Source: an uncultured Planctomycetia bacterium (GTDB taxonomy: Bacteria; Omnitrophota; Gorgyraeia; 2-02-FULL-51-18). From it: a DNA stretch of 64,000 nucleotides. Position numbers and translations under genes: made by a program. This document shows, piece by piece, positions 1-64,000 of this stretch; the stretch's first letter is position 1, and each line of letters starts with the position of its first letter. The stretch spans positions 270,479-334,478 of the forward strand of contig CAZSGP010000003.1 of the NCBI GenBank assembly GCA_964606485.1. The letters are read 5' to 3'. Under the pieces are notes generated by a model. That model was not told the origin of the DNA, made no database searches, and saw only the letters and a list, made by a program, of their open reading frames with translations.

Positions 1-539
1 CCTCGCACAAAGCCTGAGCGCGCATCAAAAAAAACTTTAGGCCTAGCTTCCTTACCGCTCAAAGCAATGCGCTCGCAAAGAATTCCCTCTTTCGCCGAAA
101 ATGTTTCTAAAAATCGATTGAGCAGCGAATTTCCGGAAAACTCAGGAAACGGCCTCGCAGCTCCCTCAAAAAGAAGAATGCGGGACGGCTTATAGCGTTC
201 AATAACCATTTGGGCTAGAAGAAGATTTTTTAGCATCTGCACCAGAGCGTATCCAAAATCCAAAAAAATGACTTCGGCTAAATTTAAAACCGCCTTGTCG
301 CTCTGTCTCCAGAAATCAATCCATTCAGCGGCTTTTTGACGCCCCCACGCATTCGCCTCAACCCATCGATCCTGTATCTGAAAATCATCCAACCGAATAA
401 AACCGGGGCAGATCAGATTCAGTTTCTCAAAATAAGAGGGGTTATCACAAAAAACGGTAATTTCTGACCAATTGCCGCCGAGTCGCGCACTCAAGGCCTC
501 ATATTGCCGTTCGTTGGAAATGACAACAGCTGTATTCAT
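1..539 (-). CDS. Hypothetical protein, N-terminal part only (gene continues past the window start)
   Basis: Minus-strand ATG at 539..537 (MNTAVVISNERQYEALSARLGG...) sits 2 nt after the stop of the SDR gene. The frame is open to position 1. I recognise no family motif. Confidence 0.4.
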   Translation of the reverse strand, partial: MNTAVVISNERQYEALSARLGGNWSEITVFCDNPSYFEKLNLICPGFIRLDDFQIQDRWVEANAWGRQKAAEWIDFWRQSDKAVLNLAEVIFLDFGYALVQMLKNLLLAQMVIERYKPSRILLFEGAARPFPEFSGNSLLNRFLETFSAKEGILCERIALSGKEARPKVFFDARSGFVR

Positions 540-541
540 TA

Positions 542-1279
542 TTAGAGCGTCCACCCATCATCAACAATAAGATTTTGGCCATTCATATACCGCGATAAAT
601 CCGACAAAAGATAAACGAGCGTGCCGTTAATATCGGTGCGGTCAAGCATGCCCTTAGTTTTACCGAACACATTGTATTTTTTTAAAAATGCTTTGGGCTG
701 AGCATCCAAAATACCCCCGGGGCTGATGCAGTTAGCCCGCACATTCCATCCCTTAAAGTAATTTGCCATATAACGCGTCAACTGAACCACTCCTGCCTTA
801 ATGGCCGCATACTCAACGGGCATGGTCATGGGTGTTCCGTCATAAATTGAAAAGCGAGGGGCCGCCGTCGCGTACATTGAACCCAAGTTGATGATGTTGC
901 CATGACCTTGTTTCTTGAAAAAAATCGCTAATCTCTGAGACACAAGAAAATATCCGCCCAGCTGCAGATTCACGTTTTCACAAAAATCTTCATAACGCAC
1001 CGCCTCAAACTTGGCGCCGTAACGCTTATTGCGCGGATAAGCACTGTTGACCACGGCATCAATGCGGCCAAATTTCTTTTTCACCGTTTCAATCATTTGA
1101 TCGACGGATTCCGTAGAGTTCACATCAACCTGAACCGGAAATACATTCGATGACCCATCGAGTCTTTTGATATCGGCCGCGGCAACTTTACCACCCTCCG
1201 CAACCACCGCCTTGACAAATTCACGACCGAGCAGTCCCCCGGCACCCGTAACAATGACGATTTTATTTTTTAAAATCAT
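542..1279 (-). CDS. Short-chain dehydrogenase/reductase (SDR) family oxidoreductase
   Basis: N-terminal TGAGGLLG Rossmann glycine motif and a ~245-aa length typical of classical SDRs. It is the last gene of the legionaminic acid operon. Confidence 0.75.
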   Translation of the reverse strand: MILKNKIVIVTGAGGLLGREFVKAVVAEGGKVAAADIKRLDGSSNVFPVQVDVNSTESVDQMIETVKKKFGRIDAVVNSAYPRNKRYGAKFEAVRYEDFCENVNLQLGGYFLVSQRLAIFFKKQGHGNIINLGSMYATAAPRFSIYDGTPMTMPVEYAAIKAGVVQLTRYMANYFKGWNVRANCISPGGILDAQPKAFLKKYNVFGKTKGMLDRTDINGTLVYLLSDLSRYMNGQNLIVDDGWTL

Positions 1280-1283
1280 TTTC

Positions 1284-2282
1284 TTAAGCCTTTCTCAATA
1301 CGACTTGCATTTTGTAGCCCCAGAGATTCTGGTGCAGTGTTTCAGCCGGAATCGCCCCCAAGAATTTTTCACCGCCATAAGGCGACTGCCCGAAATACGG
1401 ATCCTGATAACTCAGATAATTATTCATCACCGCGATTTCCGAAATCACGGTCGTCAAATGCACAACGCTATAGCCGCACTTTTCGGCAATTCTGCGAATG
1501 GTGTCGGGATTGTATAAATTCACGTGTTCCACTCCGTCAAACATGCGGCATTTGGCCTGCATGAGGCGCGGCGCCAAACCTCCGGCGTTGGGGATCTGAA
1601 GAAACAATACACCCCCGTCTTTAATGAGGCTGCGCATAAAATTCAGCTGCCCCTGTCCGTCGGGGATATGCTCAAACACATCCCACATTGTGATTGCATC
1701 GAATTTTGTGTTTAGTTTCAAATCGCGGACGTCTTGCGTGTACAAGACATGACCTTTTTTTCGGCAAAGCTCGGCTTCTGCGAGACCCAGCTCAATCCCA
1801 TTCGTGCTCCAGCCTTTCTCGCGCGCAACATCAAGAAAAAAACCGCTAGAACAACCAATATCGAGAATCGTTCCCGGCTTTTGATGCGTCGCAATGGCCG
1901 AGAGGCCCATCGAATAAATTTCGCGGTGAAACGCGCTTTCATTGGCTGTAATCGCTGCTTGCCCTGTATTTAGATCTCGGTAATACATCTTTAAATGCTC
2001 ATCCTTGAAAACCGGGTCCAGATACACCATCGTGCAGGCCTCGCAACTCACATAAGTCCCGCCTGAACTGTCAAAAGCCTTCAAAGGTTGATCGGCTCCG
2101 CAAACCGGACAAACGCGGTGCTCGGTGTAACGCGTATCAAACCGACCCGTTTTAGGGTCGATAAATTTCTGGTGATACGCGTTTACAAGTTCATAACTGA
2201 AAGCCCGGCCCTCGTGAAGCGCTTTGGCGTTTTTGGATTCGGTCTTGATCATTTTTAACTCACCCGATGTTTCAGGTGCCAA
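1284..2282 (-). CDS. Class I SAM-dependent methyltransferase with an N-terminal Zn-ribbon
   Basis: CPVCG...CEAC zinc-ribbon followed by the ILDIGCSSGFF glycine-rich SAM motif (Methyltransf_11/23-like). Start may be the internal Met at 2252 (MIKTESKN), which would remove the 28-nt overlap with the upstream gene. Confidence 0.7.
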   Translation of the reverse strand: MAPETSGELKMIKTESKNAKALHEGRAFSYELVNAYHQKFIDPKTGRFDTRYTEHRVCPVCGADQPLKAFDSSGGTYVSCEACTMVYLDPVFKDEHLKMYYRDLNTGQAAITANESAFHREIYSMGLSAIATHQKPGTILDIGCSSGFFLDVAREKGWSTNGIELGLAEAELCRKKGHVLYTQDVRDLKLNTKFDAITMWDVFEHIPDGQGQLNFMRSLIKDGGVLFLQIPNAGGLAPRLMQAKCRMFDGVEHVNLYNPDTIRRIAEKCGYSVVHLTTVISEIAVMNNYLSYQDPYFGQSPYGGEKFLGAIPAETLHQNLWGYKMQVVLRKA

Positions 2283-3451
2283 TCGCTACCGCGTTTTTCC
2301 CATAAGTGAGGGCGGCTTAAGCGGTAATAATCGATAATTTCCCAAAACTCTGCCTCCGTAATGTCGAGGTATTTTAAGAAAACCTGGAAATGCTTTTCCG
2401 GAAACTCGCCGTCGTAACGGTGCACGAGTGCAATCCCCTCTTCACGCGTTAAATGGCTGTCGCGTATTTCATGTGCAGCATCCGAAGTCGCGCGGCAAAT
2501 GCCAAATTTGATGTAGGCCAGCCAATAATGAAATCCGTCGGTTTGGTCATCAATGCTTGCGTATTTGGAATAGGTGCCTTCAGAGCGGCCGGGGTTGGCT
2601 TTGAAACCGCAGTGCTGGGTCGCATAGTAAAAATTTTCCTGCGGCACCCATTTTTTGAAATACGAAAACCAGTGCATTTGAGCGTTGAGTGCTTTAATTT
2701 TTTCAATGGCCGGAGGCCGGTAATGTTCAAAATTTGTGCGCTCCAATTCTTGCTTAGTGAAGCGTCCGTGCTTCTTTCCCTCTTCAACCAAATTATCGAC
2801 ACCGCCTCCGTGAAAATAAATCTCATTCCAATTTTCGGTGCCTTCCGCAGACACATCTTTATTTTCCGTTGAACCTCCGTACTCCACTTCACCGCTTTCG
2901 CCGTAAAAAATCAGCGGAATGCCGTATTTCACAGCCATGTGAAATGCGAGCGCTTTCTGGCCATAGCCGAAGGGCAGAAAATGATCGCCGTATACTTCGA
3001 AAGCAATCCGTGCAAGCTTACGGTGAATTTGCCCGTTTGGAAACACCAACACATTGTCAAAACCTGAATCTTTCCAAGCTACATAATTGTCCCAGCCGAT
3101 TTGCGTGTATACGTAAGGCGCCCAGGTCACTGTGAGCGGATTCATGTTGTACTGGTATTTGAGCATATGGGATACGTAAGCACTGTCCTTGCCGCCCGAT
3201 CCGGGAACCACGCAATCGTAACTACCGTCTTTGGAACGGTATTTATCAAGCAAGGCGTGCAACTGCTCCTCGCGCTTCTTCCAATCAATAACGTGGTGCT
3301 TTTCATGCGCATATTCACACGCACTGCAAACGCCATCCTTGTTAAACGTGATCCGCGGTCGCTGATTGGAAACCACGCATTTTTTACAGTAAAAAACATC
3401 TTTAGGGCTTTTGGCTAGCTGGGTATCGCGTATATTTTTAATAATGGCCAC
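2255..3451 (-). CDS. N-acetyl sugar amidotransferase (WbpG/PseA-type PP-loop ATPase)
   Basis: N-terminal CKKC...CSAC zinc-ribbon and a PP-loop SGGKDS motif, immediately followed by HisH- and HisF-like genes. The likely start is a GTG at 3451 (VAIIKNIRD...), overlapping the HisH-like stop by about 10 nt; the longest ORF runs to 3553. Confidence 0.75.
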   Translation of the reverse strand: MAIIKNIRDTQLAKSPKDVFYCKKCVVSNQRPRITFNKDGVCSACEYAHEKHHVIDWKKREEQLHALLDKYRSKDGSYDCVVPGSGGKDSAYVSHMLKYQYNMNPLTVTWAPYVYTQIGWDNYVAWKDSGFDNVLVFPNGQIHRKLARIAFEVYGDHFLPFGYGQKALAFHMAVKYGIPLIFYGESGEVEYGGSTENKDVSAEGTENWNEIYFHGGGVDNLVEEGKKHGRFTKQELERTNFEHYRPPAIEKIKALNAQMHWFSYFKKWVPQENFYYATQHCGFKANPGRSEGTYSKYASIDDQTDGFHYWLAYIKFGICRATSDAAHEIRDSHLTREEGIALVHRYDGEFPEKHFQVFLKYLDITEAEFWEIIDYYRLSRPHLWEKRGSDWHLKHRVS

Positions 3452-4118
3452 TGGTTTTCTCTTTCTGGGTTTGACACAGTCTGGCAAAGTTGCGGTAAAT
3501 CCGCAGACCTGCCTCGCCGCTTCTTTCAGGGTGAAATTGAAATGCAAAAACATTTTTAAATCTCAACGCCGAACAAAAATTCGTCTGACCGTACTGGGAC
3601 TCGGCAAGCACCACCGCCCTGTCCGCAGGTCTTACATAATAGGAGTGGACAAAATACATAAAATCACCCGGCTCAACTTCATCCATAATCGCACCGCCCC
3701 AGCGGCCGGCCGGAGGATTTATGCGGTTCCAGCCGACATGAGGCACTTTCAGAACTTCGCCCGATTCCTTCGGTTTTTCAAAACGAACCACGTCTCCCGG
3801 GACAATATCAAGACCACGATGCTCTCCAAATTCAAAACTTTTAGACATTAAAAGCTGCATACCTAGACAAATACCCATCACCGGCTTTTCGGCATGAACC
3901 GCCTCCTTCAAAATCGCCTCAAGCCCTAAATCTTGAATCGCCTTCATCGCATCGCCAAAAGCTCCAACGCCCGGCAAAATAATCGCCGGAGCATTTTTGA
4001 TTTGAGCCGGATCGGATAAGATCTTGCCGTTTAAACCCACGTGCTGACAAGCCCGCAGGATACTATAAAGATTTCCAAGACCAAAATCGATGATGGCGAC
4101 CGTGGGAGCGCTAGACAT
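3438..4118 (-). CDS. Imidazole glycerol phosphate synthase HisH-like glutamine amidotransferase subunit (sugar-amidotransferase partner)
   Basis: Class I GATase signatures GICLGMQLL (catalytic Cys) and HPERS. The likely start is the internal Met MSSAPTVAIIDFG at 4118, just after the HisF-like stop; the ORF extends to 4157. Confidence 0.75.
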   Translation of the reverse strand: MSSAPTVAIIDFGLGNLYSILRACQHVGLNGKILSDPAQIKNAPAIILPGVGAFGDAMKAIQDLGLEAILKEAVHAEKPVMGICLGMQLLMSKSFEFGEHRGLDIVPGDVVRFEKPKESGEVLKVPHVGWNRINPPAGRWGGAIMDEVEPGDFMYFVHSYYVRPADRAVVLAESQYGQTNFCSALRFKNVFAFQFHPERSGEAGLRIYRNFARLCQTQKEKTSGHY

Positions 4119-4983
4119 GGGCGGCCTCGCTTTGCGCCGGGCGGCAATCAAGACCATGGTTGATCAGATATTGTTTCACCTGAGCCACCGTAGCGCCAAA
4201 AGTGCGGTTGGATATTTTTTTATCATTCAAAAAATGAAGGTTGCCCTCAGACGAAAAATCGCCTTCAATAGCGTTGTTGTTCACCATGTGATAATGAAAG
4301 AGTGACGCAATACAAGCCGCATCTGCCTTAGCCTTCTCAAACACGTCCGCAATATGCGATAGTTGGCCGGCTCCGCCGCAGGCCACCACAGGAATCGACA
4401 CGGATTCCGAAATGCGGCGCGTAAGCTCCAAATCGTATCCGGTGCCTGTGCCCTCTCGGTCGATCGATGTGATAATAATTTCACCGGCGCCTAATTTAGC
4501 TGCGCGAATCGCCCATTCATAAACATCGAAACCAGTATGTTCACGGCCGTTGTCAGTATAGGCTTCGTAGCTGCCGTCAGGTTTTTTCAGCGCCTCAATC
4601 GAAACAACTATTGTCGAAGAGCCGAATTTGTTTGCCGCTTCAGAAATAAGCTCAGGCCGCTTTACCGCCGCCGTATTCAGCGTTACTTTGTCAGCGCCGG
4701 CGCAGAGAATCTTTCGAATGTCGTCAAGACTGCGAATCCCGCCGCCCACGATGAGCGGAATAAAAATTTCTTTCGATGTTTTTTCGATAATATCCAACAA
4801 CCCATTTCGACCATACAAACTGGCGACCACGTCCATATAAAGAAGCTCATCGACGCCGGCCGCATAATAATGCCGCGCAAATTGCTCGGGCTTTCCCATC
4901 ACACGCAAACCTTCTAAGTGTACGCCTTTAACCAGATTCGGCCCTTTAATATCAAGTCTCGCGATAACGCGCGGGTGTGACAT
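4111..4983 (-). CDS. Imidazole glycerol phosphate synthase HisF-like cyclase subunit (WbuZ-type)
   Basis: (beta/alpha)8 HisF-like sequence (RVIARLDIKGPNLVKG..., GAGEIIITSIDREGTGTGYD). It pairs with the HisH-like gene and the PP-loop amidotransferase, as in O-antigen acetamidino-sugar loci. Confidence 0.75.
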   Translation of the reverse strand: MSHPRVIARLDIKGPNLVKGVHLEGLRVMGKPEQFARHYYAAGVDELLYMDVVASLYGRNGLLDIIEKTSKEIFIPLIVGGGIRSLDDIRKILCAGADKVTLNTAAVKRPELISEAANKFGSSTIVVSIEALKKPDGSYEAYTDNGREHTGFDVYEWAIRAAKLGAGEIIITSIDREGTGTGYDLELTRRISESVSIPVVACGGAGQLSHIADVFEKAKADAACIASLFHYHMVNNNAIEGDFSSEGNLHFLNDKKISNRTFGATVAQVKQYLINHGLDCRPAQSEAAHV

Positions 4984-5690
4984 TAGCTTTTTAATCCTTC
5001 CGCAAAAAGTTCGGCGACTTTAAAATCATAGGGCGTATCAATCTCAATTGAGCGCTCTCTGGGCATTTCATAAAGCCGCGTTCCAAGATTAAACACTTTC
5101 CCTTGTTTTAGTGAGCGCCGGGTCCACAAATAAATCGAAGCGTTTAAATCGTAGCAAATTGGCGAATCCTGGCGGCGCACCACTTTAAAGCGCGGCGCCT
5201 TCGAAAGCTTCACCGTCCCCACCGAGGTTTTCTCTGCCAAGTTGAAATAGGGCGATTTCCGGGCCAAAGCTCCGGTGATCACATTGGGAGCCTTGGTTTT
5301 TTTTAAAAGATCGATGCAGCCGCGGATATCCCCAATCGTTCTAAACGGTGACGTTGGATCTAGATCGCAGATGAGGTCAAATGTCATACCCGTCACCCTT
5401 TCGACTTCGGCCACACAATGCTGTATAGCAGGTACTTTCGGAGCGTTGTCAGTGGCAAGGTGTGCAGGTCGTTTAATCAGATAATCAGCCCCCCATCTTT
5501 TCGAAATCTTTAGAATATCTTGAGAGTCACTTGACACTGCAACCCTATCAAATAAACCTGATTTTTTAGCCAAAAGAATCGTATGAGCAATTAAGGGTTT
5601 GCCATTTAAAAGCTTGATATTCTTGCTCGGTACGCCCTTAGAGCCACCACGCGCGCAAATCGTACAAATAATTTTCAAAGTTTCACCCAT
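4983..5690 (-). CDS. CMP-nonulosonic acid synthetase (acylneuraminate cytidylyltransferase family; LegF/NeuA-like)
   Basis: CTP_transf_3-type N-terminus (ICTICARGGSKGVPSKNIKLLNGKPLIAHTI) and a ~235-aa length. It lies next to the NeuB/NeuC homologues. Confidence 0.8.
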   Translation of the reverse strand: MGETLKIICTICARGGSKGVPSKNIKLLNGKPLIAHTILLAKKSGLFDRVAVSSDSQDILKISKRWGADYLIKRPAHLATDNAPKVPAIQHCVAEVERVTGMTFDLICDLDPTSPFRTIGDIRGCIDLLKKTKAPNVITGALARKSPYFNLAEKTSVGTVKLSKAPRFKVVRRQDSPICYDLNASIYLWTRRSLKQGKVFNLGTRLYEMPRERSIEIDTPYDFKVAELFAEGLKS

Positions 5691-6586
5691 TTTTTTTGAC
5701 GCGCCGCTTTTTCCACAGCATCAACCACGCGAACAACCTCTAACGCATCCTTCACGGAACATAAATTGTCATTTTTTTTCAAAATAACTGCGCGATGCTG
5801 TTCGCGGTAGGTAAAATCTCTTTCTGCCGCATAACCTTCTTCTTTTCCATCAATACTCACCATCCCTTTGACCAGATCTGCTTTAAAAGTATGCCGGTCA
5901 GTGTTCACCAGAATCTCGCGACGTCCCGGACGATCCAAATAATTAATTTGTACGGTTACCAGTGGACAGCGGCTGGTTTCCATAAGCATACCAAAAGCAT
6001 CATCTGAATCAATCTTCAAAGCGCTAAAATGTCCGCCGATTGCTGCCACTCGCTTACAAGAGCCAAAAACCCAGCCAATTACGTCCAACTCGTGACTTAA
6101 GTCCCTTAATACTCCTCCGCCTTGATTTTTTTTGGCAGAATAGCATTTACGATAATCGCCCGGCCGCCAATTGGGTAAATAACCTCCCGCATACACCTGC
6201 GCCGAAATAATCTTTTCCTTTTTTAAAAGCGTTTTTAATCGCACAAGCGCCGGATGGAATCTCAGATTATAACCGACCGCCACGCTTTTAAAGTCGAACC
6301 TTCCCAGTTTTTGAGGTGTGTCGTAGAGAGGCTTTTCGACAAGGACTGCACCCTTAAAACCGCTTAAGTCCAGCACTCTTAGACTTTCCGCATGCGCCGA
6401 GGTCTCATTCGCTACTACAACGTATTCGGGCAACCAACCCTTAACAGCTTTGGCAATGGATGCGAACACCGGAAATGGCTCGGAAAGCTTGCGGCGCGAC
6501 ACCAAAGCAACATCACAACCCAGTTCTTTCAACACGCGCGCATGGCGCCGTCCGATCGAACCATAACCAATCACAAGGCTTTTCAA
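5675..6586 (-). CDS. Gfo/Idh/MocA-family NAD(P)-dependent oxidoreductase
   Basis: N-terminal Rossmann MKSLVIGYGSIGRRHARVL and a family-typical length. A similar oxidoreductase gene occurs in legionaminic acid loci. Confidence 0.65.
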   Translation of the reverse strand: MKSLVIGYGSIGRRHARVLKELGCDVALVSRRKLSEPFPVFASIAKAVKGWLPEYVVVANETSAHAESLRVLDLSGFKGAVLVEKPLYDTPQKLGRFDFKSVAVGYNLRFHPALVRLKTLLKKEKIISAQVYAGGYLPNWRPGDYRKCYSAKKNQGGGVLRDLSHELDVIGWVFGSCKRVAAIGGHFSALKIDSDDAFGMLMETSRCPLVTVQINYLDRPGRREILVNTDRHTFKADLVKGMVSIDGKEEGYAAERDFTYREQHRAVILKKNDNLCSVKDALEVVRVVDAVEKAARQKKWVKL

Positions 6587-7632
6587 CGGAATACCTCCGA
6601 AAACTCCCCGTTGGCGCGCTCTAAATCATCCATGCGGCCGATGTCGAGCCAATACTCACGAATCGGAAATGCTGCGGCCTTGTATTTTTTATAAATTAAT
6701 TTCTGGAAAAGCTGCGGCATGTCCATCGCTGCATTTTTAGGCAGATACTTCAAAGTATCGGGACCGAGCAAATAAATGCCGGCATTCACATAAAAACGAT
6801 GCGCTGGCTTTTCATCAATCCCAAGAATGTGATGCCCCGTCATTTTTACTACACCAAACGGCACCTGGAAATCGTATTCACGCACGCACATCGTCGCATC
6901 GGATTTATTTTGCGCATGAAAATGCAAAAGCTGGCTGAAATTAACCTTAGTCAAAAGATCCCCGTTCATCACAAAAAACGGTTTAGCCGGTTTGGAAGGC
7001 AAAAGACTTAGCGCTCCGGCCGTACCAAGCTTCTGGGTTTCCTCAAGATAGCGAATATGAACGCCCCATTTCGAACCGTCTCCAAAGTGGCGCTTCACCA
7101 TTTCATTCTTGTAGTTCACGGCAATATAAAAATTCTTAAATCCGTATTCAATAAAGTTTTCTAAAATGGTTTCGAGAATGGGTTTAGTGCCAACGTTCAG
7201 AAGCGGCTTGGGGCAATTGTCGGTGAGCGGCTTCAAACGCGAGCCCAAGCCCCCCGCCATCAACACCACCCAGTTCTCCCGTGATCCTGCGCTCAAAAGC
7301 TCGTCGAGATATTCTAGTCCCGCCACACGGTTTTTTTTGTCGACGAGCGGAACTTGATGGATCTGCTTTTTTTTCATCAGCGTCAATATCGTCTCACGAT
7401 CCTCTCCTAACGGAGCGGAGACACAGCGCTTTCGCATGATTCGCTCGACCGGCTCATCGAGACCGATGCCTCGCAGAATTCCGCGCCGCACGTCCCCATC
7501 CGTCACCGTGCCTAATAATTTTTTTTCAGCGTCAACCACAACACCGATTTGAAGTGAGTGGGTATCGATAATTTTAATCAGATCCCGAATAGGGGTCTTG
7601 GGCTTAACCAGCGCTTTTTCCCAGAGCTTCAC
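6583..7632 (-). CDS. CBS-domain sugar-1-phosphate nucleotidyltransferase (PtmE-like GlcN-1-P guanylyltransferase candidate)
   Basis: N-terminal CBS pair followed by the nucleotidyltransferase motif MAGGLGSRLKPLTDNCPKPLL. This architecture matches the Campylobacter legionaminic acid pathway enzyme PtmE. Confidence 0.75.
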   Translation of the reverse strand: MKLWEKALVKPKTPIRDLIKIIDTHSLQIGVVVDAEKKLLGTVTDGDVRRGILRGIGLDEPVERIMRKRCVSAPLGEDRETILTLMKKKQIHQVPLVDKKNRVAGLEYLDELLSAGSRENWVVLMAGGLGSRLKPLTDNCPKPLLNVGTKPILETILENFIEYGFKNFYIAVNYKNEMVKRHFGDGSKWGVHIRYLEETQKLGTAGALSLLPSKPAKPFFVMNGDLLTKVNFSQLLHFHAQNKSDATMCVREYDFQVPFGVVKMTGHHILGIDEKPAHRFYVNAGIYLLGPDTLKYLPKNAAMDMPQLFQKLIYKKYKAAAFPIREYWLDIGRMDDLERANGEFSEVFR

Positions 7633-8219
7633 TGAGGCATCCCCTTGCCCACTGTAGAGCCCGCCGAAACAAAACCTTTAATAATCTGCCCTTGAATTGA
7701 TTCAGCGCCTGTGCCAACATGCGTATTCGGCTCCACGCAAACACCGCCGCTCAAAGTAACTCTAGGTGCCAAATGGACGTGATCTCCAATTTTACAGTCA
7801 TGATCTACGGATGCGCATGTGTTGATGATTGTATTTTTTCCGATTACAGTTCCTGTTTGAATTACAACGCCGGCCATGATTTGCACCCCTTCTCCTAATT
7901 CGGTCCCCTGTGCCAGCACCGCGGACGGATGGATCACATTAGTGAAGGAGTACCCCATTTTTTTAAAGCGTTCATAAATTTCGCGACGCTTGGAAGTGTC
8001 TCTGATCGAACCGATACCGTTGACGAGTCCCACTTCTTTTTTCCATTTTTCATTCTGAAGCACTTCGTCTGCACCTAAATAAGGCACCGACCGCCCACCC
8101 ACGCTCATTTGGGTTTGAACCGGATCGACGAAACCCACAATTTTAATTTTATTTTTTAACAGCGTGTCCACTAGGACGCGCGCATGCCCGCCGCCGCCAA
8201 TCACAATAACAGACTTCAT
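7629..8219 (-). CDS. NeuD/PglD-family hexapeptide N-acetyltransferase (LegH-like)
   Basis: N-terminal Rossmann-like IVIGGGGHARV followed by left-handed beta-helix hexapeptide repeats in the C-terminal half, in a ~196-aa protein. Confidence 0.75.
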   Translation of the reverse strand: MKSVIVIGGGGHARVLVDTLLKNKIKIVGFVDPVQTQMSVGGRSVPYLGADEVLQNEKWKKEVGLVNGIGSIRDTSKRREIYERFKKMGYSFTNVIHPSAVLAQGTELGEGVQIMAGVVIQTGTVIGKNTIINTCASVDHDCKIGDHVHLAPRVTLSGGVCVEPNTHVGTGAESIQGQIIKGFVSAGSTVGKGMPQ

Positions 8220-10444
8220 GAGACCTCCACTGCTTCGTCGCGTTTAAAACTTTTTTTAGCTGTTTTACCAATCAAATCCCAATACTGCATGGGCGATAAG
8301 CCGCTTCCCGGTCTCTTGGCCGTTAAATTTTTTTCGGTAAACCGCTCACCTTTTCGAATATCTTCTTTGGCCACCAGGCTTTTGCGCGCCACCATTCGGT
8401 TCTTTATTTCGCAATCCGCCGGCTTTTTTTCTGACGAACCCAGAAGCACTTCGACCTGTCTAACCATTTGAACAAGTTCGGAAAATTCGCTCGGCGATAG
8501 CGATGCGCGGTGATCCGGTCCTGGTAGCTTTTTATCAAGCGTTAGATGTTTTTCAATCACTTGAGCTCCTCGAGCCGCAGCAGCCACCGATGCCGCAATG
8601 CCAACCGAATGATCTGAGAGTCCGACCGATAATCCAAAACGTGCTCGTAAAGTGTCCATCGCAAACAAATGGATAGCTTCGAAAGGTGCCGGATACTCCG
8701 TCGTGCAATGCAGCAAGGTTACTTTTTCGCGCAAAACTGCAGCTCCTTTAGCCGAGTAAAATGCTTTCTCAAAATCAGCCTGGCCGGCGGGTTTGGCATA
8801 ACGATTCAGATAGCCAAAAGCCAGCGCCCCTAATGCGCGCTCAATATCATTCAAATCCGTCATTCCCGTAGACACAATAACCGGAAGCCCGGTGCGCGAC
8901 GCCGCCAGCAAAAGCGGCGCATTGGTAATCTCACCGGACGGAATTTTCAAACGTTTTAGGCCTAGAGCTGTTAAAAGCTCAAGGCTCTTTAGATCAAAGG
9001 GTGTGGATAGAAAATCAATGCCTGCGCGTGCCGCGTAAGCCAAAAGCTCACGATGCGCGCGCTCATCCAGCTCCAGTTTTTTGAGCATTTGCCACTGGGT
9101 TTCAGAGACGCTAGTGGATTTTTTTTGATAATCAGCCTTCTCGGCATTTTTTGAAACAAGCGCGTCCGCTTTGAAGGTTTGAAATTTCACCGCATCAGCC
9201 CCAGCCGCTTTTGATGCATCAATCAAACGTTTAGCTAAATTTAAATCACCGTTATGATTCACCCCTGCTTCCGCAATCACATAAACTTTTTGGGCAAAAC
9301 AGTCAGTAGAACAAAAGCTCTTTTTAACCAACGTTTGTGAATCAACAAGTTTTTCCTTCAAGATCCGGTGAATGCGCCCCGCGCTTTGGCCATCGCCGTA
9401 CGGATTGATGGCATCGGAACAATCCATCAAAAAACTTTTGTGGATTGCGGTAAGGATCGCATCCTTGTCAGCGCGAGATTCAATCACTGACGATGCGGCA
9501 AGTCGTCCCTTTTGGCGATCTCCGATATTCACGGTAGGAATTTTAAAAGACGGCACTTCGTAGAAACCACTCGAGGAGTTACCGACCACCACATTCACAT
9601 GACTCAGAACACTGTAATAAAGCTTTTGACCTAGAGACGGGTAAAAGTGCGCGTTTTTATGCTGCCGGCAAAAAACCTTAATGGCCGCTCGAATTTCATC
9701 GGAGCCCGGATCTGAATTAGGCGCCGTAAAAATAAGACTCGTGTCCGGTCCGAGCTCCGCCAAAGCCGTTAAAAGCGCGGCGATTCCCTGTTTCGAATTT
9801 TGAGCGATTGTTTCCGGATGATACGTTACGAGAAGGTTTTTGGTTAAAAATTTAAATCCCAACGCTTTTTCAGTTTCTTCGCGCGGCAAAAGAGCAAGCG
9901 TACGGATTAAATCCAGCGCCGGACTACCGACGTTAAAAACATTCGACGGATTCTCGCCCATCTGCAAAATCCTTCCCCGCGAAGATTCATTCGTTGCAAA
10001 ATGAAGGTGCGAAAGCTTGGTGATCGCATGACGCACCGAATCATCAAACGCTCCCTCGGTAAGATCGCCGCCGGCGATGTGCGCCACGGGAATATTTGCA
10101 AGAACCGCTGCCTGGGCTGCGCCCAAGATCTCATAACGATCACCGACCACAACCACTGCATCCGGCTCCAGTCGCTTAAAAGCTTCGCCTAGTCCCTTTA
10201 CGGCTTTGGCTAACTCAGTTGCCGTCCCGCCGCCCAAAATTGGCACGCGCGCATCCACTCGAAACCCGTCTTTTTCAATTTCACGCACGGTAAAGCCATG
10301 TGCTTTACTCAAATGTGTTCCGGTCACCACGATCTGCAGACGCATGTCGCGATCGGCTTTTAAATTTCGCATCAACTGGCTTAAATAGCCGTATTCGGCT
10401 CTTGAGCCCGTCACAACACATACCTTTCGAACTCTTTTCTTCAT
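8216..10444 (-). CDS. Bifunctional fusion of a hydrolysing NDP-sugar 2-epimerase (NeuC/LegG-like, N-terminal) with a nonulosonic acid synthase (NeuB/LegI-like with SAF domain, C-terminal)
   Basis: One uninterrupted 742-aa ORF. Residues 1-~380 look NeuC-like (CVVTGSRAEYG..., HPET..). Residues ~385-742 look NeuB-like (VYVIAEAGVNHNGDLNLAKRLIDASKAAGADAVKFQTF, plus a C-terminal SAF/antifreeze-like segment). Confidence 0.8.
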   Translation of the reverse strand: MKKRVRKVCVVTGSRAEYGYLSQLMRNLKADRDMRLQIVVTGTHLSKAHGFTVREIEKDGFRVDARVPILGGGTATELAKAVKGLGEAFKRLEPDAVVVVGDRYEILGAAQAAVLANIPVAHIAGGDLTEGAFDDSVRHAITKLSHLHFATNESSRGRILQMGENPSNVFNVGSPALDLIRTLALLPREETEKALGFKFLTKNLLVTYHPETIAQNSKQGIAALLTALAELGPDTSLIFTAPNSDPGSDEIRAAIKVFCRQHKNAHFYPSLGQKLYYSVLSHVNVVVGNSSSGFYEVPSFKIPTVNIGDRQKGRLAASSVIESRADKDAILTAIHKSFLMDCSDAINPYGDGQSAGRIHRILKEKLVDSQTLVKKSFCSTDCFAQKVYVIAEAGVNHNGDLNLAKRLIDASKAAGADAVKFQTFKADALVSKNAEKADYQKKSTSVSETQWQMLKKLELDERAHRELLAYAARAGIDFLSTPFDLKSLELLTALGLKRLKIPSGEITNAPLLLAASRTGLPVIVSTGMTDLNDIERALGALAFGYLNRYAKPAGQADFEKAFYSAKGAAVLREKVTLLHCTTEYPAPFEAIHLFAMDTLRARFGLSVGLSDHSVGIAASVAAAARGAQVIEKHLTLDKKLPGPDHRASLSPSEFSELVQMVRQVEVLLGSSEKKPADCEIKNRMVARKSLVAKEDIRKGERFTEKNLTAKRPGSGLSPMQYWDLIGKTAKKSFKRDEAVEVS

Positions 10445-11586
10445 AAAAAGGCACTCGACGGAATATTGAGAATTCGCCGCTCTAGGTCCTCTGCGATACT
10501 CAAATCCATTTTTGGACAGCTCTTAAACATGGGGAGCTTGTGCATTAAAACCCAAGCCGGCCGCGTCATCAACCCACTCTCGTTGGTTTTGGCCAACACG
10601 GCATCTCTGTGGCCGGAATTTTTGGAATCGAGCAGAAGTACATTCAGCCAGTAATTACTCTTAGCATACGAAGGCTCCTTAAAAAACCGAACCCCCTCGA
10701 TTTTTTCAAAATTTTTCTGGTAGCGCGTTGCAAGCTTTCGCTTCGCCTCGAGCATCTTGGGAAGCGTTTCCAGCTGTGCGCAACCTAGTGCCGCATTAAG
10801 ATTGGGGAGCCGGTAATTAAAACCGACTGCATCATGGTAAAAATTCCACGGGTGTTTGGCCTTTGCGGTCGTGGTTAGATGCTTGATTTGTTGGGCCAAC
10901 TTCGGATCTGCGGTCATCACGGCGCCGCCCCCGCCCGTAGTCACGATTTTGTTGCCGTTAAAACTAAGACAGGAAAACTTTCCGGCAAAACCCGTATGCT
11001 TTTTCTTATAAAAACTACCGAGCGACTCTGCTGCATCTTCGATCAGAACAATATGATGACGATCCGCCGTCGCTTTAATGGCGTCCAAGTCTACCGGATG
11101 CCCGTAGGTATGCATTGCAATCAGCGCCGGAATGCGCTTACCGGTTTTTTTATTAAAGCATTCACCGTTTTTTTGAAGCGTTTCTTTTTTTAGCCAGGCA
11201 TCAAGTTTGCTGGCATCAACACCGAGAGAATTTTCTTCACTGTCCACGAAATGCGGCTCCGCCCCGCAGTAGGTCACCGCATTGGCCGTCGCGACAAAGG
11301 TTAGAGTCGGCACGAGCACCTCGTCCCCTTCTTTTACGCCGGCCATTCTCAAGCAGATATGCAGCGCTGCCGTTCCGTTCATCGTCGCAACAGAAGAAAT
11401 GCCCGTAAAATCGGTGAGAATCTGCTCGAAGCGGTCTACAAATTTACCAGCTGAGGACACCCATTTGGTGTCAATGCATTCTTTCACATAATCGGCTTCA
11501 TTGCCCTCAAACAAAGGCTCGTGCAAATTGGCCTTTGCACCCACGGTCGCACGAATCGCCGAAAAAATCGCGTCGGAAACGGGCAT
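10441..11586 (-). CDS. DegT/DnrJ/EryC1/StrS-family PLP-dependent sugar aminotransferase (LegC/PglE-like)
   Basis: Fold-type I sugar aminotransferase sequence of ~380 aa with the FNGNKIVTTGGGGAVM region. It is located within the nonulosonate operon. Confidence 0.8.
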   Translation of the reverse strand: MPVSDAIFSAIRATVGAKANLHEPLFEGNEADYVKECIDTKWVSSAGKFVDRFEQILTDFTGISSVATMNGTAALHICLRMAGVKEGDEVLVPTLTFVATANAVTYCGAEPHFVDSEENSLGVDASKLDAWLKKETLQKNGECFNKKTGKRIPALIAMHTYGHPVDLDAIKATADRHHIVLIEDAAESLGSFYKKKHTGFAGKFSCLSFNGNKIVTTGGGGAVMTADPKLAQQIKHLTTTAKAKHPWNFYHDAVGFNYRLPNLNAALGCAQLETLPKMLEAKRKLATRYQKNFEKIEGVRFFKEPSYAKSNYWLNVLLLDSKNSGHRDAVLAKTNESGLMTRPAWVLMHKLPMFKSCPKMDLSIAEDLERRILNIPSSAFL

Positions 11587-12254
11587 TAGTCGCGATCCTT
11601 GATAATATATTTAGGGGTGTTGCAAAAAGGGAAACTGCGGATTTTAACTTTCCTGCCTTTAAAATAATCATCCACCGCTTTGGTTTCACCGGCAAAAACC
11701 CCGTAATCATCCAGCGCCAAAATCCCGCCCTTCACAAGCCTTGGGTAGAAACGCTCTAAGATAGTCACCGCCGGTTCATATATATCGGTATCCAGATTCA
11801 ATAGGGAAATTTTCAGATTTGGATACTTGCGCAGATAAGCAGGGACGGTTTTTAAAATATCTCCTTTAAGGCATTCTATATTTTTGGAAGTTTTTTTAGC
11901 CGCTAAAACTTTCATCAATTGCTCTGCGCCGATACCCTCTTCACCGGCCGTTTGAATAAAACGCTTACGAAGTTTTTGATCATCAGCAAAACCTGTTTCG
12001 GGAAATTTTCCAAAGGCGTCGAAACCTAAAATTTTTTTTGAGTCCGCTTGGCCAAAAAGCTCACGAAAAATAGCAAAACGACAGAGCGACGCACCTTTAA
12101 AAACACCGCACTCAACTATCGCCCCCTTAACACCCATGCTCATTTTATAAAGTTCGTAATGAGCGAGCATTTTCCCGATTCGCTGTGGCTGACAGGATAA
12201 ATAGAATGAGTTTTCGTATTCGAATGCTTTTTTAAAATCAGGCAATGTGATCAT
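11586..12254 (-). CDS. TylF/MycF-family SAM-dependent O-methyltransferase
   Basis: Macrocin-O-methyltransferase-like sequence (GAIVECGVFKGASL, LDTDIYE). Start is taken at the internal Met MITLPDFKK (12254), which gives a 17-nt overlap with the upstream gene; the ORF extends to 12389. Confidence 0.65.
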   Translation of the reverse strand: MITLPDFKKAFEYENSFYLSCQPQRIGKMLAHYELYKMSMGVKGAIVECGVFKGASLCRFAIFRELFGQADSKKILGFDAFGKFPETGFADDQKLRKRFIQTAGEEGIGAEQLMKVLAAKKTSKNIECLKGDILKTVPAYLRKYPNLKISLLNLDTDIYEPAVTILERFYPRLVKGGILALDDYGVFAGETKAVDDYFKGRKVKIRSFPFCNTPKYIIKDRD

Positions 12255-13266
12255 AGGCGTCCTTGTAATGAATAACATAATTACCGTAAAAATTGCGGTT
12301 TTGGACAGTGTCGGTGAAAGCGCCGGCTTTAAGTGCCGCCAAGAGCTCCTCAATCCCCATCGGAATTGTGTAGCGAGGCTCAAAACCAAGCCGGGATTTT
12401 ATTTTTGAAAAGTCGACGCGATAATTACGCGGGTCGGAACCATGTTCTTTGAATTGGACTACCGCCCCCGGTACGCGCCGGCGAATCTCATCGAGAATTG
12501 TTTGCTTGGTTGCATTATTGGCTTGCCCGCCGGCATTAAAGACCTCGAAGGCCACATCTTGAGAGCGCGCCTCTATTGCCTTCTGAATCACGACTGCAAA
12601 ATCCTTCACGTGGCAATAGGGCCGCCACGTATGTGCGTCGTACACCAAAAGCTCTTTGCCTCGCGCCAACTCATGTGTAAATTCGTTAACCGTCAGATCA
12701 AAACGCATGCGCGGTGAAAGCCCAAAAGCTGTGGCAAAACGCAAAATCACAGGCTCGTAATCGACCTGGCCTTTAAGCGATAACAATGTTTTTTCCATCT
12801 CGACTTTGGCTTGGGCGTAGGTAGACAGCGGACTCAACTTGAAATTTTCATCGGCAAGCTCGTTATCCTTAATCAGTCCGTAATTCGAGCAAGTTGAAAC
12901 GAAAATCACGCGGCTCAGCTTCCTCCCATTCAAATCTGCAATCAAGTCAAGCATTCCGTCACGATTAATTTTTTTAGATTCTTCAGGATATTTTTTGGTG
13001 ATAGGGTCTCCGACGAGGCCCGCCAGTATCACAACCTCGGAAACACCCTCGAGCGCCTTTCGCCGCGCAGCGGGTTCCACAAAGTCGCCGGTCATACACT
13101 CAAAGTTTGGATGGTTCAAAAGCGGTTCGATCGATTTGTGATTCTGGTAAAGAAACAGATCCAGGCATCGCACTGAGTAGCCGTTTTTTAATAGTGCCTC
13201 GCACAACACTGATCCGATATACCCTGCACCACCGATCACCAGTACATTTTTTTTCATTTTAAGCAA
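12238..13266 (-). CDS. NAD-dependent sugar epimerase/dehydratase (extended SDR)
   Basis: N-terminal VLVIGGAGYIGS Rossmann motif, extended-SDR length (342 aa) and a YAQAK (YxxxK) catalytic motif. Candidate 4,6-dehydratase/epimerase step of the nonulosonate pathway. Confidence 0.7.
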   Translation of the reverse strand: MLKMKKNVLVIGGAGYIGSVLCEALLKNGYSVRCLDLFLYQNHKSIEPLLNHPNFECMTGDFVEPAARRKALEGVSEVVILAGLVGDPITKKYPEESKKINRDGMLDLIADLNGRKLSRVIFVSTCSNYGLIKDNELADENFKLSPLSTYAQAKVEMEKTLLSLKGQVDYEPVILRFATAFGLSPRMRFDLTVNEFTHELARGKELLVYDAHTWRPYCHVKDFAVVIQKAIEARSQDVAFEVFNAGGQANNATKQTILDEIRRRVPGAVVQFKEHGSDPRNYRVDFSKIKSRLGFEPRYTIPMGIEELLAALKAGAFTDTVQNRNFYGNYVIHYKDAYDHIA

Positions 13267-14458
13267 CCCTCGACTGAATTCGATTCACCACAATGTCCGC
13301 AAAAGCGAAGCTACTCGTAAAAGCCGGTGACACCGCATTAAGAATGTGTGTTGACCGCGGGCCGTCTTCAATTAAAAAATCCATCACGAGTTTTAAAGAT
13401 TTTTTATCAACGAGCTGAGCACGAAGCCCGACTTTTCCGCAAGATTGAATGTCTTCTTTTTTTAAGAACGGCGCCAAGCGCTGGATACACTTTAGAAATA
13501 CAGACGGATTGTATTTGAAAATTTCCTGACGCACCAACGTGCGAAAGCCGTTTAGATTTTTTAGCATCATCCTGGAAAGATCGCGAGCGATGCCGGCCCA
13601 TTCACCGTCAATACCACTAAACAAACCATAATTTTCACGGCCAAAAGCCGGAATAGCCGTCGGACCCACGTACACCTCGCCCGAGACGGTTTTGGTGGTG
13701 TGAACCCCTAGAAACGGTACATCCAGATCTGGTACCGGGTAAATGGATCCGCGAAAACGCGACGCCGCCTCTGGGCGCAGCTTGCGGTAGATTCCCTTAA
13801 ACGGCATAATTTTGTAACGCTCTCCCACTCCCATGGCATGAGCCACTTCGTCAGCATGAAGTCCCGCGGCATTGATAAGGTGTCCGAAGTGAATTTTAGA
13901 GGATCCACAAGATAAGAAACCGCTTTCAATGTCGCCCAACCGCGCGTTTTTCCGAATCGTCACGCCTTGCGCTGTGATGTCATTTTCCAAAGCAGCCAAC
14001 ACAGCCTTTGAATCAATCACATTAGTATCTGGTGAAAAAATAGCGGCCTCAACCGTGCGCGCTTCTGGCTCAATCTGAGAAAGCCTTTTTTCGTCGATGA
14101 GTTCAACGCGTACGCCGTTGGCACGGCCGCGGTCAAATAAATTTTTCAAAGAAGACACTTGAGAAACATCAGATGCAACAATGACTTTTCCGTTCTTAGC
14201 CAAAGGAAGTTTTTTTTCAGCGCAGTAATCCGCAAGTAGTCGCGCGCCGGCGGCGCAAACTTTAGCTTTTAAGGAATCGGGAGCGTAGTAAATACCAGTG
14301 TGCAAAACACCGCTGTTGCGGCCGCTAGAATGAAGGCCAAGTGCGCGCTCTTTTTCGAGAATGCAGACCGTACCCAGCTTCAGCGCCGCAATTTTTCTAG
14401 CCACCGCCAAACCCACGATGCCCGCCCCGACAATAACGAAGTCGTAACGCTCGCTCAT
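13259..14458 (-). CDS. FAD-dependent oxidoreductase, L-2-hydroxyglutarate oxidase (LhgO)-like
   Basis: Dinucleotide-binding N-terminus YDFVIVGAGIVGLAVA and a DAO-family length. The substrate is unknown in this context. Confidence 0.6.
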   Translation of the reverse strand: MSERYDFVIVGAGIVGLAVARKIAALKLGTVCILEKERALGLHSSGRNSGVLHTGIYYAPDSLKAKVCAAGARLLADYCAEKKLPLAKNGKVIVASDVSQVSSLKNLFDRGRANGVRVELIDEKRLSQIEPEARTVEAAIFSPDTNVIDSKAVLAALENDITAQGVTIRKNARLGDIESGFLSCGSSKIHFGHLINAAGLHADEVAHAMGVGERYKIMPFKGIYRKLRPEAASRFRGSIYPVPDLDVPFLGVHTTKTVSGEVYVGPTAIPAFGRENYGLFSGIDGEWAGIARDLSRMMLKNLNGFRTLVRQEIFKYNPSVFLKCIQRLAPFLKKEDIQSCGKVGLRAQLVDKKSLKLVMDFLIEDGPRSTHILNAVSPAFTSSFAFADIVVNRIQSRVA

Positions 14459-14688
14459 TCGTCTTTGTGTGCCCAGTTGCGGGCCTTGTTGTAGGCCTTA
14501 CCGACTTTGTCTTCAAGCTTGGGCGATAAAAGTCGGAGCAATTCTTTTCCGAGAATCCGGTATTGTTTTCCCACCTTGGCCGAACGGATCAAGCCCTTCT
14601 TAATCATCCGGGTCACCGTGCTCGAGCTAAGCTTTAGAAGCTGCTGGGTCTCTTCGTGCGTATAGACTTCATTTTCTTTGATTTCCAT
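14455..14688 (-). CDS. Small helix-turn-helix DNA-binding protein (excisionase/MerR-type HTH_17)
   Basis: 77-aa protein with YTHEETQQLLKLSSSTVTRMIKKGLIRSAKVGKQYRI, typical of excisionase-family HTH domains. It is the first gene of the minus-strand operon, 4-nt overlapped (ATGA) with the next gene. Confidence 0.6.
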   Translation of the reverse strand: MEIKENEVYTHEETQQLLKLSSSTVTRMIKKGLIRSAKVGKQYRILGKELLRLLSPKLEDKVGKAYNKARNWAHKDE

Positions 14689-14706
14689 CGAATTCAGACC
14701 CTCTAA

Positions 14707-14717
14707 TTGACCGTCAA
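14707..14717. promoter_or_regulatory. Inverted repeat TTGACcGTCAA in the divergent intergenic region; candidate operator
   Basis: Perfect 5-nt arms around a central C, followed by the direct repeat CAGTCAttggCAGTCA (14731..14746). It sits between the divergently transcribed HTH gene and the MBOAT gene. Confidence 0.3.
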
Positions 14718-14813
14718 ATCATATCATTACCAGTCATTGGCAGTCAAACATAGATGTGGGAGAGCTTAAAAATATCATTGCAGGCCCTATCAATAAAATA
14801 TAGAATTTCTCCC

Positions 14814-16286
14814 ATGCTCTTCAATTCCTTTGAATTCGCAGTATTTTTCCCTATCGTCACACTCCTCTACTTTGTTTTACCTCATTCAATGCGATGGTTA
14901 CTGCTGTTAATCGCCAGTTGCTATTTTTACATGGCGGCGATACCCGTTTATATCCTAGTGCTTTTCATACTGATTGGAATTGATTATGTCGCCGGCATTT
15001 TCATCGAGCAAAGCTCCGGGAAAAGACGTAAGTTGTATTTGATTATCAGTTTGATTTCAAATTTAAGTGTTTTGGCTTTATTTAAATACTTCAACTTCTT
15101 TAACGCCAACATAGCTGCACTTGCCAAACTCTTAAACTGGAATTACCCCGTCCGCGCGCTTGAACTCATATTGCCCATCGGGCTGTCCTTTCACACATTT
15201 CAAGCAATGAGCTACACCATTGAGGTTTATCGCGGCCAACAAAAAGCCGAACGACACCTGGGGATTTATGCTTTGTATGTCATGTTCTATCCTCAGCTCG
15301 TTGCAGGTCCAATTGAGCGCCCGCAAAATCTAATTCATCAGTTTCACGAAAAACATACGTTCGATGCGATCAGGGTTTCTGATGGCCTAAAATTAATGCT
15401 ATGGGGGCTTTTCAAAAAAATCGTGATAGCGGATCGTCTTGCAATTCTGGTCAACCACGTTTACGACTCACCACTGGACAAGCCTGGAGCCATCTTGCTC
15501 CTTGGCACCGTGTTTTTTGCCTTTCAGATTTACTGCGATTTCTCCGGCTACGCGGACATCGCAATCGGCTCCGCTCAAGTGATGGGTTTCAAGCTCATGG
15601 ATAACTTCAATAGGCCCTATGCCGCGCGCTCTATCGCTGAATTTTGGAAACGCTGGCACATTTCACTCAGCACCTGGTTCAAGGATTATCTCTACATTCC
15701 GCTCGGCGGAAACCGCGTTGCTCAACCGCGTCTTTACTTTAATCTATTGATCACCTTTTTGATCAGCGGTCTTTGGCACGGAGCCAACTGGACATACGTA
15801 GTATGGGGCGCGCTTAATGGCTTTTATCTAGCTATGTCAATGACGACGGTTCATATTCGAAAAAAAATAACGGACGCATTAGGCTTCGACCGCAGGCCCA
15901 CACTTCACAAGTGGGTTAAAGTAAGTTCGACTTTTTCGTTAATTTGTTTCGCCTGGATTTTTTTTAGAGCCAATTCTATCAGCGAAGCGCTGATGATTAT
16001 TCAACGCATTTTTTTGGATTTTGGAAAGTCAATAAATCCAACTTATCTTCGCTACGATGTTTTCACGTTAAAGAATATGGGTTTTTATAAAACGGACCTA
16101 CTACTGGCCCTTGTGTCCATTGCGCTTATGGAATTTATTCACAAAATCCAGACGCACGGCAGCATTCGCCACATGCTTAGGCAGTATAATATTTTCATTC
16201 GCTGGGGCCTTTATTACGCAATGATTCTATCTATTGTCTTTTGCGGCGTTTTTAAATATACACCGTTTATCTATTTTCAGTTTTAG
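14814..16286 (+). CDS. MBOAT-family membrane-bound O-acyltransferase (AlgI/DltB-like)
   Basis: MLFNSFEFAVFF start typical of AlgI/DltB, multi-pass membrane sequence, and the conserved His region (WHISLSTWFKDYLYIPLGG, LWHGANW). Start is taken at the internal ATG 14814; the ORF begins at 14754. Confidence 0.8.
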   Translation: MLFNSFEFAVFFPIVTLLYFVLPHSMRWLLLLIASCYFYMAAIPVYILVLFILIGIDYVAGIFIEQSSGKRRKLYLIISLISNLSVLALFKYFNFFNANIAALAKLLNWNYPVRALELILPIGLSFHTFQAMSYTIEVYRGQQKAERHLGIYALYVMFYPQLVAGPIERPQNLIHQFHEKHTFDAIRVSDGLKLMLWGLFKKIVIADRLAILVNHVYDSPLDKPGAILLLGTVFFAFQIYCDFSGYADIAIGSAQVMGFKLMDNFNRPYAARSIAEFWKRWHISLSTWFKDYLYIPLGGNRVAQPRLYFNLLITFLISGLWHGANWTYVVWGALNGFYLAMSMTTVHIRKKITDALGFDRRPTLHKWVKVSSTFSLICFAWIFFRANSISEALMIIQRIFLDFGKSINPTYLRYDVFTLKNMGFYKTDLLLALVSIALMEFIHKIQTHGSIRHMLRQYNIFIRWGLYYAMILSIVFCGVFKYTPFIYFQF

Positions 16287-16293
16287 AAATCCT

Positions 16294-17298
16294 ATGAAAA
16301 AATGGCTCTTAAGATACGCTGGTTTTACTGCTGGATTTGTTACACTCTACATCGCATTCATGTGGCTGGCAGCGCTTCCGGTTCTCGATAAGTACCCTCA
16401 CCTGCGATATCTGTTTCTGGATCGTAAAATTGTGAAGCTCGTAACAAATGCCGGCAATCTTGAAGCTGACAATAACGATGGTGCTAATTTATTAAGATTT
16501 CAAGAGCTTCGAAAAACCGGCCAAGTTGATATTTTGGCCCTTGGCTCATCGCATTGTTACATGTCGTTTGATCCGCGCGTATTCTCGCAATACGGACTAT
16601 CCAGTTTTGCGTTGGGTAGCGGCAGCCAAACACCCCTAAACTCCTACTATCTGCTCAAGACCTATTTTCCGCAACTAAAACCCAAATTAGTCATCTTAGA
16701 CGTCTATTCACTCGTCAACGAAAGCGATGATGGACTGGAAAGTTTTTGCGAAATCTTGGTTAGTAGTCCGATCCACGTAAATTTAATTCGAATGGCTATG
16801 GCAACTTCCTCGATGCACGCCTTCAACGCACTAACCTTTGAATGGATGCGGCGAATTTGGCTACCTCTCGAGAATCGGGTTCAATCCCCAACTTTTTCGG
16901 GTGAGTATGTATCCGGCGGTTATGTGGTCGACAATACCACCTTTGACGGTACCGGTTCGTTTAAAAACCGGAATTTGCGTTTGTCAAAAAAGCAGTTGGG
17001 CTACTTAGAAAAGATCATCCGCGCCGTTCAAAAAGAAAACTCAAAGATTGTGCTAGTGACAGTTCCGTACTCGTATGAGTATCGCCAAAGTTTTTTGAAT
17101 GATGAGGAGCTCGCGGGCACCTATCGATTGCTGGCCACAAAACACCACATCTCTTACTATGACTTTAATGCGTTAATGGACACTCGAAACAACGCTTATT
17201 TTTCCGATAAAAGCCATTTGAATGGTTATGGCGCTGAAACCTTTTGCCATCTTTTGATGAAGGTAATAAAATCAGATCCGCTCTATCAGTCGCTCTAA
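16294..17298 (+). CDS. DltD/AlgX/AlgJ-like SGNH-type partner protein of the MBOAT acyltransferase
   Basis: N-terminal membrane anchor MKKWLLRYAGFTAGFVTLYIAFMWL followed by LALGSSHC (a SGNH-like Ser-His region). It starts 8 nt after the MBOAT stop; the ORF begins at 16234. Confidence 0.55.
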   Translation: MKKWLLRYAGFTAGFVTLYIAFMWLAALPVLDKYPHLRYLFLDRKIVKLVTNAGNLEADNNDGANLLRFQELRKTGQVDILALGSSHCYMSFDPRVFSQYGLSSFALGSGSQTPLNSYYLLKTYFPQLKPKLVILDVYSLVNESDDGLESFCEILVSSPIHVNLIRMAMATSSMHAFNALTFEWMRRIWLPLENRVQSPTFSGEYVSGGYVVDNTTFDGTGSFKNRNLRLSKKQLGYLEKIIRAVQKENSKIVLVTVPYSYEYRQSFLNDEELAGTYRLLATKHHISYYDFNALMDTRNNAYFSDKSHLNGYGAETFCHLLMKVIKSDPLYQSL

Positions 17299-19160
17299 TT
17301 TTTACGCCTATAAATGCTGTATGAAAATTTCTTGGGCTTTTCGGTGAAAGAGTACATAAACACTCTCGTGTAATTTTTCTCAAGCTCTTTTGCCAGGAAC
17401 GGCTCAACGCCGCTAGACTCCTCAACCCATACCAACGCAAAGCATTCCCGTTTAAGATACGCCTCGAAGCTGTCATCCGCTTTTTCAAGTGCCTGTCGCT
17501 CAGCCGGCATTACAATTATCGGCAGAGTTCCTTGGTCATAAAAATAACGCCTCTCTCCGGACACCAGCACCCTCTCTCCGGGCTTTAAGTTTTGCTTTAA
17601 ATACTCATAACCCTTAAACGATCGCTCATGCTCTCTCAAATAATCTTCGGTGCTCTGCAGACCGGTAATCACTCCCCAAGAATCGCGCGTGCGGTACAAA
17701 AATAATGCCGAATGAATGATAATCACCAACACAAACAGCACTCGGATCGCCACTCCAGCCAACCGCTTTTGGTCCCACAATGCGTTAAGAGCAACGCCGC
17801 ACCCTAAGGCCAAAAATGGCAAAAGCGCCAAGATGTACCGGATCTGTTGGGACTGGGTAAATAAAAAGAGAATCCCAAAAAATGTGAACGCCGCCATCCA
17901 GCGCGCCGGTGCTGTTGATTGCTTGATTTTAAAAATAAGCGGCGGTAAAAACATGAGGTACAGCGGCCCTAATATCTCACCGCCAAACGGTTTCGGATGC
18001 AGTGTCATGTTCCATAAAAGTTTCAAAAATGCAGCTGGACCGTAACCCAATCCGTCGCGAATATTCATTTCGTATCCGTTCCCCCCAAAAAACGAAGGAA
18101 AAAATGGGTACAACGGATTACCTAAAATCCACCAGCTTCGCAAATACCAAATACCAGCCGTTAAAAATGATCCAAGAAAAAAAAGCGCGCAAGCTTTCAG
18201 TTTGTTTTTTGACCGGATTCCCCAAAAAATGAATAGAATGCCAGCAAAACCGAGCGCCAGGTACTTCGTGGCGAGTGCCCCGCCCATAAAAACCCCCGAC
18301 CACCAGGCCGCGCGGCTCTCACTCTTGTGCTGCACCAGAAATAATTGAACTGAAAGAAACGTAAAAAATGCGAGAGCTAGATCGACATAGGCTTGGCTCG
18401 ACTGAGTAAAGATAGCGGGTGTAAAAATAAATACGGCGGCACCAAGCGCTGCTGAACGAGAACTTGTGTATCGTTTTCCAAAAATGTAAATTGCCGTCGC
18501 GGTTAAAACGTAAAATGCCCAGTGAAATAGCTTGGCCAATGCCGTTCCTTGCAATAAAAGTCCGAGTGTAAAAAGCATTTCGGTTTGCAACGGCCATAGA
18601 GAGGCAAAACTGTAAGGCAAATAGTCGATTCTGCCTTTTAAAATAAAGTCCCGCGGATAAGCCAAATGATACGCAAGCGCGTCACTTTCGATGGGAGGCG
18701 TCAAACACTGAGTCCAAGCTAGAAAAAAAACAGGCGCGATCATTATTGCTAGTCGCCATCCATTCTTCTCAAATCCTAACGGACTGGGTTTAGTTTTAAT
18801 GAGGAAGAATGATCCGAGAAAAAGAAAACAAAGTAACAGCGTAATTGAAACCGTGCTAACAAATCCCGCTATCCCCAAAAGAAGGACTCCCAGCGCAAGG
18901 ACAATAATTCCCGTCCCCATCGCAAAGAAGGCGGTTTCTTCCATAGCGACAGCTGCGGCTCCAAGCCCACCACTCAAATGAATGACTTTTTGGCCGGTTT
19001 GAAGAGCAATTCTTAATATAACCGCCAACCAAACGGATGCTAAAACGGCTTGCAGTAAACCCGTCCGGACAAACTCCATTAAAATGCGCCTTGAATCTTG
19101 GGTAGCAGCACCCAAAACCCGTAGAGAGTCAGCACCAAAATACTCCAAAAAAGGGCGCAA
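17295..19160 (-). CDS. GT-C-fold membrane glycosyltransferase (ArnT/PMT_2-like)
   Basis: 621-aa polytopic protein with about 12 hydrophobic segments and a large C-terminal soluble domain. An acidic-His motif (ESDALAYHLAY) follows the first TM region, as in ArnT/PMT enzymes. Confidence 0.6.
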   Translation of the reverse strand: MRPFLEYFGADSLRVLGAATQDSRRILMEFVRTGLLQAVLASVWLAVILRIALQTGQKVIHLSGGLGAAAVAMEETAFFAMGTGIIVLALGVLLLGIAGFVSTVSITLLLCFLFLGSFFLIKTKPSPLGFEKNGWRLAIMIAPVFFLAWTQCLTPPIESDALAYHLAYPRDFILKGRIDYLPYSFASLWPLQTEMLFTLGLLLQGTALAKLFHWAFYVLTATAIYIFGKRYTSSRSAALGAAVFIFTPAIFTQSSQAYVDLALAFFTFLSVQLFLVQHKSESRAAWWSGVFMGGALATKYLALGFAGILFIFWGIRSKNKLKACALFFLGSFLTAGIWYLRSWWILGNPLYPFFPSFFGGNGYEMNIRDGLGYGPAAFLKLLWNMTLHPKPFGGEILGPLYLMFLPPLIFKIKQSTAPARWMAAFTFFGILFLFTQSQQIRYILALLPFLALGCGVALNALWDQKRLAGVAIRVLFVLVIIIHSALFLYRTRDSWGVITGLQSTEDYLREHERSFKGYEYLKQNLKPGERVLVSGERRYFYDQGTLPIIVMPAERQALEKADDSFEAYLKRECFALVWVEESSGVEPFLAKELEKNYTRVFMYSFTEKPKKFSYSIYRRKN

Positions 19161-19212
19161 TACACGTAGGGAAAATCATTTTTCATAGCGGGTATGTTAT
19201 CACAATTCAAAT

Positions 19213-19240
19213 TGATTTTAGCCCTAAAAAGTCGTAGATT
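19213..19240 (+). promoter_or_regulatory. Candidate sigma70-type promoter (TTGATT-16-TAGATT) for the plus-strand glycan operon
   Basis: Hexamers at 19213..19218 and 19235..19240 lie 7 nt upstream of the ATG at 19248, with AAGG as a possible RBS. Confidence 0.3.
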
Positions 19241-19247
19241 AAGGCCC

Positions 19248-20237
19248 ATGAATTATAATTTTAAGGGTCGCCGCGCGCTCATTACCGGCGGCCTTGGATT
19301 CATCGGCAGTAATCTAGCGCTAAAACTGGTTGAGCTCGGCGCTCACGTCACTTTAGTTGACGCCATGATTCCCGAATATGGCGGCAACCCTTTCAACATC
19401 GAACCCGTCAAAGACAAAGTCACTATTAATTACGGTAATATTTGCGATGCGCACGCGATGAATTGGCTTGTGCGCGACCAAGACTATGTTTTCCATTTGG
19501 CAGGCCAAGTTTCCCACGTCAAAAGTCTTCATGATCCATTTACTGATATTGAATATAACATTAAGGGCACCGCTACGCTTGCCGAAGCCATGCGAACACA
19601 TAACCCCAAAGCAAAGCTCGTATTTACCGGTACGCGCGGCCAATACGGATCCGTGGCAAAGCTCCCCGCTGCAGAAGACACGCCGGTAAATCCCAAGGGA
19701 ATCTACGAAATTACAAATCTGGCCGCCGAACAAATTATTAAAGCCTATCATCGCTCGCACAATCTCCAGGCGGTATTACTTCGCTTGACAAATATCTACG
19801 GTCCCCGCGGCCAGATGAAGCATTCACAGTTTGGCGTTGTAAATTGGTTCGTTAGATTGGCCATTGATGGAAAGACCCTTCCGATTTTCGGAGACGGAAA
19901 AATTCTACGCGACTTTGTTTACGTGGATGACTGTGTGGATGCTATTTTGATGGCAGCCGCAAAACCAGAAGCTGTCGGAGAAATTTTTAATGTTGGTACC
20001 GATAAACCCTCGGATTTTCTAACACTCGCTAAAATCATAACCAGCCAAACCGGTAAGGGGCGTTGGGAATTTGCTCCATTTTCCGAAGAACGAAAAGCTC
20101 AAGAACCCGGTGATTTTTATTCTGACATCTCCAAAATCCGCTCCATTGTCGGCTGGGAGCCTAAGACGAACCTTGAGGACGGCATTCGTCAGACAATCAC
20201 CTATTACCAGCAACACCAATCCCGCTACTGGCCGTGA
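19248..20237 (+). CDS. NAD-dependent epimerase/dehydratase (extended SDR) with an atypical catalytic motif
   Basis: ALITGGLGFIGSNL Rossmann motif and extended-SDR length. The canonical YxxxK reads YEITN (Lys replaced by Asn). Start is taken at the ATG at 19248 (MNYNFKGRRALITGG), downstream of the candidate promoter. Confidence 0.65.
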   Translation: MNYNFKGRRALITGGLGFIGSNLALKLVELGAHVTLVDAMIPEYGGNPFNIEPVKDKVTINYGNICDAHAMNWLVRDQDYVFHLAGQVSHVKSLHDPFTDIEYNIKGTATLAEAMRTHNPKAKLVFTGTRGQYGSVAKLPAAEDTPVNPKGIYEITNLAAEQIIKAYHRSHNLQAVLLRLTNIYGPRGQMKHSQFGVVNWFVRLAIDGKTLPIFGDGKILRDFVYVDDCVDAILMAAAKPEAVGEIFNVGTDKPSDFLTLAKIITSQTGKGRWEFAPFSEERKAQEPGDFYSDISKIRSIVGWEPKTNLEDGIRQTITYYQQHQSRYWP

Positions 20238-21409
20238 TAGAGAAAGGTCGCATCCCAGCTCTGGACGGCGTCCGGGGGCTGGCCATTCTCTTAGTCTTAT
20301 TCCATCACTTTACAATTATCATCCCCCGAACTCGTGTCGAAACTTATTGGAAAGAAATTTCTGAGCTAGGCCGCTACGGCGTAGATCTGTTTTTTGTTCT
20401 ATCCGGCTTTCTAATCACGGGTATCTTGATTAATAGCCGGAACAAACCCGATTATTTTCGGAATTTTTATATCCGCCGCTCACTCCGCATCTTCCCTTTG
20501 TATTATTTATTGGTCATCGGCAGCCTAACGGTGCTTCCAAAGCTGTTAAACCTACTGCCCCCGCCACTTTCCGAGCAAATCGCCTCACAAACGGTCGCGG
20601 GCCACTGGCTTTGGTACGCCACTTATTGCTCCAACTTCTTAATTGCCCTTCAGAACAAGTATTCTCACGGCACCTTAGATATCAGCTGGTCGCTTTGTAT
20701 CGAAGAGCATTTTTATTTAATATGGCCATTTCTTATTTACACCTGCGGAAACAGCACAGTAAAAAAAATTTGTGTTTGGGCTATTTCAGGCGCTCTGGCG
20801 TTGCGTATTTTATTGTGGAGCTTGGGTTTTTCTCGCCTGCAAATCTACGTGCTAACCTTCACGCGTATAGACGCCATCTTATTCGGCGCGCTGCTTGCGG
20901 TGTTATTCGCGGAACCTTCTACCCGAGCCAAATGGGCATCGCTCAGCCGAAAAAAACTATTTCTTGGATTGGGATTTGTGCTGGCAGCGCTCGCTCTCTA
21001 CGGACAATTCCGCTATGATTCCTTTACAATGAACACCATTGGCTACACGGTAGTTGCAATATTCTTTCTACTCCTCATTGATTTATGTCTGCCCGGTCAA
21101 AACGGAAACAACTTTGAAAGATTTTTTGACCATCCTTTCTTTAAATTTTTCGGAAAATACTCCTATGCGCTGTATATTTTTCACCTGCCCTCAACCTACT
21201 TCACCAAACACGTTTTTTTTAGGGGCAACGACTTTCATTCGCTTCCGGGTTTTGCTATACTATGGCAGTTTATTTTTTACGTCATCGCAACACTTGTCAG
21301 CGTTCTCCTAGCTCTGGCAAGCTGGAATTTATTAGAAAAACCAATGCTTTCTCTAAAAGAGAAATTGACAAAAATGAAGCCGGTCAATGCCGTCCATCCA
21401 AAACTCTAG
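20234..21409 (+). CDS. Acyltransferase family 3 (OafA/YrhL-type) integral membrane O-acyltransferase
   Basis: [18 protein letters not shown]-terminal motif and about 10 TM segments. ATGA overlap with the upstream gene. Confidence 0.75.
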
Positions 21410-22505
21410 CGCCGTACGTTTTGGCGATTTATCCCGTGAGTACTCTGCCCTCAAAAGTGAAATTGATTCGGTTGTCGGAAATGTTCTTACCAGCGGCTCA
21501 TTTATCTTAGGACAAGAGCTGGTTCACTTTGAAAAAGCGTTTTCTGCATATCTAGGAATACCTCACTGCGTCGGAGTCGCCTCTGGCACCGAGGCAATTG
21601 CGATTGCTCTTTTAGCTTGCGGCGTTAAGCCGGGCGACGAAGTGATCACCGTTTCTTATACTGCCCCGCCAACCGCCATGGCCATTTCTATGATTGGAGC
21701 CGTCCCAAAATTCGTGGATATTGAGGAGCGCTCTTGCTTAATGGACATTTCAAAATTTGAACAAGCCGTAACCCCCAAAACAAAAGCTGTGGTTCCGGTC
21801 CACATGTACGGTCAATGCGTGGATATGGACCCCCTCTTAAAAATTGCGCGTGCGCATGGTTGCCGCGTTGTTGAAGATTGCGCGCATGCCCATGGAGCGA
21901 CTTACAACGGCAAAAAAGCCGGCACCTTGGGTGACGCAGCCGCTTTCAGCTTTTATCCCACGAAAAATCTCGGCGCCTATGGTGATGGCGGCGCGGTCAC
22001 GACGAATGACGCCGCCATCTATGAGAAGGTCCGTCTATTGCGCAATTATGGCTTGCAAAAGCGCGGACACTACACGCTAAAAGGTTGGAACAGCCGCCTC
22101 GATGAAATACAAGCCGCGATTTTAAGCGTTAAGCTTAAACACCTGGACCAATGGAATCTTCGCCGCCGTGCCATTGCCGCTCGGTATCAAAATGGGTTAT
22201 CGGGGCTTAATCTTAAGCTTCCCCAGGAAATACCGGGACGCTTTTCGGTGTATCATCTCTATGTCGCACACACTGCGCGACGCGATCAGGCAATCAACTA
22301 TCTGAAAGAACGCGGCGTCGAGGCCATGGACCACTACGCATTTGCTTCACACACACTGGAAGCGTTTAAAAATCTTTCTTCCCCTTCACTTCCGGTCACC
22401 GAACAAAAGGCCGCCCAATCTTTGTCACTGCCCATCTACCCTTATTTACAGGATTCCGAAGTCGACCGTGTCATCGAAGCTGTGAGGGATTTTTTCAAAT
22501 CATGA
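21387..22505 (+). CDS. DegT/DnrJ/EryC1-family PLP-dependent sugar aminotransferase (ArnB-like)
   Basis: Typical sugar aminotransferase sequence ([29 protein letters not shown]). Confidence 0.8.
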
Positions 22506-23437
22506 AAACGCTGTCCATCGTCGTTCCTGTTTACTGTAATTCCGGCAGCCTTCAGGCTCTCAAGGTAGAATTCGACAAAGTTGCAGCGGCGCTTTCAGAG
22601 TACGTCTGCGAATTCGTTTTCGTTGATGACGGCTCTCCTGACGATTCTTATTTGGTATTAAAGGAATTAGCCGCAGATCCCCGCGTGCGCGTGGTCAAGC
22701 TTTCGCGCAATTTCGGATCAAATGCGGCTATCCACGCAGGTCTTACACACGCCAAGGGCGACGCCGTGGCCATCATATCCGCTGATCTCCAAGATCCCCC
22801 AGAAATGATTCCCGATCTCGTCCGCTCCTGGGAAAAAGGTTTTTCTGTAGTATTAGCCGCGCGGAACAACCGAGAGGACGGCCTTCTCACGCGCTTTTTT
22901 TCCAATATTTTCAACCAGCTCTTCCGCAAATTCGTATTTCGAGATTTCCCGCGCGGGGGCTTTGATTTTCTGCTCATCGACAAAAAAGTGGTGACGATTC
23001 TTGTTGATTTGGCCGAGAAAAATTCTTATATTTTTGGACAAGTGCTCTGGGTTGGCTTTAAGCGCACAGTTCTTTACTACAATCGTCGTCAACGCCACAG
23101 CGGCCGCTCTCATTGGACATTCTTGAAAAAAATTAAGTACTTCATCGACGCTTTTACTGCATTCTCCTACTTGCCTATACGGCTTATGTCAGCACTCGGC
23201 TTCATCATGGCAACGCTTGGAATTCTTTATGCTGGCACCGTTGTGATTTTATCGAGGGTCTTTTATTACAAAATTCCCACAGGCTGGGCGTCGCTGGTAA
23301 TCATCATTCTGACCGTTTCAGGCACCCAGTTAATTCTAATGGGCGTGCTTGGCGAGTATCTCTGGCGTGTACTAGATGAATCGCGTCGGAGACCGCTCTA
23401 CGTCGTTGAATCCGTCGACGAAAAAATCCAACCATGA
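22502..23437 (+). CDS. GT2 polyprenyl-phosphate glycosyltransferase with C-terminal TM helices (ArnC/GtrB/CsbB-like)
   Basis: VVPVYCN...VDDGSPD...DLQDPPE GT-A motifs. Two C-terminal hydrophobic helices ([43 protein letters not shown]) are typical of ArnC/GtrB. Confidence 0.8.
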
Positions 23438-24093
23438 AGCGTGGCCAAAACGTTACCATTTATCCTAATGTATCAATTGGCAAAGACTGCATCCTCTTTG
23501 ACGGCGCCGTAATCGGTCGTCCGCCGATGGCCACAAAGACAATGAACCGTTTAATTCCAAAAAAAATTCCGGGCCTCAAAATCGGCTCCTCCTGCATCAT
23601 TGGAGCCAACAGTGTTCTGTATACGGGTAGCCGGCTTGGCGACGGCGTCTTAATAGGAGATCTCGCCTCAATCCGCGAAGGCTGTCAAATCGGAGAAGGG
23701 TCGGTGATTGGACGCGGTGCCATGTTGCTTTATGACTGCATGATTGGAAACTACGTTCGCATTCAAGATCAAGTGCATATTGCCGGAAAAACCATAATTG
23801 AGGATCATACTTTTATTGGTATGGGGGTAGTGACGTCCAACGATAACGATGTCTATTTGTCCCGTTTCGGCTTGGCGCCATTACGCCATCAAAAACTGGT
23901 AATTCGTAAATATGCTTTTATCGGCGTCAACGCCACACTCTTGCCGGGGATCGAAATTGGGAGAGGCGCCATCGTTGCGGCCGGTGCCGTAGTCACAAAA
24001 GATGTTCCAGCTTGGACAATGGTGGCCGGCGTCCCGGCGCGCCATTTTAAAAATATACCCAATGATTGGCGCCGCAAAGTAGAAAAAAAATAA
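23434..24093 (+). CDS. Left-handed beta-helix (hexapeptide repeat) acyl/acetyltransferase
   Basis: Repeated [LIV]G-x-x-x-x-I hexapeptides throughout the 219-aa protein. ATGA overlap with the upstream GT2 gene. Confidence 0.7.
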   Translation: MKRGQNVTIYPNVSIGKDCILFDGAVIGRPPMATKTMNRLIPKKIPGLKIGSSCIIGANSVLYTGSRLGDGVLIGDLASIREGCQIGEGSVIGRGAMLLYDCMIGNYVRIQDQVHIAGKTIIEDHTFIGMGVVTSNDNDVYLSRFGLAPLRHQKLVIRKYAFIGVNATLLPGIEIGRGAIVAAGAVVTKDVPAWTMVAGVPARHFKNIPNDWRRKVEKK

Positions 24094-24103
24094 AGCAAAA
24101 CCC

Positions 24104-25582
24104 ATGACACCTTCTCCAAGCCTCTTTTATTATCTCTACAAACTACTAGAAACTAATCGGTACACAGGTTATCTTCTGTTGTTGGTAGCAGCGCTACCTT
24201 TCCTGAAATTTATTAAACTACCAAAGTTCTCCCCCAAAATAACATTGATTCTAATCCTCCTGCTGGGCGCTCTCTTAAGGTTAGGTTGGCTTGGATTTTC
24301 AAGTCACACCCCCAAAACATCCTACGCTCAGGGATCAATCTATGAAGGCGACATCATTAATATTCATGCCGTTGATATTACACGTGGCGTATGGTTTTAT
24401 AATTCCGAAAATCTACCCTCTGCCCGCAGGCCCATCGGCTACCCGGTCGTCCTCGGCGTTTTTTATAAGCTTTTTGGCGTAAGTACGGCTGTAGCCTACG
24501 GGTTGCACCTGGCGCTGCATCTAGCAACAATCCTTCTGCTTTATTTAATCGGTAAGCGGCTATTCGGCGAAGGTCCGGGGCTTTTGGCGGCATTTCTCTT
24601 CTCTATTTACCCCATTTCTATTTACAGCATCAAGCTGATTACGGACGAAAACCTTTTCCTGTCCATTTGGTACGCTGGGCTCTATTTATTAATCCGGGAC
24701 ATTTCCGGACGGCGCATTCCTTTCGCGCCGCTCTGGTATGGAATTATTTTTGGTTATGCTGCCATGACACGAACGCATGTCATTTTTATGCCTCTCGTCG
24801 TTGCGTTGGCATATTTGCTAGTAAAGCGTTCTTGGAGAAAAATTATCACTGCTTTTATTATCACAGCGCTCGCCATGCAGCTTGTAAATCTGCCCTGGAT
24901 CCTGCGCAATTACCATGTCTGGAAAACATTCGTCCCCTACACACTGAACGGACGCGGCATCTATTCGGCGGTCAACTCCACCTCAACCCCTGAGGGCGGG
25001 CAAGTGCCGGAGCGCGGCCAACCAGGATACTCGGAGGAACTAGAAGCCGCTGTCAAGTCGGAGAATATTTTAAGCGTCCATCGCATATCCAATCATCTGA
25101 TGACGCGCTGGATCATAGAACATCCGGTTGATTTTTTAGACTTGGGCTCAAAGCGGCTGGTTGTTTTTTTGGGTTGGCAACGCTTAGGCGTCTGGCCAAT
25201 TTGGTTCCAGTATTATGATAATCATTTTGATCCAACCAGGCCAATTTCGCAAAAATTTAAAGACTCGCTTGAGGAATATGCTTATATTTTTTACTATATT
25301 CTCTTCTTCGCCTTCTTCTTTTCCCTTGTACTAGTTTTCAGGAAAAGAAAATCACTTACTCCGGAGATGCGCAACGGTATCATCGTAGTAGGGGCGTGCT
25401 TTCTATTGTACTGCGCGGAACAAATGATTATTTACCCCGACCGGAAATACCGCTATCCCCTCGAACCGCTGATGATTCTTTTTGCTTCCTACTGGATCGT
25501 TTATTGGGCGGAATCATTCCGCTGGAGGGAAATGAAAATTATTTCGTGGGTAAACCGAAAGTTTCTAAAAAAAATTATCTAG
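24104..25582 (+). CDS. GT-C-fold membrane glycosyltransferase (ArnT/PMT_2-like)
   Basis: 492-aa polytopic membrane protein with an acidic-His motif after TM1 (SIYEGDIINIHAVD). It immediately follows the aminotransferase, GT2 and acetyltransferase genes, in an Arn-like gene order. Confidence 0.6.
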   Translation: MTPSPSLFYYLYKLLETNRYTGYLLLLVAALPFLKFIKLPKFSPKITLILILLLGALLRLGWLGFSSHTPKTSYAQGSIYEGDIINIHAVDITRGVWFYNSENLPSARRPIGYPVVLGVFYKLFGVSTAVAYGLHLALHLATILLLYLIGKRLFGEGPGLLAAFLFSIYPISIYSIKLITDENLFLSIWYAGLYLLIRDISGRRIPFAPLWYGIIFGYAAMTRTHVIFMPLVVALAYLLVKRSWRKIITAFIITALAMQLVNLPWILRNYHVWKTFVPYTLNGRGIYSAVNSTSTPEGGQVPERGQPGYSEELEAAVKSENILSVHRISNHLMTRWIIEHPVDFLDLGSKRLVVFLGWQRLGVWPIWFQYYDNHFDPTRPISQKFKDSLEEYAYIFYYILFFAFFFSLVLVFRKRKSLTPEMRNGIIVVGACFLLYCAEQMIIYPDRKYRYPLEPLMILFASYWIVYWAESFRWREMKIISWVNRKFLKKII

Positions 25583-27858
25583 CTTGGGTTAGGCAAGTAA
25601 GTTGCGCACAATCCCACCAAAACCAACGCCAGCACTGCCAGATGCGCCCATAGGCCAATGGTGTAGTATTTTGGCTCGAATTTAAACCACAGCTCGTGAG
25701 AGCCCGCTGATAAAAATACTCCCTGGAAAGCGCCGAGCGCGCGCTCAACCAAACTCTTCCGCCCGTCAGCCGTGACCGTCCAATTCTGGTCGTACGTTTG
25801 ATTACGCACAAGATAGCCGGCCTCCGGCATCGTCACTCGAAGCCGCACTCCGTCGTTTTGACGGTCAATAATTTCGGAGGAGACCTGTTTGGATGCAGAA
25901 AAATCAGCACCCTTATTAATATTTTTTAAAAAACTAAACTCCTGCTTCCTGGCGGGATTGCGAAAATATTCCTTTTCGGTGCCTCCGACTTTTAATCGGC
26001 CCTCGGAAGAAAAATCATTAATCGGAATATCGCTGAGCACATAATCCACTCCGAGAAAATTGATCAGATCCCGCTTCTCATTAAAGGCAGTTTCGCTAAA
26101 AGGCCTGCGCCCTAGAGAATCATCGCTCCCCCCCAAATCTTTAACCAGCGCGTAATAGTCTTTATCCAAAAGTGGCGAATAAGCATTCACGTTTGAGTGT
26201 CCGGTGGGTATGTTCATGCTTGGAGGGCAAAGGTCTTTGCCATTCTTTGAAATCTCAAGCCATTTACCTTGCGGAGCGCTAGCTAAAGGCCGTAAATCCA
26301 AAAAATTCCCACGCCCACAAATAATACTCGTGGCCTTGGCCTTAAAACCGGGTAAACCATAACCATAGACAACCAAATCTAAGCAGAGTAAAAATAAAAT
26401 TATACGGGCAGCGTTTATCCATGCAATCTTCCGTCTCCATACCACCGCAAAAACAAGAATCTGAATAAACGGCACAAGTATGACAGGATTTTGAAAAGGG
26501 TTTGTTGAGGCTCTAAGCTCAGCGATTGCTGTTTGAATTAAGCCAAAGTAGGTATCGATGCTTCGCTGATGAAAACTTTTACCAGCGACAAAGTTTTTAA
26601 TATACCAATGCCCGAACGCATCTAAAATCCCTGCTCCCACGTGCGCCATAGCAAAGAGAAGCGCGGCCATTGCGGCTACGCTCAGTGCCAAGATCAGAAA
26701 ACGCTGATGAATACGCTTTGTCCAATCAGCGGTCGGTTGCTTTAATTTCATCATGAAAGCATCGAAAGAAAATCCGGCAATCATCGACAGAAAAAAAGCC
26801 GCAAAAAATAGAAACTTCGAAGGATTACGCAGAAGCGATGCGATCGGAAATTTTATTAGGATCCAATAAAGCGGGTTAAAACGTCCAAGTGCCATAGCCA
26901 AACTAATCGCCAATAGAACCCACCACAATCCGGAGCGACCGCTTCTAGGTATCAACACTGCCAATGCAACAGGCGCAAACCCTATGTAAAAATTGCTGCT
27001 TAAAATTCCGTTCCAGCCGTAAAAAAATAAAAGGCTCAATGACCACGGTGCCATTGAACCCCAAAGTGCGAATTCCGGCTCCTGCAGGGTGCGCGTCGAA
27101 TGGGCCGCGAGCTCCAGCGTTGCCCAAATCTGAGGCAATCCAATTACCAATGCCGCTAACAAACTCCCCGCCAGCAAAACTGGGTTCGAACGTTTAAAAC
27201 CTCCGCTCAAATAATAATAAAACACCGCGAATCCAAACTGATACGCCGCCATCTGCACAAAACCCGCCAGCCATGTCTGTCCCACGATTAACGCCAGCCA
27301 GAACAATTCCCGAATACGATTAGTCTGGGAATAACGGTCAATCAAAAGAAGAATTAAAGGAAACCAGCAGAGCGTCTTCAGTGTTCCGAGCGTATAAAAA
27401 CCACCGGCCGATGCGCTGCCGAATGTAAAACAGATTGCCGTTAATGTGCCTGCTGCGCCCGACAAGCCCTTCGATCGTCCAAACATATACGCAAATGTGC
27501 CGCCCAATAAATAATGAATTAAAAAGTCGGTGTTATAGGCTATATGAAACGGTAGAAAGCGGAAAAGGGCCAGATTTGGAAGGTACAACATACCAGTTTG
27601 ACCCTCGGCAAAAAGTGGAAAACCTGACTGGATGAGCGGTGTCCACAAGAGTATTTTGCCGTGCTTCAGCGCCTCTGCGTAGGCCCAAGACCACGGATAA
27701 AATTGAGCCCCGTAGTCGCCCTTCACCAACCCTTGCGTGAAAGTTAAAAATGGCGCTACAAAAAATAGATATAGAACACCAAAGAAACTCAGAAAGACAG
27801 AGTGATCTTTAAGAAAATCCAAGAAACCGGATTTATTTTTTAATGCGGTAGAGTTCAA
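25579..27858 (-). CDS. YfhO-family membrane glycosyltransferase (GT-C-like)
   Basis: 759-aa polytopic protein with the YfhO-typical N-terminal region (GDYGAQFYPWSWAYAEAL) and a large C-terminal extracytoplasmic domain. Confidence 0.6.
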   Translation of the reverse strand: MNSTALKNKSGFLDFLKDHSVFLSFFGVLYLFFVAPFLTFTQGLVKGDYGAQFYPWSWAYAEALKHGKILLWTPLIQSGFPLFAEGQTGMLYLPNLALFRFLPFHIAYNTDFLIHYLLGGTFAYMFGRSKGLSGAAGTLTAICFTFGSASAGGFYTLGTLKTLCWFPLILLLIDRYSQTNRIRELFWLALIVGQTWLAGFVQMAAYQFGFAVFYYYLSGGFKRSNPVLLAGSLLAALVIGLPQIWATLELAAHSTRTLQEPEFALWGSMAPWSLSLLFFYGWNGILSSNFYIGFAPVALAVLIPRSGRSGLWWVLLAISLAMALGRFNPLYWILIKFPIASLLRNPSKFLFFAAFFLSMIAGFSFDAFMMKLKQPTADWTKRIHQRFLILALSVAAMAALLFAMAHVGAGILDAFGHWYIKNFVAGKSFHQRSIDTYFGLIQTAIAELRASTNPFQNPVILVPFIQILVFAVVWRRKIAWINAARIILFLLCLDLVVYGYGLPGFKAKATSIICGRGNFLDLRPLASAPQGKWLEISKNGKDLCPPSMNIPTGHSNVNAYSPLLDKDYYALVKDLGGSDDSLGRRPFSETAFNEKRDLINFLGVDYVLSDIPINDFSSEGRLKVGGTEKEYFRNPARKQEFSFLKNINKGADFSASKQVSSEIIDRQNDGVRLRVTMPEAGYLVRNQTYDQNWTVTADGRKSLVERALGAFQGVFLSAGSHELWFKFEPKYYTIGLWAHLAVLALVLVGLCATYLPNPS

Positions 27859-29488
27859 GGTATGGTCCTAGTCGTTTGCGGCTAAAGAGATCCAGCCACT
27901 GATGCGGCGCTGCGGTTGCGGCGAAGCGGTCCTCCACCTTCCTTTTGCTGACATCCCAATAAGGTGAAACGCTTTCAACCAGTTCAAGTCCCGGCAGAGT
28001 TTCCTTTAGCGCATGTTTACGCGCATCGATTTCCGCGTAATTCAAAAGAAGGTATTCGGCACCTGTCTCAAGCACGCTCTCGGCGTCGGGCGCCACAGTC
28101 GGCCGATAAAATAAATAAGCATCGCTCACATCATCCGTGGAACGAATCACATAAACGTTATACGTGGGTTTCCCCTCGACAACCTTAAGACTCAGGTCCA
28201 AACGCTTTTCTCGTGCAGAGCCCTTTTCCGAATCCGACAAAAATGCATATTTTTCAAGAATCTGCTCTATAGATTGCAATAAAGGCGCCCCAAAGAAGCG
28301 GTGATCAACCGCAATTACAGCGCCTGGCTTTACGTTGACGTGAATCCATTCGAGCATCTCAGCGCGAGTATCTTTTTTTGTCATCAAATAATCCGAATAA
28401 ATAGTAGGCGCCAAAAGCTCGGCCGTTACCGCCAACAGAAATAACGCCGATATCACCTTTATTCGGTGACGTGATTGCAAAAACTCAGCGCCAAGTCCCG
28501 CAAAAAGACATATCAGGGGCAAAATTGGCATCATATAGCGTGGAAACGGCTGGCTAAAAAAGATGCTGACGCCAAAATAAACAACTATAGCCAACGCGAT
28601 GACGGCTATTTTTTTTCCATAGACCCTACAAACCCCGACACCGACAGCTGACAACAATAGAAACAGTACACCTGTTCCGTACCGCAGAGAATACATGAGG
28701 TGATGCCCAACGCCCTGGTACCCTCTTACCTGCGATTGTCCGGCAACTTGAGAAATAAAATTAGGCCAATCAAGAAAACTAAAAGGGCTGATAGCTGCGT
28801 ATGTGGCAACTGAAATCATTCCAATAGCGATTAAATCCCGGATTTTATGTGAGGCTCTCGAAAAATAAATACTGACAGCCACCACCGGAAAAAAATAAAC
28901 GGCCGTGTATTTAACAGCCACACACCATCCAAATGCTAACCCTATAGCCCACAACCGACCGACGCTATATCGCTCAAGCGCACCCAGGCACAGATAAAAC
29001 AAAAGTAGACACGAAAACGATAGCACTATATCCATATAAATATAATGACTGTGTTGTGAATGTAAAAGACAAGCAGCCAGAAATAATCCCGACCAAAAAG
29101 CGCTTTTCTCGGAAAAAAAACGCCCGCATAGACGAATCAAAAGCCACACTGCAGCCACTCCCGGAATTACGCCCAACACCCATCGCCCAATCAAATAAAA
29201 TTCGGTGGGATCCGAAAGAAACTTTAAAGCAAAGTCCGCCGCACCGGTTACCCCGCCCACTGTTTTTAGGATGACGAAATACGCCGCATAAAAGAAAAAA
29301 AGGTAGTAGCTTGCAAATTGCGGCGGTAGATATGTGCGGGTATTCCAACCCTCGGCCCCGATAGCCATAGCATGATTAACCACGATTGGCTCATCTTGAT
29401 GAGTGGGGTACGGCAATCCAAAATCAAGACCGATAACGCGCAGAATAAGCGCTAGACTTAATATAAGAAAAATTTTATTTCGACTCAT
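27833..29488 (-). CDS. GT-C-fold membrane glycosyltransferase (ArnT/PMT_2-like; polyprenyl-phosphate-sugar dependent)
   Basis: Motif GLPYPTHQDEPIVVNHA after TM1 (the DE motif of the PMT/ArnT family), about 11 TM segments and a C-terminal soluble domain. Confidence 0.65.
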   Translation of the reverse strand: MSRNKIFLILSLALILRVIGLDFGLPYPTHQDEPIVVNHAMAIGAEGWNTRTYLPPQFASYYLFFFYAAYFVILKTVGGVTGAADFALKFLSDPTEFYLIGRWVLGVIPGVAAVWLLIRLCGRFFSEKSAFWSGLFLAACLLHSQHSHYIYMDIVLSFSCLLLFYLCLGALERYSVGRLWAIGLAFGWCVAVKYTAVYFFPVVAVSIYFSRASHKIRDLIAIGMISVATYAAISPFSFLDWPNFISQVAGQSQVRGYQGVGHHLMYSLRYGTGVLFLLLSAVGVGVCRVYGKKIAVIALAIVVYFGVSIFFSQPFPRYMMPILPLICLFAGLGAEFLQSRHRIKVISALFLLAVTAELLAPTIYSDYLMTKKDTRAEMLEWIHVNVKPGAVIAVDHRFFGAPLLQSIEQILEKYAFLSDSEKGSAREKRLDLSLKVVEGKPTYNVYVIRSTDDVSDAYLFYRPTVAPDAESVLETGAEYLLLNYAEIDARKHALKETLPGLELVESVSPYWDVSKRKVEDRFAATAAPHQWLDLFSRKRLGPYLELYRIKK

Positions 29489-30230
29489 CGGGCATTAGCA
29501 CATATACCGGCGTGGCTGTTTTTTTTCCAGCGCGGCGCGTTAGACGCCCAAGCGGAGAAAACTGCCAAAAGCCGTTGGCGGCTAATTTAAGCATTTTTGA
29601 TAAGGAATATTTGGTCTGACCCGCAAAACGGGCCTGTCGATGAATTGCAATGGGTTTTGGATTTTTAGCAGCGTAGGCCACCCATCCGCGGATATAAGGA
29701 TCTTTCTCATCAATCCCACGAATCACATCAGCAATGCTTTTGGACATCAGCCGGAAATCCCCGGTATCTAGCGGCAGCTTTACAGAAGAAAGGCTTCTCA
29801 GTGTTCTGTAAAAAATAGCGGCCGTCCATTTCTTGAAAAACGTTTCTCCATCACGTTTGGCTCGCATTGCGTAGACAACATCATACCCCTTCTCCCATTC
29901 GAGTAACATGTCCGCAAAGAGCTCGGGGGGGTCCTGTAAATCAGCATCAATAGTACCAACCGCTTCGCCCTTGGCATAATCGATGCCAGCCTTGAGCGCA
30001 ATCTGGTGGCCAAAATTCCTCGAGAAGCGTAAAACCCTCACATTCGGAGTCTGGGCGCGGATTTGGCTTAAAATTTCAGCGCTCCTGTCTTTCGATCCAT
30101 CGTCAACATAGATAATCTCGGATGAAACTTTCAACCCCTTAAGCGTTTTAAAAAGACGCGAATGAAACTCGCTCAACACCTCCTCTTCGTTATAAACAGG
30201 CACAACGATTGATAAGAATGGATCAGACAT
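29475..30230 (-). CDS. GT2 polyprenyl-phosphate sugar synthase (DPM1/ArnC-like, soluble type)
   Basis: SIVVPVYNEEE...VDDGSKDRS...[13 protein letters not shown] motifs. Start is taken at the internal Met MSDPFLSIVV (30230); the ORF extends to 30281. Confidence 0.75.
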   Translation of the reverse strand: MSDPFLSIVVPVYNEEEVLSEFHSRLFKTLKGLKVSSEIIYVDDGSKDRSAEILSQIRAQTPNVRVLRFSRNFGHQIALKAGIDYAKGEAVGTIDADLQDPPELFADMLLEWEKGYDVVYAMRAKRDGETFFKKWTAAIFYRTLRSLSSVKLPLDTGDFRLMSKSIADVIRGIDEKDPYIRGWVAYAAKNPKPIAIHRQARFAGQTKYSLSKMLKLAANGFWQFSPLGRLTRRAGKKTATPVYVLMPDESK

Positions 30231-31845
30231 TTTTCTCTTCCTTTTTATCACGGAAATCATAAATAAACATCGAGTACCCAATTACTGCGCTTGGCGGCGT
30301 GGATAGCGTCCATTCACACTGATCAATGCGATGCGCGCCAATCGCATAAACAGTTTTCTCAGGAACGCTTCTTTCGCTATCACGGATAGCTCTTGCTGGC
30401 AGCGACGGGTCTACAGGCCCAATTGTACTTAGCGCCAGGTCATGAACGTCGTTTTGACGCACGTATTCTCCCACGCGCTTCATTTCCTGCCCCCAATCGA
30501 GGTTCGAATCTCTTAAATATCGATAACCATTTTTCGGCCCGCCCACAAATTCATTAAAATAGGCCAGATGATTTGGAAAAATAAAAAGCGCCTCACAGAC
30601 ATGCCATCCCATCAAGCCAATCACAAACACTTTCATTACTTTTGTTTTGTTATAAATAAAAGCCAAGGCACCGCCACACAAAACAAACAATATTGGATAG
30701 ATGGGTAAAAAATAACGTATCCCGGCTTGCGCCTTGTCATTCAGTGTAGCAAAAAATAAAAAAATTACTGGAACTGAAATCAAAGCGATGGTTAATCGGT
30801 CAGGCAAAACCTTTTTGATTAGAATAAAACTGAGTAGTATGGCCAAAATAAAAGGAATTGAATTTTTGATTAAAAAAGCCACAAAATAATAATACCACCA
30901 TCCGTTTCTTGACCATTCACCCATGAGGTATGCATCAACTCCTCTGGCTCTCGTAAACATCATACTGATAAAGGCCGAAGAAAATGTCGATAAAGGCACG
31001 GGTACCTTTTGCGCGAATTCAAGCAACTTCTCACCACCCACCTTTTGATACATCTCCATTTTTTTTGATGGGTCAGGCGTGTCTTTTAAAAGTGGTTTCA
31101 ATTCAAAAAAATAGCCGGCCCAAATGGTTAAAAAACAGCTGACCGCAAATATCCCCATCTTAGACAAGCGAAGCTCTTTGCGTTTACCACCTGCCAACGC
31201 CACTAATAGTAAAATAGGCAGGAGAATCACTGCGCTGAATTTCGATAAAAAGGTCATCCCCGCCGCAATTCCAGTCCACGCGGCATTTGTTTTGGAAGGT
31301 TTTATGAGATAGGAATAAAAACAGATGAGGGTCAAAAAGAAAAAGAAAGCGACTGAGAGGTCCGCCGTCGCAAGACCCGAATGAGCAATAATATTAGGAC
31401 AAAAGCAGTACAGCCCAAGACTAAAAAGAGCTGCTACTCCGCCAAAAAGACGTTTGCTAAAAAGAAAAATGGTCAAACCAAATAACGCAGATAAAAAAAC
31501 GATCGGAATTCGAGCCCAGAATATGAACCGGTCCACAGCGTGATTAGCATGGAAAAAAAACTGCTTTGCAAACTCAGGACTATCCCCAACTTTCCAGGAC
31601 TCATGGTCCAAAGGAGCTTTGGCCCCCAGTAAATAAAGCGGCGCAGAAGCCAAGAGCCTAGGAAACGGTGGCGAAGCTGGGTTCATCTTGAAGTTGCCGG
31701 TCATCCAATAAGAGTAACCACTGGCAACATGGTGATAGAACTCGTCTGCAGTAGCCGACTTCGTTCGCATTCCAAGAATCGTTTGTGCGGCCAGACAAAT
31801 AAGGAGCACCGCTGCGCCCACCCAAAGCTGAGCCTTAGCTCTCAC
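30223..31845 (-). CDS. GT-C-fold membrane glycosyltransferase (ArnT/PMT_2-like)
   Basis: Motif KSATADEFYHHVASGY after TM1, polytopic membrane region and a C-terminal soluble domain; 540 aa. Confidence 0.65.
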   Translation of the reverse strand: MRAKAQLWVGAAVLLICLAAQTILGMRTKSATADEFYHHVASGYSYWMTGNFKMNPASPPFPRLLASAPLYLLGAKAPLDHESWKVGDSPEFAKQFFFHANHAVDRFIFWARIPIVFLSALFGLTIFLFSKRLFGGVAALFSLGLYCFCPNIIAHSGLATADLSVAFFFFLTLICFYSYLIKPSKTNAAWTGIAAGMTFLSKFSAVILLPILLLVALAGGKRKELRLSKMGIFAVSCFLTIWAGYFFELKPLLKDTPDPSKKMEMYQKVGGEKLLEFAQKVPVPLSTFSSAFISMMFTRARGVDAYLMGEWSRNGWWYYYFVAFLIKNSIPFILAILLSFILIKKVLPDRLTIALISVPVIFLFFATLNDKAQAGIRYFLPIYPILFVLCGGALAFIYNKTKVMKVFVIGLMGWHVCEALFIFPNHLAYFNEFVGGPKNGYRYLRDSNLDWGQEMKRVGEYVRQNDVHDLALSTIGPVDPSLPARAIRDSERSVPEKTVYAIGAHRIDQCEWTLSTPPSAVIGYSMFIYDFRDKKEEKNV

Positions 31846-32917
31846 GGTCGAATCCTCTCACCCAATTGCGCATGGGCAATTCATAAAAGTGAAAAGAAAA
31901 ATACGCGATCAAAAGAACAGAGATCACGAAGCTCAGGAAAAATGAGCCTGTTGAAAAAATATTGCGGTTAAGAGCCTTATAATCAAAAAAAGTAAGGACC
32001 GCGATTTGAATTGGGATATGCCACAAGTAAATGCTGTAGGTTAAATCACCAAAACCTTTAAAGTAGGAGCCGATTCTCCCCTCATCTTTGGCGTCCATCA
32101 GCGCTGCCATCAACACGATTGGTGGCAGCATCAACACAAATTGAATAGTCGACTCAATAAGGCCAGGCTTTATATAAACAATAATCACGGAAGCGGCTAG
32201 GCTAAGAGCGCTAAGAATCATCAAAACAACTGTATAAACACGAAAAATACGCCACACATAAAATGAGAGACAGCCCAAATAAAAATAAAGACCGCACTGC
32301 CAAATCGAGGATTGAGGGATCAACGCCTTTACTCCAAGACCAAAAAATACAATAAAAAATAAAACAGCCGTTATTCCCCGCTTAATCACGATGGGCAGCG
32401 TCATAAAGAAAAAAAAGTAAATCAACACCTCGATTGACACCGACCAAATTGGCCCGTTAAAAGAGTACCCTTTTTCAAGGCCCCAGTTAGAGACAAAGAA
32501 AAGGTTTAGAATAAAATGATAGGCATCATTAATGCCATATATCTGATAGCCCCCCGTTAAACGAAGGCTGATCAATTGCAAAACCAAGACCGCAATTAGC
32601 GTCAAAAAATGAAGCGGATAAAGCCTTGCCAGCCGGTGCACAAAAAAACTCTTAGAAGAAGTTCTTTTTGATTTAATGTACACAGTTGAAAAAACAAAAC
32701 CCGAGATCACCCAAAAAAGAAACACCGCATGACGACCATAATTGTAAAAAATATTCAAAACCTCGTAAAAGGGCTGGCTTGAACGATTAGCCAGCGCATT
32801 GGCCGTTTTTATAAAATAAAAATGCTGGTAATGCCAAACAAGGACTGCCAGCGCCGCGACGCCACGTAGGCAGTCAATCCAATAAAAGTATTTTATTTTT
32901 TTTGTAGTCGCGTCCAA
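31835..32917 (-). CDS. Acyltransferase family 3 (OafA-type) integral membrane O-acyltransferase
   Basis: WIDCLRGVAALAVLVWHYQHF N-terminal motif and about 10 TM segments. Confidence 0.7.
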   Translation of the reverse strand: MDATTKKIKYFYWIDCLRGVAALAVLVWHYQHFYFIKTANALANRSSQPFYEVLNIFYNYGRHAVFLFWVISGFVFSTVYIKSKRTSSKSFFVHRLARLYPLHFLTLIAVLVLQLISLRLTGGYQIYGINDAYHFILNLFFVSNWGLEKGYSFNGPIWSVSIEVLIYFFFFMTLPIVIKRGITAVLFFIVFFGLGVKALIPQSSIWQCGLYFYLGCLSFYVWRIFRVYTVVLMILSALSLAASVIIVYIKPGLIESTIQFVLMLPPIVLMAALMDAKDEGRIGSYFKGFGDLTYSIYLWHIPIQIAVLTFFDYKALNRNIFSTGSFFLSFVISVLLIAYFSFHFYELPMRNWVRGFDRES

Positions 32918-34248
32918 GCTAAAAGACCCCCATAAGCAGACAGCGCCATTAAATAAAGGGCTGAAATACGCTTAAAGTAAAAGAAAAGTCCCGGTATGCT
33001 ATAAAAAAGCGCCCAGCCTAATGCTATCGGAAATTCGCTCAATACCAAAAAAGGCAATGCCCAGATCAGATGGTGCCCATAAAAAGTAATGGTATAACTC
33101 AAATTCATAGCGACGAACATCCAGCTCACCGTTCGAAAAAGCACTTTCACATCTGCTTTTTTTGTCGTCATCCAACAGAGCGCTAAGATGCAATTCACCA
33201 TAAAAAATCCGAAAAAAATCTTGGTGATGACCGACTCCGAAAGAGACAAACCTGCCTTGCCCAGCATGAACCTAACCGCATACGGCACCGAACTACTTGT
33301 AAACCAACCACCGGCATTGGAAAAATAAATTAATGTTTTGGGCCCCACCCAAAACGGCGCATACAGTAAAACTGAAATCCCAAAAAAAAGGACTAAGCTG
33401 ATGAGCGTTGCCTTAAAAACACCGAATGTCGATCGGATCTCATGTTTTTTTATGTAATGAATCAGTAGCGGTGGCAAAAGAATAATGGCTGTGAATTTGA
33501 TGAGCACCGCCATCGTTGCTGCAGCGATTGCCGGATAAAAGAAATCTCTTAAGTGGAGATAAATCGCCAACAAACACCAAAAAACCATGACAATGTCATT
33601 ATGGCCATCGATGAGAATATTGCTAACAAGAATGGGGTTTAGCGCAAAAAATGCTGTTAAATACTCCCCGTGGCGTAAATTGGCCTGATAGCAAACTCGA
33701 CCCAACAACCAAACCGATGCCGCATAAAACCCAAAGAGCATCATCTTGAACAAAAATATATTACAGAAATATGAGTTGCCTGCAATAGCCGGAGCAATCC
33801 ATTGCAAAAGACTCCAGCCTGGGCCGTAGTTTTCTGGTAGCTTGACAATGCGTACCCACGTGGAAAGTTCATAAAAAAGATCCCCTGAGTATACCCTTGG
33901 CGCCAAGTAGGGATTTTCGTGGTAAACTCCCAAAATTCGACCCCGCATGATGTACTCATGCAAATCCCCTGAAAATATCGGCGGCAGCGCACATAAAAAA
34001 ATACCCACCAACCCCATAAAACACCAATCTATTTTTTTTAAAATTGATCCTTGCGTTTTTTTTGGCCAAAAAAGAAATGCAAAGGCCACTATCAGGTTAA
34101 GAAAAATCAGATTAATCCAAAAACGGGGCAAAGCTTTTTGGGGTGGGAGGTTGATATCTCCGCCGATCCGGCAGATCGTGGGAAACGCGAGCATCACCAG
34201 AACGCTCGCAGCGTAATAAATTTTTCTAAGTCTTTCCGAGAGGAGCAT
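32893..34248 (-). CDS. Polytopic integral membrane protein, possible GT-C/DUF2029-like glycosyltransferase
   Basis: 451 aa and highly hydrophobic throughout. An acidic-His pattern (SGDLHEYIMRG) follows the early TM segments. I see no other recognisable motif. Confidence 0.35.
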   Translation of the reverse strand: MLLSERLRKIYYAASVLVMLAFPTICRIGGDINLPPQKALPRFWINLIFLNLIVAFAFLFWPKKTQGSILKKIDWCFMGLVGIFLCALPPIFSGDLHEYIMRGRILGVYHENPYLAPRVYSGDLFYELSTWVRIVKLPENYGPGWSLLQWIAPAIAGNSYFCNIFLFKMMLFGFYAASVWLLGRVCYQANLRHGEYLTAFFALNPILVSNILIDGHNDIVMVFWCLLAIYLHLRDFFYPAIAAATMAVLIKFTAIILLPPLLIHYIKKHEIRSTFGVFKATLISLVLFFGISVLLYAPFWVGPKTLIYFSNAGGWFTSSSVPYAVRFMLGKAGLSLSESVITKIFFGFFMVNCILALCWMTTKKADVKVLFRTVSWMFVAMNLSYTITFYGHHLIWALPFLVLSEFPIALGWALFYSIPGLFFYFKRISALYLMALSAYGGLLAWTRLQKK

Positions 34249-34249
34249 C

Positions 34250-35527
34250 CTATTTTTTGCGTTGAGGCGGAATCAGCGTCATTTTTGGAAGCGGCACAAT
34301 AAATCGTCCCCCGGAACTCAAATATTTCTTCTCCTGCTTAACAAATACCTCTAGAAAATGCCACGGCAACACAAGAAAATAATCAGGCTTAGCTTCGCGC
34401 GCTTCATCCTCACTGACGATTGGGATCATCGTTCCAACAGTTTTTTTTCCAAATTTATCGGGGTTACGTTCAGCGGCACCCGCAATCAAACGATGATCCA
34501 GATCAAAATACTGGAGCAACGTATTTCCCTTAGTAGAGGCACCGTACACATAAACAACTTTCCCTTTTTTTACTTCGGTGTTAATAAAATGATAAACGGC
34601 CTCACGAACCGAATCAACGCGCTGAGCAAACTGGAAGTACGCTTCCTTTTCAAGAAGCTTGAGCCTCTTTTCTTTCTTTTCCATATCGCGAACACGCTCG
34701 AGACCCTCTGGGCTTGATGCGCAATCCTCGTGCTTAATATAGACACGAAAACTTCCAGCATTCACGTCGTTAAGCTCAACATCGACAACCTTAAAAGCGT
34801 GGCGTTTGAGCAAATTTTGCAGCGAATACAGCGAGTAATACTCCAAATGTTCGTGGCAAATATTATCAAACGCATTGCGCTGCAGCATCAGCGGCAGATA
34901 ACTCATCTGGATTATCCAAAGCCCTTCTGGGTCAAGGCATTTTGAGATATCCGATACGAACTTATTTGGATCATCAAGGTCGTAGAACATCGCAATACTT
35001 GTAATCACCTTCGCTTTCTTTCTATTAAAATTTTTTTCGAAAGCTGCATGGTTAAAGTAATCGTTGATGATTTTCGTCGTGCCCACCTTCGCTTCTGGGA
35101 CTAGGTTTTTTGCAGGGTCAAAACCGACGAGCTGGATACCCTTTTTCGTGTATGATCTTAAAAGCGTCCCATCGTTACAACCAATATCAATAACAAGATC
35201 ACCCTTCTTGAGTGCGATGCGCTTTTCAGCTGAATGCGAAATATCCGCAAGGGCCTTTCGCATCATTGAGTTTGTCCCAGAGTGGTAGTAGTAAAAGCGG
35301 TACATTTTTTCAGGATTCACTGTGTGTCTTAATTGCAAAAGACCGCAACCGTTCTGCTCCGGATCACAAAGAACAAGCTCGAGGGGATAAGTTTTCTCGG
35401 TGGCTGACGCACGATCAGTAACAAAATCTGAAACGTAAATACTTCCCAGGGACAGAATAAACGCCAAATGCTCAGAACCACAAACACGGCAGCGCGAAAT
35501 AATTTTAAAATCAAAATCCTTTTCCAT
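34250..35527 (-). CDS. Sugar C-methyltransferase (TcaB9/TylC3-like, with N-terminal Zn-ribbon)
   Basis: N-terminal CRVCGS...CG zinc-ribbon, central SAM motif VIDIGCNDGTLL, and a C-terminal C-methyltransferase-type domain; 425 aa. Confidence 0.6.
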   Translation of the reverse strand: MEKDFDFKIISRCRVCGSEHLAFILSLGSIYVSDFVTDRASATEKTYPLELVLCDPEQNGCGLLQLRHTVNPEKMYRFYYYHSGTNSMMRKALADISHSAEKRIALKKGDLVIDIGCNDGTLLRSYTKKGIQLVGFDPAKNLVPEAKVGTTKIINDYFNHAAFEKNFNRKKAKVITSIAMFYDLDDPNKFVSDISKCLDPEGLWIIQMSYLPLMLQRNAFDNICHEHLEYYSLYSLQNLLKRHAFKVVDVELNDVNAGSFRVYIKHEDCASSPEGLERVRDMEKKEKRLKLLEKEAYFQFAQRVDSVREAVYHFINTEVKKGKVVYVYGASTKGNTLLQYFDLDHRLIAGAAERNPDKFGKKTVGTMIPIVSEDEAREAKPDYFLVLPWHFLEVFVKQEKKYLSSGGRFIVPLPKMTLIPPQRKK

Positions 35528-35529
35528 TC

Positions 35530-36312
35530 CTAGTCCCTTCTTTTATGATTCATGGCAGACCTAGCCTCTCCCATGGACGATTTGCTCAATAAATAGCGGT
35601 TTTTTTGAAAAATAGTTCGGCCCCAAATATAAACCAAAAGCCATACACTTTGACTAATGTCCTGAACCTTCATTTTGGAATGCCCATAGGTACGCTTGGG
35701 CAAGCTAATCGAAATCTCGTGCACTGAATATCCGTTAAAAGAGAGGATATACAGACTTTCAAAGAAAAATGAATAACTCTTTGAAACCACTAAACCAAAC
35801 ACATCCTTAGTAATACGGTCGAGACGGTACACCCGAAAAGCGCCTGATGCGTCGTGCGGAATCTTCAAAAGATGCCTTGTTAAAAAATGCCCTAAATGCG
35901 TTAGGGTTTTACGGTAGAGATTCCAATCAGACAAACTCTTTTTGTCAAGATACCGCGACCCAATCACCACATCATATTTCTTAGAACACTCGACAAACTG
36001 AGGAATATCATCGGGCTGATGCGTAAAATCGCAATCTAGAGTCACGAGCGTCTGAAAACCTCGTTCGTACGCCCAGCGAATCCCCTCGCTATGGGCGCTT
36101 CCGATCCCCATCTTACCCTTGCGATGAATCACGCTTACAAGCGGATCATTTTTAGCGATCGCATCAGCAACGTCGCCTGTGCCATCAGGAGAACCGTCGT
36201 CCATAAAGAGTATTTCGGTTGCCAAGCCGAGACTTTTTAATTTTTCATACATCGGGCCTATATTTTCACGCTCGTTGTATGTTGGGATAAAAATCAGCGT
36301 GTCGTTTTTCAT
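35530..36312 (-). CDS. GT2 polyprenyl-phosphate sugar synthase (DPM1-like)
   Basis: LIFIPTYNEREN...MDDGSPDGT...LDCDFTHQPDD GT-A motifs. Start is taken at the internal Met MKNDTLIFI (36312); the ORF extends to 36351. Confidence 0.75.
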   Translation of the reverse strand: MKNDTLIFIPTYNERENIGPMYEKLKSLGLATEILFMDDGSPDGTGDVADAIAKNDPLVSVIHRKGKMGIGSAHSEGIRWAYERGFQTLVTLDCDFTHQPDDIPQFVECSKKYDVVIGSRYLDKKSLSDWNLYRKTLTHLGHFLTRHLLKIPHDASGAFRVYRLDRITKDVFGLVVSKSYSFFFESLYILSFNGYSVHEISISLPKRTYGHSKMKVQDISQSVWLLVYIWGRTIFQKNRYLLSKSSMGEARSAMNHKRRD

Positions 36313-37058
36313 TTTTCTAAAACTCCAGCGCTCCGACCCCAACACAACCACAGCAGCGCAAAATACCCACCAATTGTTTTAAGCGGCTTGTTTTTACTGG
36401 CACCTGCCTTTTTTTCATAGTGAAGGACGAACGGAATTTCGGTGATTCTGCATTTCATGAGACGAAATTTAATGAGAATTTCCGGTGTCACCACAAAACC
36501 CATATGCGGCAGCTCGACAAATTTGTCACCAAAAATCCGAAACGCTTTTTGAAGTGTCTCGGCGCGCATTGCGCGGTAACCGCAGCTGTATTCCCAAACA
36601 CCTTTGATGGGAAAAAAAAGTTTCAAAAAAAGTCCCGCGCCACGGCTTAAAACACTTCGAACACCGGACAACCCCTCTTCCCCGCCGCCTTTTTGATAGC
36701 GCGACAAAATCACAACGTCGTAACCTTCGCTTAGCTTTTGCATCGCCTTCGGAATGTACACCGGGTCATGCGTGTCATCGCAGTCCAGAGTAACAATCGT
36801 ATCGCCGGGAGCGGACGTTTTAGCTGCGTGATGAAGCCCGTCAATCATCGTCTGCCCCAAACCTCGGTTAACCTCATGACGAAGAATCTCGAATGGAAAT
36901 TTCACGGACAATTCTTTTGCTTTTTCATACGTCCGGTCGCTACTACCGTCATCCAAAATTAAAATTCGGTAGCCAGAACCGAGAGCAGCATGAATTTTTT
37001 GAGCGATCGGCTCGAGAGCGAGCTCCTCGTTATAGGCAGGCAAAAAAACGGTGATCAT
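36309..37058 (-). CDS. GT2 polyprenyl-phosphate sugar synthase (DPM1-like)
   Basis: ITVFLPAYNEE...LDDGSSDRT...LDCDDTHDP GT-A motifs. ATGA overlap with the upstream gene. Confidence 0.75.
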   Translation of the reverse strand: MITVFLPAYNEELALEPIAQKIHAALGSGYRILILDDGSSDRTYEKAKELSVKFPFEILRHEVNRGLGQTMIDGLHHAAKTSAPGDTIVTLDCDDTHDPVYIPKAMQKLSEGYDVVILSRYQKGGGEEGLSGVRSVLSRGAGLFLKLFFPIKGVWEYSCGYRAMRAETLQKAFRIFGDKFVELPHMGFVVTPEILIKFRLMKCRITEIPFVLHYEKKAGASKNKPLKTIGGYFALLWLCWGRSAGVLEK

Positions 37059-38155
37059 TCGAAAAAGAGGCGCAGCGCCGCCACCACGTGTTTCTGGGCG
37101 CCGAGCGTTAAGCCGTTAAACATGGGAAGCGATATCATTCGTTCGCTAACACTCTCCGTTACAGGCAGATCCCCTTGCTGGTAACCCAGCTCCTTATAAC
37201 ACTCCTGCAAATGAAGCGGTACCGGATAGTAAATACCCGTCCCGATACCTTTGGCCGTGAGAAATTCGCGGAGCGCATCACGCTTTTCGACAAGCAGTGT
37301 GTACAAATGAAAGACATGCGTCTGATTTTTAGGCACAAACGGAACAGTTACAGACACATTCTTCAGTAGTGCGTTGTAGCGGGAGGCTATTTGATTGCGC
37401 TCCTTGTTCCATCGCTCGATGTATTGCAGCTTGATCAAAAGCACCGCAGCTTGCAAATCATCCAGCCGACAGTTAAATCCAACAATCTCGTGATAGTATT
37501 TTTTTCGTGAGCCATAGTCTCGATAAAGCTTGATCTGATCCGCAATCTTGTCGTCGGAAGTCAACACCATACCCCCATCTCCGCACCCACCTAAATTTTT
37601 TGTCGGGTAAAATGAAAGACAGCCCGCATCCGCAATCGAACCCGCATTTTTACCTTTATAAATTGCGCCGTAGCTCTGAGCGGCGTCTTCCACAACTTTC
37701 AGATTGTACTTTTTTGCAATTTTTTGAATCGGCTCCAAATCCGCACAGAGACCGTAAATGTGAACCGGTAGAATTGCTTTTGTTTTTTTAGTGATTGCCT
37801 TTTCAATTTGGGAAGGGTCAATGTTAAAAGTCTTAGGATCAATATCCACAAACACCGGCTTTGCACCAATGCGCGAAATCGATCCGCCCGTTGCAAAAAA
37901 AGTAAACGGTGTGGTGATTACTTCATCACCGGGACCCACTCCACAAGCTAAAAGCACGAGATACAACGCGTCAGAACCCGAAGAAACACCGATAGCGTGT
38001 TTCACGCCACATCTTTTAGCAATTTCTTTTTCAAGGCTCACCACATTGCTTCCCAGTATGAATTGGCGGGACTTCAAAACTTTCGAAAATGCTTTTTCAA
38101 TCTTCGAATCAACAAGGCGAAACTGAGGATTTAAATCAATAAACGGAACCTTCAT
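37055..38155 (-). CDS. DegT/DnrJ/EryC1/StrS-family PLP-dependent sugar aminotransferase
   Basis: [30 protein letters not shown] and a ~366-aa length typical of the family. Confidence 0.8.
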   Translation of the reverse strand: MKVPFIDLNPQFRLVDSKIEKAFSKVLKSRQFILGSNVVSLEKEIAKRCGVKHAIGVSSGSDALYLVLLACGVGPGDEVITTPFTFFATGGSISRIGAKPVFVDIDPKTFNIDPSQIEKAITKKTKAILPVHIYGLCADLEPIQKIAKKYNLKVVEDAAQSYGAIYKGKNAGSIADAGCLSFYPTKNLGGCGDGGMVLTSDDKIADQIKLYRDYGSRKKYYHEIVGFNCRLDDLQAAVLLIKLQYIERWNKERNQIASRYNALLKNVSVTVPFVPKNQTHVFHLYTLLVEKRDALREFLTAKGIGTGIYYPVPLHLQECYKELGYQQGDLPVTESVSERMISLPMFNGLTLGAQKHVVAALRLFFE

Positions 38156-38165
38156 GAATACTCTC

Positions 38166-40151
38166 TTAAGCTAAAACGGCTTGAGCCGGTGTTGAATGAA
38201 CTTTGACAATTTCGTAGTTAGTGTTGCGCTGGAAAGGCGTTTTGCCAATTTCGGAAATCAAACGGATCGCTTCGGCTTTATCGACGCCAGAATAAAGCTT
38301 ATCACTCTTAGTAGCGCTTACCACATTTTCTTCCATTAGAATTCCGCCAAAATCATCAGCGCCAAAACGGAGTGCTGCTTGCGATAATTTTGGACCTTCG
38401 GTGACCCAACCTGCTTGAATATGTTGAATATTGTCGAGCATAATGCGTGACAGCGCCACCATGCGAAGGTATTCGCTTCCCGTGCGGCGCGGCATCAACA
38501 TCTGTGTAGACTCTGATTCAAAACTCCACGGAATAAACGCGCGGAAGCCACCAGTCCTGTCTTGTAGAGTGCGGTACTGGTCAAAATGAATCATCCGCTC
38601 TTCGATGGTTTCTCCAAGCCCGTAAACCATGGTGCTCGTGCTTTTTAAACCGGCGCGGTGGGCGGCTTCATGAACTTCAAAATAATCTTTCACGGTGGTT
38701 TTGAGCGGACTTACGATTTGACGCACGCGATCCACTAAAATCTCGGCTCCCCCACCCGGAAGACTGTTTAAACCCGCCTTTTTTAAGCGCGCAATCACTT
38801 CATCGATAGAAATTTTAGAAATTTTGGACATATGTTTAATTTCAGATGCTGAGAACGAGTGCACGTGAACCTGTGGAAACGTCGTGTGCACAAACGTCAC
38901 CAGATCTTCGTAGTATTCGATACCGAGCTCAGGATTGTGCCCGCCCTGCAGCAGCACTTGTGTTCCGCCAATATCCAAAAGCTCCTGAATTTTGTTGCGA
39001 ATTTCTTCCTGCGAGCGCACATAGCCTTCACTTTTGTCGCCCGGCAAACGATAAAACGCGCAGAACTTGCAAAGCGTGTAGCAGTAATTGGTGTAATTGA
39101 TATTGCGATCCACCACAAAAGTTGCTTGGGTCGCGGCATTCGGATTTTTTCGCTCGCAAATCTCATTTGCTACCGCACCCAATGCATGCAAACTCGCTTC
39201 ATAATAAAGTTTTACACCTTCTTGAATCGAAACCCGCTCGCCCTTCAAAGCTTTCCCGAGAATTTCCTCGCAAGATAGCGTGCTGTGCGATGACTGGGAA
39301 TGATCCTTAAAAAGAGACGGGAGCTCTTCTAAAACTACCGCTTCCTTTAAAAGACCGTATTCTGCAGCGTACTCCAAAAAGATTCTCAAACCATTTTTTA
39401 GCGAATCATCGAAATGATAACGCAGAACCGAAAAATAATCTTGAAGCACGGTGCGTGAAAGTTCGGTTTTTTCGAACGCCTTATTCAGAACCTCTTGTGA
39501 GTTGGCCTTACCCCAATCACGGGAACGTAAAATTCCTTCGTAAATAGCCGTTACGGCATCGGGGTATTGATCATAAAACTCACGGCGTACGGCCCAGAGC
39601 GCAAATACGAACGGTGTTTGGGTGGTCTCCTGCCAAACTTTGGCCAAATCAATAAAATGAAGCCCCGCGTCTTTTTTGTGGGATTCATACGCATGAAGCG
39701 CCTGATCGCCAATCAGCAGCACCGCATCGAAACCTTGCGGAATCTCTCCAAAATCGGAGGATGCAATAGTTAAATCCGGATCAAATCCGTGGCGCGTGCG
39801 GCACAGCACTTTTAAAAGCGCCGGCGTGGTGCTCCCCTTGTCAGTGATCGCTATCTTTTTTCCCTTAAGCTCGGCAAGTGTAAACCGGCTCACCAAAAGA
39901 ACACTATAAACCGCGCTTTCGGAGCTAATGGACAGATCTGGCAACAGATAAAATTTCTCCGAGTGAGACGCGTACCAAAAAGCTGAGATCGGACTAATAT
40001 CGAGATCCCCACTCAACATTTTTTCGTTGAGCTGCATCGGAGTGCCTTGAACGATTTGTGCGTTCAAACGGATTTTGGAATTTAAAATTCCCAAGTCCAC
40101 CGGCAAAGAATTGATGAATTCAATTGAGCCTACTTTTGCGAGGGATTTCAT
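38166..40151 (-). CDS. Fusion of an MqnA/MqnD-family (VitK2_biosynth) domain with a radical-SAM MqnE/MqnC-family domain (futalosine pathway)
   Basis: Single 661-aa ORF. The N-terminal ~270 aa are MqnA-like (GSIEFINSLPV..., ISPISAFWYA). The C-terminal ~380 aa are radical SAM with CYTLCKFCAF (CxxxCxxC) and the CofH/MqnC/MqnE-type C-terminus. Confidence 0.7.
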   Translation of the reverse strand: MKSLAKVGSIEFINSLPVDLGILNSKIRLNAQIVQGTPMQLNEKMLSGDLDISPISAFWYASHSEKFYLLPDLSISSESAVYSVLLVSRFTLAELKGKKIAITDKGSTTPALLKVLCRTRHGFDPDLTIASSDFGEIPQGFDAVLLIGDQALHAYESHKKDAGLHFIDLAKVWQETTQTPFVFALWAVRREFYDQYPDAVTAIYEGILRSRDWGKANSQEVLNKAFEKTELSRTVLQDYFSVLRYHFDDSLKNGLRIFLEYAAEYGLLKEAVVLEELPSLFKDHSQSSHSTLSCEEILGKALKGERVSIQEGVKLYYEASLHALGAVANEICERKNPNAATQATFVVDRNINYTNYCYTLCKFCAFYRLPGDKSEGYVRSQEEIRNKIQELLDIGGTQVLLQGGHNPELGIEYYEDLVTFVHTTFPQVHVHSFSASEIKHMSKISKISIDEVIARLKKAGLNSLPGGGAEILVDRVRQIVSPLKTTVKDYFEVHEAAHRAGLKSTSTMVYGLGETIEERMIHFDQYRTLQDRTGGFRAFIPWSFESESTQMLMPRRTGSEYLRMVALSRIMLDNIQHIQAGWVTEGPKLSQAALRFGADDFGGILMEENVVSATKSDKLYSGVDKAEAIRLISEIGKTPFQRNTNYEIVKVHSTPAQAVLA

Positions 40152-41246
40152 TTAGGCCACCAAATGCTCTTTGTGAATCGCGGTATAAGTGCTATTAACT
40201 TCCACCGGCTCAAAATGACAAGCCTTAATCAAATTCACAAGTTCGCTGTAAGTAAACCCTTTGGAGGTGGACCCGGCAACCTTTGCAATGACTTCATCAA
40301 AGTTCGTGCCGCCCAAATCATCCACGCCATACTCGAGCGCCACGTGAATGAGTTTTTCGTCGACATAATTCCAAAGCTGGCGAATATGCGGGAAATTATC
40401 AATCATCAGCCGCGCCGTCGCAAGCACCTGCAAATCGGTGGCGCCGCTGGTTCTAGGAATGTAGGACAGTTCGTTATTCTCCGGCTGAAACGCGAGCGGC
40501 ACAAAAGCAAGGAATCCGCCCGTTTCATCCTGCGTCTCGCGCAAACGAATCATATGATCCACGCGCTCTTCCGGTGTCTCGACATGACCGTACAACATGG
40601 TTGCGTTTGATCGCAGTCCTGAACGGTGAACCATTTTGTGAACGTCAAGCCAACGCGTGGCGCTAATTTTGGGCGCACAAATAAGAGCCCGGGCGCGTTC
40701 ACTGAAAATTTCAGCTCCTCCACCTGGCACGCCGCCAAGCCCAGCAGCAATAAGACGATCGATCACTTCCTGAACATTAATTTTTTCAAGTCTGGCATAA
40801 AAATCAAGCTCAACCGCCGTGAACGCCTGAATTAAAACGCCGGGGCAGGATTTTTTAATGCGCGAGAGCATTTCTTCGTAGTAAGAAAGTTTGAGCTCGG
40901 GGTCGAGCCCCCCAACAATGTGAACCTCCCAAACGCCGTGACTTGCCGCAACCTTGACGCGCCGCTCAATCTCATCGATCGAAAGCTGATAAGCATCCGA
41001 CTCCATTTTCTTTTTGGAGAATGCGCAAAACTTACACTCCAAAACGCAAATGTTCGTGTGATTGACGTTGATGCTATGCGTAAAATGGGCTTTGTTTGCA
41101 TGTAAGCGGCGGCGCACAAAATCAGCCATTGCGCCAAGCTCCGGTAAATTGTGGCTACGAATCAACCGGTGCCCATCCTCACGGGAAAGACGCGTGCCTG
41201 CTTTTACTTTTTCAAAAATATCCGCAAATTCTTTGACGATTGTCAT
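40152..41246 (-). CDS. Radical-SAM enzyme of the MqnC/MqnE (CofH-like) family (futalosine pathway)
   Basis: CVLECKFCAF CxxxCxxC motif; 364 aa. The sequence is homologous to the C-terminal half of the adjacent fusion protein. Confidence 0.75.
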   Translation of the reverse strand: MTIVKEFADIFEKVKAGTRLSREDGHRLIRSHNLPELGAMADFVRRRLHANKAHFTHSINVNHTNICVLECKFCAFSKKKMESDAYQLSIDEIERRVKVAASHGVWEVHIVGGLDPELKLSYYEEMLSRIKKSCPGVLIQAFTAVELDFYARLEKINVQEVIDRLIAAGLGGVPGGGAEIFSERARALICAPKISATRWLDVHKMVHRSGLRSNATMLYGHVETPEERVDHMIRLRETQDETGGFLAFVPLAFQPENNELSYIPRTSGATDLQVLATARLMIDNFPHIRQLWNYVDEKLIHVALEYGVDDLGGTNFDEVIAKVAGSTSKGFTYSELVNLIKACHFEPVEVNSTYTAIHKEHLVA

Positions 41247-41854
41247 TCAGCTCCAGCCTCTTTCCAGCGCTTAAAAAGGTTATGTTCTATTTTCAACAAA
41301 TCAAAAACTCGCCCAATCGTAAAATCCACCATCTCTTCAATTGTTTTGGGCTTGTGGTAAAACGCTGTGGTGGCCGGCACAATGTGAACACCGATCTCCG
41401 ACAGATAGAGCAAATTTTTCAAGTGAATCGGACTTAAAGGACTCTCGCGCGGCACAAGTAGCAGCGGTCGCTTTTCCTTGATCGACACGCTCGCTGCGCG
41501 ATGAATCAAATTCATCGTAATCCCATTCGCGATGGCTCCCACCGTGGACAAGCTACACGGGATCACCACCATGGCGTCCATTTTAGCAGAACCACTGGAA
41601 ACTTTTGCAGCAAAATCATCGGCCGGATAAACGGTGAGATTCTTGCTATTTCCAAAGTGTTTCTTAAAATTTTTGTCAATTTCGCCGTGCGTCTTTCCCA
41701 GAAAAATTTCGCGCTCTTGGGCGAACACCTCAACCCCATCTCGACTAATGACAACATGCGCCTCGTGACCTGCTTTAAGCAAATGCCCCACAAAGCGCTC
41801 TCCTAAGATCGCGCCGCTAGCACCCGTAATACCAACGATAATTTTTTGACCCAT
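41243..41854 (-). CDS. ubiX: UbiX-family flavin prenyltransferase
   Basis: MGQKIIVGITGASGAILG N-terminus typical of UbiX/Pad1. Start is taken at the internal Met (41854), so the gene abuts the UbiA-family gene; the ORF extends to 41884. Confidence 0.75.
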   Translation of the reverse strand: MGQKIIVGITGASGAILGERFVGHLLKAGHEAHVVISRDGVEVFAQEREIFLGKTHGEIDKNFKKHFGNSKNLTVYPADDFAAKVSSGSAKMDAMVVIPCSLSTVGAIANGITMNLIHRAASVSIKEKRPLLLVPRESPLSPIHLKNLLYLSEIGVHIVPATTAFYHKPKTIEEMVDFTIGRVFDLLKIEHNLFKRWKEAGAE

Positions 41855-41855
41855 A

Positions 41856-42701
41856 CTACAAGATCTCCAATAGGGTAAACACAAAAAGAAGCACGCCCAC
41901 CCAACCGTTCACAGTAAAGAAAGCAGCGTTAATATTTGACAGATCGTCTTCCGAAACAAAGTTATGCTCGACTTTGAGTAGAACGGCCGTGACACAAACC
42001 CCCGCCCAATACACCCAACCCAGTCCCGCAATCACTCCAAAAAAACCGAGCAGAACCACGGTTGCAATGTGGCAGATCCGGGCAATTCGAAGAGCCCCGC
42101 CAATTCCAAATCGAACCGGCACAGAGTGAAGTTTGTTTGCTCGGTCAAAATCCAAGTCCTGCAAACTATAAATAATGTCAAAGCCCGCTACCCAGAGTAA
42201 CACCGCAAACGCAAGCGGCACAGGGATCCACGAAAACGCGCCGGTCACCGCAATCCATCCGCCCATCGGCGCCATGGCGAGCACCAGGCCCAGCACCCAG
42301 TGGCTTAGAAAGCTAAAGCGCTTTACGCTGTGATAACCCACCAAAAAAACAAGTGCTACAAAAGACAACTTAAAACAAAGTGCGTTCAAAAAATAAGCGC
42401 TTAAGAAAAATATCGCGAGTGACACTCCCGCGACCATCCACGACACTTTCGCAGAAATTTGCCCGGTGACACTCGGCCGGTCCTTGGTCCGCGGATTTTG
42501 CGCGTCTATTTTTAAATCGATAATCCGGTTTAAAACCATGGCGGCGGTTCTTGCTGAAACCATTGCAAGCGTGATCCAAAAAAAAGTCGCACCATCCGGA
42601 AATCGCCGACGCGCCAGCACCATCCCCAGATACGCAAATGGAAGCGCAAATACTGTATGCTCAAACTTAATGAGATTAAAAAAAGTTCGGACTTTATTCA
42701 C
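41856..42701 (-). CDS. UbiA-family aromatic prenyltransferase (menaquinone/MqnP-like)
   Basis: 281-aa polytopic membrane protein with Asp-rich motifs (NRIIDLKIDAQN; DIIYSLQDLDFD) characteristic of UbiA prenyltransferases. Confidence 0.75.
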   Translation of the reverse strand: MNKVRTFFNLIKFEHTVFALPFAYLGMVLARRRFPDGATFFWITLAMVSARTAAMVLNRIIDLKIDAQNPRTKDRPSVTGQISAKVSWMVAGVSLAIFFLSAYFLNALCFKLSFVALVFLVGYHSVKRFSFLSHWVLGLVLAMAPMGGWIAVTGAFSWIPVPLAFAVLLWVAGFDIIYSLQDLDFDRANKLHSVPVRFGIGGALRIARICHIATVVLLGFFGVIAGLGWVYWAGVCVTAVLLKVEHNFVSEDDLSNINAAFFTVNGWVGVLLFVFTLLEIL

Positions 42702-42708
42702 TTAAAGG

Positions 42709-43026
42709 CTAATAAACTTTTACGATTTCGTTGACGCGTGTCACATTCAAAACTTTTTTAACCGTATCAGAGGCATTGACGATAGCCACGTTGATCTTTC
42801 GCTCCGACGCGACTTGCGCCAACTCAAAGATGAGACCGATGGCGGCGGAGTCGATGTATTCGGCTTCCTTAAAATCCATAAAAAATTCACGCCCGGTGAT
42901 TTCGCGAATTTTATCGAGCATGGAGTCGTGAATTTTCATCACGTCTTCCCCAGCCATCTCCCCTTGTATCCGCGCAATGCAGGAACCATTTTTTTGAATA
43001 TCGTAAAAAATTTTAAGATCGTCCAT
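42709..43026 (-). CDS. STAS-domain protein (anti-sigma-factor antagonist SpoIIAA-like)
   Basis: About 105-aa STAS-like sequence (DSAAIGLIFELAQVASERKINVAIVNASDTVKKVLNVT). Start is taken at the internal Met MDDLKIF (43026); the ORF extends to 43104. Confidence 0.55.
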   Translation of the reverse strand: MDDLKIFYDIQKNGSCIARIQGEMAGEDVMKIHDSMLDKIREITGREFFMDFKEAEYIDSAAIGLIFELAQVASERKINVAIVNASDTVKKVLNVTRVNEIVKVY

Positions 43027-43028
43027 TT

Positions 43029-44483
43029 CTAGACTCCTAATTTGCTCCACAGCGCATCGACTGTTTTTTTGGTTGTGTCGTCCATCTGAATCTCTTCGGG
43101 CCACTGCCGAGCGTAGCCCTCATCTTTTCGTTTGGCCGTCGCATCAATTCCAAGTTTTGAACCAAAATCTCTTTCGGGTGAAGCGTGATTCAGGGTGTCC
43201 ACCGGCCCCTCCACCACAAACAAATCACGCTTAGGGTCAATATTGTTAAAAACGGTGAGTGCAACTTCGGAAAGATTGTGCACGTTTACGCTTTTGTCGA
43301 CGACAATCACCACTTTGGTGAACGACAACTGACCCAAACCCCAGATGGCATGCGCAACCTTGCGCGCTTGGTGAGGATACTGTTTGTCGATGGATACGAT
43401 CACGGCGTTGTTAAAGGTGCCTTCCATTGGGAAATTCATATCCACGATTTCCGGAATCTGTTTTTTTAAAATCGGCAAAAAACTTTTTTCAATCGCCTTG
43501 CCCATGTAATAGTCCTCCATCGGGGGTTTTCCGACAATTGTTGTCAGATAAATTGGATTTTTTCGCATCGTGATGCAGTGCACTTTGAAAGCAGGGAAAT
43601 ATTCGACCGGTGTGTAAACACCCGTATGATCGCCAAACGGACCTTCAATTCGCAAGTCGTCCGGATCCACCGTGCCCTCTAAAATAATTTCACTCTCAGC
43701 CGGAACGTCCACATCAATTGTTTTGCATTTGACGAGGTCGACACCTTTGCGCCTTAGAAAACCGCTGAATAGTAATTCGTCCATTCCAAATGGAAGCGGC
43801 ACCACACCTGCAAATACCGTCGCAGGGTCTCCACCCAAAGCCACGGCCACTTCCAGCTTCTTCCCCATTTTTTTTGCTTTTTGGGCGTGAATCGCGCCGT
43901 CCTTTTGCGTCTGCCAATGCATTCCGGTAGTCTTATCATCATACACATGCATTCGGTAAACGCCCATATTGCGCTCACCCGTTTCAGGGTCCTTCGTGCA
44001 AACGAGCGGAAGCGTGATAAACGGGCCACCATCATTCGGCCAACATTTTAAAATAGGGATCTGGGAGAGCCTGGGTTCATGAATCACAATTTCTTGGCAC
44101 GGCGCTGACTGAACGTGTTTGGGTGGAATCTTAGACAAATCTAAAAGCGTTCCGAGTAATTTTACTTTTCCCTCGAATGTTTTAGGCACACCTTTGATTT
44201 CTAGAATCTCATGAATGGACTTCGCAGCATCGTCGATGGTTTCGCAGCCCATGGCCATGGCCATTCGTTTGTAAGAACCAAAAGCATTGATGAGAACCGG
44301 AATGTTGTGGCCTTTGACGTTTTCAAAAAGCAAGGCTTTGCCGCCATCCGGGCTCTTAGAGACGCGGTCTGTGATCTCGGTGATTTCGAGCTCTGCTGAA
44401 ACTTCCTGGCGGACACGGACAAGTTCGCCGGCACGGTCTAGCGCTGAAATAAACTCTCGAAGATTTCGGTGGTGACCCGCCAT
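43029..44483 (-). CDS. ubiD: UbiD-family (prenylated-FMN dependent) decarboxylase
   Basis: 484-aa UbiD-like sequence located between UbiA/UbiX and UbiE homologues. Confidence 0.75.
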   Translation of the reverse strand: MAGHHRNLREFISALDRAGELVRVRQEVSAELEITEITDRVSKSPDGGKALLFENVKGHNIPVLINAFGSYKRMAMAMGCETIDDAAKSIHEILEIKGVPKTFEGKVKLLGTLLDLSKIPPKHVQSAPCQEIVIHEPRLSQIPILKCWPNDGGPFITLPLVCTKDPETGERNMGVYRMHVYDDKTTGMHWQTQKDGAIHAQKAKKMGKKLEVAVALGGDPATVFAGVVPLPFGMDELLFSGFLRRKGVDLVKCKTIDVDVPAESEIILEGTVDPDDLRIEGPFGDHTGVYTPVEYFPAFKVHCITMRKNPIYLTTIVGKPPMEDYYMGKAIEKSFLPILKKQIPEIVDMNFPMEGTFNNAVIVSIDKQYPHQARKVAHAIWGLGQLSFTKVVIVVDKSVNVHNLSEVALTVFNNIDPKRDLFVVEGPVDTLNHASPERDFGSKLGIDATAKRKDEGYARQWPEEIQMDDTTKKTVDALWSKLGV

Positions 44484-45199
44484 TACTTCGTTGCCTGATA
44501 AAGCGTTACGGTTCCCAACATAAAGGAACGAAAGCGAATATCACGAAAACCTGCCTTTTTTAATTTCTCGATAAATTCCGGAACTTTCACAAATCGCTCC
44601 GCAGAATCCGGCAGATATGCGATTGGGTACACTTTTCCAAAAAGAAGCCGCCCGTATAACGCGGTCATGGTGTGCATGTAAAATCTAAAAAATTTCACGC
44701 GCCATTCTTGCTTGGGTGCCGTGATGTCTAGAAAACTAATTTGGCCGCCTACTTTAAGCGAAGCGCTCACCCCTTTTAAAATCGCATCTATGTTTTGATA
44801 GAGATTTCTTAAAACAAATCCAGAGACCACGAGGTCAAACGGTTGTTCGTTGGCAATCGGCAATTCCTCGGCTTTCATGAGAACAAAGCGCGGCTTTGAG
44901 CCAATTTTTGACTCGAGCGACTGCCCCCTCTGATTGGCCACTTCCAGCATCTTGTCCGAGAAATCTATTCCGACAACGCTGCCCTCTTTACCAACAAGAG
45001 GCACGGCTCCCAGCGACAAATCTCCCGTTCCACAACCCAGATCCAAAACGCGCATTCCCGGTTTTAGAGGCTTCAACGTCTCTTTTCTCCAACCCGTGGC
45101 GAGGCCCATGCTCGTTAAGTGATTAAAAAGATCGTATTTGAGCGCAAGATTATCGAACATGGTCTTGATGTATCTAGAATCAGGTTGACTGGACGGCAT
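44483..45199 (-). CDS. ubiE: Demethylmenaquinone/ubiquinone C-methyltransferase (UbiE/MenG family)
   Basis: UbiE-type sequence with VLDLGCGTGDL SAM motif; 238 aa. It is the first gene of the minus-strand menaquinone operon. Confidence 0.8.
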   Translation of the reverse strand: MPSSQPDSRYIKTMFDNLALKYDLFNHLTSMGLATGWRKETLKPLKPGMRVLDLGCGTGDLSLGAVPLVGKEGSVVGIDFSDKMLEVANQRGQSLESKIGSKPRFVLMKAEELPIANEQPFDLVVSGFVLRNLYQNIDAILKGVSASLKVGGQISFLDITAPKQEWRVKFFRFYMHTMTALYGRLLFGKVYPIAYLPDSAERFVKVPEFIEKLKKAGFRDIRFRSFMLGTVTLYQATK

Positions 45200-45216
45200 C
45201 GTTTTTTTATGCGAAA

Positions 45217-46404
45217 ATGTGGCAATATCCTACTATGGAAGAACTTAGATTACAAGAAGAACTCAAGAAAACCCGCCGCGAACTGCAGCTTTTTTATGAA
45301 ATCGGCAACCTCATCCGGAAAACACTTTTTTTGGATGAAGTTATTTATTTAATTTTAAGCGCCATCACGAGTCACGAGGGAATGGGATTTAATCGCGCTG
45401 TTCTTTTTCTCGTCGACGACACTGGCACTTTGCTGGAAGGAAAAATGGGCATCGGTCCAAAAGACCCTCAGACATCGAAAGCCACATGGAAAACGATTGA
45501 ACAAAACCACATCACCCTCGAAGGTCTGCTGGATGTTTATCATAAGGCCAACAAAGTAATTGATCCGGAACTCAACGAAACGATTCGCCAGGTCAAGCTT
45601 CCGATTCAGAAAGATTTTGGAATTCTTCCCAAAACAATTATTTACGACAACCCATCTCTGATTGAAAAAGAAGATGCGAACCACGAGTTGTGTGATATGA
45701 AGCTGCAGGAGCTCGGCGCTGAGCAATTTGTGACAGTTCCCTTGCGCGGCAAGGACCGCGTTATTGGAACTCTGTTTATTGACAATGTCTCCACTCGCAA
45801 AGCCATCTCCGAAAATGATGTGCAGCGTCTCATGATGCTCGCCAATCACGCAGGGCTTGCCCTTGAAAATGCCCTCACCTTTAGCGCGCTAGTCGTCAAT
45901 TCGCAACAGGATTCCCTGACCAAACTATGGAATCATGGCCACTTTCAGAAACTTCTTCATGAGTGTCTCATGGACTCCAAAATTCACAAGCGCCCACTCA
46001 GTCTCGTTATTTTTGACGTTGATAATTTCAAAGAGTACAACGATAGCTTCGGTCATCCGGCTGGCGATCGCGCCTTGGAACTGATTGCCCTCAACGCAAA
46101 AACCGTGATGCGACGCATGGATTATTTGGCGCGCTACGGCGGGGAAGAATTTGCGGCTGTTTTGCCGGGGACCTCTAAAGAGGAAGCGATTAAGCTCGCG
46201 GAACGCCTGAGAGATGGCATTGAAAAAGAAACTTCGAGCAAATCCATCGCCCCACGCAAAGTAACCGTTTCGGTGGGAGTGGCCTCATATCCGGAAGATG
46301 CGGATGAAAAAGAGAAATTGATTTTCTGCGCCGATGGCGCCCTGTACGAAGCTAAGAAATTAGGAAAGAATCAAACCCGCGCTTATAAAAAGCCGACCCG
46401 CTAA
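45217..46404 (+). CDS. GAF-GGDEF diguanylate cyclase
   Basis: N-terminal GAF-like region and a C-terminal GGDEF domain with an intact RYGGEEF active-site motif. Confidence 0.75.
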   Translation: MWQYPTMEELRLQEELKKTRRELQLFYEIGNLIRKTLFLDEVIYLILSAITSHEGMGFNRAVLFLVDDTGTLLEGKMGIGPKDPQTSKATWKTIEQNHITLEGLLDVYHKANKVIDPELNETIRQVKLPIQKDFGILPKTIIYDNPSLIEKEDANHELCDMKLQELGAEQFVTVPLRGKDRVIGTLFIDNVSTRKAISENDVQRLMMLANHAGLALENALTFSALVVNSQQDSLTKLWNHGHFQKLLHECLMDSKIHKRPLSLVIFDVDNFKEYNDSFGHPAGDRALELIALNAKTVMRRMDYLARYGGEEFAAVLPGTSKEEAIKLAERLRDGIEKETSSKSIAPRKVTVSVGVASYPEDADEKEKLIFCADGALYEAKKLGKNQTRAYKKPTR

Positions 46405-49358
46405 ACCAGCACTTCTTCTTTGTCTTTATCCTTCACAGCGTCTTTTTCTTTGGCCTTCTCAGAAAACTTCACAGAAACAATGCGACTTACTCCGGTTTGA
46501 GCCATGGTGATGCCGTACATGGCATCCGCCAAACTCATGGTGCGCTTGTTGTGAGTGATTAAAATAAATTGGGACCCCGTAATAAATTCCTTTAGCACGT
46601 TGCAGAAGCGTTCTACATTGGTTTCGTCAAGTGGTGCATCGATTTCGTCGAGCACACAGAACGGGCTAGGACGCACTTTGAAAAGTGCAAAAACCATGGC
46701 AACGGCCGTCAGCGCTTTTTCTCCACCCGACAACAGGGAAATATTTTGTAATTTCTTTCCGGGAGGACGCGCGACAATTTCAATACCGCTTTCTAAGATA
46801 TTATCCGCATCAAGCAGTACGAGCTCCGCGGTGCCACCATTAAAAAGGATTTTATAGTACTCGGAAAAATATTGCTGAACCTTTTCAAAGGTTTCCGCAA
46901 AAAGCTCACGGGTTGTGCGGTTAATTTTTAAGATCGCCTTATGCAGATCCTCTTTGGCTTGAACTAGATCCTGCTCTTGTTTGGTGAGGAAATCGTATCG
47001 CTCACGCATCTCATCATACTCTTGCATGGCCGCTAAGTTCACTGGGCCGAGCTTTTGAATTTTATCTTTTTGGGTTTGAATTTGAGCTCTCGCCTCATCC
47101 AGGTCTGAGATTTCCGATTCGGGCAGCGTGGCGAGCGCCTCAATCGTGAGCTCAAAGTTATACGCATTAAAAACGCGGTCACGCAAACGGCTAATCTCAA
47201 ACTGATCTTTGGCGTTTTCAAGTTCAGCGTGATGAGCTTTGTCGCGGCACTCTTTGATAAAATCTTCTTTTTCGTCTTTTTGGGTTTCTAAAAGCTCGAG
47301 ACGCGCAGAGGCGTCTTCCAGATCCCGCCGCAATCCTTCGCTCTGACGCAGAATTTCATCGCGTTCCTCGGCGGCTTTCATAGACTCTTCTTCGAGCGCC
47401 AGATTTTCCTCTTCCAACTGGTCTTTCTTGGAAACGGCCTCCATGACTTCTTTTTCAAAATTTAGGATTTGTGCTTCTTCCGAACGCCTGGAACTTTCAA
47501 CCCAAGCGCGATCTTTTTCGATTTGCTCACACTTGGCACTGCGACTCGCCTGCTCTGAACGCGCTTGGGTGAGACGAATCAACTTTTCGTCCTTCAATAC
47601 TGCGCTCTGGCTAAAACTCTCTTCGATTTTTAAGATTTGTGCGGCGATATTCCGTTCTTCTTCAAACACCTGATTCAAGGACTGTGAAATGGTCTGCTCT
47701 TTTTCAAGGAGAGCATTTTCTTCATTTAGCACCTGCTGAATTTCACCAGCAATTACCGCAAGCTTGGCTTCGAGCTTGTTTCGAAGCTCGGTTAACGCTT
47801 TTTGGCGGGTTTGGTATTCGAGTGTTTGTGCATGCAAGCCAACCACGTCGTCCGTGAAACGCTGAATCTCACTCTCAATTAAAAGCTCTTCTTCGGCGCC
47901 AGGCGACTGCTTGCCAGCCTGGAAAAGATTTTGGAAAATTTCAATCAGCTTCGTTTTAAAATTTTTAAAGCGGTCGTTTAAGCGCTCCACTGGCGTCTGG
48001 ACGGGCAACGACCCCTCTTGGCCCGCATTCTCAAAGAGAGGGAGACCGGAGCCGATGCTCGCTTCGCGGATCTCTGCTAAAAGCGCCTCTTCTTCGGACT
48101 TGATACGCTTCAATCTTCCCTGTAAACCAGCTGTCAAAGAGGTTGCGCGGGAAAACTCTGACTGCCAGCGGTTTTTCTCGTCACCCAATTCGTTAAGCCT
48201 TACACGCAAAGCGTGCCGCTCGGATTCGGTTGAGGCGACTTGGCTTTGAAATTGATTAAAATCTGATTCTGCCGATTGCAATACAACAACCGCTTCTTCC
48301 TCTTCGCCTTTCAGCATTGAAAGCTGTGCATCCAGACGCTCAAATTCCTGCGAAAGTCCGGCAGCGCGGGTTCGGGTGTCTTCAATTTGCCGCGTCAAAT
48401 TTTCACGACGCTCCACAAGCTCGCCGATGCGTTCGCGATTCAAAAGAACGCGGTCGCGGCTTTTCTGCACACGCGCATCGATTTCAAAAATTTTAGACTG
48501 ACTAAGGCTCGCCTGCACCTCGAGCTCATGAAGCGCTTCTTTTTGTTCGTGATAGCTCTGCGCAAGTTCCGTCAAACCATTTTCTGCATTTGACACTTCT
48601 TCGCGAAGGGCTTCCAGATTTTCCTGGGCAAATTTAAGCTTCGCCTCAAGGCTTAAAAATTCCTTACTCGCTACAGCAATTTCGAGATTCTTTAATTTTT
48701 CAAACTCAATTTTATAGCTTTCGGCTTTTTTGGCTTGGCGCTCCATCGACCCAATCTGGCGCTTCACTTCCTGGATGATGTCATTGACGCGGAGTAAGTT
48801 TTGTTCGGTTTGCTCAAGCTTACGGAGCGCTTCTTTTTTCTTGGCCTTAAATTTGGTAATACCGGCAGCTTCTTCGAAAATCTCGCGGCGCTGATCAGGC
48901 TTTGCGTTGATCACCTGATCCATCTTCCCCTGCTCGATGATGGAATAACCTTCCGTTCCAATACCGGTTCCCAAGAGAAGCTCTTGAATATCTTTTAAGC
49001 GAACCACATTTTTGTTGAGAAGGTATTCACTGTCGCCTGAGCGATACAAGCGGCGCGTAATCACCACTTCATCGTAATCAATGGCGAGCAGTCGGGTTTC
49101 GTTGGCAAGGGTTAGTGAAACTTCGGCGAGATTTTGAGCATCGCGGCTAGAGCTACCGTTAAAAATAACATCTTCCATGCTAGAGCCGCGCAAAGACTTA
49201 GCGCTTTGCTCACCAAGCACCCACCGAATGCCGTCGGAAATATTGGATTTGCCGCAACCATTCGGCCCGACAATGGCGGTGACACCCGGCTCAAATAAAA
49301 TCTCGGTTTTATCGGCGAAGGACTTGAATCCGAAGATTTCTAATTTTTTAAAATACAA
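46401..49358 (-). CDS. smc: SMC-like chromosome segregation ATPase (compact, hinge apparently absent)
   Basis: Walker A GPNGCGKSN; SMC C-terminal motifs LGPVNLAAMQEYDEMRERY, LSGGEKALTAVA (signature) and DEIDAPLDE (Walker B); long coiled-coil regions. It is only 985 aa, and the mid-region (~430-500) lacks the glycine-rich SMC hinge motifs. TTG start at 49358 with an AAGGAG RBS. Confidence 0.7.
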   Translation of the reverse strand: MYFKKLEIFGFKSFADKTEILFEPGVTAIVGPNGCGKSNISDGIRWVLGEQSAKSLRGSSMEDVIFNGSSSRDAQNLAEVSLTLANETRLLAIDYDEVVITRRLYRSGDSEYLLNKNVVRLKDIQELLLGTGIGTEGYSIIEQGKMDQVINAKPDQRREIFEEAAGITKFKAKKKEALRKLEQTEQNLLRVNDIIQEVKRQIGSMERQAKKAESYKIEFEKLKNLEIAVASKEFLSLEAKLKFAQENLEALREEVSNAENGLTELAQSYHEQKEALHELEVQASLSQSKIFEIDARVQKSRDRVLLNRERIGELVERRENLTRQIEDTRTRAAGLSQEFERLDAQLSMLKGEEEEAVVVLQSAESDFNQFQSQVASTESERHALRVRLNELGDEKNRWQSEFSRATSLTAGLQGRLKRIKSEEEALLAEIREASIGSGLPLFENAGQEGSLPVQTPVERLNDRFKNFKTKLIEIFQNLFQAGKQSPGAEEELLIESEIQRFTDDVVGLHAQTLEYQTRQKALTELRNKLEAKLAVIAGEIQQVLNEENALLEKEQTISQSLNQVFEEERNIAAQILKIEESFSQSAVLKDEKLIRLTQARSEQASRSAKCEQIEKDRAWVESSRRSEEAQILNFEKEVMEAVSKKDQLEEENLALEEESMKAAEERDEILRQSEGLRRDLEDASARLELLETQKDEKEDFIKECRDKAHHAELENAKDQFEISRLRDRVFNAYNFELTIEALATLPESEISDLDEARAQIQTQKDKIQKLGPVNLAAMQEYDEMRERYDFLTKQEQDLVQAKEDLHKAILKINRTTRELFAETFEKVQQYFSEYYKILFNGGTAELVLLDADNILESGIEIVARPPGKKLQNISLLSGGEKALTAVAMVFALFKVRPSPFCVLDEIDAPLDETNVERFCNVLKEFITGSQFILITHNKRTMSLADAMYGITMAQTGVSRIVSVKFSEKAKEKDAVKDKDKEEVLV

Positions 49359-49390
49359 ACGCGCTCCTTGGACAAACTTTAATTTTTAGG

Positions 49391-49419
49391 AGATTATCAC
49401 GCTAGTGGTCCCCCGTCAA
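49391..49419 (-). promoter_or_regulatory. Candidate sigma70-type promoter for smc (TTGACG-17-TAATCT with upstream TG)
   Basis: On the minus strand the -35 is TTGACG (49419..49414) and the -10 is TAATCT (49396..49391) after a 17-nt spacer. The AAGGAG RBS lies at 49369..49364 and the TTG start at 49358. Confidence 0.4.
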
Positions 49420-49451
49420 GGGGAATACTATATATAGGGGGTTAAAAAGGA

Positions 49452-50228
49452 CTAGAATCCGATGATATTGTAGCCAGAATCCACAAAAATGACTTCGCCG
49501 GTAATTCCGCGGCTCAAGTGGCTAGCTAGGAACAAAGTGGTGTCGCCGACTTCCTCGGGCTCCGTGTTGCGTCGAAGCGGAGATTTTTCACGCGCAAGTC
49601 TCAAAATATCCTGAAGTCCGGAAATGCCGCGTGCTGCAAGCGTGTTGATGGGGCCGGCTGAAATAGCATTTACACGAATATTTTTAGGGCCCAAATCAAA
49701 CGCCAAGTATTTTACGCTCATCTCAAGTGCTGCTTTAGCAACGCCCATCACATTGTAATGCGGCATCACGCGCTCACCACCCAAATACGTGAGCGTCACT
49801 ACACTTCCGCCGCCTCTTTTTTCAAAGAGCGGAACAAATTTTTGGCAGACCCCTGTGAGCGAATAAGCGCTAACGCCGAGTGCCGTGTCAAAACCATCTT
49901 TTTTGGTGCGAAAATAATCCGTCTCCAAATCTTCCGCTTTAGCGAAAGCGACGGCGTGCAGAATAAAATCAATTCCACCCCAAGCCTTATCGATTTCCGT
50001 CACTAGCGCATCCACTTGCGCCTCCTGCATCACATCACATGGAAAGACGAGCGAGTTCGGAAGCGTCTTAGCAAGTTCTTCCACATTTTCCTTGAGCCGC
50101 TCCCCTTGATAGGAAAAAACGATTTGAGCGCCTTCGCGCGACAAACTCTTTGCGGCCGACCAAGCGATACTGCGCTTATTGGCGACGCCTAAAATTAATC
50201 CTTTTTTACCTTCCATTAGATTTGCCAT
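49452..50228 (-). CDS. fabI: Enoyl-[acyl-carrier-protein] reductase (NADH), FabI
   Basis: FabI-type SDR sequence (GLILGVANKRSIAW..., catalytic Tyr/Lys region). Start is taken at MANLMEGKKG (50228), which abuts the fabF stop; the ORF extends to 50276. Confidence 0.8.
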   Translation of the reverse strand: MANLMEGKKGLILGVANKRSIAWSAAKSLSREGAQIVFSYQGERLKENVEELAKTLPNSLVFPCDVMQEAQVDALVTEIDKAWGGIDFILHAVAFAKAEDLETDYFRTKKDGFDTALGVSAYSLTGVCQKFVPLFEKRGGGSVVTLTYLGGERVMPHYNVMGVAKAALEMSVKYLAFDLGPKNIRVNAISAGPINTLAARGISGLQDILRLAREKSPLRRNTEPEEVGDTTLFLASHLSRGITGEVIFVDSGYNIIGF

Positions 50229-50229
50229 A

Positions 50230-51474
50230 TTAGCCCCTGAATTTTTTAACGATAACCGACGTATTGTGCCCGCCAAATCCTAGTGAATTCGATAGACAAG
50301 CTTCAACCTTAGTCTGGCGTGCGGCGTTTGGCACATAATCCAAATCACATTCCGGATCGGGTGCGGTCAGATTCATCGTCCCGTGAAGTGTTTGATGCTC
50401 GAGCGACAAACAGCAGGCTACAAATTCAATTCCACCGGCGGCACCTAGCGTGTGACCTGTCATCGACTTTGTGGAATTGACCTGAAGTTTTTTAGCGTGA
50501 TCACCAAATGTTTTCTTGATCGCCAATGTTTCGATTTTATCGTTAAGATCCGTTGAGGTTCCGTGCGCGTTGATGTATTGAATATCAGAAGGATTCATCT
50601 TGGCGTCTCTTAGCGCAAGATTCATGCAGTGGGAAGCGCCCTCTCCGTCCGGATTTGGGGCGGTCATGTGGTACGCGTCCCCATTCAAAGCGTAACCCAC
50701 AAGCTCTCCGTAAATTTTGGCACCGCGTTTTTTAGCGTGCTCTAATTCTTCAAGCACCACCACACCTGCACCTTCGCCCATCACGAATCCATCGCGCTCT
50801 TTGTCAAACGGCCGCGAGGCGGCGTGCGGGTCATCATTTCTCGTAGAAAGCGCTTTGAGCGCGCAGAATCCGCCAATTCCCAAAGGGGTTATGCAGCTCT
50901 CAGTTCCACCTGCAATCATGACTTTAGCTTGGCCGTGTTGAATGATGCGAAAGGCCTCGCCAATCGAATGAGTTCCCGTAGCGCACGCTGTGACGACCGC
51001 TAAATTAGGACCCTTAAAATTCAGGAGAATTGAAATCCAGCCGGAGGCCATATTGATAATTAGAAGCGGGATCATGAATGGAGAAAATTTCTCCGGTCCC
51101 TTGTTTAGATAAATCGAATGCGTTTCTTCGACAATGCGCAGACTTCCAATGCCAGAACCAACCAGAACGCCGAGCTCCCGAGGATCTTCCTTGGAAACAT
51201 CAAGCCCCGAATCTTTAAAAGCCTCCAACGCCGCAGTCACCGCAAACTGAGCAAACTGCTCCATGCGGCGGGACTCTTTTAAAGGAATGGTTGCTTTGGG
51301 ATCGTAGCCTTTGACTTCCGCGGCAATTTTAGCGTCGAATCTCTGAGGGTCAAAATAGGAGATTTTTTCGACACCACTTTTACCGGAAAGAAGAGACTTC
51401 CAAAACTCTGGGACGTTGTTGCCCACAGGCGTGACAGCGCCAAGACCTGTAACAACAACCCGTGAATAGGACAT
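50230..51474 (-). CDS. fabF: Beta-ketoacyl-ACP synthase II
   Basis: RVVVTGLGAVTPVGN N-terminus, active-site Cys region (AVVTACATGTHS) and the His-His region; 414 aa. Confidence 0.85.
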   Translation of the reverse strand: MSYSRVVVTGLGAVTPVGNNVPEFWKSLLSGKSGVEKISYFDPQRFDAKIAAEVKGYDPKATIPLKESRRMEQFAQFAVTAALEAFKDSGLDVSKEDPRELGVLVGSGIGSLRIVEETHSIYLNKGPEKFSPFMIPLLIINMASGWISILLNFKGPNLAVVTACATGTHSIGEAFRIIQHGQAKVMIAGGTESCITPLGIGGFCALKALSTRNDDPHAASRPFDKERDGFVMGEGAGVVVLEELEHAKKRGAKIYGELVGYALNGDAYHMTAPNPDGEGASHCMNLALRDAKMNPSDIQYINAHGTSTDLNDKIETLAIKKTFGDHAKKLQVNSTKSMTGHTLGAAGGIEFVACCLSLEHQTLHGTMNLTAPDPECDLDYVPNAARQTKVEACLSNSLGFGGHNTSVIVKKFRG

Positions 51475-51499
51475 TCGTGGGGTCTAAAAAGCCTGGAGT

Positions 51500-51748
51500 T
51501 TATTTAGAAGCTTTGCTGGCTTTTTCTTCGATATATCGGACAGCTTCGCCGACATTCGTCATCTTTTCGGCGTCTTCATCAGGAATCTCGATACCGAATT
51601 CTTCTTCCAAAGCCATCACAAGCTCAACCGTATCCAGCGAATCTGCTCCCAAATCATCTACAAAAGAAGCGGTGTCACTGACTTCTTCAACCTTAACACC
51701 TAGCTGTTCGGCAATAATGGACTTCACTTTCGCTGCTACTTCGGCCAT
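51500..51748 (-). CDS. acpP: Acyl carrier protein
   Basis: 82 aa with [20 protein letters not shown] around the phosphopantetheine Ser. A strong AAGGAGG RBS lies upstream. Confidence 0.9.
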
Positions 51749-51776
51749 CGATTCCTCCTTTTACCGCGTTTGAAAT

Positions 51777-52535
51777 TTATTGCATCACCATTCCACCGTC
51801 TACGGTGATGACTTGCCCTGTTACGTAATTACTTTCGTCGCTAGCCAGATAAAGCGCTGTTTTTGCAACGTCCAACGGTTTACCGAAGCACGCCGCCGGA
51901 ATATTTTTGAGTATTGCTTGTTTGGTCTCCTGGCTTAAAGCGTCTGTCATTTCCGTTTCAATGAACCCAGGAGCGATTGCGTTCACTAAAACGTTGCGCG
52001 AACCTAATTCTTTGGCGAGTGACTTGGTTAGAGCGATGATCCCCGCTTTGCTAGCGGCGTAATTGGCCTGCCCGGCATTGCCAGTCAATCCAATCACGGA
52101 AGCCATATTAATAATGCGCCCCGCTCTTTGTTTCATCATTGCTTTTGAAGCGGCGCGCATGCATAAAAATGTGCCTTTGAGATTGGTGTTAAGCACTTCA
52201 TCCCATTGGTCTTCCGACATTCTAACAAAGAGCCCGTCGCGTGTGATTCCCGCGTTGTTGACGAGTATATCAATGCGACTATAATTGTCAAGAGTTTTGT
52301 CCGTCATTTCCTCCACTTTGGCCGCGTTTTTCACGTCCAATTCAAAAACCATCGGCGACTTTCCGCCGAATGCCGTAATTTCTTGGGCAAGTTTTTGGAG
52401 TGCGTCCAAACTTCTGGCTGTAAGCACGAGCTGGGCGCCCTCTTTGGCAAAAAGGAGCGCAATCTCGCGGCCAATGCCGCGACTCGCACCCGTTACGATT
52501 GCAACCTTCCCCTCTAATTTTTTAGTCGAGGACAT
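51777..52535 (-). CDS. fabG: 3-oxoacyl-ACP reductase
   Basis: GKVAIVTGASRGIGREIA Rossmann motif with the SDR catalytic region. Start is taken at the internal Met MSSTKKLEGK (52535); the ORF extends to 52583. Confidence 0.85.
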   Translation of the reverse strand: MSSTKKLEGKVAIVTGASRGIGREIALLFAKEGAQLVLTARSLDALQKLAQEITAFGGKSPMVFELDVKNAAKVEEMTDKTLDNYSRIDILVNNAGITRDGLFVRMSEDQWDEVLNTNLKGTFLCMRAASKAMMKQRAGRIINMASVIGLTGNAGQANYAASKAGIIALTKSLAKELGSRNVLVNAIAPGFIETEMTDALSQETKQAILKNIPAACFGKPLDVAKTALYLASDESNYVTGQVITVDGGMVMQ

Positions 52536-53442
52536 GGAAGTCTCCAATCGAGCTGAGTGAAATAGTTTCGACCGTAGGATCAATTTTTTTAAGCAGTCCC
52601 TTTAATACCTTGCCCGGCGAAAATTCAACAAACGTTTTGACACCATTGGAAATCATAAAACGCATCGAGTCTTCCCAGAGCGTGCGGTGATTCATTTGAA
52701 GCACCAGATTCTGCTTAATTTTAATGGGGTCATTTTCAATATTGGCCGTCAGATTGCTCACTACTGGAATGAGCGGTTTTTGAACGGGTACAATTTCAAG
52801 CGCCTTCTCAATTTTTTGACAGGCGGAGTTCATGCAGGAAGAGTGAAACCCACCGCTAACTTCCAATGGAATTACTTTGCGGGCACCCGCCTCGCGCAAT
52901 TTTTCAATGGCCACCTCTACTTTGTGTTTGAATCCAGAGATAACAATCTGACCGGGCGCGTTTAGGTTCCCCACCTCGGCGCCGGTTTCATGGCAAATCT
53001 TTTCCACAATGGCAAGTTCGAGACTCAGCACCGCAGCCATCATTCCAGGCTTCTCGGCGGCTGCTTCGTCCATAAAAAGTCCACGCGAACGCACAAAACG
53101 AACGCCATCATCAAAACTAATAGCCCCTGCCGCGCAAAGTGCGGTGGCTTCGCCTAGTGAAAGTCCGGCGGTAAACTTAGGGTTATAATTATTGGCCTTA
53201 GCATAGGTTTTAAAAACTGCCAGTGCGGCCATGCTGGTCGTAAATATAGCCGGCTGGCTATAGCGAGTCTTTGTGAGCTTGTCTTCGGGTCCGTCAAAAC
53301 AGGCGCTCTTCACATCAAAATCTAAAAGTTCAGCGGCGCGGTCAAAAATCTTTTTAGCTTCGGGATGGTGATCATAGAGATCCTTGCCCATTCCCACAAA
53401 TTGCGAGCCCTGGCCCGGAAATAAAAAGGCTGCGTCTACCAC
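52522..53442 (-). CDS. fabD: Malonyl-CoA:ACP transacylase
   Basis: AFLFPGQGSQFVGMG and GLSLGE motifs. The likely start is a GTG at 53442 overlapping the fabH stop; the longest ORF begins with TTG at 53463. Confidence 0.85.
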   Translation of the reverse strand: MVDAAFLFPGQGSQFVGMGKDLYDHHPEAKKIFDRAAELLDFDVKSACFDGPEDKLTKTRYSQPAIFTTSMAALAVFKTYAKANNYNPKFTAGLSLGEATALCAAGAISFDDGVRFVRSRGLFMDEAAAEKPGMMAAVLSLELAIVEKICHETGAEVGNLNAPGQIVISGFKHKVEVAIEKLREAGARKVIPLEVSGGFHSSCMNSACQKIEKALEIVPVQKPLIPVVSNLTANIENDPIKIKQNLVLQMNHRTLWEDSMRFMISNGVKTFVEFSPGKVLKGLLKKIDPTVETISLSSIGDFHVLD

Positions 53443-54413
53443 TCCATCACCACAGCACCCCAAACAAGCCCGCTTCCGAAAGTTGCCATAAGCACTTTGT
53501 CGCCCTTCTTAATTTTTTGTGTCTCCACCGCTTCGCATAGCGCGATCGGACAAGACGCGGCTGAAGTATTACCATATTTTTGTAGATTCACAAACACTTT
53601 TTCTTTTGGAAAGTCCAGCCGCTCGGCAATCGCGTCGATAATTCTTTGATTGGCTTGGTGTGGAATCAAGCACGCCACCTCTTCCTTGGAAACCTTTGCC
53701 TGAAGAAGTGCTTTTTCGATGGCGTCACTCATCCCTCGAACTGCGAGTTTAAAAACCTCTGAGCCGCTCATCTGCAAATAATGCCCTTTTTCGGAAAGGG
53801 TTTGGCTCGACGCCGGAAATTTTGATCCGCCTGCACAAATTTTTAAGAGCTCCGCGTATTGGCCGTCGGACCCAAGAACGCTCGATAAAATTCCGCCGCT
53901 TGTCACAGGACCTAGCACCGCCGCCCCAGCTCCATCCCCAAACAACACGCAGGTCGAGCGATCCGTCCAGTCAATGTAAGATGAAATAAGGTCCGCGCCA
54001 ATCAAAAGAATATTTTTGTAAAGACCGCTGCGCACAAAGCCGTCCACCGTCACAAGCCCGTAAACAAACCCTGCACAAGCTGCGCCGAGGTCAAACGCCG
54101 CCGCGTTCTTAGCGCCAATCTTTGCTTGAACAAAACAAGCTGTCGATGGAAGTGGCATATCAGACGTTGTAGTTGCACAGACAATAAGATCCAAATCTTC
54201 GGCTTTTAAGTTTGCATTTTGGAGTGCTAGTAGAGATGCTTTGGCTGCCAAATCACTGACACCGGTTCCCTTTTCCGCAATACGCCTCTCAGAAATTCCC
54301 GTACGCGTGCGAATCCACTCGTCAGTGGTCTCGACCATTTTGGTCAGATCGTGATTTGTGAGTTTTTTTTCGGGAACGTAAAACCCGATTCCTTTAATTC
54401 CCGTTCTCATCAT
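53436..54413 (-). CDS. fabH: Beta-ketoacyl-ACP synthase III
   Basis: KGIGFYVPEKKLTNHDL N-terminus and the active-site Cys region (AFDLGAACAGFVYG); 325 aa. Confidence 0.85.
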   Translation of the reverse strand: MMRTGIKGIGFYVPEKKLTNHDLTKMVETTDEWIRTRTGISERRIAEKGTGVSDLAAKASLLALQNANLKAEDLDLIVCATTTSDMPLPSTACFVQAKIGAKNAAAFDLGAACAGFVYGLVTVDGFVRSGLYKNILLIGADLISSYIDWTDRSTCVLFGDGAGAAVLGPVTSGGILSSVLGSDGQYAELLKICAGGSKFPASSQTLSEKGHYLQMSGSEVFKLAVRGMSDAIEKALLQAKVSKEEVACLIPHQANQRIIDAIAERLDFPKEKVFVNLQKYGNTSAASCPIALCEAVETQKIKKGDKVLMATFGSGLVWGAVVMEW

Positions 54414-55424
54414 TTATTCTGCTTCGGAGGATTCTTTGGAAGCGCGAAGGGCTTCGACAATGTGGTTGTTGATTTCGTATTTTACAAATTCAGACGCAAC
54501 TCGAATTGCATTTTTAATAGCGCGCGCGTTTGACGATCCGTGAGTGATAATACAGGTGCCGTCGATTCCAAGAAGTGGCGCGCCACCCTGCTCAGAATAA
54601 TCGATTTCTTTTTTAAGCGCGTTGAATGCGGGCTTGGCGATAATTGCGCCAAGCATGGTGATCCAGCTTTCTTTTAATTTTTGCTTCAGCAATTTACCGA
54701 TCACATCGGCGATGGATTCGGAAACTTTTAAAACCACATTTCCGACAAACCCGTCACAAACGACAATATCCACGCGGCCGTTAAAAATATCGCGGCCTTC
54801 GACATTGCCAATAAAATGAAGCTTGCTCTTATTTAAGAGCTGGTGAGCTTCTTTAATATTCTCGGTGCCCTTGGACTCTTCTTCGCCGATGTTGAGAATT
54901 CCAACCGAAGGCCGGTTCTTGCGGAGAATGTAGCGAAAATACACATCACCCATGATGGCGTACTGCACGAGATTCATGGGCTTGGTGTGAATATTGGCAC
55001 CCACATCTATGAGAAACGACGGAGTCCCGAGCGTCGGAAAAACAATTCCGATTCCAGGCCGATCGATTCCTTCGAGCAGTCTCAGTTTGAGCGTGCAAGC
55101 CGCGACGGCCGCTCCGGTGTGACCTGCCGTGACAATCGCATCCGCCTGACCCTCTTTAACAAGATCCGCGCAAATAGACACAGACGCATCCTTTTTCTTA
55201 CGGATGGCATTTGCGGCGGACTCGTCCATGCGAACAAAACTTCCCGCGTGATGAATGGAAATATTGCTCGAAACCGGCCCGTGCTTTTCAAGCTCGGACC
55301 GAAGCAGCGTTTGATCGCCGACTAAGATGATTTTACAACCATATTCCTTGGCTGCTAAAACCGCTCCGGCAACAATTTCCTGCGGGGCGTTGTCGCCCCC
55401 CATTCCATCGACGGCGATGCGCAA
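54414..55424 (-). CDS. plsX: Phosphate:acyl-ACP acyltransferase
   Basis: RIAVDGMGGDNAP N-terminal motif. The likely start is a TTG at 55424 (M-RIAVDGMGGD), just downstream of the rpmF stop; the longest ORF extends to 55505 and would overlap rpmF by 76 nt. Confidence 0.8.
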   Translation of the reverse strand: MRIAVDGMGGDNAPQEIVAGAVLAAKEYGCKIILVGDQTLLRSELEKHGPVSSNISIHHAGSFVRMDESAANAIRKKKDASVSICADLVKEGQADAIVTAGHTGAAVAACTLKLRLLEGIDRPGIGIVFPTLGTPSFLIDVGANIHTKPMNLVQYAIMGDVYFRYILRKNRPSVGILNIGEEESKGTENIKEAHQLLNKSKLHFIGNVEGRDIFNGRVDIVVCDGFVGNVVLKVSESIADVIGKLLKQKLKESWITMLGAIIAKPAFNALKKEIDYSEQGGAPLLGIDGTCIITHGSSNARAIKNAIRVASEFVKYEINNHIVEALRASKESSEAE

Positions 55425-55429
55425 TTCTA

Positions 55430-55648
55430 TTAAGCCTTCTTCTTCTTTTCTTTGGTCTTTATCTGAATAACGGGACGGCCTTTGTAATAGCCGCACTTGG
55501 GGCAAACCCGGTGAGGCGCGTGAGGCACGCAGTTATCCGCACCTAGTGGGCAATGCGGATCCTTGGACGTTCCCATAGCCGTCATCACATCATGTGTGCG
55601 GCGCTTGCGCGTACGGGTATTTGAATGTCTTCGTTTTGGATTAGGCAC
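55430..55648 (-). CDS. rpmF: 50S ribosomal protein L32
   Basis: MPNPKRRHSNTRTRKRRTHD N-terminus characteristic of bL32, with a C-terminal CxxC..CxxC zinc-ribbon; 72 aa. Confidence 0.85.
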   Translation of the reverse strand: MPNPKRRHSNTRTRKRRTHDVMTAMGTSKDPHCPLGADNCVPHAPHRVCPKCGYYKGRPVIQIKTKEKKKKA

Positions 55649-56065
55649 TTATTCCTCCTGTTTACAATCACACTTTTCGTTGTTGAGATTGGCGCCGCAG
55701 AACGGGCACAACCCCCGGCAGTCCGGCCGGCATAAAATCCGGATCGGATGCTCCATGATCAATTCGTCGCGAACGTCCGAATCAATCGTGACAGATTCCA
55801 AACCCTTGATATCATAATGAAGGGTAAAGTCTTTTTCAAATACATTATTGAAGTTTTCGAGGCAGAGTGAACACTCCAACTCCTTCTCACCTTCTAAATG
55901 CACTTGCACCGTCAAATCCTTGTCAATCTTCCAAACTTCGGCCCGCAAATAAAGACTGCTCGGAAAATGCATCACCCCGATATCTAAATCCATATCTTCG
56001 GGGATAATTTCTTCCTCAAGCACTAAACTTTTGTCTTCGCGGAGCTGATTAAGAAAAATTTTCAT
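55649..56065 (-). CDS. yceD: YceD/DUF177 family protein
   Basis: 138 aa with the C-terminal Cys cluster CRPDCRGLCPFCGANLNNEKCDC typical of DUF177. Conserved position upstream of rpmF-plsX. Confidence 0.75.
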   Translation of the reverse strand: MKIFLNQLREDKSLVLEEEIIPEDMDLDIGVMHFPSSLYLRAEVWKIDKDLTVQVHLEGEKELECSLCLENFNNVFEKDFTLHYDIKGLESVTIDSDVRDELIMEHPIRILCRPDCRGLCPFCGANLNNEKCDCKQEE

Positions 56066-56549
56066 ATTTCTTCATTAAAGCTTTCACCACAAAATCAGGC
56101 GCGAAGGAACGGATATCTCCTTTCAACGAAGCAAGCTCCTTGATGAGCCGGCTTGAAAGATACGCGTACGCTTCGTGCGGCATTAAAAAAATAGTCTCAA
56201 TGTCTCCGGCTAATTTCCGGTTCGTGAGCGCCATTTGAAATTCGTATTCAAAATCGGAAATCATGCGCACTCCGCGAATCATGGAATGCGCCTTTTTCTT
56301 GCGCGCAAAGTCTACCACAAGTCCATCAAAAGATTCGACTCTCACGCCTTTTAAGCCTTTTACGGATTTCTTAAGCAGATCAACACGCTCTTCTAACGTA
56401 AAAAGCGGTTCCTTGCCGGCGCCCTGGGGCGCTACCGCCACAATCACCTCGTCAAACACGCGAAGCGCTCGTTTGATGAGATCGATGTGTCCGTTGGTTA
56501 CCGGATCGAACGTCCCGGGATAAATTCCAATTTTGGTCGATTTCGTCAT
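56049..56549 (-). CDS. coaD: Phosphopantetheine adenylyltransferase
   Basis: IGIYPGTFDPVTNGHIDLI (T/HxGH nucleotidyltransferase motif) and a 166-aa length. Confidence 0.85.
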   Translation of the reverse strand: MTKSTKIGIYPGTFDPVTNGHIDLIKRALRVFDEVIVAVAPQGAGKEPLFTLEERVDLLKKSVKGLKGVRVESFDGLVVDFARKKKAHSMIRGVRMISDFEYEFQMALTNRKLAGDIETIFLMPHEAYAYLSSRLIKELASLKGDIRSFAPDFVVKALMKKYENFS

Positions 56550-56588
56550 AAGGCGTGATTATAATCGATATGTTATACTGCGACAACA

Positions 56589-59150
56589 ATGAAATCACGT
56601 AAACGAACTCATTTTAAATTGTTTCTTTTTACGGGCTTTCTCCTCAGTTTATTGGCAGCCTACCTGGAGTTTGGCCTCTTGCCCGGAGACCTCAAAGCTT
56701 ACGCCATCCAAAAAATAGAGCCCGCAATCCAGCGCAAAGTCCGTTTTCGAAAAGTTCTCTATGTGCCCTTTCAAGGGCTATCCTTCTACGGACTCAAGGT
56801 CTACAAGCTCACCGGCGAACCCATTTTCGCAGCAAAACGTTTCTCGGTGCGCGTCGATCTTCTGGAATTTCTTAAAACAAAAAAATTTATCATTCGCCGC
56901 ATTCTGATTGATTCGTTCCGCTTCGACGTCATTCTTGAGCCGGAGGCCGACGCTAAAAAAGAAGCCCCGCCCGTCACCAAGCTTACGGGTCAAATCAATG
57001 TTCCAACGATTCCAGAAAACAAAAAAATCGACGCCGAACATCTAGCCGATGCCCCGGAACTTTTTTTACCAGAAAACGTATTTCTAGAAGAAATTGAAAT
57101 CAGTAACGGAACGGTGATCTTTAAAAAGACAAAAGACGGCCCTGGACTCGAAACAGCGCATTCCATTGATTTGCACGTTCGCTTTCAGAAACCGCCTCTT
57201 TTAGAAATATCGGGTTCGTTTCGCTTAGGTAAAAATTCTTACGCTTATCTTGGGGTAGATGGGCACTGGAATCTTCAAAGCGAAGATTATGAATTTAATC
57301 TCAAAACAAAGTGCGACACGATCCCCCTTTGGCTTCTGAGTTACCAAGAAGGGCATTTCCTCCGTCTTGAACAAGGAAAACTCACGATCACAAGCCACCT
57401 GAAGAGTCTCGGAGAAAGCCGCGTGCGGTTCGAATCCAAATGCAGTCTCGTTGACTCGCTTGTCGCCGTTAAGCAAACCAATTTTAGCGGGCGGATGAAT
57501 GTTGCAACGGATGGCATTTTTGATTGGGGCGATAAAAAATTCGAGACCTACAAAGGAACACTGCAACTAGAAGACGTCTTGGTTGATCATTTGTCCGAGA
57601 AAATTGAATCGCTGGAGCATTTGAGTGGAACTGTTCGGTTTGAGCCTGATCTTTTAGATGTCCAATCCCTGAAAGGCAAATACAAAGACATTGGCTTTAA
57701 TGCCGTAGGAAAACTCGAGTCCTTCAAAGAGCTGCGACTCTCCGGCGTGATTGAGTCGCACTTATCCGCGCAAAATATTCTCTCGCTACTTCCGCCCGAG
57801 CAGAAACAAAAAATAGCCGGATGGGACATTAGTGGTGACGCCCAGGCACTCACTCACCTTGAAGGAACACTGCTTGATGCTAAAAATATCCGTTCCTCTC
57901 ACGCCGTGCAACTCACAAACGGACTTGTGAAAGATAAAACCGGAAAAGAAATTTTAAAAGATGTTTCGCTCGAGCTTTCGGAAAACGAAAGCGCTTATCA
58001 GATCAAAAATGCTCACTTTACTTTTTCGGGCGCTGAGTACGCCTTGACGCTTGAGCATCCCAAAAACGCGGATCAGCGAGGGAAAATTTCACTCCGCTCA
58101 AAGGAATTAGACCTGGAGTCTTATTACATGCTCGCAGGCCAAAAAATCTCATTTGATAGGACTCAACTTAATTATTCCGGTATTCATCTTGAACCGAAAG
58201 GCACGCTCGAAAACTTTGCAAACCCTCGGCTCGACCTGCAAGGCCCCTTTCAAGCAAATCTCGAAACCGTCAGCTTAAAATTTGCTGACAAAAACGCCGC
58301 TCTTAAGACGTGCTCACCCAAAGGGCTGCTTTCCGGCTACTTTTCTCTAAAGGGCTTGTGGAATGATTTTAAGAACTGGGACTTTCAGGCGGACTGCTCA
58401 AGCCCATTTCTCACCCTTCAAAAATTCAAACTCTCTAATTTGGAATTTCAAATCCGGATGAACAATCAAATTCTCAATATCCCCTATCTGCGCTCAACGG
58501 CTTACCAGGGAATGTTGACGGGATCAGGGCTCTTCAATCTTTCTCGCCCCAAAACGTCGTTTGACGCAAGAGCGTATTTAACTCAAATGAATTTAGCGCC
58601 GCTCGGAGCGGATCTTGAATTAAAAAATAAGGATTTTTCCGGTACCGGCAACGCCCAGCTTTTTTTAAATGGCACACTTTCGGAGCCGCAAACATTTACG
58701 GGCCAAGGCTTTTTGGATGTTAAAAATGGAAATCTCTTTCAAAGCGATCTTTTTAAAAAAATGGGCCAGCTGCCGTTTGTGCGCGTGCAAGGACTCGACA
58801 TGGTCACGTTTCGAAATTTAGGAGCCAACTTTACGATTCACGATCAGAAAATATGGACCTCGGATCTTTTTATTCACGGCGAGACGGTGCACTTAAATCT
58901 AGACGGGTCGATCGGATTTGATCAGAAGCTTGATCTCTTGATGGACATTCATTTCTCGAATGAAGTTATTGCCGGCGCACAGGCTACCGGCGGACTGGTG
59001 CCGTTTGTGGTGCAGGAAGCGGAAGATTTTATTTCGCAGTATAAAGTCGTCGGAACACTCAAAGAACCTAAGTACGAAAAACAAACACTTCCCACCGGAA
59101 AAATTCTTGGGAAAAAATTAAGCGGATTTCTGCAGAATCTAACGCGCTAA
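56589..59150 (+). CDS. AsmA-family protein (large periplasmic/outer-membrane biogenesis protein with N-terminal membrane anchor)
   Basis: 853 aa with an N-terminal hydrophobic anchor (LFLFTGFLLSLLAAYL), followed by a long beta-rich soluble region with an AsmA-like C-terminal segment. Confidence 0.5.
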   Translation: MKSRKRTHFKLFLFTGFLLSLLAAYLEFGLLPGDLKAYAIQKIEPAIQRKVRFRKVLYVPFQGLSFYGLKVYKLTGEPIFAAKRFSVRVDLLEFLKTKKFIIRRILIDSFRFDVILEPEADAKKEAPPVTKLTGQINVPTIPENKKIDAEHLADAPELFLPENVFLEEIEISNGTVIFKKTKDGPGLETAHSIDLHVRFQKPPLLEISGSFRLGKNSYAYLGVDGHWNLQSEDYEFNLKTKCDTIPLWLLSYQEGHFLRLEQGKLTITSHLKSLGESRVRFESKCSLVDSLVAVKQTNFSGRMNVATDGIFDWGDKKFETYKGTLQLEDVLVDHLSEKIESLEHLSGTVRFEPDLLDVQSLKGKYKDIGFNAVGKLESFKELRLSGVIESHLSAQNILSLLPPEQKQKIAGWDISGDAQALTHLEGTLLDAKNIRSSHAVQLTNGLVKDKTGKEILKDVSLELSENESAYQIKNAHFTFSGAEYALTLEHPKNADQRGKISLRSKELDLESYYMLAGQKISFDRTQLNYSGIHLEPKGTLENFANPRLDLQGPFQANLETVSLKFADKNAALKTCSPKGLLSGYFSLKGLWNDFKNWDFQADCSSPFLTLQKFKLSNLEFQIRMNNQILNIPYLRSTAYQGMLTGSGLFNLSRPKTSFDARAYLTQMNLAPLGADLELKNKDFSGTGNAQLFLNGTLSEPQTFTGQGFLDVKNGNLFQSDLFKKMGQLPFVRVQGLDMVTFRNLGANFTIHDQKIWTSDLFIHGETVHLNLDGSIGFDQKLDLLMDIHFSNEVIAGAQATGGLVPFVVQEAEDFISQYKVVGTLKEPKYEKQTLPTGKILGKKLSGFLQNLTR

Positions 59151-59726
59151 AAACTTCTTCGATTTATCAAGCGCTCTGCCCCGATGGCTGATTTTATTTT
59201 TTTCAGCCGGATCGAGTTCGGCGTAGGTCTTTGTGAATCCATCAGGGATAAAGATCGGGTCATATCCAAATCCATTCTTACCGCGAACCTCGTGCGCAAT
59301 TTTGCCGCGGCACTCTCCCCGCACCGATTTTATAAATTTTCCATTATCGTAAAGAGCGATCACGCAAACGAATTTGGCATTGCGCTTAGAATCCGGCTTT
59401 CCCTTGAGGAGTTTGAGGAGTTTTTTATTATTGTCCGCGTAAGAGCAGCCCACTCCTGCAAAACGCGCAGAATAAACACCCGGACGGCCGTTAAGAGCGT
59501 TCACCATCAACCCCGAATCATCCGCCAAAACGAGCGATTTTGTGTGTTTTGAGTAAAACCGCGCTTTCAGCTTGGCGTTCGCAATAAATGTCTTGCCGGT
59601 TTCTTCTACGTCTTTGCAGGGCGGGAAATAATTGAGTGAGCGAACCTGAAACGGCAGTCCTTTTAAAACGCGGGCGATCTCGGCGGCTTTGTCTTTATTT
59701 TTACTCGCGATAACAAGAGTCTTCAT
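59139..59726 (-). CDS. rdgB: Non-canonical purine NTP pyrophosphatase (RdgB/Ham1 family)
   Basis: LVIASKNKDKAAE N-terminus, the FGYDPIF motif and a 195-aa length. Confidence 0.8.
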   Translation of the reverse strand: MKTLVIASKNKDKAAEIARVLKGLPFQVRSLNYFPPCKDVEETGKTFIANAKLKARFYSKHTKSLVLADDSGLMVNALNGRPGVYSARFAGVGCSYADNNKKLLKLLKGKPDSKRNAKFVCVIALYDNGKFIKSVRGECRGKIAHEVRGKNGFGYDPIFIPDGFTKTYAELDPAEKNKISHRGRALDKSKKFLAR

Positions 59727-59771
59727 GACGAGCTAGTATACGAAACGGCGAGCCGCTCAACAATAAAAGTT

Positions 59772-61637
59772 TTAAAAATCCGATAAATCTCTTGGTGGGA
59801 ACGCGGCCCGAAGAGCGTTTAAGACGGCGAGCAAATCGATCACTTCCTGGGTAATCGCTCCTAAAACAGGCGTCAAATGACCACTCGCTGCTAAAATCAT
59901 TCCGATCACGCTGAGCGCCATACCACCCACCGCACTCTGTAGTGCTATGGACCGCATGCGGCGACCAATGTGAATAAGTTCATCCACCTTCGTGAGTGAG
60001 CTATCCATAATCACCGCTCCGGCGGCCTGGCTTGTGATATCACTGTTTCTGCCGATAGCAACTCCCACCGTTGCAGCCATCAGCGCCGGCGCGTCATTGA
60101 TACCATCCCCAACATAAAGAGTTCGGGCAAGCCGTGTTTCTTCTTTCACAATCACTAATTTTTCTTCGGGGCTTTTTTCAGCAAAAATTTCAGTGATCCC
60201 TACTTTATCGGCCAAATACCGCACCTCGGACTCCCGGTCACCCGAAACGATGATGCTCCGGTGCAGCTGATGTCTTGGGCTTAAGTGTTTGATAAATGGT
60301 TGGCTTTCTGTCCGCGGAGAATCACGAAATCGAAAAGTTGCCGCATATGCGGCGCCCACAAACACAACCGCTTCAAGACCTTCTTTGGTAGGCGGTAGCG
60401 CGTCTAATCCGGTAAAATTTTTTTGTGAAACAAGATTGCGTCCGGTAATTTGAATCACACGTCCCGACACTGCCCCCTTAAGTCCTTCCCCTGGAATTTC
60501 GTGTATCTCGGACGCGTCCGGAATTAATAGCTGTTCTTTTTTTGCAGCAGCCGTGATCGCGCGCGCAAGCGGATGCTTGGAGTATCGCTCAAGCCCCGCG
60601 GCCAGTCCTAAAATCTCATTTTTTTGGGTTCCCGCGGCGCAAATAATTTCTGAAAGCTCCGGCTCTCCGTAAGTCAGCGTACCGGTCTTGTCAAAAATAG
60701 CCGTTTCGCATTTTCCGATTTGTTCCAAAATCGCCGGTTTTTTTATGATAATTCCCCTGCGCGCTGCGAGCGACACGGAACCAATCACCGCAACGGGAAT
60801 TCCAATTAAAAGCGGACAGGGTGTCGCCACAACAAGTACCGCTAAAAATCGAGTCGCATCACCACTGAATATCCACGCAAGAGCCGCGAGCACCAAAGTG
60901 ATCGGCGTATAAATGACTCCGAGTTGATCGCCCAGACGTCTCAGCTCGGGCTTATTTTGCTCGGAGACGCGCATCACCTCCATGATTTTGGCGTATCTGG
61001 AGTCCACAGAAAGTTTAGCGGCGGTAATGGTCAGCGCGGTATTCCCGTTGATGGCGCCGGAGATAACGCTTGCACCAGGTGCTTTATCAATTTCAAAAGG
61101 TTCGCCGGTCAAATAAGCTTCGTTCATCACGCCGTGACCTTCCAGTACCACTCCATCCACCGGACAAATTTCGTGCGGATAAATCAGCAGCGTGTCGCCG
61201 ACCGCGATGTCACTTGCTTTAATTTCTTCAACTTTCAAATTGTTTCGTCGGTGGGCCAGTGACGGCATGCGATTTGCCAGCGCCTTGAGCACGGACGATG
61301 CGCTCTCAACCGCGTACGATTCAAGCGCATTTCCGCCGGCGAGCATCAAAACTACAATCGTTCCGGCTAGATATTCGCCAAGCCATAAAGACGTAAGAAT
61401 GGCGATTCCCGCAAGGAGATCCGCGCCAAAATCTTTTTTTAAAATTTTTTGAAAAATACCAAAAAGAAGTGGGATGCCTCCAAAAAATAATGCCGCTAGA
61501 AGTGGAAAATGGGTTATGCGCGGGTCTTGGCGTAAAACAAATCGGGAGATTAGATAAGCGCAGATAGCAAGAAGCGAAAAAATCGCAATCACGCTGCTCT
61601 TGTGCTTTCGAATGAAGCACAAGAGATTATTCATCAT
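59772..61637 (-). CDS. P1B-type heavy-metal translocating P-type ATPase (minimal form, TPC motif, no N-terminal metal-binding domain)
   Basis: TGEP actuator motif, DKTGTLT phosphorylation site, the P1B HP dipeptide (SKHPLA) and GDGINDAPAL. The TM4 metal motif reads ATPCPLL (TPC instead of CPC). It is 621 aa and has no HMA/CxxC N-terminal domain. Confidence 0.75.
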   Translation of the reverse strand: MMNNLLCFIRKHKSSVIAIFSLLAICAYLISRFVLRQDPRITHFPLLAALFFGGIPLLFGIFQKILKKDFGADLLAGIAILTSLWLGEYLAGTIVVLMLAGGNALESYAVESASSVLKALANRMPSLAHRRNNLKVEEIKASDIAVGDTLLIYPHEICPVDGVVLEGHGVMNEAYLTGEPFEIDKAPGASVISGAINGNTALTITAAKLSVDSRYAKIMEVMRVSEQNKPELRRLGDQLGVIYTPITLVLAALAWIFSGDATRFLAVLVVATPCPLLIGIPVAVIGSVSLAARRGIIIKKPAILEQIGKCETAIFDKTGTLTYGEPELSEIICAAGTQKNEILGLAAGLERYSKHPLARAITAAAKKEQLLIPDASEIHEIPGEGLKGAVSGRVIQITGRNLVSQKNFTGLDALPPTKEGLEAVVFVGAAYAATFRFRDSPRTESQPFIKHLSPRHQLHRSIIVSGDRESEVRYLADKVGITEIFAEKSPEEKLVIVKEETRLARTLYVGDGINDAPALMAATVGVAIGRNSDITSQAAGAVIMDSSLTKVDELIHIGRRMRSIALQSAVGGMALSVIGMILAASGHLTPVLGAITQEVIDLLAVLNALRAAFPPRDLSDF

Positions 61638-61647
61638 GATTTAAAAA

Positions 61648-62715
61648 TCACAGAACCTTAACGTGCTTCATGGCTTGACGTATGCGGCCCAGGCCTTCTT
61701 CAATCTGCTTGATATTCAGCGCATAGCTTAAGCGAATACGGTCCGGCGCTCCAAACCATGCGCCAAGATACGTGATCACTTTGTATTCCTGAAAGAGCAC
61801 GCTTAAGAATTTTTGAGGATTCTTGCATTTTGGAAGCACGTAGAACGCACCCTCCGGTTTCCAGAGATCAAAACCAAGATCAAGCAAACCTTTATAAATA
61901 TAATCGCGCCGCTCGCGCCAGATATTCCGCTGGTCATGAATGTAGGATTTGGGTGCTTTCATAGCCGCTAAGGCCATGTCTTGTGCGATCAAACTCGTGT
62001 TCATCGACGTGTGCGTTTTCATTTCGCACACGGCCTCGACAATTTTTTTATCCGCACACCACAAATACCCAACGCGCACGCCGCACATGCAGTAAGTCTT
62101 CGAAAAAGAATTGATCGTAATGACATGATCGCCCTTGATGTGATAATTTTCACGTTCGTAAATCAAATCTTTGTAAACTTCGTCGGAAACGACGTGAACA
62201 CCGAGTTTATGCGTCACCTTTTCGATCATCTTAAGCGTCTCAATCGACTCCACGCGCCCGGTGGGGTTTGACGGAGAGTTAATTAAAACGGCGCGGCACC
62301 CGCGGATTTTTTTCTTAAAGTCATCCACGTCAATTCGCCCATCCACAAGATCCGTAAAAACAGGAACCATTCCCGCCATTTCAATAATCGGCAAGTAAGA
62401 ATAGTAATAGGGCCTCGGTAAAAGCACTTTCTGACCCTTGCCCCATGAGCGAAAGATAAGGTCGAGCGCTTCAGAGGCGCCGTTCGTGATGACAAAATTT
62501 TCGGCGGTTGAACCAGCATATTCGTGCGCCAGTGTTTGTCGGAGCTTGACCTCGCCTTGGATTAACCCATAGCGCAGATCGCCCTTACGGTCGAGCACCT
62601 GAAACGCTTCTTGTGGCGGCGGAAGATCCGGCTGCCCCGAACCAAAACTAATGACACCCGGCCCTTGTTTTCCGATAAAAAAGGCAGGACTTTTTAAATT
62701 GAGTAATTTAGACAT
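61648..62715 (-). CDS. Class I/II pyridoxal-phosphate-dependent aminotransferase
   Basis: NSPSNPTG and SFSKTY..GVRVGY (PLP-Lys region) motifs; 355 aa. Confidence 0.75.
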   Translation of the reverse strand: MSKLLNLKSPAFFIGKQGPGVISFGSGQPDLPPPQEAFQVLDRKGDLRYGLIQGEVKLRQTLAHEYAGSTAENFVITNGASEALDLIFRSWGKGQKVLLPRPYYYSYLPIIEMAGMVPVFTDLVDGRIDVDDFKKKIRGCRAVLINSPSNPTGRVESIETLKMIEKVTHKLGVHVVSDEVYKDLIYERENYHIKGDHVITINSFSKTYCMCGVRVGYLWCADKKIVEAVCEMKTHTSMNTSLIAQDMALAAMKAPKSYIHDQRNIWRERRDYIYKGLLDLGFDLWKPEGAFYVLPKCKNPQKFLSVLFQEYKVITYLGAWFGAPDRIRLSYALNIKQIEEGLGRIRQAMKHVKVL

Positions 62716-62774
62716 CGGATTAGTATACGCAAGGACGGACTTTAGGACAATGAAACTTTAAAGCCCTTGGCCGA

Positions 62775-64000
62775 TCAATCCGACTTACTGCTTGGGACGG
62801 AGGCCGATTTCCCTAAAATAATTTGGAAAATAAAAATAACATACGCCAAGGCTCCCATTGCAAAAATCGTATCCCCGGGCATGCGCATCCAACGCACAAA
62901 TTGTAAAAGCGGCGTTTGCAAAAACTCTGAACTACGAGCATACCAATACCCCTGATCGACAGAGGCCCAGGTCTGTATAAGGCCTACCGGCAAAAGGCTT
63001 AAGACGCACATCGCAAAAAGCCCGATATTCATCGACCAAAATGAAAAGCGTATTGTTTTTTCTTTCCATTCTCCACGCGGCTCATAAACTCTGAGACAAA
63101 ATAATATCAGTCCCAGTCCCAACATCCCGTACACACCAAATAATGCCGCGTGTCCGTGAAGCGGGGTTGTGTTTAGGCCCTGCATATAATACAAAGCGAT
63201 CGGAGGATTGATCATAAATCCAAAAAGTCCGGCGCCGACCATATTCCAAAAGGCCACCGCCACAAAAAAATAGATCGGCCATTTGTATTTGCGGATCCAT
63301 CCGGGCATTTGAGCACGGCGAATATTCTCCCACGCTTCAAAACCAACCAGTACTAGCGGCACAACTTCGAGCGCGCTGAAAGTGGCGCCAAACGCAAGGG
63401 CCGAAACAGGCGTGCCTGCAAAATACAAGTGATGCAGTGTTCCGATAATGCCACCAGAAAGATAGACAGTCGAAGCAAAAAGCGCGGCGCGCGCGGCATG
63501 GGTGACCTCAATCAGTCCCATCCTTGCAAATAAAAACGCGATCGTAACGGTGGCGAAAACCTCGAAAAATCCTTCCACCCAGAGATGCACCACCCACCAG
63601 CGCCAATATTCGGCAACCGTCACACTCGAATGCTGTCCGTAACAAAGTCCTGCCCCGTAAAACAAACTGATCGCAACCAACGACACAATAAAAAGGCCTA
63701 AAAGCGGCTTTTGCTCGCCTGCATTTTTGAGAGCGGGAATCAGCGATCGCACCACCATAAAAAGCCAAAGCAAGAGCCCTCCAAAAAGCGCCCACTGCCA
63801 AATGCGGCCCAAGTCCAAGTATTCATACCCTTGGTGCCCCAAATAAAACCAGCTGTCTCCCCCAAATTTTTGAAAGATGCTAAGCCATTCTCCGGCGAGT
63901 GAACCCACCACAACCACCACCAGCGCCGCGAGCAACGTCCACACTAAAAACTTTTGCCCCTTCGCCTCGCCGCCTGCAATGACGGGCGAAATAAAAAGAC
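62775..64000 (-). CDS. norB: Nitric oxide reductase large subunit NorB-like (heme-copper oxidase superfamily), C-terminal part; gene continues beyond the window end
   Basis: WWVVHLWVEGFFE, the HHLYF (His ligands) region and about 10 TM helices. The frame is open through position 64000; the GTG at 63944 is only the first in-window start. Confidence 0.7.
   Translation of the reverse strand, partial: LFISPVIAGGEAKGQKFLVWTLLAALVVVVVGSLAGEWLSIFQKFGGDSWFYLGHQGYEYLDLGRIWQWALFGGLLLWLFMVVRSLIPALKNAGEQKPLLGLFIVSLVAISLFYGAGLCYGQHSSVTVAEYWRWWVVHLWVEGFFEVFATVTIAFLFARMGLIEVTHAARAALFASTVYLSGGIIGTLHHLYFAGTPVSALAFGATFSALEVVPLVLVGFEAWENIRRAQMPGWIRKYKWPIYFFVAVAFWNMVGAGLFGFMINPPIALYYMQGLNTTPLHGHAALFGVYGMLGLGLILFCLRVYEPRGEWKEKTIRFSFWSMNIGLFAMCVLSLLPVGLIQTWASVDQGYWYARSSEFLQTPLLQFVRWMRMPGDTIFAMGALAYVIFIFQIILGKSASVPSSKSD

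Follow-up and report, generated by a model that had tools for sequence, protein, structure and literature searches.

The 64-kb window (the whole stretch of 64,000 nucleotides analysed here) contains a six-gene operon whose products probably glycosylate an acceptor outside the cytoplasm with an acetamido sugar that is made for this purpose and carried on a lipid. The operon appears to be a variation on the three-component systems for extracytoplasmic glycosylation, and does not reproduce the aminoarabinose/lipid A pathway with which the original prediction had aligned it. In the order of reactions that we infer, a common nucleotide sugar would be converted to a keto sugar by an atypical SDR, transaminated by a DegT enzyme, and N-acetylated by a QdtC-like hexapeptide enzyme. 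The acetamido sugar would then be placed on polyprenyl (undecaprenyl) phosphate at the inner membrane face by a GT2 of the GtrB/ArnC family, cross the membrane by way of a flippase encoded outside the operon, and be moved by a GT-C enzyme onto an acceptor at the outer face, for which the likeliest candidate is a polysaccharide or glycoconjugate of the cell surface made by the surrounding 38-kb glycan locus; the Acyl_transf_3 protein would add an O-acetyl group. The general logic proposed at the outset, in which an N-acetylated amino sugar is loaded onto polyprenyl phosphate for transfer by a GT-C, is thus retained, with support from homology and from the linkage of the SDR, DegT, hexapeptide acetyltransferase (Hex) and GT2 genes across phyla.

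Organization of the operon

The six genes all lie on the forward strand in the order first described, as confirmed by an open reading frame check from 19194/19248 to 25582: an extended SDR (19194–20237; Pfam Epimerase PF01370, E=1e-53), an Acyl_transf_3 acyltransferase (20234–21409; PF01757, E=6e-27), a DegT aminotransferase (21387–22505; DegT_DnrJ_EryC1, E=4e-114), the GT2 (22502–23437; Glycos_transf_2, E=3e-25), Hex (23434–24093; Hexapep, E=2.5e-32) and the GT-C (24104–25582; PMT_2, E=3e-14). These Pfam matches bear out the family originally assigned to each gene. The ATG at 19248, chosen as the SDR start in the earlier reading, is favoured by the N-termini of homologs and is probably the true start, and for the GT-C the gene annotated by NCBI begins 25 codons downstream of the start of the window open reading frame. 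Translational coupling had been proposed for all six genes and is nearly borne out: four junctions overlap—a GTGA overlap between SDR and Acyl_transf_3, 23 nt between Acyl_transf_3 and DegT, and ATGA at both DegT/GT2 and GT2/Hex—and Hex and GT-C are separated by a 10-nt gap. The identical six-gene order is present on a second, independent metagenome contig of 10.5 kb, whose GT-C and SDR share 60% and 79% identity with their counterparts in the window, and the arrangement is therefore not due to chance.

The Acyl_transf_3 match spans the full length of its protein, which has at least eight hydrophobic segments and carries an N-terminal 12-residue motif together with FFVLSGF, both typical of the family. 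These features point to an integral-membrane acyltransferase of the OafA/Oac/WecH type, which presumably O-acetylates the sugar or the acceptor glycan. Its position is unchanged on the second contig, and a homolog lies near the SDR in only one of 80 other genomes, so that we regard it as an accessory gene.

The probable lipid-loading step and its linkage to sugar synthesis

The GT2 ends in two hydrophobic helices (approximately residues 224–250 and 265–283) and can be aligned end to end with both Synechocystis GtrB and ArnC. Among solved structures it scores 203 bits with Synechocystis GtrB sll0501 (residues 4–303 on 28–327) and 146 bits with ArnC, and among NCBIfam models 211 bits with PgfS and 167 bits with ArnC, both under the equivalog cut-offs. 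It is likely to be a polyprenyl-phosphate glycosyltransferase of the GtrB/ArnC/PgfS family.

The SDR belongs to a subfamily, 62–79% identical across phyla, that was surveyed in 80 species-level genomes by counting neighbours within 6 kb. The hosts represent at least six phyla and include Planctomycetota, Chloroflexota, Verrucomicrobiota, Actinomycetota, Thermodesulfobacteriota, Obscuribacterales and Omnitrophota. A DegT gene lies near the SDR in 70 of the 80 genomes, the window GT2 lineage in 51 and the window Hex lineage in 45; a 3,4-ketoisomerase (FdtA) is near it in none, and a GFO dehydrogenase in two, weakly. The cassette copies in other phyla are 48–59% identical to the window GT2 and 44–60% identical to Hex. 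In Chloroflexota the cassette, with the order MFS-DegT-SDR-Hex-GT2, is embedded among unrelated genes, and because the GT2 is the sole glycosyltransferase there, the soluble enzymes can be tied to the lipid-loading step.

This linkage bears on an alternative that we judge unlikely, in which the functions are split: SDR, DegT and Hex would feed cytoplasmic Leloir transferases of the main polysaccharide, and the GT2 and GT-C would add a simple side-branch sugar such as Glc or GlcNAc. Such a division would accord with most Omnitrophota GT-C loci, which consist of a GT2 and a methyltransferase with no directly attached aminotransferase or acetyltransferase, with the glucose-transferring GtrB being the closest solved relative of the GT2, and with the presence of three further soluble GT2 genes in the locus. 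However, SDR, DegT, Hex and the GT2 lineage co-occur in 45–51 of the 80 genomes and in several phyla, often with no other glycosyltransferases near the cassette, and the window GT2 falls in the cassette lineage, being 50% identical to the Chloroflexota copy as against 31–38% to GT2s at other Omnitrophota GT-C loci.

The proposed amino sugar

The SDR appears to be an atypical extended SDR with the NAD-dependent epimerase/dehydratase fold, an unusual dehydrogenase-like enzyme. No NCBIfam equivalog is assigned to it, the best model being RmlB (191 bits; cut-off 365), and its top match in the PDB, using a family profile, is the UDP-hexose 4-epimerase of T. maritima (4zrm, 171 bits). Signatures of decarboxylases and dehydratases are absent from its sequence: GTRGQYG occupies the T-S-E position and YExxN the YxxxK position, and both are invariant in the subfamily. 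The canonical catalytic Lys is thus missing, and in related DegT-linked SDRs the Tyr is missing instead, so that an oxidoreductase role is an assumption; we presume that the enzyme makes the keto-sugar substrate of the aminotransferase.

The DegT protein is, by similarity, a PLP-dependent nucleotide-sugar aminotransferase of the DegT/DnrJ/EryC1 family, and DesV/QdtB-like within it. Its PDB matches are 7b0d (347 bits), DesV (334), QdtB (298), WlaRG (263), WbpE (258), perosamine synthase (233) and ArnB (172), so that the C-3 aminotransferases DesV, QdtB and WbpE are much nearer to it than ArnB; its translation includes the motif SFYPTKNLG, the Lys of which we take to be the PLP-binding lysine. 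It is 53% identical to a DegT that comes next after an FdtA 3,4-ketoisomerase in a syntenic locus, L003. Hex is probably a left-handed beta-helix sugar N-acetyltransferase of the QdtC/WlbB kind. Its closest solved relatives are 3-N-acetyltransferases (QdtC, 89 bits; WlbB, 76; FdtD-like, 70), followed by 7s43 (65), and PglD and PerB (only 40) are farther removed; it has no PglD-type N-terminal domain and shares only 30% identity over 93 aa with the PglD-like enzyme encoded elsewhere in the window (7629–8219).

The indications of regiochemistry are contradictory. DegT and Hex resemble enzymes that act at C-3, but among the SDR's relatives the carbon oxidised is C-4, or C-2 in the case of the CDP-tyvelose 2-epimerases; no nucleotide-sugar C-3 dehydrogenase of the SDR type is known to us, and there is no 3,4-ketoisomerase in the window. 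Comparison of the sequences slightly favours an amine at C-3 rather than C-4, and the 4-amino sugar originally proposed is at best unproven.

Among the closest solved relatives of DegT and Hex are enzymes of the Qdt/Fdt pathways to dTDP-3-acetamido-3,6-dideoxyhexoses (RmlA, RmlB, QdtA/FdtA, QdtB/FdtB and QdtC/FdtD), and WbpE and WlbB relate them also to the WbpB/WbpE/WbpD pathway for 3-acetamido uronic acids; L003, a related Omnitrophota locus, has FdtA-DegT-GT2-MT-GT-C at the corresponding place. Apart from the two weak GFO cases, the operon has no linked RmlA/RmlB, 3,4-ketoisomerase or GFO-type 3-dehydrogenase in the window or across the 80 genomes. It differs from these pathways in having the atypical SDR where they have those enzymes, and in that its product would pass to a polyprenyl-phosphate GT2 and not to a Leloir transferase.

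The GT-C, its acceptor and the surrounding locus

The GT-C (492 aa) has about 80 homologs at 40–60% identity, and has no match at E<0.01 among PDB sequences, ArnT included. An AF2 model (pLDDT 88.9, pTM 0.90) has a generic GT-C fold whose structure resembles ArnT no more than it does AglB or Pmt4, AglB scoring above ArnT. Invariant residues are D83 (E81 is nearly so), RPxGYP at 109–114, D181-E182, R223, K448 and R450, and the acidic E-x-D motif is predicted to lie in the first outer loop. We presume that the protein is an extracytoplasmic transferase using a lipid-linked sugar. At 32 metagenome loci its orthologs usually adjoin a GtrB-type GT2 and a sugar-tailoring gene, with the arrangement GT2-methyltransferase-GT-C at 14 or more of them, in keeping with a donor synthase and a transferase that work as a pair while the sugar varies. 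Since orthologs are paired with different GT2 lineages, these loci give no donor specificity for the window GT-C.

An alternative that we regard as quite improbable is that the GT-C modifies exported proteins, placing the acetamido sugar on their Ser/Thr-rich regions after the model of the streptococcal Pgf and GtrB/PgtC2 systems or actinobacterial Ppm1/Pmt. In the Pgf system GalNAc is put on Ser/Thr-rich disordered regions (PMC12041528). PgfS is the top NCBIfam match of the GT2, but its score is far under the equivalog cut-off of 500. The GT-C is also shorter than the matched solved Pmt chains (690–731 aa) and has no evident MIR domain, which those chains carry. No candidate acceptor protein is present in the locus, and the Wzy_C, Wzx-type and capsule genes neighbouring GT-C orthologs point to glycans.

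The nearest known counterparts are the three-component systems (GtrA/GtrB/GtrC in O-antigen glucosylation; CsbB/GtcA/YfhO in teichoic-acid glycosylation), which resemble the operon in combining a membrane-anchored GtrB-family GT2 with a GT-C and in their placement within a surface-glycan locus. The operon likewise has auxiliary sugar-diversifying enzymes, such as those of the pentofuranose three-component systems (Kelly et al. 2024; PMC11127046). It differs in its uncommon donor sugar with a pathway of its own (SDR, DegT and N-acetyltransferase), in a GT-C from a family that is uncharacterised and, as far as its members are named, almost entirely from Omnitrophota, and in having no flippase gene (GtrA, ArnE/F, MATE or MFS) in the operon or in the whole window.

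The Arn pathway, which places 4-amino-4-deoxy-L-arabinose on lipid A, has the same outline of oxidation, transamination, N-acylation, loading onto undecaprenyl phosphate and GT-C transfer, but the parallel does not extend to the individual enzymes. A full Arn-type route—oxidative decarboxylation of UDP-GlcA, transamination at C-4, N-acetylation, loading and ArnT-like transfer to lipid A, with altered polymyxin susceptibility—is most improbable: it can draw on the full-length homology of the GT2 to ArnC and on an Omnitrophota host whose window encodes a DUF748 protein (an AsmA-like family typical of diderms), but the SDR scores 30 bits with the ArnA model (cut-off 777), DegT scores 222 bits with that for ArnB (cut-off 631), no formyltransferase, ArnD-like deacylase or ArnE/F is encoded, and the core cassette is widespread in Chloroflexota and Actinomycetota, which to our knowledge are without lipid A, Chloroflexota generally lacking lipopolysaccharide. 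Without deacylation the sugar would stay neutral, with no change in the charge that underlies polymyxin resistance, and no data favour the lipid A and polymyxin reading first put forward. The Francisella FlmF2/NaxD/FlmK and Bordetella LgmA/C/B systems similarly use an ArnC-like GT2, a periplasmic GT-C and an N-acetylated amino sugar, forming undecaprenyl-phosphate-HexNAc that is deacetylated to transfer an amino sugar to lipid A. Their starting sugar is the common UDP-HexNAc, and they depend on a deacetylase for exposing the amine; the operon differs in its dedicated sugar pathway, has no deacetylase and shows no sign of lipid A.

Five other GT-C-type genes accompany the operon in its polysaccharide/nonulosonic-acid locus, a setting that also speaks against the Arn reading. 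Divergent to it is a second PMT/PMT_2-like GT-C of 621 aa (17295–19160, reverse strand; Pfam PMT 2.8e-6, PMT_2 4e-5), homologs of which come after the GT-C orthologs at L003 and three other loci (L088, L090 and L096). Convergent with the operon is a reverse-strand block (25579–31845) that, from Pfam and transmembrane counts, encodes a YfhO-like protein (25579–27858), a PMT_2 protein (27833–29488), a short soluble GT2 (29475–30281) and another PMT_2 protein (30223–31845). A pair of PMT_2 (about 555 aa) and YfhO (about 780 aa) genes likewise follows the GT-C ortholog at L003, L006, L090 and L096.

Composition and conservation of the operon

All six + strand open reading frames originally predicted for the operon were recovered in place by ORF calling, and Pfam assigns each to the family then named for it: an extended SDR (19194 or 19248 to 20237; Epimerase, 1e-53), an Acyl_transf_3 protein (20234-21409; 6e-27), a DegT aminotransferase (21387-22505; 4e-114), a GT2 glycosyltransferase (22502-23437; 3e-25), a hexapeptide acetyltransferase, Hex (23434-24093; 2.5e-32), and a PMT_2-type GT-C enzyme (24104-25582; 3e-14). 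From first to last, the junctions are a GTGA overlap, one of 23 nt, two ATGA overlaps and a gap of 10 nt; the proposed translational coupling of all six genes is thus nearly right, GT-C alone starting after a gap. A scan for promoters and terminators did no better than chance, with 12 found where 9.2 were expected and 12 where 9.7 were. The six-gene order is repeated on a second, 10.5-kb metagenome contig, whose GT-C and SDR are 60% and 79% identical to those of the window, and this conserved order, with the linkage seen across 80 genomes, excludes a chance juxtaposition.

Linkage was counted as genes lying within 6 kb of the SDR in 80 species-level genomes that carry the SDR subfamily. DegT is present in 70 of the 80, a GT2 38-59% identical to that of the window in 51, and a Hex 44-60% identical in 45; no GT-C of the window's family lies within this distance in any of them (0/80). 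Chloroflexota carry the unit as MFS-DegT-SDR-Hex-GT2 amid unrelated genes, with GT2 as the sole glycosyltransferase, and this arrangement is the main evidence for a polyprenyl-phosphate-linked product: the soluble enzymes (SDR, DegT and Hex) are tied to a lipid-loading GT2, and their sugar would be carried on polyprenyl phosphate.

GT2 has two C-terminal TM segments and aligns over its full length with the GtrB protein sll0501 (203 bits). The alignment with ArnC (146 bits) places residues 2-305 on ArnC 8-313, in keeping with a common family and architecture, and the score with the NCBIfam ArnC model is 167 bits against an equivalog cut-off of 529; GtrB and PgfS are closer. By these comparisons GT2 is a member of the GtrB/ArnC/PgfS family and an equivalog of none of the three. 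It is 50% identical to the GT2 of the Chloroflexota cassette and 31-38% identical to the GT2s adjoining other GT-C orthologs. This places it in the cassette lineage, unlike the GT2s of other GT-C loci, and the operon accordingly looks like the widespread four-gene cassette (SDR-DegT-Hex-GT2) joined to an Omnitrophota GT-C, with Acyl_transf_3 added.

Approximately 80 homologs of GT-C were found at 40-60% identity, and those with a name are nearly all from Omnitrophota, as are the named homologs of the window's housekeeping protein FabF (76-83% identity). A sequence search of PDB with GT-C gave no match; its AF2 model has a pLDDT of 88.9 and a pTM of 0.90. Invariant residues include D83, RPxGYP, D181-E182, R223, K448 and R450, and E81 is near-invariant. 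E81 and D83 lie in a helix (81-93) that follows the early TM helices, a position read from secondary structure as the first outer loop; the enzyme thus combines a confidently modelled GT-C fold with acidic residues in that loop. In at least 14 of 32 metagenome loci a GT2-methyltransferase pair precedes the GT-C ortholog, and PMT_2/YfhO or PMT_2/DUF2079 genes often follow it. A GT2 and a class I methyltransferase (~260 aa) stand before the GT-C ortholog in most Omnitrophota loci (L001, L006, L088, L090, L093-L095, L098, L101, L104, L107, L109 and L111 are of this type); an acetyltransferase occupies the methyltransferase position in the window, and on the second six-gene contig a methyltransferase is found just after GT-C.

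An SDR subfamily without the canonical catalytic pair

The most interesting element of the operon is the conserved subfamily of its SDR: the canonical catalytic pair is missing, and genes for a DegT, a QdtC-like acetyltransferase and a GtrB-like GT2 are in tight linkage with it. At the site where dehydratases carry T-D-E and decarboxylases T-S-E, the SDR reads G-T-R-G-Q-Y-G, and Y-E-I-T-N takes the place of the YxxxK common to all canonical extended SDRs. Among 120 close homologs, all have GTRG[QE]YG, 116 have Y[ED]x[ST]N and none has YxxxK, so that GTRGQYG/YExxN is a trait of the whole subfamily. Members are 62-79% identical between phyla and are hosted by Planctomycetota, Chloroflexota, Verrucomicrobiota, Actinomycetota, Thermodesulfobacteriota, Obscuribacterales and Omnitrophota; no characterised member was found. 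For YxxxN in SDRs, the one class that came up was that of the 'complex SDRs' in fatty-acid and polyketide synthases, irrelevant to an extended SDR. The protein is an enzymological puzzle: an extended SDR, conserved between phyla, without the canonical Tyr/Lys pair.

The motifs rule out both an RmlB-type dehydratase (T-R-G, not T-D-E) and a decarboxylase of the UXS/ArnA type (no T-S-E, no YxxxK). The score with the NCBIfam RmlB model (191 bits) is below the cut-off of 365, and the ArnA-type decarboxylase of the original prediction is contradicted by the ArnA model as well (30 bits, cut-off 777). The nearest relatives of the SDR oxidise C-4, or C-2 in CDP-tyvelose 2-epimerases.

Among related SDRs (L119-L121) the loss of the catalytic pair is complementary: the close subfamily has YExx[N/L], with Lys lost, and homologs 40-45% identical in L120 and L121 have NGINK, with Tyr lost and Lys kept. 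Only the T/S-R and YG of the first motif are common to both. In L120 (Azospirillum lipoferum 4B p6) the SDR is 40% identical and adjoins an annotated DegT; in L119 (Solidesulfovibrio carbinolicus pDCAR1) a 62% identical SDR adjoins an acyltransferase and a glycosyltransferase. Annotation is generic in both, and L121 is unannotated.

Against PDB, DegT scores highest with 7b0d (347 bits), followed by DesV (334), QdtB (298), WlaRG (263) and WbpE (258), the last four of which are C-3 aminotransferases; a literature search on 7b0d found nothing. Scores are lower with perosamine synthase (233 bits) and with ArnB (172 bits, against 298-347 for C-3 aminotransferases), and with the NCBIfam ArnB model DegT reaches 222 bits of a cut-off of 631; the parallel with ArnB is not supported. 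DegT has an SFYPTKNLG motif, whose Lys is presumably the PLP-binding lysine, and is 53% identical to a DegT of the syntenic locus L003, where it comes after an FdtA 3,4-ketoisomerase. The closest solved relatives of Hex are QdtC, WlbB and an FdtD-like enzyme, which acetylate C-3 amines. Hex lacks the PglD-type N-terminal domain that is present in the window's other hexapeptide enzyme. An O-acetyltransferase was considered for Hex and rejected, as N-acetyltransferase relatives score approximately twice as high.

DegT and Hex, two of the three soluble enzymes, are both closest to C-3 enzymes and so indicate a sugar with its acetamido group at C-3. Counting against it, the SDR's relatives act at C-4 or C-2, and the operon's sugar genes have no linked ketoisomerase, GFO dehydrogenase or RmlB in the window or, apart from weak GFO dehydrogenase matches in 2 genomes, in the 80-genome neighbourhoods: tblastn with FdtA gave no match in the window (best E 0.8), and FdtA is within 6 kb of the SDR in 0 of the 80 species-level genomes. 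An amine at C-3 is slightly favoured over C-4 by these sequence comparisons, homology alone not fixing the regiochemistry. QdtB and QdtC, of the Qdt/Fdt 3-acetamido-3,6-dideoxyhexose pathway, are among the nearest solved relatives of DegT and Hex, but the 4,6-dehydratase (T-D-E) and the cupin 3,4-ketoisomerase QdtA/FdtA of that pathway are both absent from the operon.

Proposed mechanism and alternatives

The best reading of the operon, which we consider probable, is that of an extracytoplasmic glycosylation module of the three-component type that brings a sugar pathway of its own; the operon is ordinary in kind and new in detail. Three-component systems of this kind are described in PMC11127046 and in the introduction of PMC13390465. 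Their GtrB-like GT2 (a catalytic domain with a C-terminal TM hairpin) is present in the operon, as is, judged from the structural model, their GT-C fold transferase, whereas their dedicated flippase is absent from the window. SDR, DegT and Hex would make the sugar, GT2 would load it onto polyprenyl phosphate, and GT-C would transfer it, with the flippase encoded elsewhere than in the locus. If this holds, a wide range of environmental and uncultured bacteria (in Chloroflexota, Planctomycetota, Omnitrophota and other groups) display a tailored acetamido sugar on their surface by way of a lipid-linked monosaccharide donor rather than Leloir enzymes. Neither a dedicated flippase (GtrA, MATE or Wzx-like) in the 64-kb window nor a small EmrE-like ORF (ArnE/F type) free of larger genes in 1-38200 was found. 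In Chloroflexota loci L031, L039, L042, L044 and others, an MFS gene of 420-460 aa (MFS_1/MFS_3) lies directly before DegT-SDR-Hex-GT2; this transporter may be the flippase of the lipid-linked sugar, and MFS proteins make up 16 of the 113 neighbouring proteins scanned.

What stands of the original prediction is its outline—an N-acetylated amino sugar, lipid-loaded by GT2 and moved by GT-C to an extracytoplasmic acceptor—and not its parallel with the Arn enzymes. The operon might instead serve two unrelated functions; we think this unlikely, SDR, DegT, Hex and this GT2 lineage being linked in 45-51 of the 80 genomes. As to the acceptor, nonulosonic-acid genes in the window and Wzy, Wzx and capsule genes beside orthologs provide a setting that favours a surface glycan; protein O-glycosylation like that of the Pgf system (PMC12041528), whose PgfS is among the closer relatives of GT2, is more doubtful still. 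The lipid A (Arn) model is very improbable: GT-C has no sequence match to ArnT in NCBIfam or PDB and resembles it only in generic GT-C fold, a hexapeptide acetyltransferase stands in place of the Arn formyltransferase, and no formyltransferase or polysaccharide-deacetylase domain (ArnA N-terminal/ArnD) was found in window ORFs of at least 150 aa. 'ArnT/ArnC-like' labels here should not be taken to mark genes for polymyxin resistance or lipid A modification.

Within the three-component reading, we tentatively advance a more specific version, though an unlikely one: the SDR is a new nucleotide-sugar dehydrogenase, possibly acting at C-3, and the cassette makes an unrecognised 3-acetamido-3-deoxy donor that feeds the GT-C locus. 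The SDR could then replace the dehydratase-plus-isomerase or GFO-dehydrogenase route; the donor made by SDR-DegT-Hex-GT2 would be polyprenyl-phosphate-linked and would serve six phyla or more, both monoderm and diderm; and in the Omnitrophota locus it would feed a single GT-C enzyme out of five or six, which together would build or decorate a surface glycan extracytoplasmically, much as mycobacteria make arabinan and mannan.

The surrounding glycan locus

The operon is embedded in a glycan locus of approximately 38 kb, with housekeeping genes from 38 kb on. A complete-looking nonulosonic-acid pathway of legionaminic/pseudaminic type was annotated at 542-11586 (-); it includes a fused UDP-GlcNAc 2-epimerase-NeuB protein (8216-10444), a PglD-like acetyltransferase, a CBS-nucleotidyltransferase, a GFO oxidoreductase and a CMP-transferase. 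HisH/HisF-like genes occur with a 432-aa protein (2255-3553) that has an SGGKDS PP-loop and no Pfam match, a combination suggesting that the sugar bears an acetamidino group. A 77-aa ORF (14455-14688, -), which in translation has the look of an excisionase/MerR-type helix-turn-helix protein, sits between two divergent glycan operons; L003 has a 78-aa HTH_17 protein. Next (14754-17298, +) come an MBOAT protein (510 aa) and, after it, a 354-aa protein with one TM segment that weakly matches DUF1574; the two resemble a pair of the DltB/DltD or AlgI/AlgJ kind, which would acylate an extracytoplasmic polymer, and L006 has the pair as well.

Three PMT-type GT-C enzymes, a YfhO-like protein and an 11-TM protein without a Pfam match are encoded at 17295-19160, 25579-31845 and 32893-34248 (-), and with that of the operon, 17 kb contain five or six enzymes of the GT-C type. 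Next to GT-C orthologs in other Omnitrophota, the PMT_2/YfhO pair is conserved, and for this phylum, of which we know no cultured model, the locus suggests an envelope glycan assembled mostly by GT-C enzymes. Three soluble GT2s, a second Acyl_transf_3, a C-methyltransferase and a third DegT are also present. Beyond them is a 661-aa fusion (38166-40151, -) of a VitK2_biosynth (MqnA-type) and a radical-SAM/CofH_C (MqnC/E-type) protein, whose counterpart in L003 is two genes of 286 and 378 aa; a glycan macro-locus beside futalosine (Mqn) genes recurs in other Omnitrophota.

Follow-up and report, generated by a model that had tools for sequence, protein, structure and literature searches.

A predicted C-methyl sugar cassette inserted into an aminotransferase and glycosyltransferase backbone in an Omnitrophota glycan locus

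Closest described systems and gene layout

The antibiotic deoxysugar 3-C-methyltransferases MtmC, TylC3, TcaB9 and KijD1 are the closest described relatives of a methyltransferase (MT) encoded in the 64-kb stretch of Omnitrophota DNA analysed here (the window). MT shares with them the same three domains, alignment over its full length, a Cys4 site, the SAM motif and the counterparts of Tyr76 and Glu224-His225, but its clade has Asp for His181 and Cys for Tyr222, it is set among envelope glycan genes rather than in a secondary-metabolite cluster, and the usual neighbour of its clade is a GDP-mannose-type dehydratase, not dTDP-sugar enzymes. For a member of this family among envelope glycan genes there is a precedent in the GDP-virenose pathway of Coxiella burnetii LPS, an in silico proposal comprising Gmd, the TylCIII-like CBU_0691 and a reductase, in which the C-methyltransferase is proposed to act on GDP-4-keto-6-deoxymannose with reduction following (PMC3539893). 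The widespread form of the cassette described below shares this logic of Gmd, MT and reductase-like SDR. Entry of virenose into the O-antigen is thought to be via ordinary nucleotide-sugar glycosyltransferases, whereas MT is paired with a GT2 enzyme like dolichyl-phosphate mannose synthase (DPMS) and with a GT-C enzyme, implying a polyprenyl-monophosphate donor. To describe the product as a rare envelope modification, as the original prediction did, is fair, but virenose shows that it is not without precedent.

Systems coupling DPMS to a GT-C enzyme (MptA/MptB, PimE or ALG3-type) have in common with the two GT2 enzymes of the window, GT2a and GT2b, the DxDxxH motif and the acceptor-phosphate residues, and the membrane protein MEM451 has a GT-C fold closest to users of Dol-P-Man or Pren-P-Man. 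They differ in that the predicted sugar here is a C-methyl 6-deoxy hexose and not mannose, that GT2a and GT2b have Thr for Gln93 and no transmembrane domain, and that synthase, GT-C enzyme and sugar-modifying enzyme are encoded as one mobile cassette. The Arn pathway of lipid A aminoarabinose (ArnB-ArnC-ArnT) resembles the adjoining genes (Unit A) in combining a DegT enzyme, a GT2 polyprenyl-phosphate transferase and a PMT_2/ArnT-like GT-C enzyme, but Unit A lacks equivalents of ArnA, ArnD and ArnE/F, its aminotransferase DegT1 is less close to ArnB than to C-3 aminotransferases of the QdtB/WbpE type, and GT2a is without the transmembrane helices of ArnC. The genes are as follows:

PMT2_540, 30223..31845, minus strand: PMT_2/ArnT-like GT-C enzyme (PF13231), backbone
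AT3_360, 31835..32917, minus strand: Acyl_transf_3 membrane acyltransferase (PF01757, E = 6e-23)
MEM451, 32893..34248, minus strand: MptA/B-family GT-C glycosyltransferase (PF26314), third gene of the cassette
MT, 34250..35527, minus strand: 425 aa, NDP-hexose C-methyltransferase family (zinc ribbon, class I SAM and Methyltransf_14 domains), core of the cassette
GT2b, 35530..36312, minus strand: 260 aa, DPMS/DPM1-like GT2 (PF00535) without TM helices, cassette
GT2a, 36309..37058, minus strand: 249 aa, DPMS/DPM1-like GT2 (PF00535) without TM helices, backbone with DegT1
DegT1, 37055..38155, minus strand: 366 aa, PLP-dependent sugar aminotransferase (PF01041, E = 9e-128), backbone and not cassette

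The four genes first noted here (DegT1, GT2a, GT2b and MT) are intact, tightly packed ORFs at these positions and Pfam confirmed their names; at the junctions here, genes overlap by 4 nt or are 1-2 nt apart. The longest ORF for GT2b is 35530-36351, and the ATG at 36312 was taken as its likely start, as this overlaps the GT2a stop (ATGA) and gives 260 aa. DegT1 had been placed at the head of the operon, but this is not clearly so: a fused MqnD-MqnC gene ends 10 nt before its start, and other Omnitrophota genomes retain the same series of genes (mqn, DegT, GT2a, PMT_2). The GC content of the cassette genes is 0.40-0.44 and that of most backbone genes 0.46-0.49, a small gap, with the backbone gene PMT2_540 also low (0.437) and AT3_360 the lowest of the block (0.404).

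Methyltransferase family, active site and sugar supply

MT had been predicted to be a TcaB9-like sugar C-methyltransferase, and its architecture, end-to-end alignment and Glu-His dyad do place it in the TylC3/TcaB9/MtmC family. HMM comparison with Methyltransf_13/14 matched PF13489 (class I methyltransferase, residues 95-249) and PF08484 (C-terminal C-methyltransferase domain, 255-414, E = 1.3e-45), together with the PF08421 zinc-binding domain (13-76), and its PDB matches, all full length, were MtmC (E = 2.7e-61), TcaB9 (3e-41) and KijD1 (5e-39). Invariant in its clade, which is large (thousands of bacterial, CPR and archaeal sequences), are C13/C16/C54/C61 of the Cys4 zinc site, D114-G120 of the SAM motif, Y79 (Tyr76 of TcaB9) and E226-H227 (the Glu224-His225 dyad). 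The context of clade members was counted in 80 species-representative genomes: a Gmd-family SDR lay within 2.5 kb in 36, another extended SDR was nearby in 21 and a sugar-1-P nucleotidyltransferase in 11. One locus (L105) has the order Gmd, MT13/14, a Gmd-family SDR with His replacing the dehydratase Glu, and GT2b fused to a methyltransferase. As the usual neighbours of the clade are Gmd-type or RmlB-type 4,6-dehydratases, there is good support at the sequence level for assigning MT to the C-methylation of an NDP-4-keto-6-deoxyhexose.

Two of the five TcaB9 active-site residues probed differ in MT (His181 to D183 and Tyr222 to C224), both changes being clade-invariant, and so its regiochemistry or even its substrate class could differ. 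Regiochemistry does vary in this family, NovU methylating at C-5, and a literature search found no characterised members of the MT clade, which would be consistent with MT belonging to the family by fold while methylating at C-5, beside a 3-keto group, or on O or N. We consider such other chemistry improbable, since MT keeps the dyad, Tyr79, the zinc site and all of the C-terminal sugar-nucleotide domain, the dominant neighbours (4,6-dehydratases and the Gmd-family reductase-like SDR) are the set needed for a 4-keto intermediate, and O- or N-methylation does not require a keto sugar.

Neither a 4,6-dehydratase, a Gmd, an Rmd-like reductase nor a matching nucleotidyltransferase was found in the window, and so the supply of substrate for MT is unproven from the window. 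Its sole RmlB-like SDR (19194-20237) was rejected as a 4,6-dehydratase, having neither the Asp-Glu pair nor the lysine of YxxxK.

Predicted lipid-carrier glycosyltransferases and membrane partners

Both GT2 enzymes had been called DPM1-like, and the best solved relative of each was Pyrococcus furiosus DPMS (111 bits for GT2a and 76 for GT2b), followed by ArnC. GT2a has DCDDTH and R/R/S at Arg117/Arg131/Ser135, while GT2b has DCDFTH and R/R/T and keeps Arg202/Lys208. These donor-motif and Dol-P phosphate residues, and the identity of the gene after MT as a GT-C enzyme by Pfam and predicted fold, uphold the proposed polyprenyl-phosphate delivery, and GT2b is the predicted polyprenyl-phosphate glycosyltransferase of the cassette.

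That either or both could be ordinary GT2 enzymes elongating a lipid-linked or soluble glycan, with no monophosphate-carrier delivery, might be suggested by their scores of 38-50 bits against the NCBIfam named polyprenyl-phosphate glycosyltransferase models (cut-offs 325-529), by the absence of predicted TM segments from both and by the Thr at Gln93 of the DPMS metal site. This seems very improbable given that DPMS and ArnC are the sole solved relatives found, that the Dol-P phosphate-binding positions Arg117, Arg131 and Ser135 are kept, that TM-less DPM1 and PpgS enzymes are known, and that a GT-C gene consistently comes next after each GT2, GT-C enzymes requiring a lipid-phosphate sugar donor.

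Most relatives of GT2b are fused to a class I methyltransferase domain, confirmed in them and absent from the window GT2b, and an MT13/14 gene lay within 3 kb of the GT2b orthologue in 29 of the 36 informative metagenome loci (those with enough flank; 45/80 of all loci). GT2a orthologues are 57-69% identical, every source name among the matches listed being Omnitrophota or Omnitrophica, and GT2a directly follows DegT in every Omnitrophota locus compared.

The AF2 model of MEM451 (pLDDT 93.4) gave a fold search in which the top 22 PDB matches were all GT-C enzymes (ALG3, TM 0.61/0.71), and D95 is invariant within its SGDLxEY loop. MEM451 is predicted to transfer the lipid-linked sugar to an envelope acceptor. 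The same slot beside MT is filled in loci L002 (346 bits to MEM451), L004, L172 and L173, and seven MEM451 orthologues lie on contigs that match in length those with MT orthologues. AT3_360, a probable glycan O-acylase, is beside the cassette in the window and absent from it in those four loci. PMT2_540 is the conserved partner found next after GT2a where no cassette intervenes: its orthologues (589-670 bits) occupy that place in L089, L091, L172 and L173.

Two adjacent units and their proposed routes

The original prediction was of a single module, DegT and MT together making a C-methyl amino sugar, and this was not supported, as the units occur apart. In four Omnitrophota loci (L088-L091) the mqn-DegT-GT2a-PMT_2 backbone is present with neither the cassette nor any MT13/14. 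The cassette (GT2b, MT and GT-C) is inserted between GT2a and PMT2_540 in the window, between mqnD and mqnC in L172 and L173, and, with no DegT, inside a GT9 heptosyltransferase locus in L002 and L004; on one contig it is about nine genes from DegT-GT2a. Any DegT within 6 kb of an MT-clade gene was found in only 14 of the 80 genomes. DegT1, in whose translation the SFYPTK lysine motif is visible, has C-3 and not C-4 aminotransferases as its nearest solved relatives by sequence (7b0d 395 bits, QdtB 371, WbpE 324 and DesV 306, compared to 175-241 for C-4 enzymes, with perosamine synthase at 241 and ArnB at 187-193).

A single pathway would have the NDP-4-keto-6-deoxy sugar methylated at C-3, transaminated at C-4 by DegT1 and delivered on polyprenyl phosphate, and natural 4-amino-3-C-methyl sugars such as kansosamine and sibirosamine exist. 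The genes form one tight, apparently co-translated string, and in another Omnitrophica genome (L008) DegT1, GT2a, GT2b and MT all lie within 7 kb. Furthermore, the reductase-like SDR that most other versions of the cassette carry has been lost from the Omnitrophota one, so that no enzyme is assigned to the 4-keto group and DegT1 could act on it. We nevertheless find a single pathway unlikely, given the separate occurrence of the units, the mqnC gene between cassette and DegT in L008 as in L172 and L173, and the C-3-like character of DegT1, since a C-3 amine together with a C-3 methyl would require a 2,3-dehydratase route and the window encodes no enzyme of that kind.

On balance we therefore lean towards two independent, adjacent polyprenyl-phosphate sugar routes, with the cassette delivering a C-methyl 6-deoxyhexose and not an amino sugar. 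Working from sequence and predicted structure throughout, we infer the following chemistry. In Unit A (DegT1, GT2a and PMT2_540), the backbone conserved in Omnitrophota, which runs on from the menaquinone genes, DegT1 would aminate an NDP-keto-sugar, DPMS-like GT2a would load the amino sugar onto polyprenyl phosphate and, after flipping, the ArnT/PMT-like GT-C would transfer it to an envelope acceptor, following an Arn-like logic.

In Unit B (GT2b, MT and MEM451, with the extra acyltransferase in the window), the NDP-4-keto-6-deoxyhexose would come from a 4,6-dehydratase whose gene lies beyond the window, and would most likely be GDP-4-keto-6-deoxymannose, as Gmd is the usual neighbour of the MT clade. 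The Glu226-His227 dyad of MT would deprotonate beside the keto group, allowing SAM to methylate the carbon, and the 4-keto group may then be reduced by an unlinked reductase or by MT itself, MtmC having been reported to do this. GT2b would place the C-methyl 6-deoxyhexose on polyprenyl phosphate and, once it is flipped, the MptA/B-type GT-C would add it to an acceptor in the periplasm, perhaps LPS core; the product may be O-acylated by the acyltransferase. If this is correct, the three inserted genes together produce a rare branched (C-methyl) sugar, couple it to a carrier lipid and add it to the cell envelope.

The methyltransferase and its gene neighbourhood

Translation of the open reading frames (ORFs) recovered, at exactly the positions predicted, the four minus-strand genes that the original prediction had joined into a single "C-methylated aminosugar module". 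They are listed here with three neighbouring genes.

37055-38155, minus strand: DegT1, aminotransferase of 366 aa (PF01041, E = 9e-128)
36309-37058, minus strand: GT2a, family 2 glycosyltransferase of 249 aa (PF00535)
35530-36351 (longest ORF; an ATG at 36312 gives 260 aa), minus strand: GT2b, family 2 glycosyltransferase (PF00535)
34250-35527, minus strand: MT, methyltransferase of 425 aa (PF08421, PF13489, PF08484)
32893-34248, minus strand: MEM451, protein of 451 aa encoded downstream of MT (PF26314, precomputed)
31835-32917, minus strand: AT3_360, Acyl_transf_3 protein
30223-31845, minus strand: PMT2_540, PMT_2 protein

The junction sequences showed an ATGA overlap between DegT1 and GT2a, and likewise between GT2a and GT2b provided that the ATG at 36312 is the start of GT2b, while gaps of 2 nt and 1 nt separate GT2b from MT and MT from MEM451. 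It is not clear that DegT1 heads the operon, as had been proposed, since a fused MqnD-MqnC gene ends 10 nt before it. A consensus scan of 25.5-45.4 kb was uninformative, as it gave promoters at the level of shuffled sequence and an excess of terminator-like sites that lay within genes and marked no operon boundary. The fused gene (38166-40151, minus strand, 661 aa) joins MqnD (VitK2_biosynth) to the radical SAM protein MqnC (TIGR03699, 451 bits where the cut-off is 428); the same fusion is found in contig L091, and the two genes are separate in L088-L090 and L172. More widely, at 25579-45199 on the minus strand, the futalosine menaquinone genes (UbiE, UbiD, UbiA, UbiX, MqnE and MqnD-C) lead unbroken into DegT-GT2a-PMT_2-GT2-PMT_2-YfhO, and at least six Omnitrophota contigs (L088-L091, L172 and L173) share this menaquinone-to-glycosylation gene order.

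The assignment of MT to the sugar C-methyltransferases was upheld by its Methyltransf_13 and Methyltransf_14 architecture, with Pfam placing the zinc-binding domain PF08421 at residues 13-76, the class I methyltransferase domain PF13489 at 95-249 and PF08484 at 255-414 (E = 1.3e-45). Its best PDB matches run from end to end and are MtmC, the D-mycarose 3-C-methyltransferase (4rv9, E = 2.7e-61, residues 9-422 of MT on 9-419 of MtmC), TcaB9 (3ndi, 3e-41) and KijD1 (5t64, 5e-39), the next match among all PDB sequences reaching only E = 3e-4. At least 8000 relatives were found in a search of 5.8 billion proteins; the best 120 of these share 57-100% identity with MT, and those with names span widely separated lineages, DPANN archaea, Patescibacteria and Aminicenantes among them. 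Of the species-representative genomes the nearest is a Candidatus Omnitrophica MAG, whose methyltransferase shares 78% identity with MT. When 40 members of the clade were aligned, the zinc site (C13, C16, C54 and C61, aligning with the CxxC...CxxC of TcaB9 and MtmC), the SAM motif D114-I115-G116-x-N118-D119-G120 and residues Y79, H225, E226 and H227 were all invariant.

A profile of the clade was aligned to the wild-type and point-mutant TcaB9 chains of the PDB, the latter giving the residues that have been probed in that enzyme (4e31, Tyr76 to Phe; 4e2w, His181 to Asn; 4e2x, Tyr222 to Phe). Tyr76 is retained as Tyr79, and Glu224-His225, a dyad to which the mutagenesis work on TcaB9 reportedly gave the role of catalytic base, as Glu226-His227. 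His181 is replaced by an invariant Asp183 and Tyr222 by a nearly invariant Cys224 (at least 90% of the clade), while MtmC retains both the His and the Tyr. Because of its architecture and core catalytic residues, MT is by sequence a member of the NDP-hexose C-methyltransferase family (TylC3/TcaB9/MtmC), and methyl transfer to carbon is predicted. The two replacements could instead be read as a sign of a different chemistry, which we consider improbable given the retained tyrosine and Glu-His dyad. On these alignments the clade is a distinct, uncharacterised one with its own active-site signature, Asp183/Cys224.

Eighty loci around MT relatives were fetched from species-representative genomes, their ORFs called and probed with the proteins of the window and with neighbours met en route. 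A Gmd-family SDR lies within 2.5 kb of the MT gene, mostly directly adjacent, in 36 of the 80 genomes, another extended SDR in 21 and a sugar-1-phosphate nucleotidyltransferase in 11; any DegT gene within 6 kb was found in only 14. By NCBIfam models the SDRs adjoining MT resemble GDP-mannose 4,6-dehydratase (360 bits in Nitrospira, 226 in Polyangiaceae, 192 in Methanoregula), and those beside MT at archaeal loci resemble dTDP-glucose or LegB-type 4,6-dehydratases, with a nucleotidyltransferase adjoining. Judged by its neighbours, the clade sits in the context that is expected of an enzyme needing an NDP-4-keto-6-deoxyhexose.

A search of the 64-kb window for Gmd, an Rmd-like SDR, a fused methyltransferase domain, a 4,6-dehydratase, RmlB, a reductase-like SDR and a matching nucleotidyltransferase found none of these, and the remaining genes of the window are menaquinone, fatty-acid and housekeeping genes. 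Two SDRs were considered as suppliers of a keto-sugar: that at 19194-20237, for which the role is unproven, carries TGTRGQYG...YEITN, in which neither the dehydratase Asp-Glu pair nor the usual lysine of YxxxK is present, and that at 12238-13266 carries STCSNYG and likewise lacks the Asp-Glu pair.

Separation of backbone and cassette

Comparison with other genomes suggests that the four genes grouped as one module are half of each of two units. Orthologues of GT2a are many (57-69% identity), and wherever the matches listed name a source it is Omnitrophota or Omnitrophica. Four long contigs carry a backbone of mqn genes followed by DegT, GT2a and PMT_2 (then often PMT_2 and YfhO), and both GT2b and any Methyltransf_13/14 gene are absent from these four; the backbone synteny is common to the window, GCA_022072175.1 and other Omnitrophota assemblies. 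In L172 and L173, the two contigs that resemble the window most closely and whose methyltransferase is 78% identical to MT, a trio made up of a GT2b-class I methyltransferase fusion, the Methyltransf_13/14 gene and an MptA/B GT-C gene lies exactly between mqnD and mqnC, upstream of an intact MqnC-DegT-GT2a-PMT_2-GT2-PMT_2-YfhO run. At L002 and L004 the trio lies amid genes for GT9 heptosyltransferases, and no DegT was found within 10 kb. On contig SRR20074300_2137 some nine genes separate the pair of fused GT2b and Methyltransf_13/14 gene from DegT-GT2a. The window has its trio (GT2b, MT and MEM451), together with the Acyl_transf_3 gene, between GT2a and the PMT_2 gene which in other genomes comes directly after GT2a. 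GC content in the window is 0.40-0.44 for the cassette genes and 0.46-0.49 for most backbone genes, PMT2_540 also being low at 0.437; repeats at the cassette borders were limited to short chance-level matches, with no insertion scar.

GT2b is itself coupled to the methyltransferase. A scan of metagenome contigs gave 80 GT2b loci, and a full Methyltransf_13/14 gene was within 3 kb of GT2b in 45 of them (29 of the 36 with enough flank), the commonest order being Methyltransf_13/14, a Gmd-family SDR and a GT2b that carries a fused class I methyltransferase domain. The SDR of these cassettes (L105:3540-4484, L120:5052-6005 and similar loci) has AASSH[VI]FG where true Gmd has S[ST]SE[LI][FY]G, so that His, or rarely Leu, replaces the dehydratase Glu while Ser...YxxxK is retained, a combination that fits a 4-ketoreductase; on sequence this SDR is probably the 4-ketoreductase for the methylated sugar. 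Locus L105 holds the whole set of Gmd, Methyltransf_13/14 protein, reductase-like SDR and fused GT2b, and the reductase-like SDR is missing from the Omnitrophota version of the cassette.

The nearest solved relatives of DegT1 are C-3 aminotransferases (7b0d, 395 bits; QdtB, 371; WbpE, 324; DesV, 306), compared to 175-241 bits for C-4 aminotransferases (ArnB 187-193). Because the backbone occurs without the cassette, the cassette occurs at varied sites, GT2b is coupled to MT and DegT1 has this kinship, DegT1-GT2a-PMT2_540 and GT2b-MT-MEM451 are, by comparative sequence evidence, separable units. A single pathway in which DegT1 would act on the methylated sugar is rather unlikely, as DegT1 is nearer to C-3 than to C-4 aminotransferases and synteny separates the units; the best remaining argument for it is that loss of the reductase-like SDR in Omnitrophota leaves the keto group unaccounted for. 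Of the original prediction the gene calls are sound, whereas its most attractive element, a C-methyl amino sugar, has the least support.

Other sugar units surround these genes. On the opposite strand (19194-25582, plus) lies a complete Arn-like set: an extended SDR, Acyl_transf_3, a second DegT, an ArnC/PgfS-like GT2 with two TM helices, a hexapeptide N-acyltransferase and a PMT_2/GT87 GT-C. In L089 (10369-15067) the backbone is followed directly by an FdtA-like 3,4-ketoisomerase, DegT, an ArnC-like GT2, a methyltransferase and PMT_2; aminosugar carrier units in Omnitrophota appear modular and variable. A legionaminic-acid-type nonulosonic acid cluster (542-13266, minus strand; LegC at 533 bits against an NCBIfam cut-off of 420) includes a NeuC::NeuB fusion of 742 aa (8216-10444), a PglD-like acetyltransferase, a CBS-domain nucleotidyltransferase, a CMP-sugar synthetase, a HisH/HisF-like pair, a TylF-like methyltransferase and a Methyltransf_23 protein. 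At 14754-17298 on the plus strand an AlgI-like MBOAT gene precedes one with a weak match to DUF1574, a pairing that is typical of systems for polysaccharide O-acylation. Seven GT-C-type genes (five PMT/PMT_2, one YfhO-like and one MptA/B) and four DPMS/ArnC-like GT2 genes lie within 17 kb (17295-34248), an unusual density of units for lipid-carrier glycosylation.

Predicted lipid-carrier enzymes

The description of GT2a and GT2b as DPM1-like proved apt: the sole solved relatives found for them were the dolichyl-phosphate mannose synthase (DPMS) of P. furiosus, the closest (111 and 76 bits respectively), and ArnC. Residues with roles given by the DPMS structure paper (PMC5526996) were mapped by hand on printed alignments, the chain numbering being that of the paper plus 22. 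The donor/metal motif 89-DADLQH-94 is DCDDTH in GT2a and DCDFTH in GT2b, Gln93 being Thr in both, and Arg117, Arg131 and Ser135, which bind the Dol-P phosphate and are retained among genuine DPMSs (PMC5526996), correspond to R/R/S in GT2a and R/R/T in GT2b, with the acceptor-loop Arg202 and Lys208 also retained in GT2b. Between themselves GT2a and GT2b share only a distant kinship (59 bits), so the pair does not stem from a recent duplication. No transmembrane segments were found in GT2a or GT2b, while the ArnC-like GT2 at 22502-23437 has them. Against the named polyprenyl-phosphate glycosyltransferase models (ArnC, PpgS, AglJ, PgfS and DPhHxTase) GT2a and GT2b score 38-50 bits, compared to cut-offs of 325-529, which would suit roles away from a lipid carrier; such roles are very improbable in view of the retained donor motif and Dol-P phosphate-binding residues. 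A further enzyme, GT2c (PgfS/ArnC-like, 29475-30281, minus strand), has lost about 55 residues in frame relative to its orthologues in L172 and L173 (305-309 aa), namely their two C-terminal transmembrane helices, while keeping the conserved C-terminal tail; it is accordingly predicted to be a soluble protein.

MEM451 had no match in the local copy of Pfam, and PF26314 (MptA/B family) is precomputed for it (P0242) and for all its listed relatives. An AlphaFold (AF2) model built from 35 homologues (pLDDT 93.4, pTM 0.93) gave as its best 22 PDB fold matches only GT-C enzymes that use polyprenyl-phosphate-linked donors, among them ALG3 (TM 0.61/0.71), ALG6, GPI mannosyltransferase I, PimE, ArnT, OST and AftA. 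D95, in the motif SGDLxEY, is invariant in the homologue alignment, and from the model we infer that it lies in the first extracytoplasmic loop. With these fold matches and the DPMS motifs of the GT2 enzymes, delivery by a lipid carrier is better supported than could be known when it was first proposed.

Proposed routes and their significance

On sequence and predicted structure we somewhat favour a two-unit model of parallel polyprenyl-phosphate sugar routes. In the cassette route an NDP-4-keto-6-deoxyhexose, probably GDP-4-keto-6-deoxymannose, would be supplied from outside the window; Glu226-His227 would deprotonate it next to the keto group and SAM would methylate it at carbon. Reduction of the 4-keto group would then fall to an unlinked reductase or to MT itself; MtmC is reported with 4-ketoreductase activity, according to the citing passage in PMC3539893. 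GT2b would transfer the sugar to polyprenyl phosphate and, after flipping, MEM451 would pass it to a periplasmic acceptor, for which the context of L002 and L004 hints at LPS core, and AT3_360 may O-acylate the glycan. The backbone unit would follow an Arn-like logic with an amino sugar of its own, the likeness to the Arn pathway being in three-part logic only, as the operon has no ArnA or ArnD equivalents and DegT1 is nearer to QdtB and 7b0d than to ArnB. The main weaknesses of the two-unit model, besides the unaccounted keto group, are that two predicted active-site residues of MT differ from those of characterised enzymes and that the window is without the 4,6-dehydratase, Gmd, reductase-like SDR and matching nucleotidyltransferase.

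To our knowledge, reports of branched-chain sugars are almost confined to antibiotics and the surface glycans of a few pathogens. 3-C-methylmannose occurs in the LPS of Helicobacter pylori and N-acylkansosamine in Mycobacterium kansasii. For the virenose of Coxiella LPS the proposed route is Gmd, a TylCIII-like methyltransferase and then a reductase (PMC3539893), the same logic of Gmd, C-methyltransferase and reductase as in the context of the MT clade. The expectation of a rare envelope modification is fair but has a precedent in Coxiella. In the literature searched, no description was found of a single mobile cassette that joins a C-methyltransferase of this family to a DPMS-like GT2 and a GT-C, nor of the implied polyprenyl-phosphate-linked branched sugar. 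New here, as read from sequence, would be MT, as a member of a known family in an uncharacterised clade, and the cassette pairing it with a DPMS-like GT2 and a GT-C. More tentatively, we suggest that this trio may be an uncharacterised cassette that is mobile and very widespread in bacteria, CPR and archaea, joined outside Omnitrophota by a reductase of the Gmd family and by a second methyltransferase in fused form, and that it may make the first known polyprenyl-phosphate-linked C-methyl sugar donor for outer-face envelope decoration, the MT clade with its Asp183/Cys224 possibly preferring GDP-sugars.

The locus is also a caution for annotation, since adjacency in the same operon need not mean a shared pathway: here a comparison of synteny divides the apparent module into two. 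The clade signature could be used to annotate thousands of entries named "class I SAM-dependent methyltransferase", and the Gmd, MT, reductase-like SDR and fused GT2 of L105 form a compact four-gene set that is directly testable. If the proposal is true, branched-chain sugars would be delivered by a lipid-monophosphate carrier, a route undescribed for them, and a C-methyl sugar would be a common surface decoration of uncultured Omnitrophota, Acidobacteriota, Verrucomicrobiota, CPR, DPANN and methanogens.

Follow-up and report, generated by a model that had tools for sequence, protein, structure and literature searches.

An in-frame fusion of MqnA and MqnC in the futalosine operon of an uncultured Omnitrophota bacterium

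In the futalosine pathway of menaquinone biosynthesis, MqnA (chorismate dehydratase) catalyses step 1 and MqnC (cyclic dehypoxanthinyl-futalosine synthase) step 4, and MqnE followed by a nucleosidase, either MTAN or MqnB, acts between them. This order of steps is also given in PMC9672406. The structurally described MqnA proteins, namely SCO4506 of S. coelicolor (PDB 7AHR and 2NXO) and the D. radiodurans protein (PDB 6O9A), stand alone, MqnA being the whole protein, and Asn17 and Ser86 (S. coelicolor numbering) are catalytically important and absolutely conserved in MqnA (PMC9672406). Stand-alone MqnC, as found in 370-aa Omnitrophota proteins (P0027-P0116) belonging to TIGR03699, has nothing N-terminal to it. 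The copy of the PDB that was searched yielded no solved structure of MqnC, its closest relative with a structure there being MqnE (6XI9). No description of mqn gene fusions was found in the literature searched, which comprised open-access papers only and included Zhi et al. 2014.

In the stretch of DNA analysed here (64,000 nucleotides of contig CAZSGP010000003.1, referred to as the window), mqnA and mqnC form a single gene. This gene, mqnA::mqnC, is one uninterrupted ORF on the reverse strand (38166..40151) with an ATG start, identified from the ORF listing, Pfam and NCBIfam. Its 661-aa product is identical to P0001, an NCBI record from a 399-kb contig. From the N- to the C-terminus, Pfam detected VitK2_biosynth (PF02621, residues 6-264, E 1.6e-59), Radical_SAM (PF04055, residues 351-520, E 6.8e-22) and CofH_C (PF19288, residues 535-651, E 6e-29), the first being separated from the other two by a linker of about 25 residues. 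A preliminary description of this DNA had reported a 661-aa in-frame fusion at this position, with an N-terminal domain of the MqnA/MqnD fold and a CxxxCxxC radical-SAM domain of the MqnC/MqnE family, and was correct on each of these points. In the source databases, the fused proteins are named as MqnC only ('cyclic dehypoxanthinyl futalosine synthase').

The N-terminal domain (residues 6-264; 39360..40136, reverse strand) is MqnA by sequence, profile and fold. It covers the PF02621 model end to end (positions 2-252 of 252), and in a search of PDB sequences it matched SCO4506 chorismate dehydratase (7ahr, E 2.9e-37); MqnD gave no match at E<1 in the same single-sequence search. A profile search scored 275.6 bits for MqnA and 58.2 bits for MqnD (2czl/3a3u). 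With Foldseek, the target-length-normalised TM-score (TMt) to MqnA structures was 0.90-0.93 (7an5, 0.93 with an rmsd of 1.9 Å), as against 0.77 with an rmsd of 3.4 Å for MqnD. MqnD (1,4-dihydroxy-6-naphthoate synthase; TTHA1568 of T. thermophilus) was the weaker candidate by all three measures and was rejected. The periplasmic-binding-protein-like Venus-flytrap fold is common to the fused domain and the stand-alone MqnA proteins (rmsd 1.9 Å), and the two are about 31 % identical over 245 ungapped residues.

Alignment to MqnA also revealed that the active-site residues N14, S83, G148 and Y239 are kept in the window protein. N14 and S83 are the counterparts of Asn17 and Ser86 in the S. coelicolor enzyme, and Gly151, Tyr242 and the residues of the hydrophobic pocket of the stand-alone enzyme are likewise present in the fused domain. 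However, the substrate-loop pair Ser109/Arg110 of stand-alone MqnA is replaced by Gly/Ser. The N14 and S83 positions are both invariant across 37 MqnA sequences, and among 26 fused homologues S83 is invariant and N14 is conserved in at least 90 %. Judging from these residues, the N-terminal domain would have retained the conversion of chorismate to 3-enolpyruvyl-benzoate. The possibility that it is a non-catalytic binding module serving MqnC was rejected because the catalytic residues of MqnA are all conserved.

The C-terminal domain is MqnC. Residues 305-649 (38205..39239, reverse strand) match the NCBIfam MqnC equivalog TIGR03699 over its full length (model positions 1-342 of 342) at 451 bits, exceeding the 428.1-bit cut-off. 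MqnE was rejected, as the TIGR03700 score of 331.7 bits is below the cut-off of 434.55 and 119 bits under the MqnC score. The sequence of the MqnE crystal structure, 6xi9, matches the fused domain with 203 bits, compared with 256 bits for the radical-SAM paralogue encoded upstream. A neighbour-joining tree of 136 radical-SAM units, whose anchors do not include a biochemically characterised MqnC, separates the E and C sequences into two clean clades, with the fused domain lying in the C clade. The three cysteines of the CxxxCxxC [4Fe-4S]/SAM cluster motif (C357, C361 and C364; 39060..39083, reverse strand) are invariant in 26 of 26 fused homologues. Stand-alone MqnC is 70-80 % identical to the fused protein across the C-terminal 55 % of the latter and shares this motif and the CofH_C domain; the window MqnC differs in being covalently preceded by MqnA. 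Its predicted activity is the conversion of DHFL to cyclic DHFL, which is expected to be retained.

These assignments do not agree with the proposal in the preliminary description that the fused domains perform consecutive steps whichever pairing applies (MqnA to MqnE, or MqnC to MqnD), nor with the substrate channelling that it took the fusion to imply. MqnA carries out step 1 and MqnC step 4, and the product of one is not the substrate of the other; direct channelling between them is not implied, because the steps are not consecutive. MqnE, the consecutive partner of MqnA, is most probably encoded by a separate gene directly upstream of the fusion. The proposal did name the domain families correctly at the Pfam level, and a fusion of MqnE to MqnA exists elsewhere (P0139, TIGR03700 score 440.9, cut-off 434.55). 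However, the C-terminal domain scores far better as MqnC than as MqnE and is further from 6xi9 than the stand-alone paralogue is, and the N-terminal domain is closer to MqnA than to MqnD in both profile score and fold and keeps the MqnA-specific residues. There is hence scarcely any chance that the window protein joins consecutive steps and channels their intermediate, and we infer no channelling between its two domains.

The gene upstream (40152..41246, reverse strand) ends in a stop codon that directly adjoins the start ATG of mqnA::mqnC, and encodes the second, stand-alone radical-SAM paralogue (364 aa) that the preliminary description had also recorded. It is most probably mqnE (aminofutalosine synthase): TIGR03700 is its best family at 421 bits, which is 13.5 under the cut-off of 434.55 (MqnC model, 357), 6xi9 matches it with the 256 bits given above, and it is placed in the MqnE clade of the radical-SAM tree. 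Further upstream on the same strand, Pfam and NCBIfam identified a UbiX-family flavin prenyltransferase (MqnM-type, 41243..41884), a UbiA-family prenyltransferase (MqnP-like, 41856..42701; 274-316 bits with the MqnP models, under their exception cut-offs), a small STAS-domain protein within the operon (42709..43104) and a UbiE/MenG-family methyltransferase, the first gene of the operon (44483..45199). Between the last two lies a UbiD-family menaquinone-biosynthesis decarboxylase of the SCO4490 type (43029..44483; TIGR03701, 609 bits, cut-off 495.9). This content bears out the earlier identification of a futalosine-pathway menaquinone locus. The conserved order of the operon is ubiE-ubiD-(STAS)-ubiA-ubiX-mqnE-mqnA-mqnC, and relatives L003, L005, L019 and L024 have the STAS gene at the corresponding place. 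No further mqn paralogue was found in the 64-kb window by tblastn with both domains, and Pfam scans of 37 ORFs there found neither MqnD nor MqnB/MTAN. The remaining genes of the window include ones for sugar/glycan modification, fatty-acid synthesis and SMC.

The inter-domain linker (approximately residues 271-296; 39264..39341, reverse strand) was located from alignment A1 and from the AlphaFold pLDDT. It varies in length and sequence among the homologues, columns ~275-312 of the alignment lack conservation, and pLDDT is <50 at residues 279-290; the linker is probably disordered. Comparison with the separate genes shows that the linker corresponds to the C-terminal tail of stand-alone MqnA continuing directly into the N-terminus of MqnC. 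Both domains are folded confidently in the AlphaFold model (mean pLDDT 84, pTM 0.56), which was built from a shallow alignment of 26 sequences. No fixed or confident MqnA-MqnC interface was predicted from this alignment, and because the alignment is shallow this is weak evidence.

At least 25 further protein clusters with the same architecture (635-665 aa, 60-70 % identity) were found in NCBI, ENA, JGI and Logan assemblies, and the A-C fusion is a single ORF in nine species-representative genomes. The same operon contains a fused gene in relatives L001 and L002, and separate mqnA and mqnC in L003, L004 and L005. Where the genes are separate in close Omnitrophota relatives, they either overlap by 1 nt at a TGATG stop/start or are 10 nt apart with a GAGGGA ribosome-binding site, and the fused gene originated from such adjacent genes. 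With neighbours this close, one indel error at the junction could mimic a fusion. However, the 25 other clusters come from different projects and assemblers and are single ORFs with in-frame linkers that differ in length and sequence, the fused protein P0012 is identical in ENA and JGI assemblies, and the closest relatives of the window (L007 and L008) are likewise fused. An artefact in which two genes were falsely joined in sequencing or assembly is accordingly most improbable; given the 25 further clusters and the nine species-representative genomes with the same single ORF, the fusion in the window is very unlikely to stem from a local frameshift or from misassembly.

The window, L007 and L008 form a fused clade with 98 % bootstrap support, and a second clade, also with 98 % support, unites the fused L001 and L010 with the separate L005 and L015. 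A parsimony count gave five state changes, but this number is not reliable because the deep Omnitrophota nodes have bootstrap support of only 1-31 %, and we limit the claim to fusion or fission at least twice inside Omnitrophota. The A-C fusion of Thermoleophilia/Gaiellales, whose linker is about 80 aa long, arose independently. In Terriglobales, the gene lying between mqnA and mqnC was considered as MqnB or MqnD and found to encode a VTT/DedA-family membrane protein.

We consider it very probable that the fused protein is a bifunctional MqnA-MqnC, born of the merger of adjacent genes, in which each domain acts as its stand-alone counterpart does. Step 1 would be performed by the N-terminal domain as a catalytically intact chorismate dehydratase and step 4 by the C-terminal radical-SAM domain as a cyclic dehypoxanthinyl-futalosine synthase, the two domains being tethered by the short, poorly conserved linker. 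The intermediate steps would fall to the separate MqnE, encoded directly upstream, and to a nucleosidase encoded elsewhere. The fusion itself probably arose by loss of the stop codon between mqnA and mqnC as translationally coupled neighbours in the operon. It would give fixed 1 : 1 expression and co-localisation, with no direct hand-over of product. A fusion need not join consecutive steps, as E. coli HisB illustrates with its domains for non-consecutive steps; the families are unrelated to those studied here, the pathway is another one and the comparison is an analogy only, without homology. Equally by analogy, plant PHYLLO (MenF-MenD-MenC-MenH; cited in PMC6189191) of the classical menaquinone/phylloquinone pathway is also a multi-domain merger of the genes of one pathway, again with unrelated enzyme families and in a different pathway.

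Fusions with other partners or orders were also found, made end to end of the same three enzyme families: E-C (P0094, P0100 and others), C-E (P0119), E-A (P0139) and an A-E-C triple (P0113). Consecutive steps are joined only in E-A and, within the triple, where A meets E. A fused or adjacent A-C pair has mqnE directly upstream of it in Omnitrophota, Thermoleophilia, Actinomycetes and Eiseniibacteriota, and also in one record that carries the label of an uncultured archaeon. Among 80 genome loci, a sample biased towards matches covering both halves of the query, A and C are fused in 9 and adjacent in 35. The widespread adjacency of mqnA and mqnC and the many A/E/C combinations hint at selection for proximity. 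A purely neutral merger does not account for them.

One reading of these fusions is as a 'Rosetta-stone' sign of an MqnA/MqnE/MqnC assembly, a futalosine metabolon, in which the A-C protein would be a scaffold that docks MqnE, 3-enolpyruvyl-benzoate would pass from MqnA to MqnE, and both radical-SAM enzymes would share reductant and SAM supply. The occurrence of all five fusion types somewhere, the E-A-C gene order that spans phyla and the counts of fused and adjacent genes are in its favour. However, the gene order of the operon alone suffices for repeated fusion of neighbours, and the 80-locus sample is biased as described above. Moreover, AlphaFold gave no confident A-C interface, the cluster encodes no nucleosidase for the step between MqnE and MqnC, and such a complex has not been reported in the open-access literature searched. 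We therefore regard a metabolon scaffolded in this way as a tentative and rather unlikely addition to the bifunctional merger, with which it is compatible.

The fused protein is a very probably bifunctional variant of enzymes that are already known, and fusion by itself is no proof of channelling. The full set of A/E/C fusions suggests the hypothesis that the early futalosine enzymes may associate physically. In Helicobacter, Campylobacter and Chlamydia the futalosine pathway is recognised as a target for antibacterials, and natural fusions could suit co-expression or structural work. For annotation, MqnA could be wrongly scored as missing when the pathway is reconstructed in Omnitrophota and in some Thermoleophilia, because the sources label the fused proteins as MqnC only. 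For evolution, the locus is a clean case of translationally coupled neighbours, with a TGATG overlap, fusing or splitting repeatedly.

The fused gene is a single ORF of 661 aa with an ATG start, at 38166..40151 on the minus strand in the ORF listing of the window. Pfam matches in its product are VitK2_biosynth (PF02621; residues 6-264, E 1.6e-59, entire model covered), Radical_SAM (residues 351-520) and CofH_C (residues 535-651), with C357, C361 and C364 as the cysteines that bind the cluster. Hence, the fusion of an MqnA-family domain to a radical-SAM domain in one protein, as set out in the preliminary description, is real. The second, stand-alone radical-SAM paralogue is also present (40152..41246, 364 aa), and its stop codon directly adjoins the start codon (ATG) of the fused gene.

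The N-terminal domain is MqnA. In a single-sequence PDB search it matched the chorismate dehydratase SCO4506 (2.9e-37) and the D. radiodurans enzyme (~3e-26), with no match to MqnD at E<1. A 37-sequence profile of the domain scored 275.6 bits with MqnA versus 58.2 bits with MqnD (TTHA1568, 2czl/3a3u), and the AlphaFold model superposed on MqnA with TM-scores (normalised to target length) of 0.90-0.93 and an rmsd of 1.9 Å, versus 0.77 and 3.4 Å on MqnD. The search, the profile scores and the superposition rule out the paralogue MqnD. In the structure of S. coelicolor MqnA, Asn17 and Ser86 are catalytically important and absolutely conserved, and product contacts also include Gly151, Tyr242 and a hydrophobic pocket (PMC9672406). 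The equivalents of the product-site residues in the window protein (N14, S83, G148, Y239, I10, P38, V81, I147, F183 and A184) are invariant or near-invariant in an alignment of 26 fused homologues.

By its sequence, the C-terminal domain is MqnC. It scored 451 bits with TIGR03699, the NCBIfam equivalog model for MqnC (cut-off 428.1), versus 331.7 bits with the MqnE model TIGR03700 (cut-off 434.55). The upstream 364 aa protein scored 421 bits with TIGR03700, slightly under the cut-off of 434.55, and 357 with the MqnC model, and crystallised MqnE of Pedobacter heparinus (6xi9) matched it with 256 bits versus 203 for the fused domain. In a neighbour-joining tree, 136 radical-SAM units divided cleanly into E (MqnE) and C (MqnC) clades, with the upstream gene in the former and the fused domain in the latter.

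In the futalosine pathway, MqnA catalyses step 1, chorismate to 3-enolpyruvyl-benzoate, followed by MqnE (step 2), a nucleosidase, either MTAN or MqnB (step 3), MqnC (step 4) and MqnD (step 5). As the fused domains are MqnA (step 1) and MqnC (step 4), the steps are non-consecutive. The earlier interpretation is thus supported in part, but its view that the pair would be consecutive whichever enzymes were involved is incorrect, and the substrate channelling deduced from it does not hold.

The fused gene is the final gene of a closely packed minus-strand operon that also includes genes for a UbiE/MenG methyltransferase (44483-45199), a UbiD-type menaquinone decarboxylase (43029-44483; TIGR03701, 609 bits), a small STAS protein (42709-43104), a UbiA-type prenyltransferase (41856-42701), UbiX (41243-41884) and the probable MqnE (40152-41246). 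No MqnD, MqnB/MTAN or additional paralogues were found within the 64 kb window using tblastn with both domains and Pfam scans of 37 ORFs. The anti-sigma-antagonist-like STAS gene, which lies between the decarboxylase and prenyltransferase genes, is at the same operon position in the Omnitrophota loci L003 (4190-4513), L005 (2225-2551), L019 (1069-1380) and L024 (1051-1365), and was not detected by tblastn in L001, L009 and L022.

A long glycan and sugar-modification cluster (1-38155) lies downstream of the operon, with DegT aminotransferases, several GT2 glycosyltransferases, epimerases/dehydratases, hexapeptide acyltransferases, membrane acyltransferases, nucleotidyltransferases and methyltransferases. 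In most Omnitrophota relatives, too, a DegT gene (37055-38155 in the window) directly follows mqnC. A 354 aa ORF (16234-17298, plus strand) has no Pfam match at E<=1e-5. Upstream, a divergent 395 aa ORF (45217-46404, plus strand) and then a 985 aa ORF (46401-49358, minus strand) correspond in position to the GAF-GGDEF (diguanylate cyclase-type) and SMC genes of L001/L002, and are putatively identified as such by synteny only. These are followed by a fatty-acid synthesis cluster with PlsX, FabH-, FabD-, FabG-, FabF- and enoyl-reductase-like genes (49452-55505, minus strand) and, at the window edge, a COX1 (haem-copper oxidase subunit I) gene (62775-63944, minus strand), which is consistent with a quinone-dependent respiratory chain.

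An identical protein is on record at NCBI in a 399 kb contig, and NCBI, ENA, JGI and Logan assemblies contain another 24 clusters of 635-665 aa that share 60-70 % identity with it and have all three of its Pfam domains. Where the sources are named, they indicate Candidatus Omnitrophica/Omnitrophota. For one fused relative, P0012, the operon is the same as well, both in an ENA assembly from groundwater and in a JGI metagenome (L001/L002). The records L007, L008, L010, L011, L015, L017, L019, L022, L024, L025 and L027, whose titles give 'uncultured Planctomycetia bacterium', 'Candidatus Eisenbacteria' or 'Candidatus Paceibacteria', also carry genes with 61-77 % identity to the window protein. 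Those with enough flanking sequence have the same operon, and those in the trees fall inside the Omnitrophota clade. The taxonomic labels of these records look unreliable.

Where near relatives have MqnC as a protein of its own, 75-80 % identical to the C-terminal half, the operon is the same except that mqnA and mqnC are separate, adjacent genes. In L003/L004, the mqnA stop codon TAG is followed by a 10 nt spacer containing GAGGGA and the ATG of mqnC, and in L005/L015 stop and start overlap (GCT TGATG ACG). In the fused proteins, the C-terminal tail of MqnA leads directly into the MqnC N-terminus ('...ILxKALxGxRV...'), and the linker differs in length and sequence. Because relatives have separate, coupled genes and the join is direct, the fusion is explained by loss of the stop codon between translationally coupled neighbours.

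In a neighbour-joining tree (200 bootstraps) of concatenated MqnA and MqnC, the window protein groups with fused L007 and L008 (98 %), separate L005 and L015 group with fused L001 and L010 (98 %), and basal lineages are unfused. Within Omnitrophota, this mixture of fused and separate loci requires a minimum of two events of fusion or fission, deeper nodes being poorly supported. L006 (P0117, 47 % identity) is a further fused lineage, and four Thermoleophilia/Gaiellales genomes (L028, L030, L039 and L041) with a single MqnA-MqnC ORF form their own clade, distant from Omnitrophota. In L041, this ORF encodes 717 aa, the linker spans ~80 aa, and mqnE is immediately upstream. Among 80 species-representative loci, a sample biased to two-domain matches, mqnA and mqnC were fused in 9 and adjacent in 35, mqnA was 0.7-1.6 kb upstream in 12, and mqnC was by itself in 20. 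In Terriglobales/Acidobacteriota, a VTT/DedA-family membrane protein gene (PF09335) separates the two (L072, 4886-5524; L083, 3377-4033). When a library of 1.84 billion proteins was searched with the MqnA domain, just 2 of the 150 best cluster representatives were long, namely P0021, which represents the MqnA-MqnC type, and P0139 (648 aa), an MqnE-MqnA fusion.

Other combinations are MqnE-MqnC (P0094, P0100, P0101, P0107, P0110 and P0120), MqnC-MqnE (P0119) and a 993 aa MqnA-MqnE-MqnC triple fusion (P0113). Source names of some MqnE-MqnC fusions indicate Desulfobacterota-type bacteria, and the end-to-end fusions of these enzymes in other lineages differ in the order of their domains. Since such fusions recur and the E-A-C gene order is conserved, a physical assembly of the three enzymes can be entertained, though we consider it unlikely.

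Both domains are confidently folded in the AlphaFold model (mean pLDDT 84, shallow 26-sequence alignment), and both are under clear constraint, as catalytic residues are invariant or near-invariant. As linker residues 279-290 have pLDDT below 50 and pTM is just 0.56 with this shallow alignment, no fixed inter-domain geometry is predicted. The fused protein is best read as a pair of catalytic modules that work independently and are joined by a flexible tether, with both activities probably retained. The tether would fix the stoichiometry of the modules and co-localise them, while MqnE and a nucleosidase would act between their steps.

The two domains belong to the established MqnA and MqnC families, and databases already contain the fused architecture, under the name MqnC alone. 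No paper describing mqn gene fusions was found among the open-access papers searched. MqnA-MqnC is a case of known enzymes in a new, recurrent and mechanistically unsurprising architecture. HisB is an analogous fusion of non-consecutive steps. PHYLLO is an analogous fusion in the classical pathway (PMC6189191). For annotation, MqnA is concealed within 'MqnC' entries, and the locus raises the hypothesis, open to testing, that enzymes of the early futalosine pathway associate.
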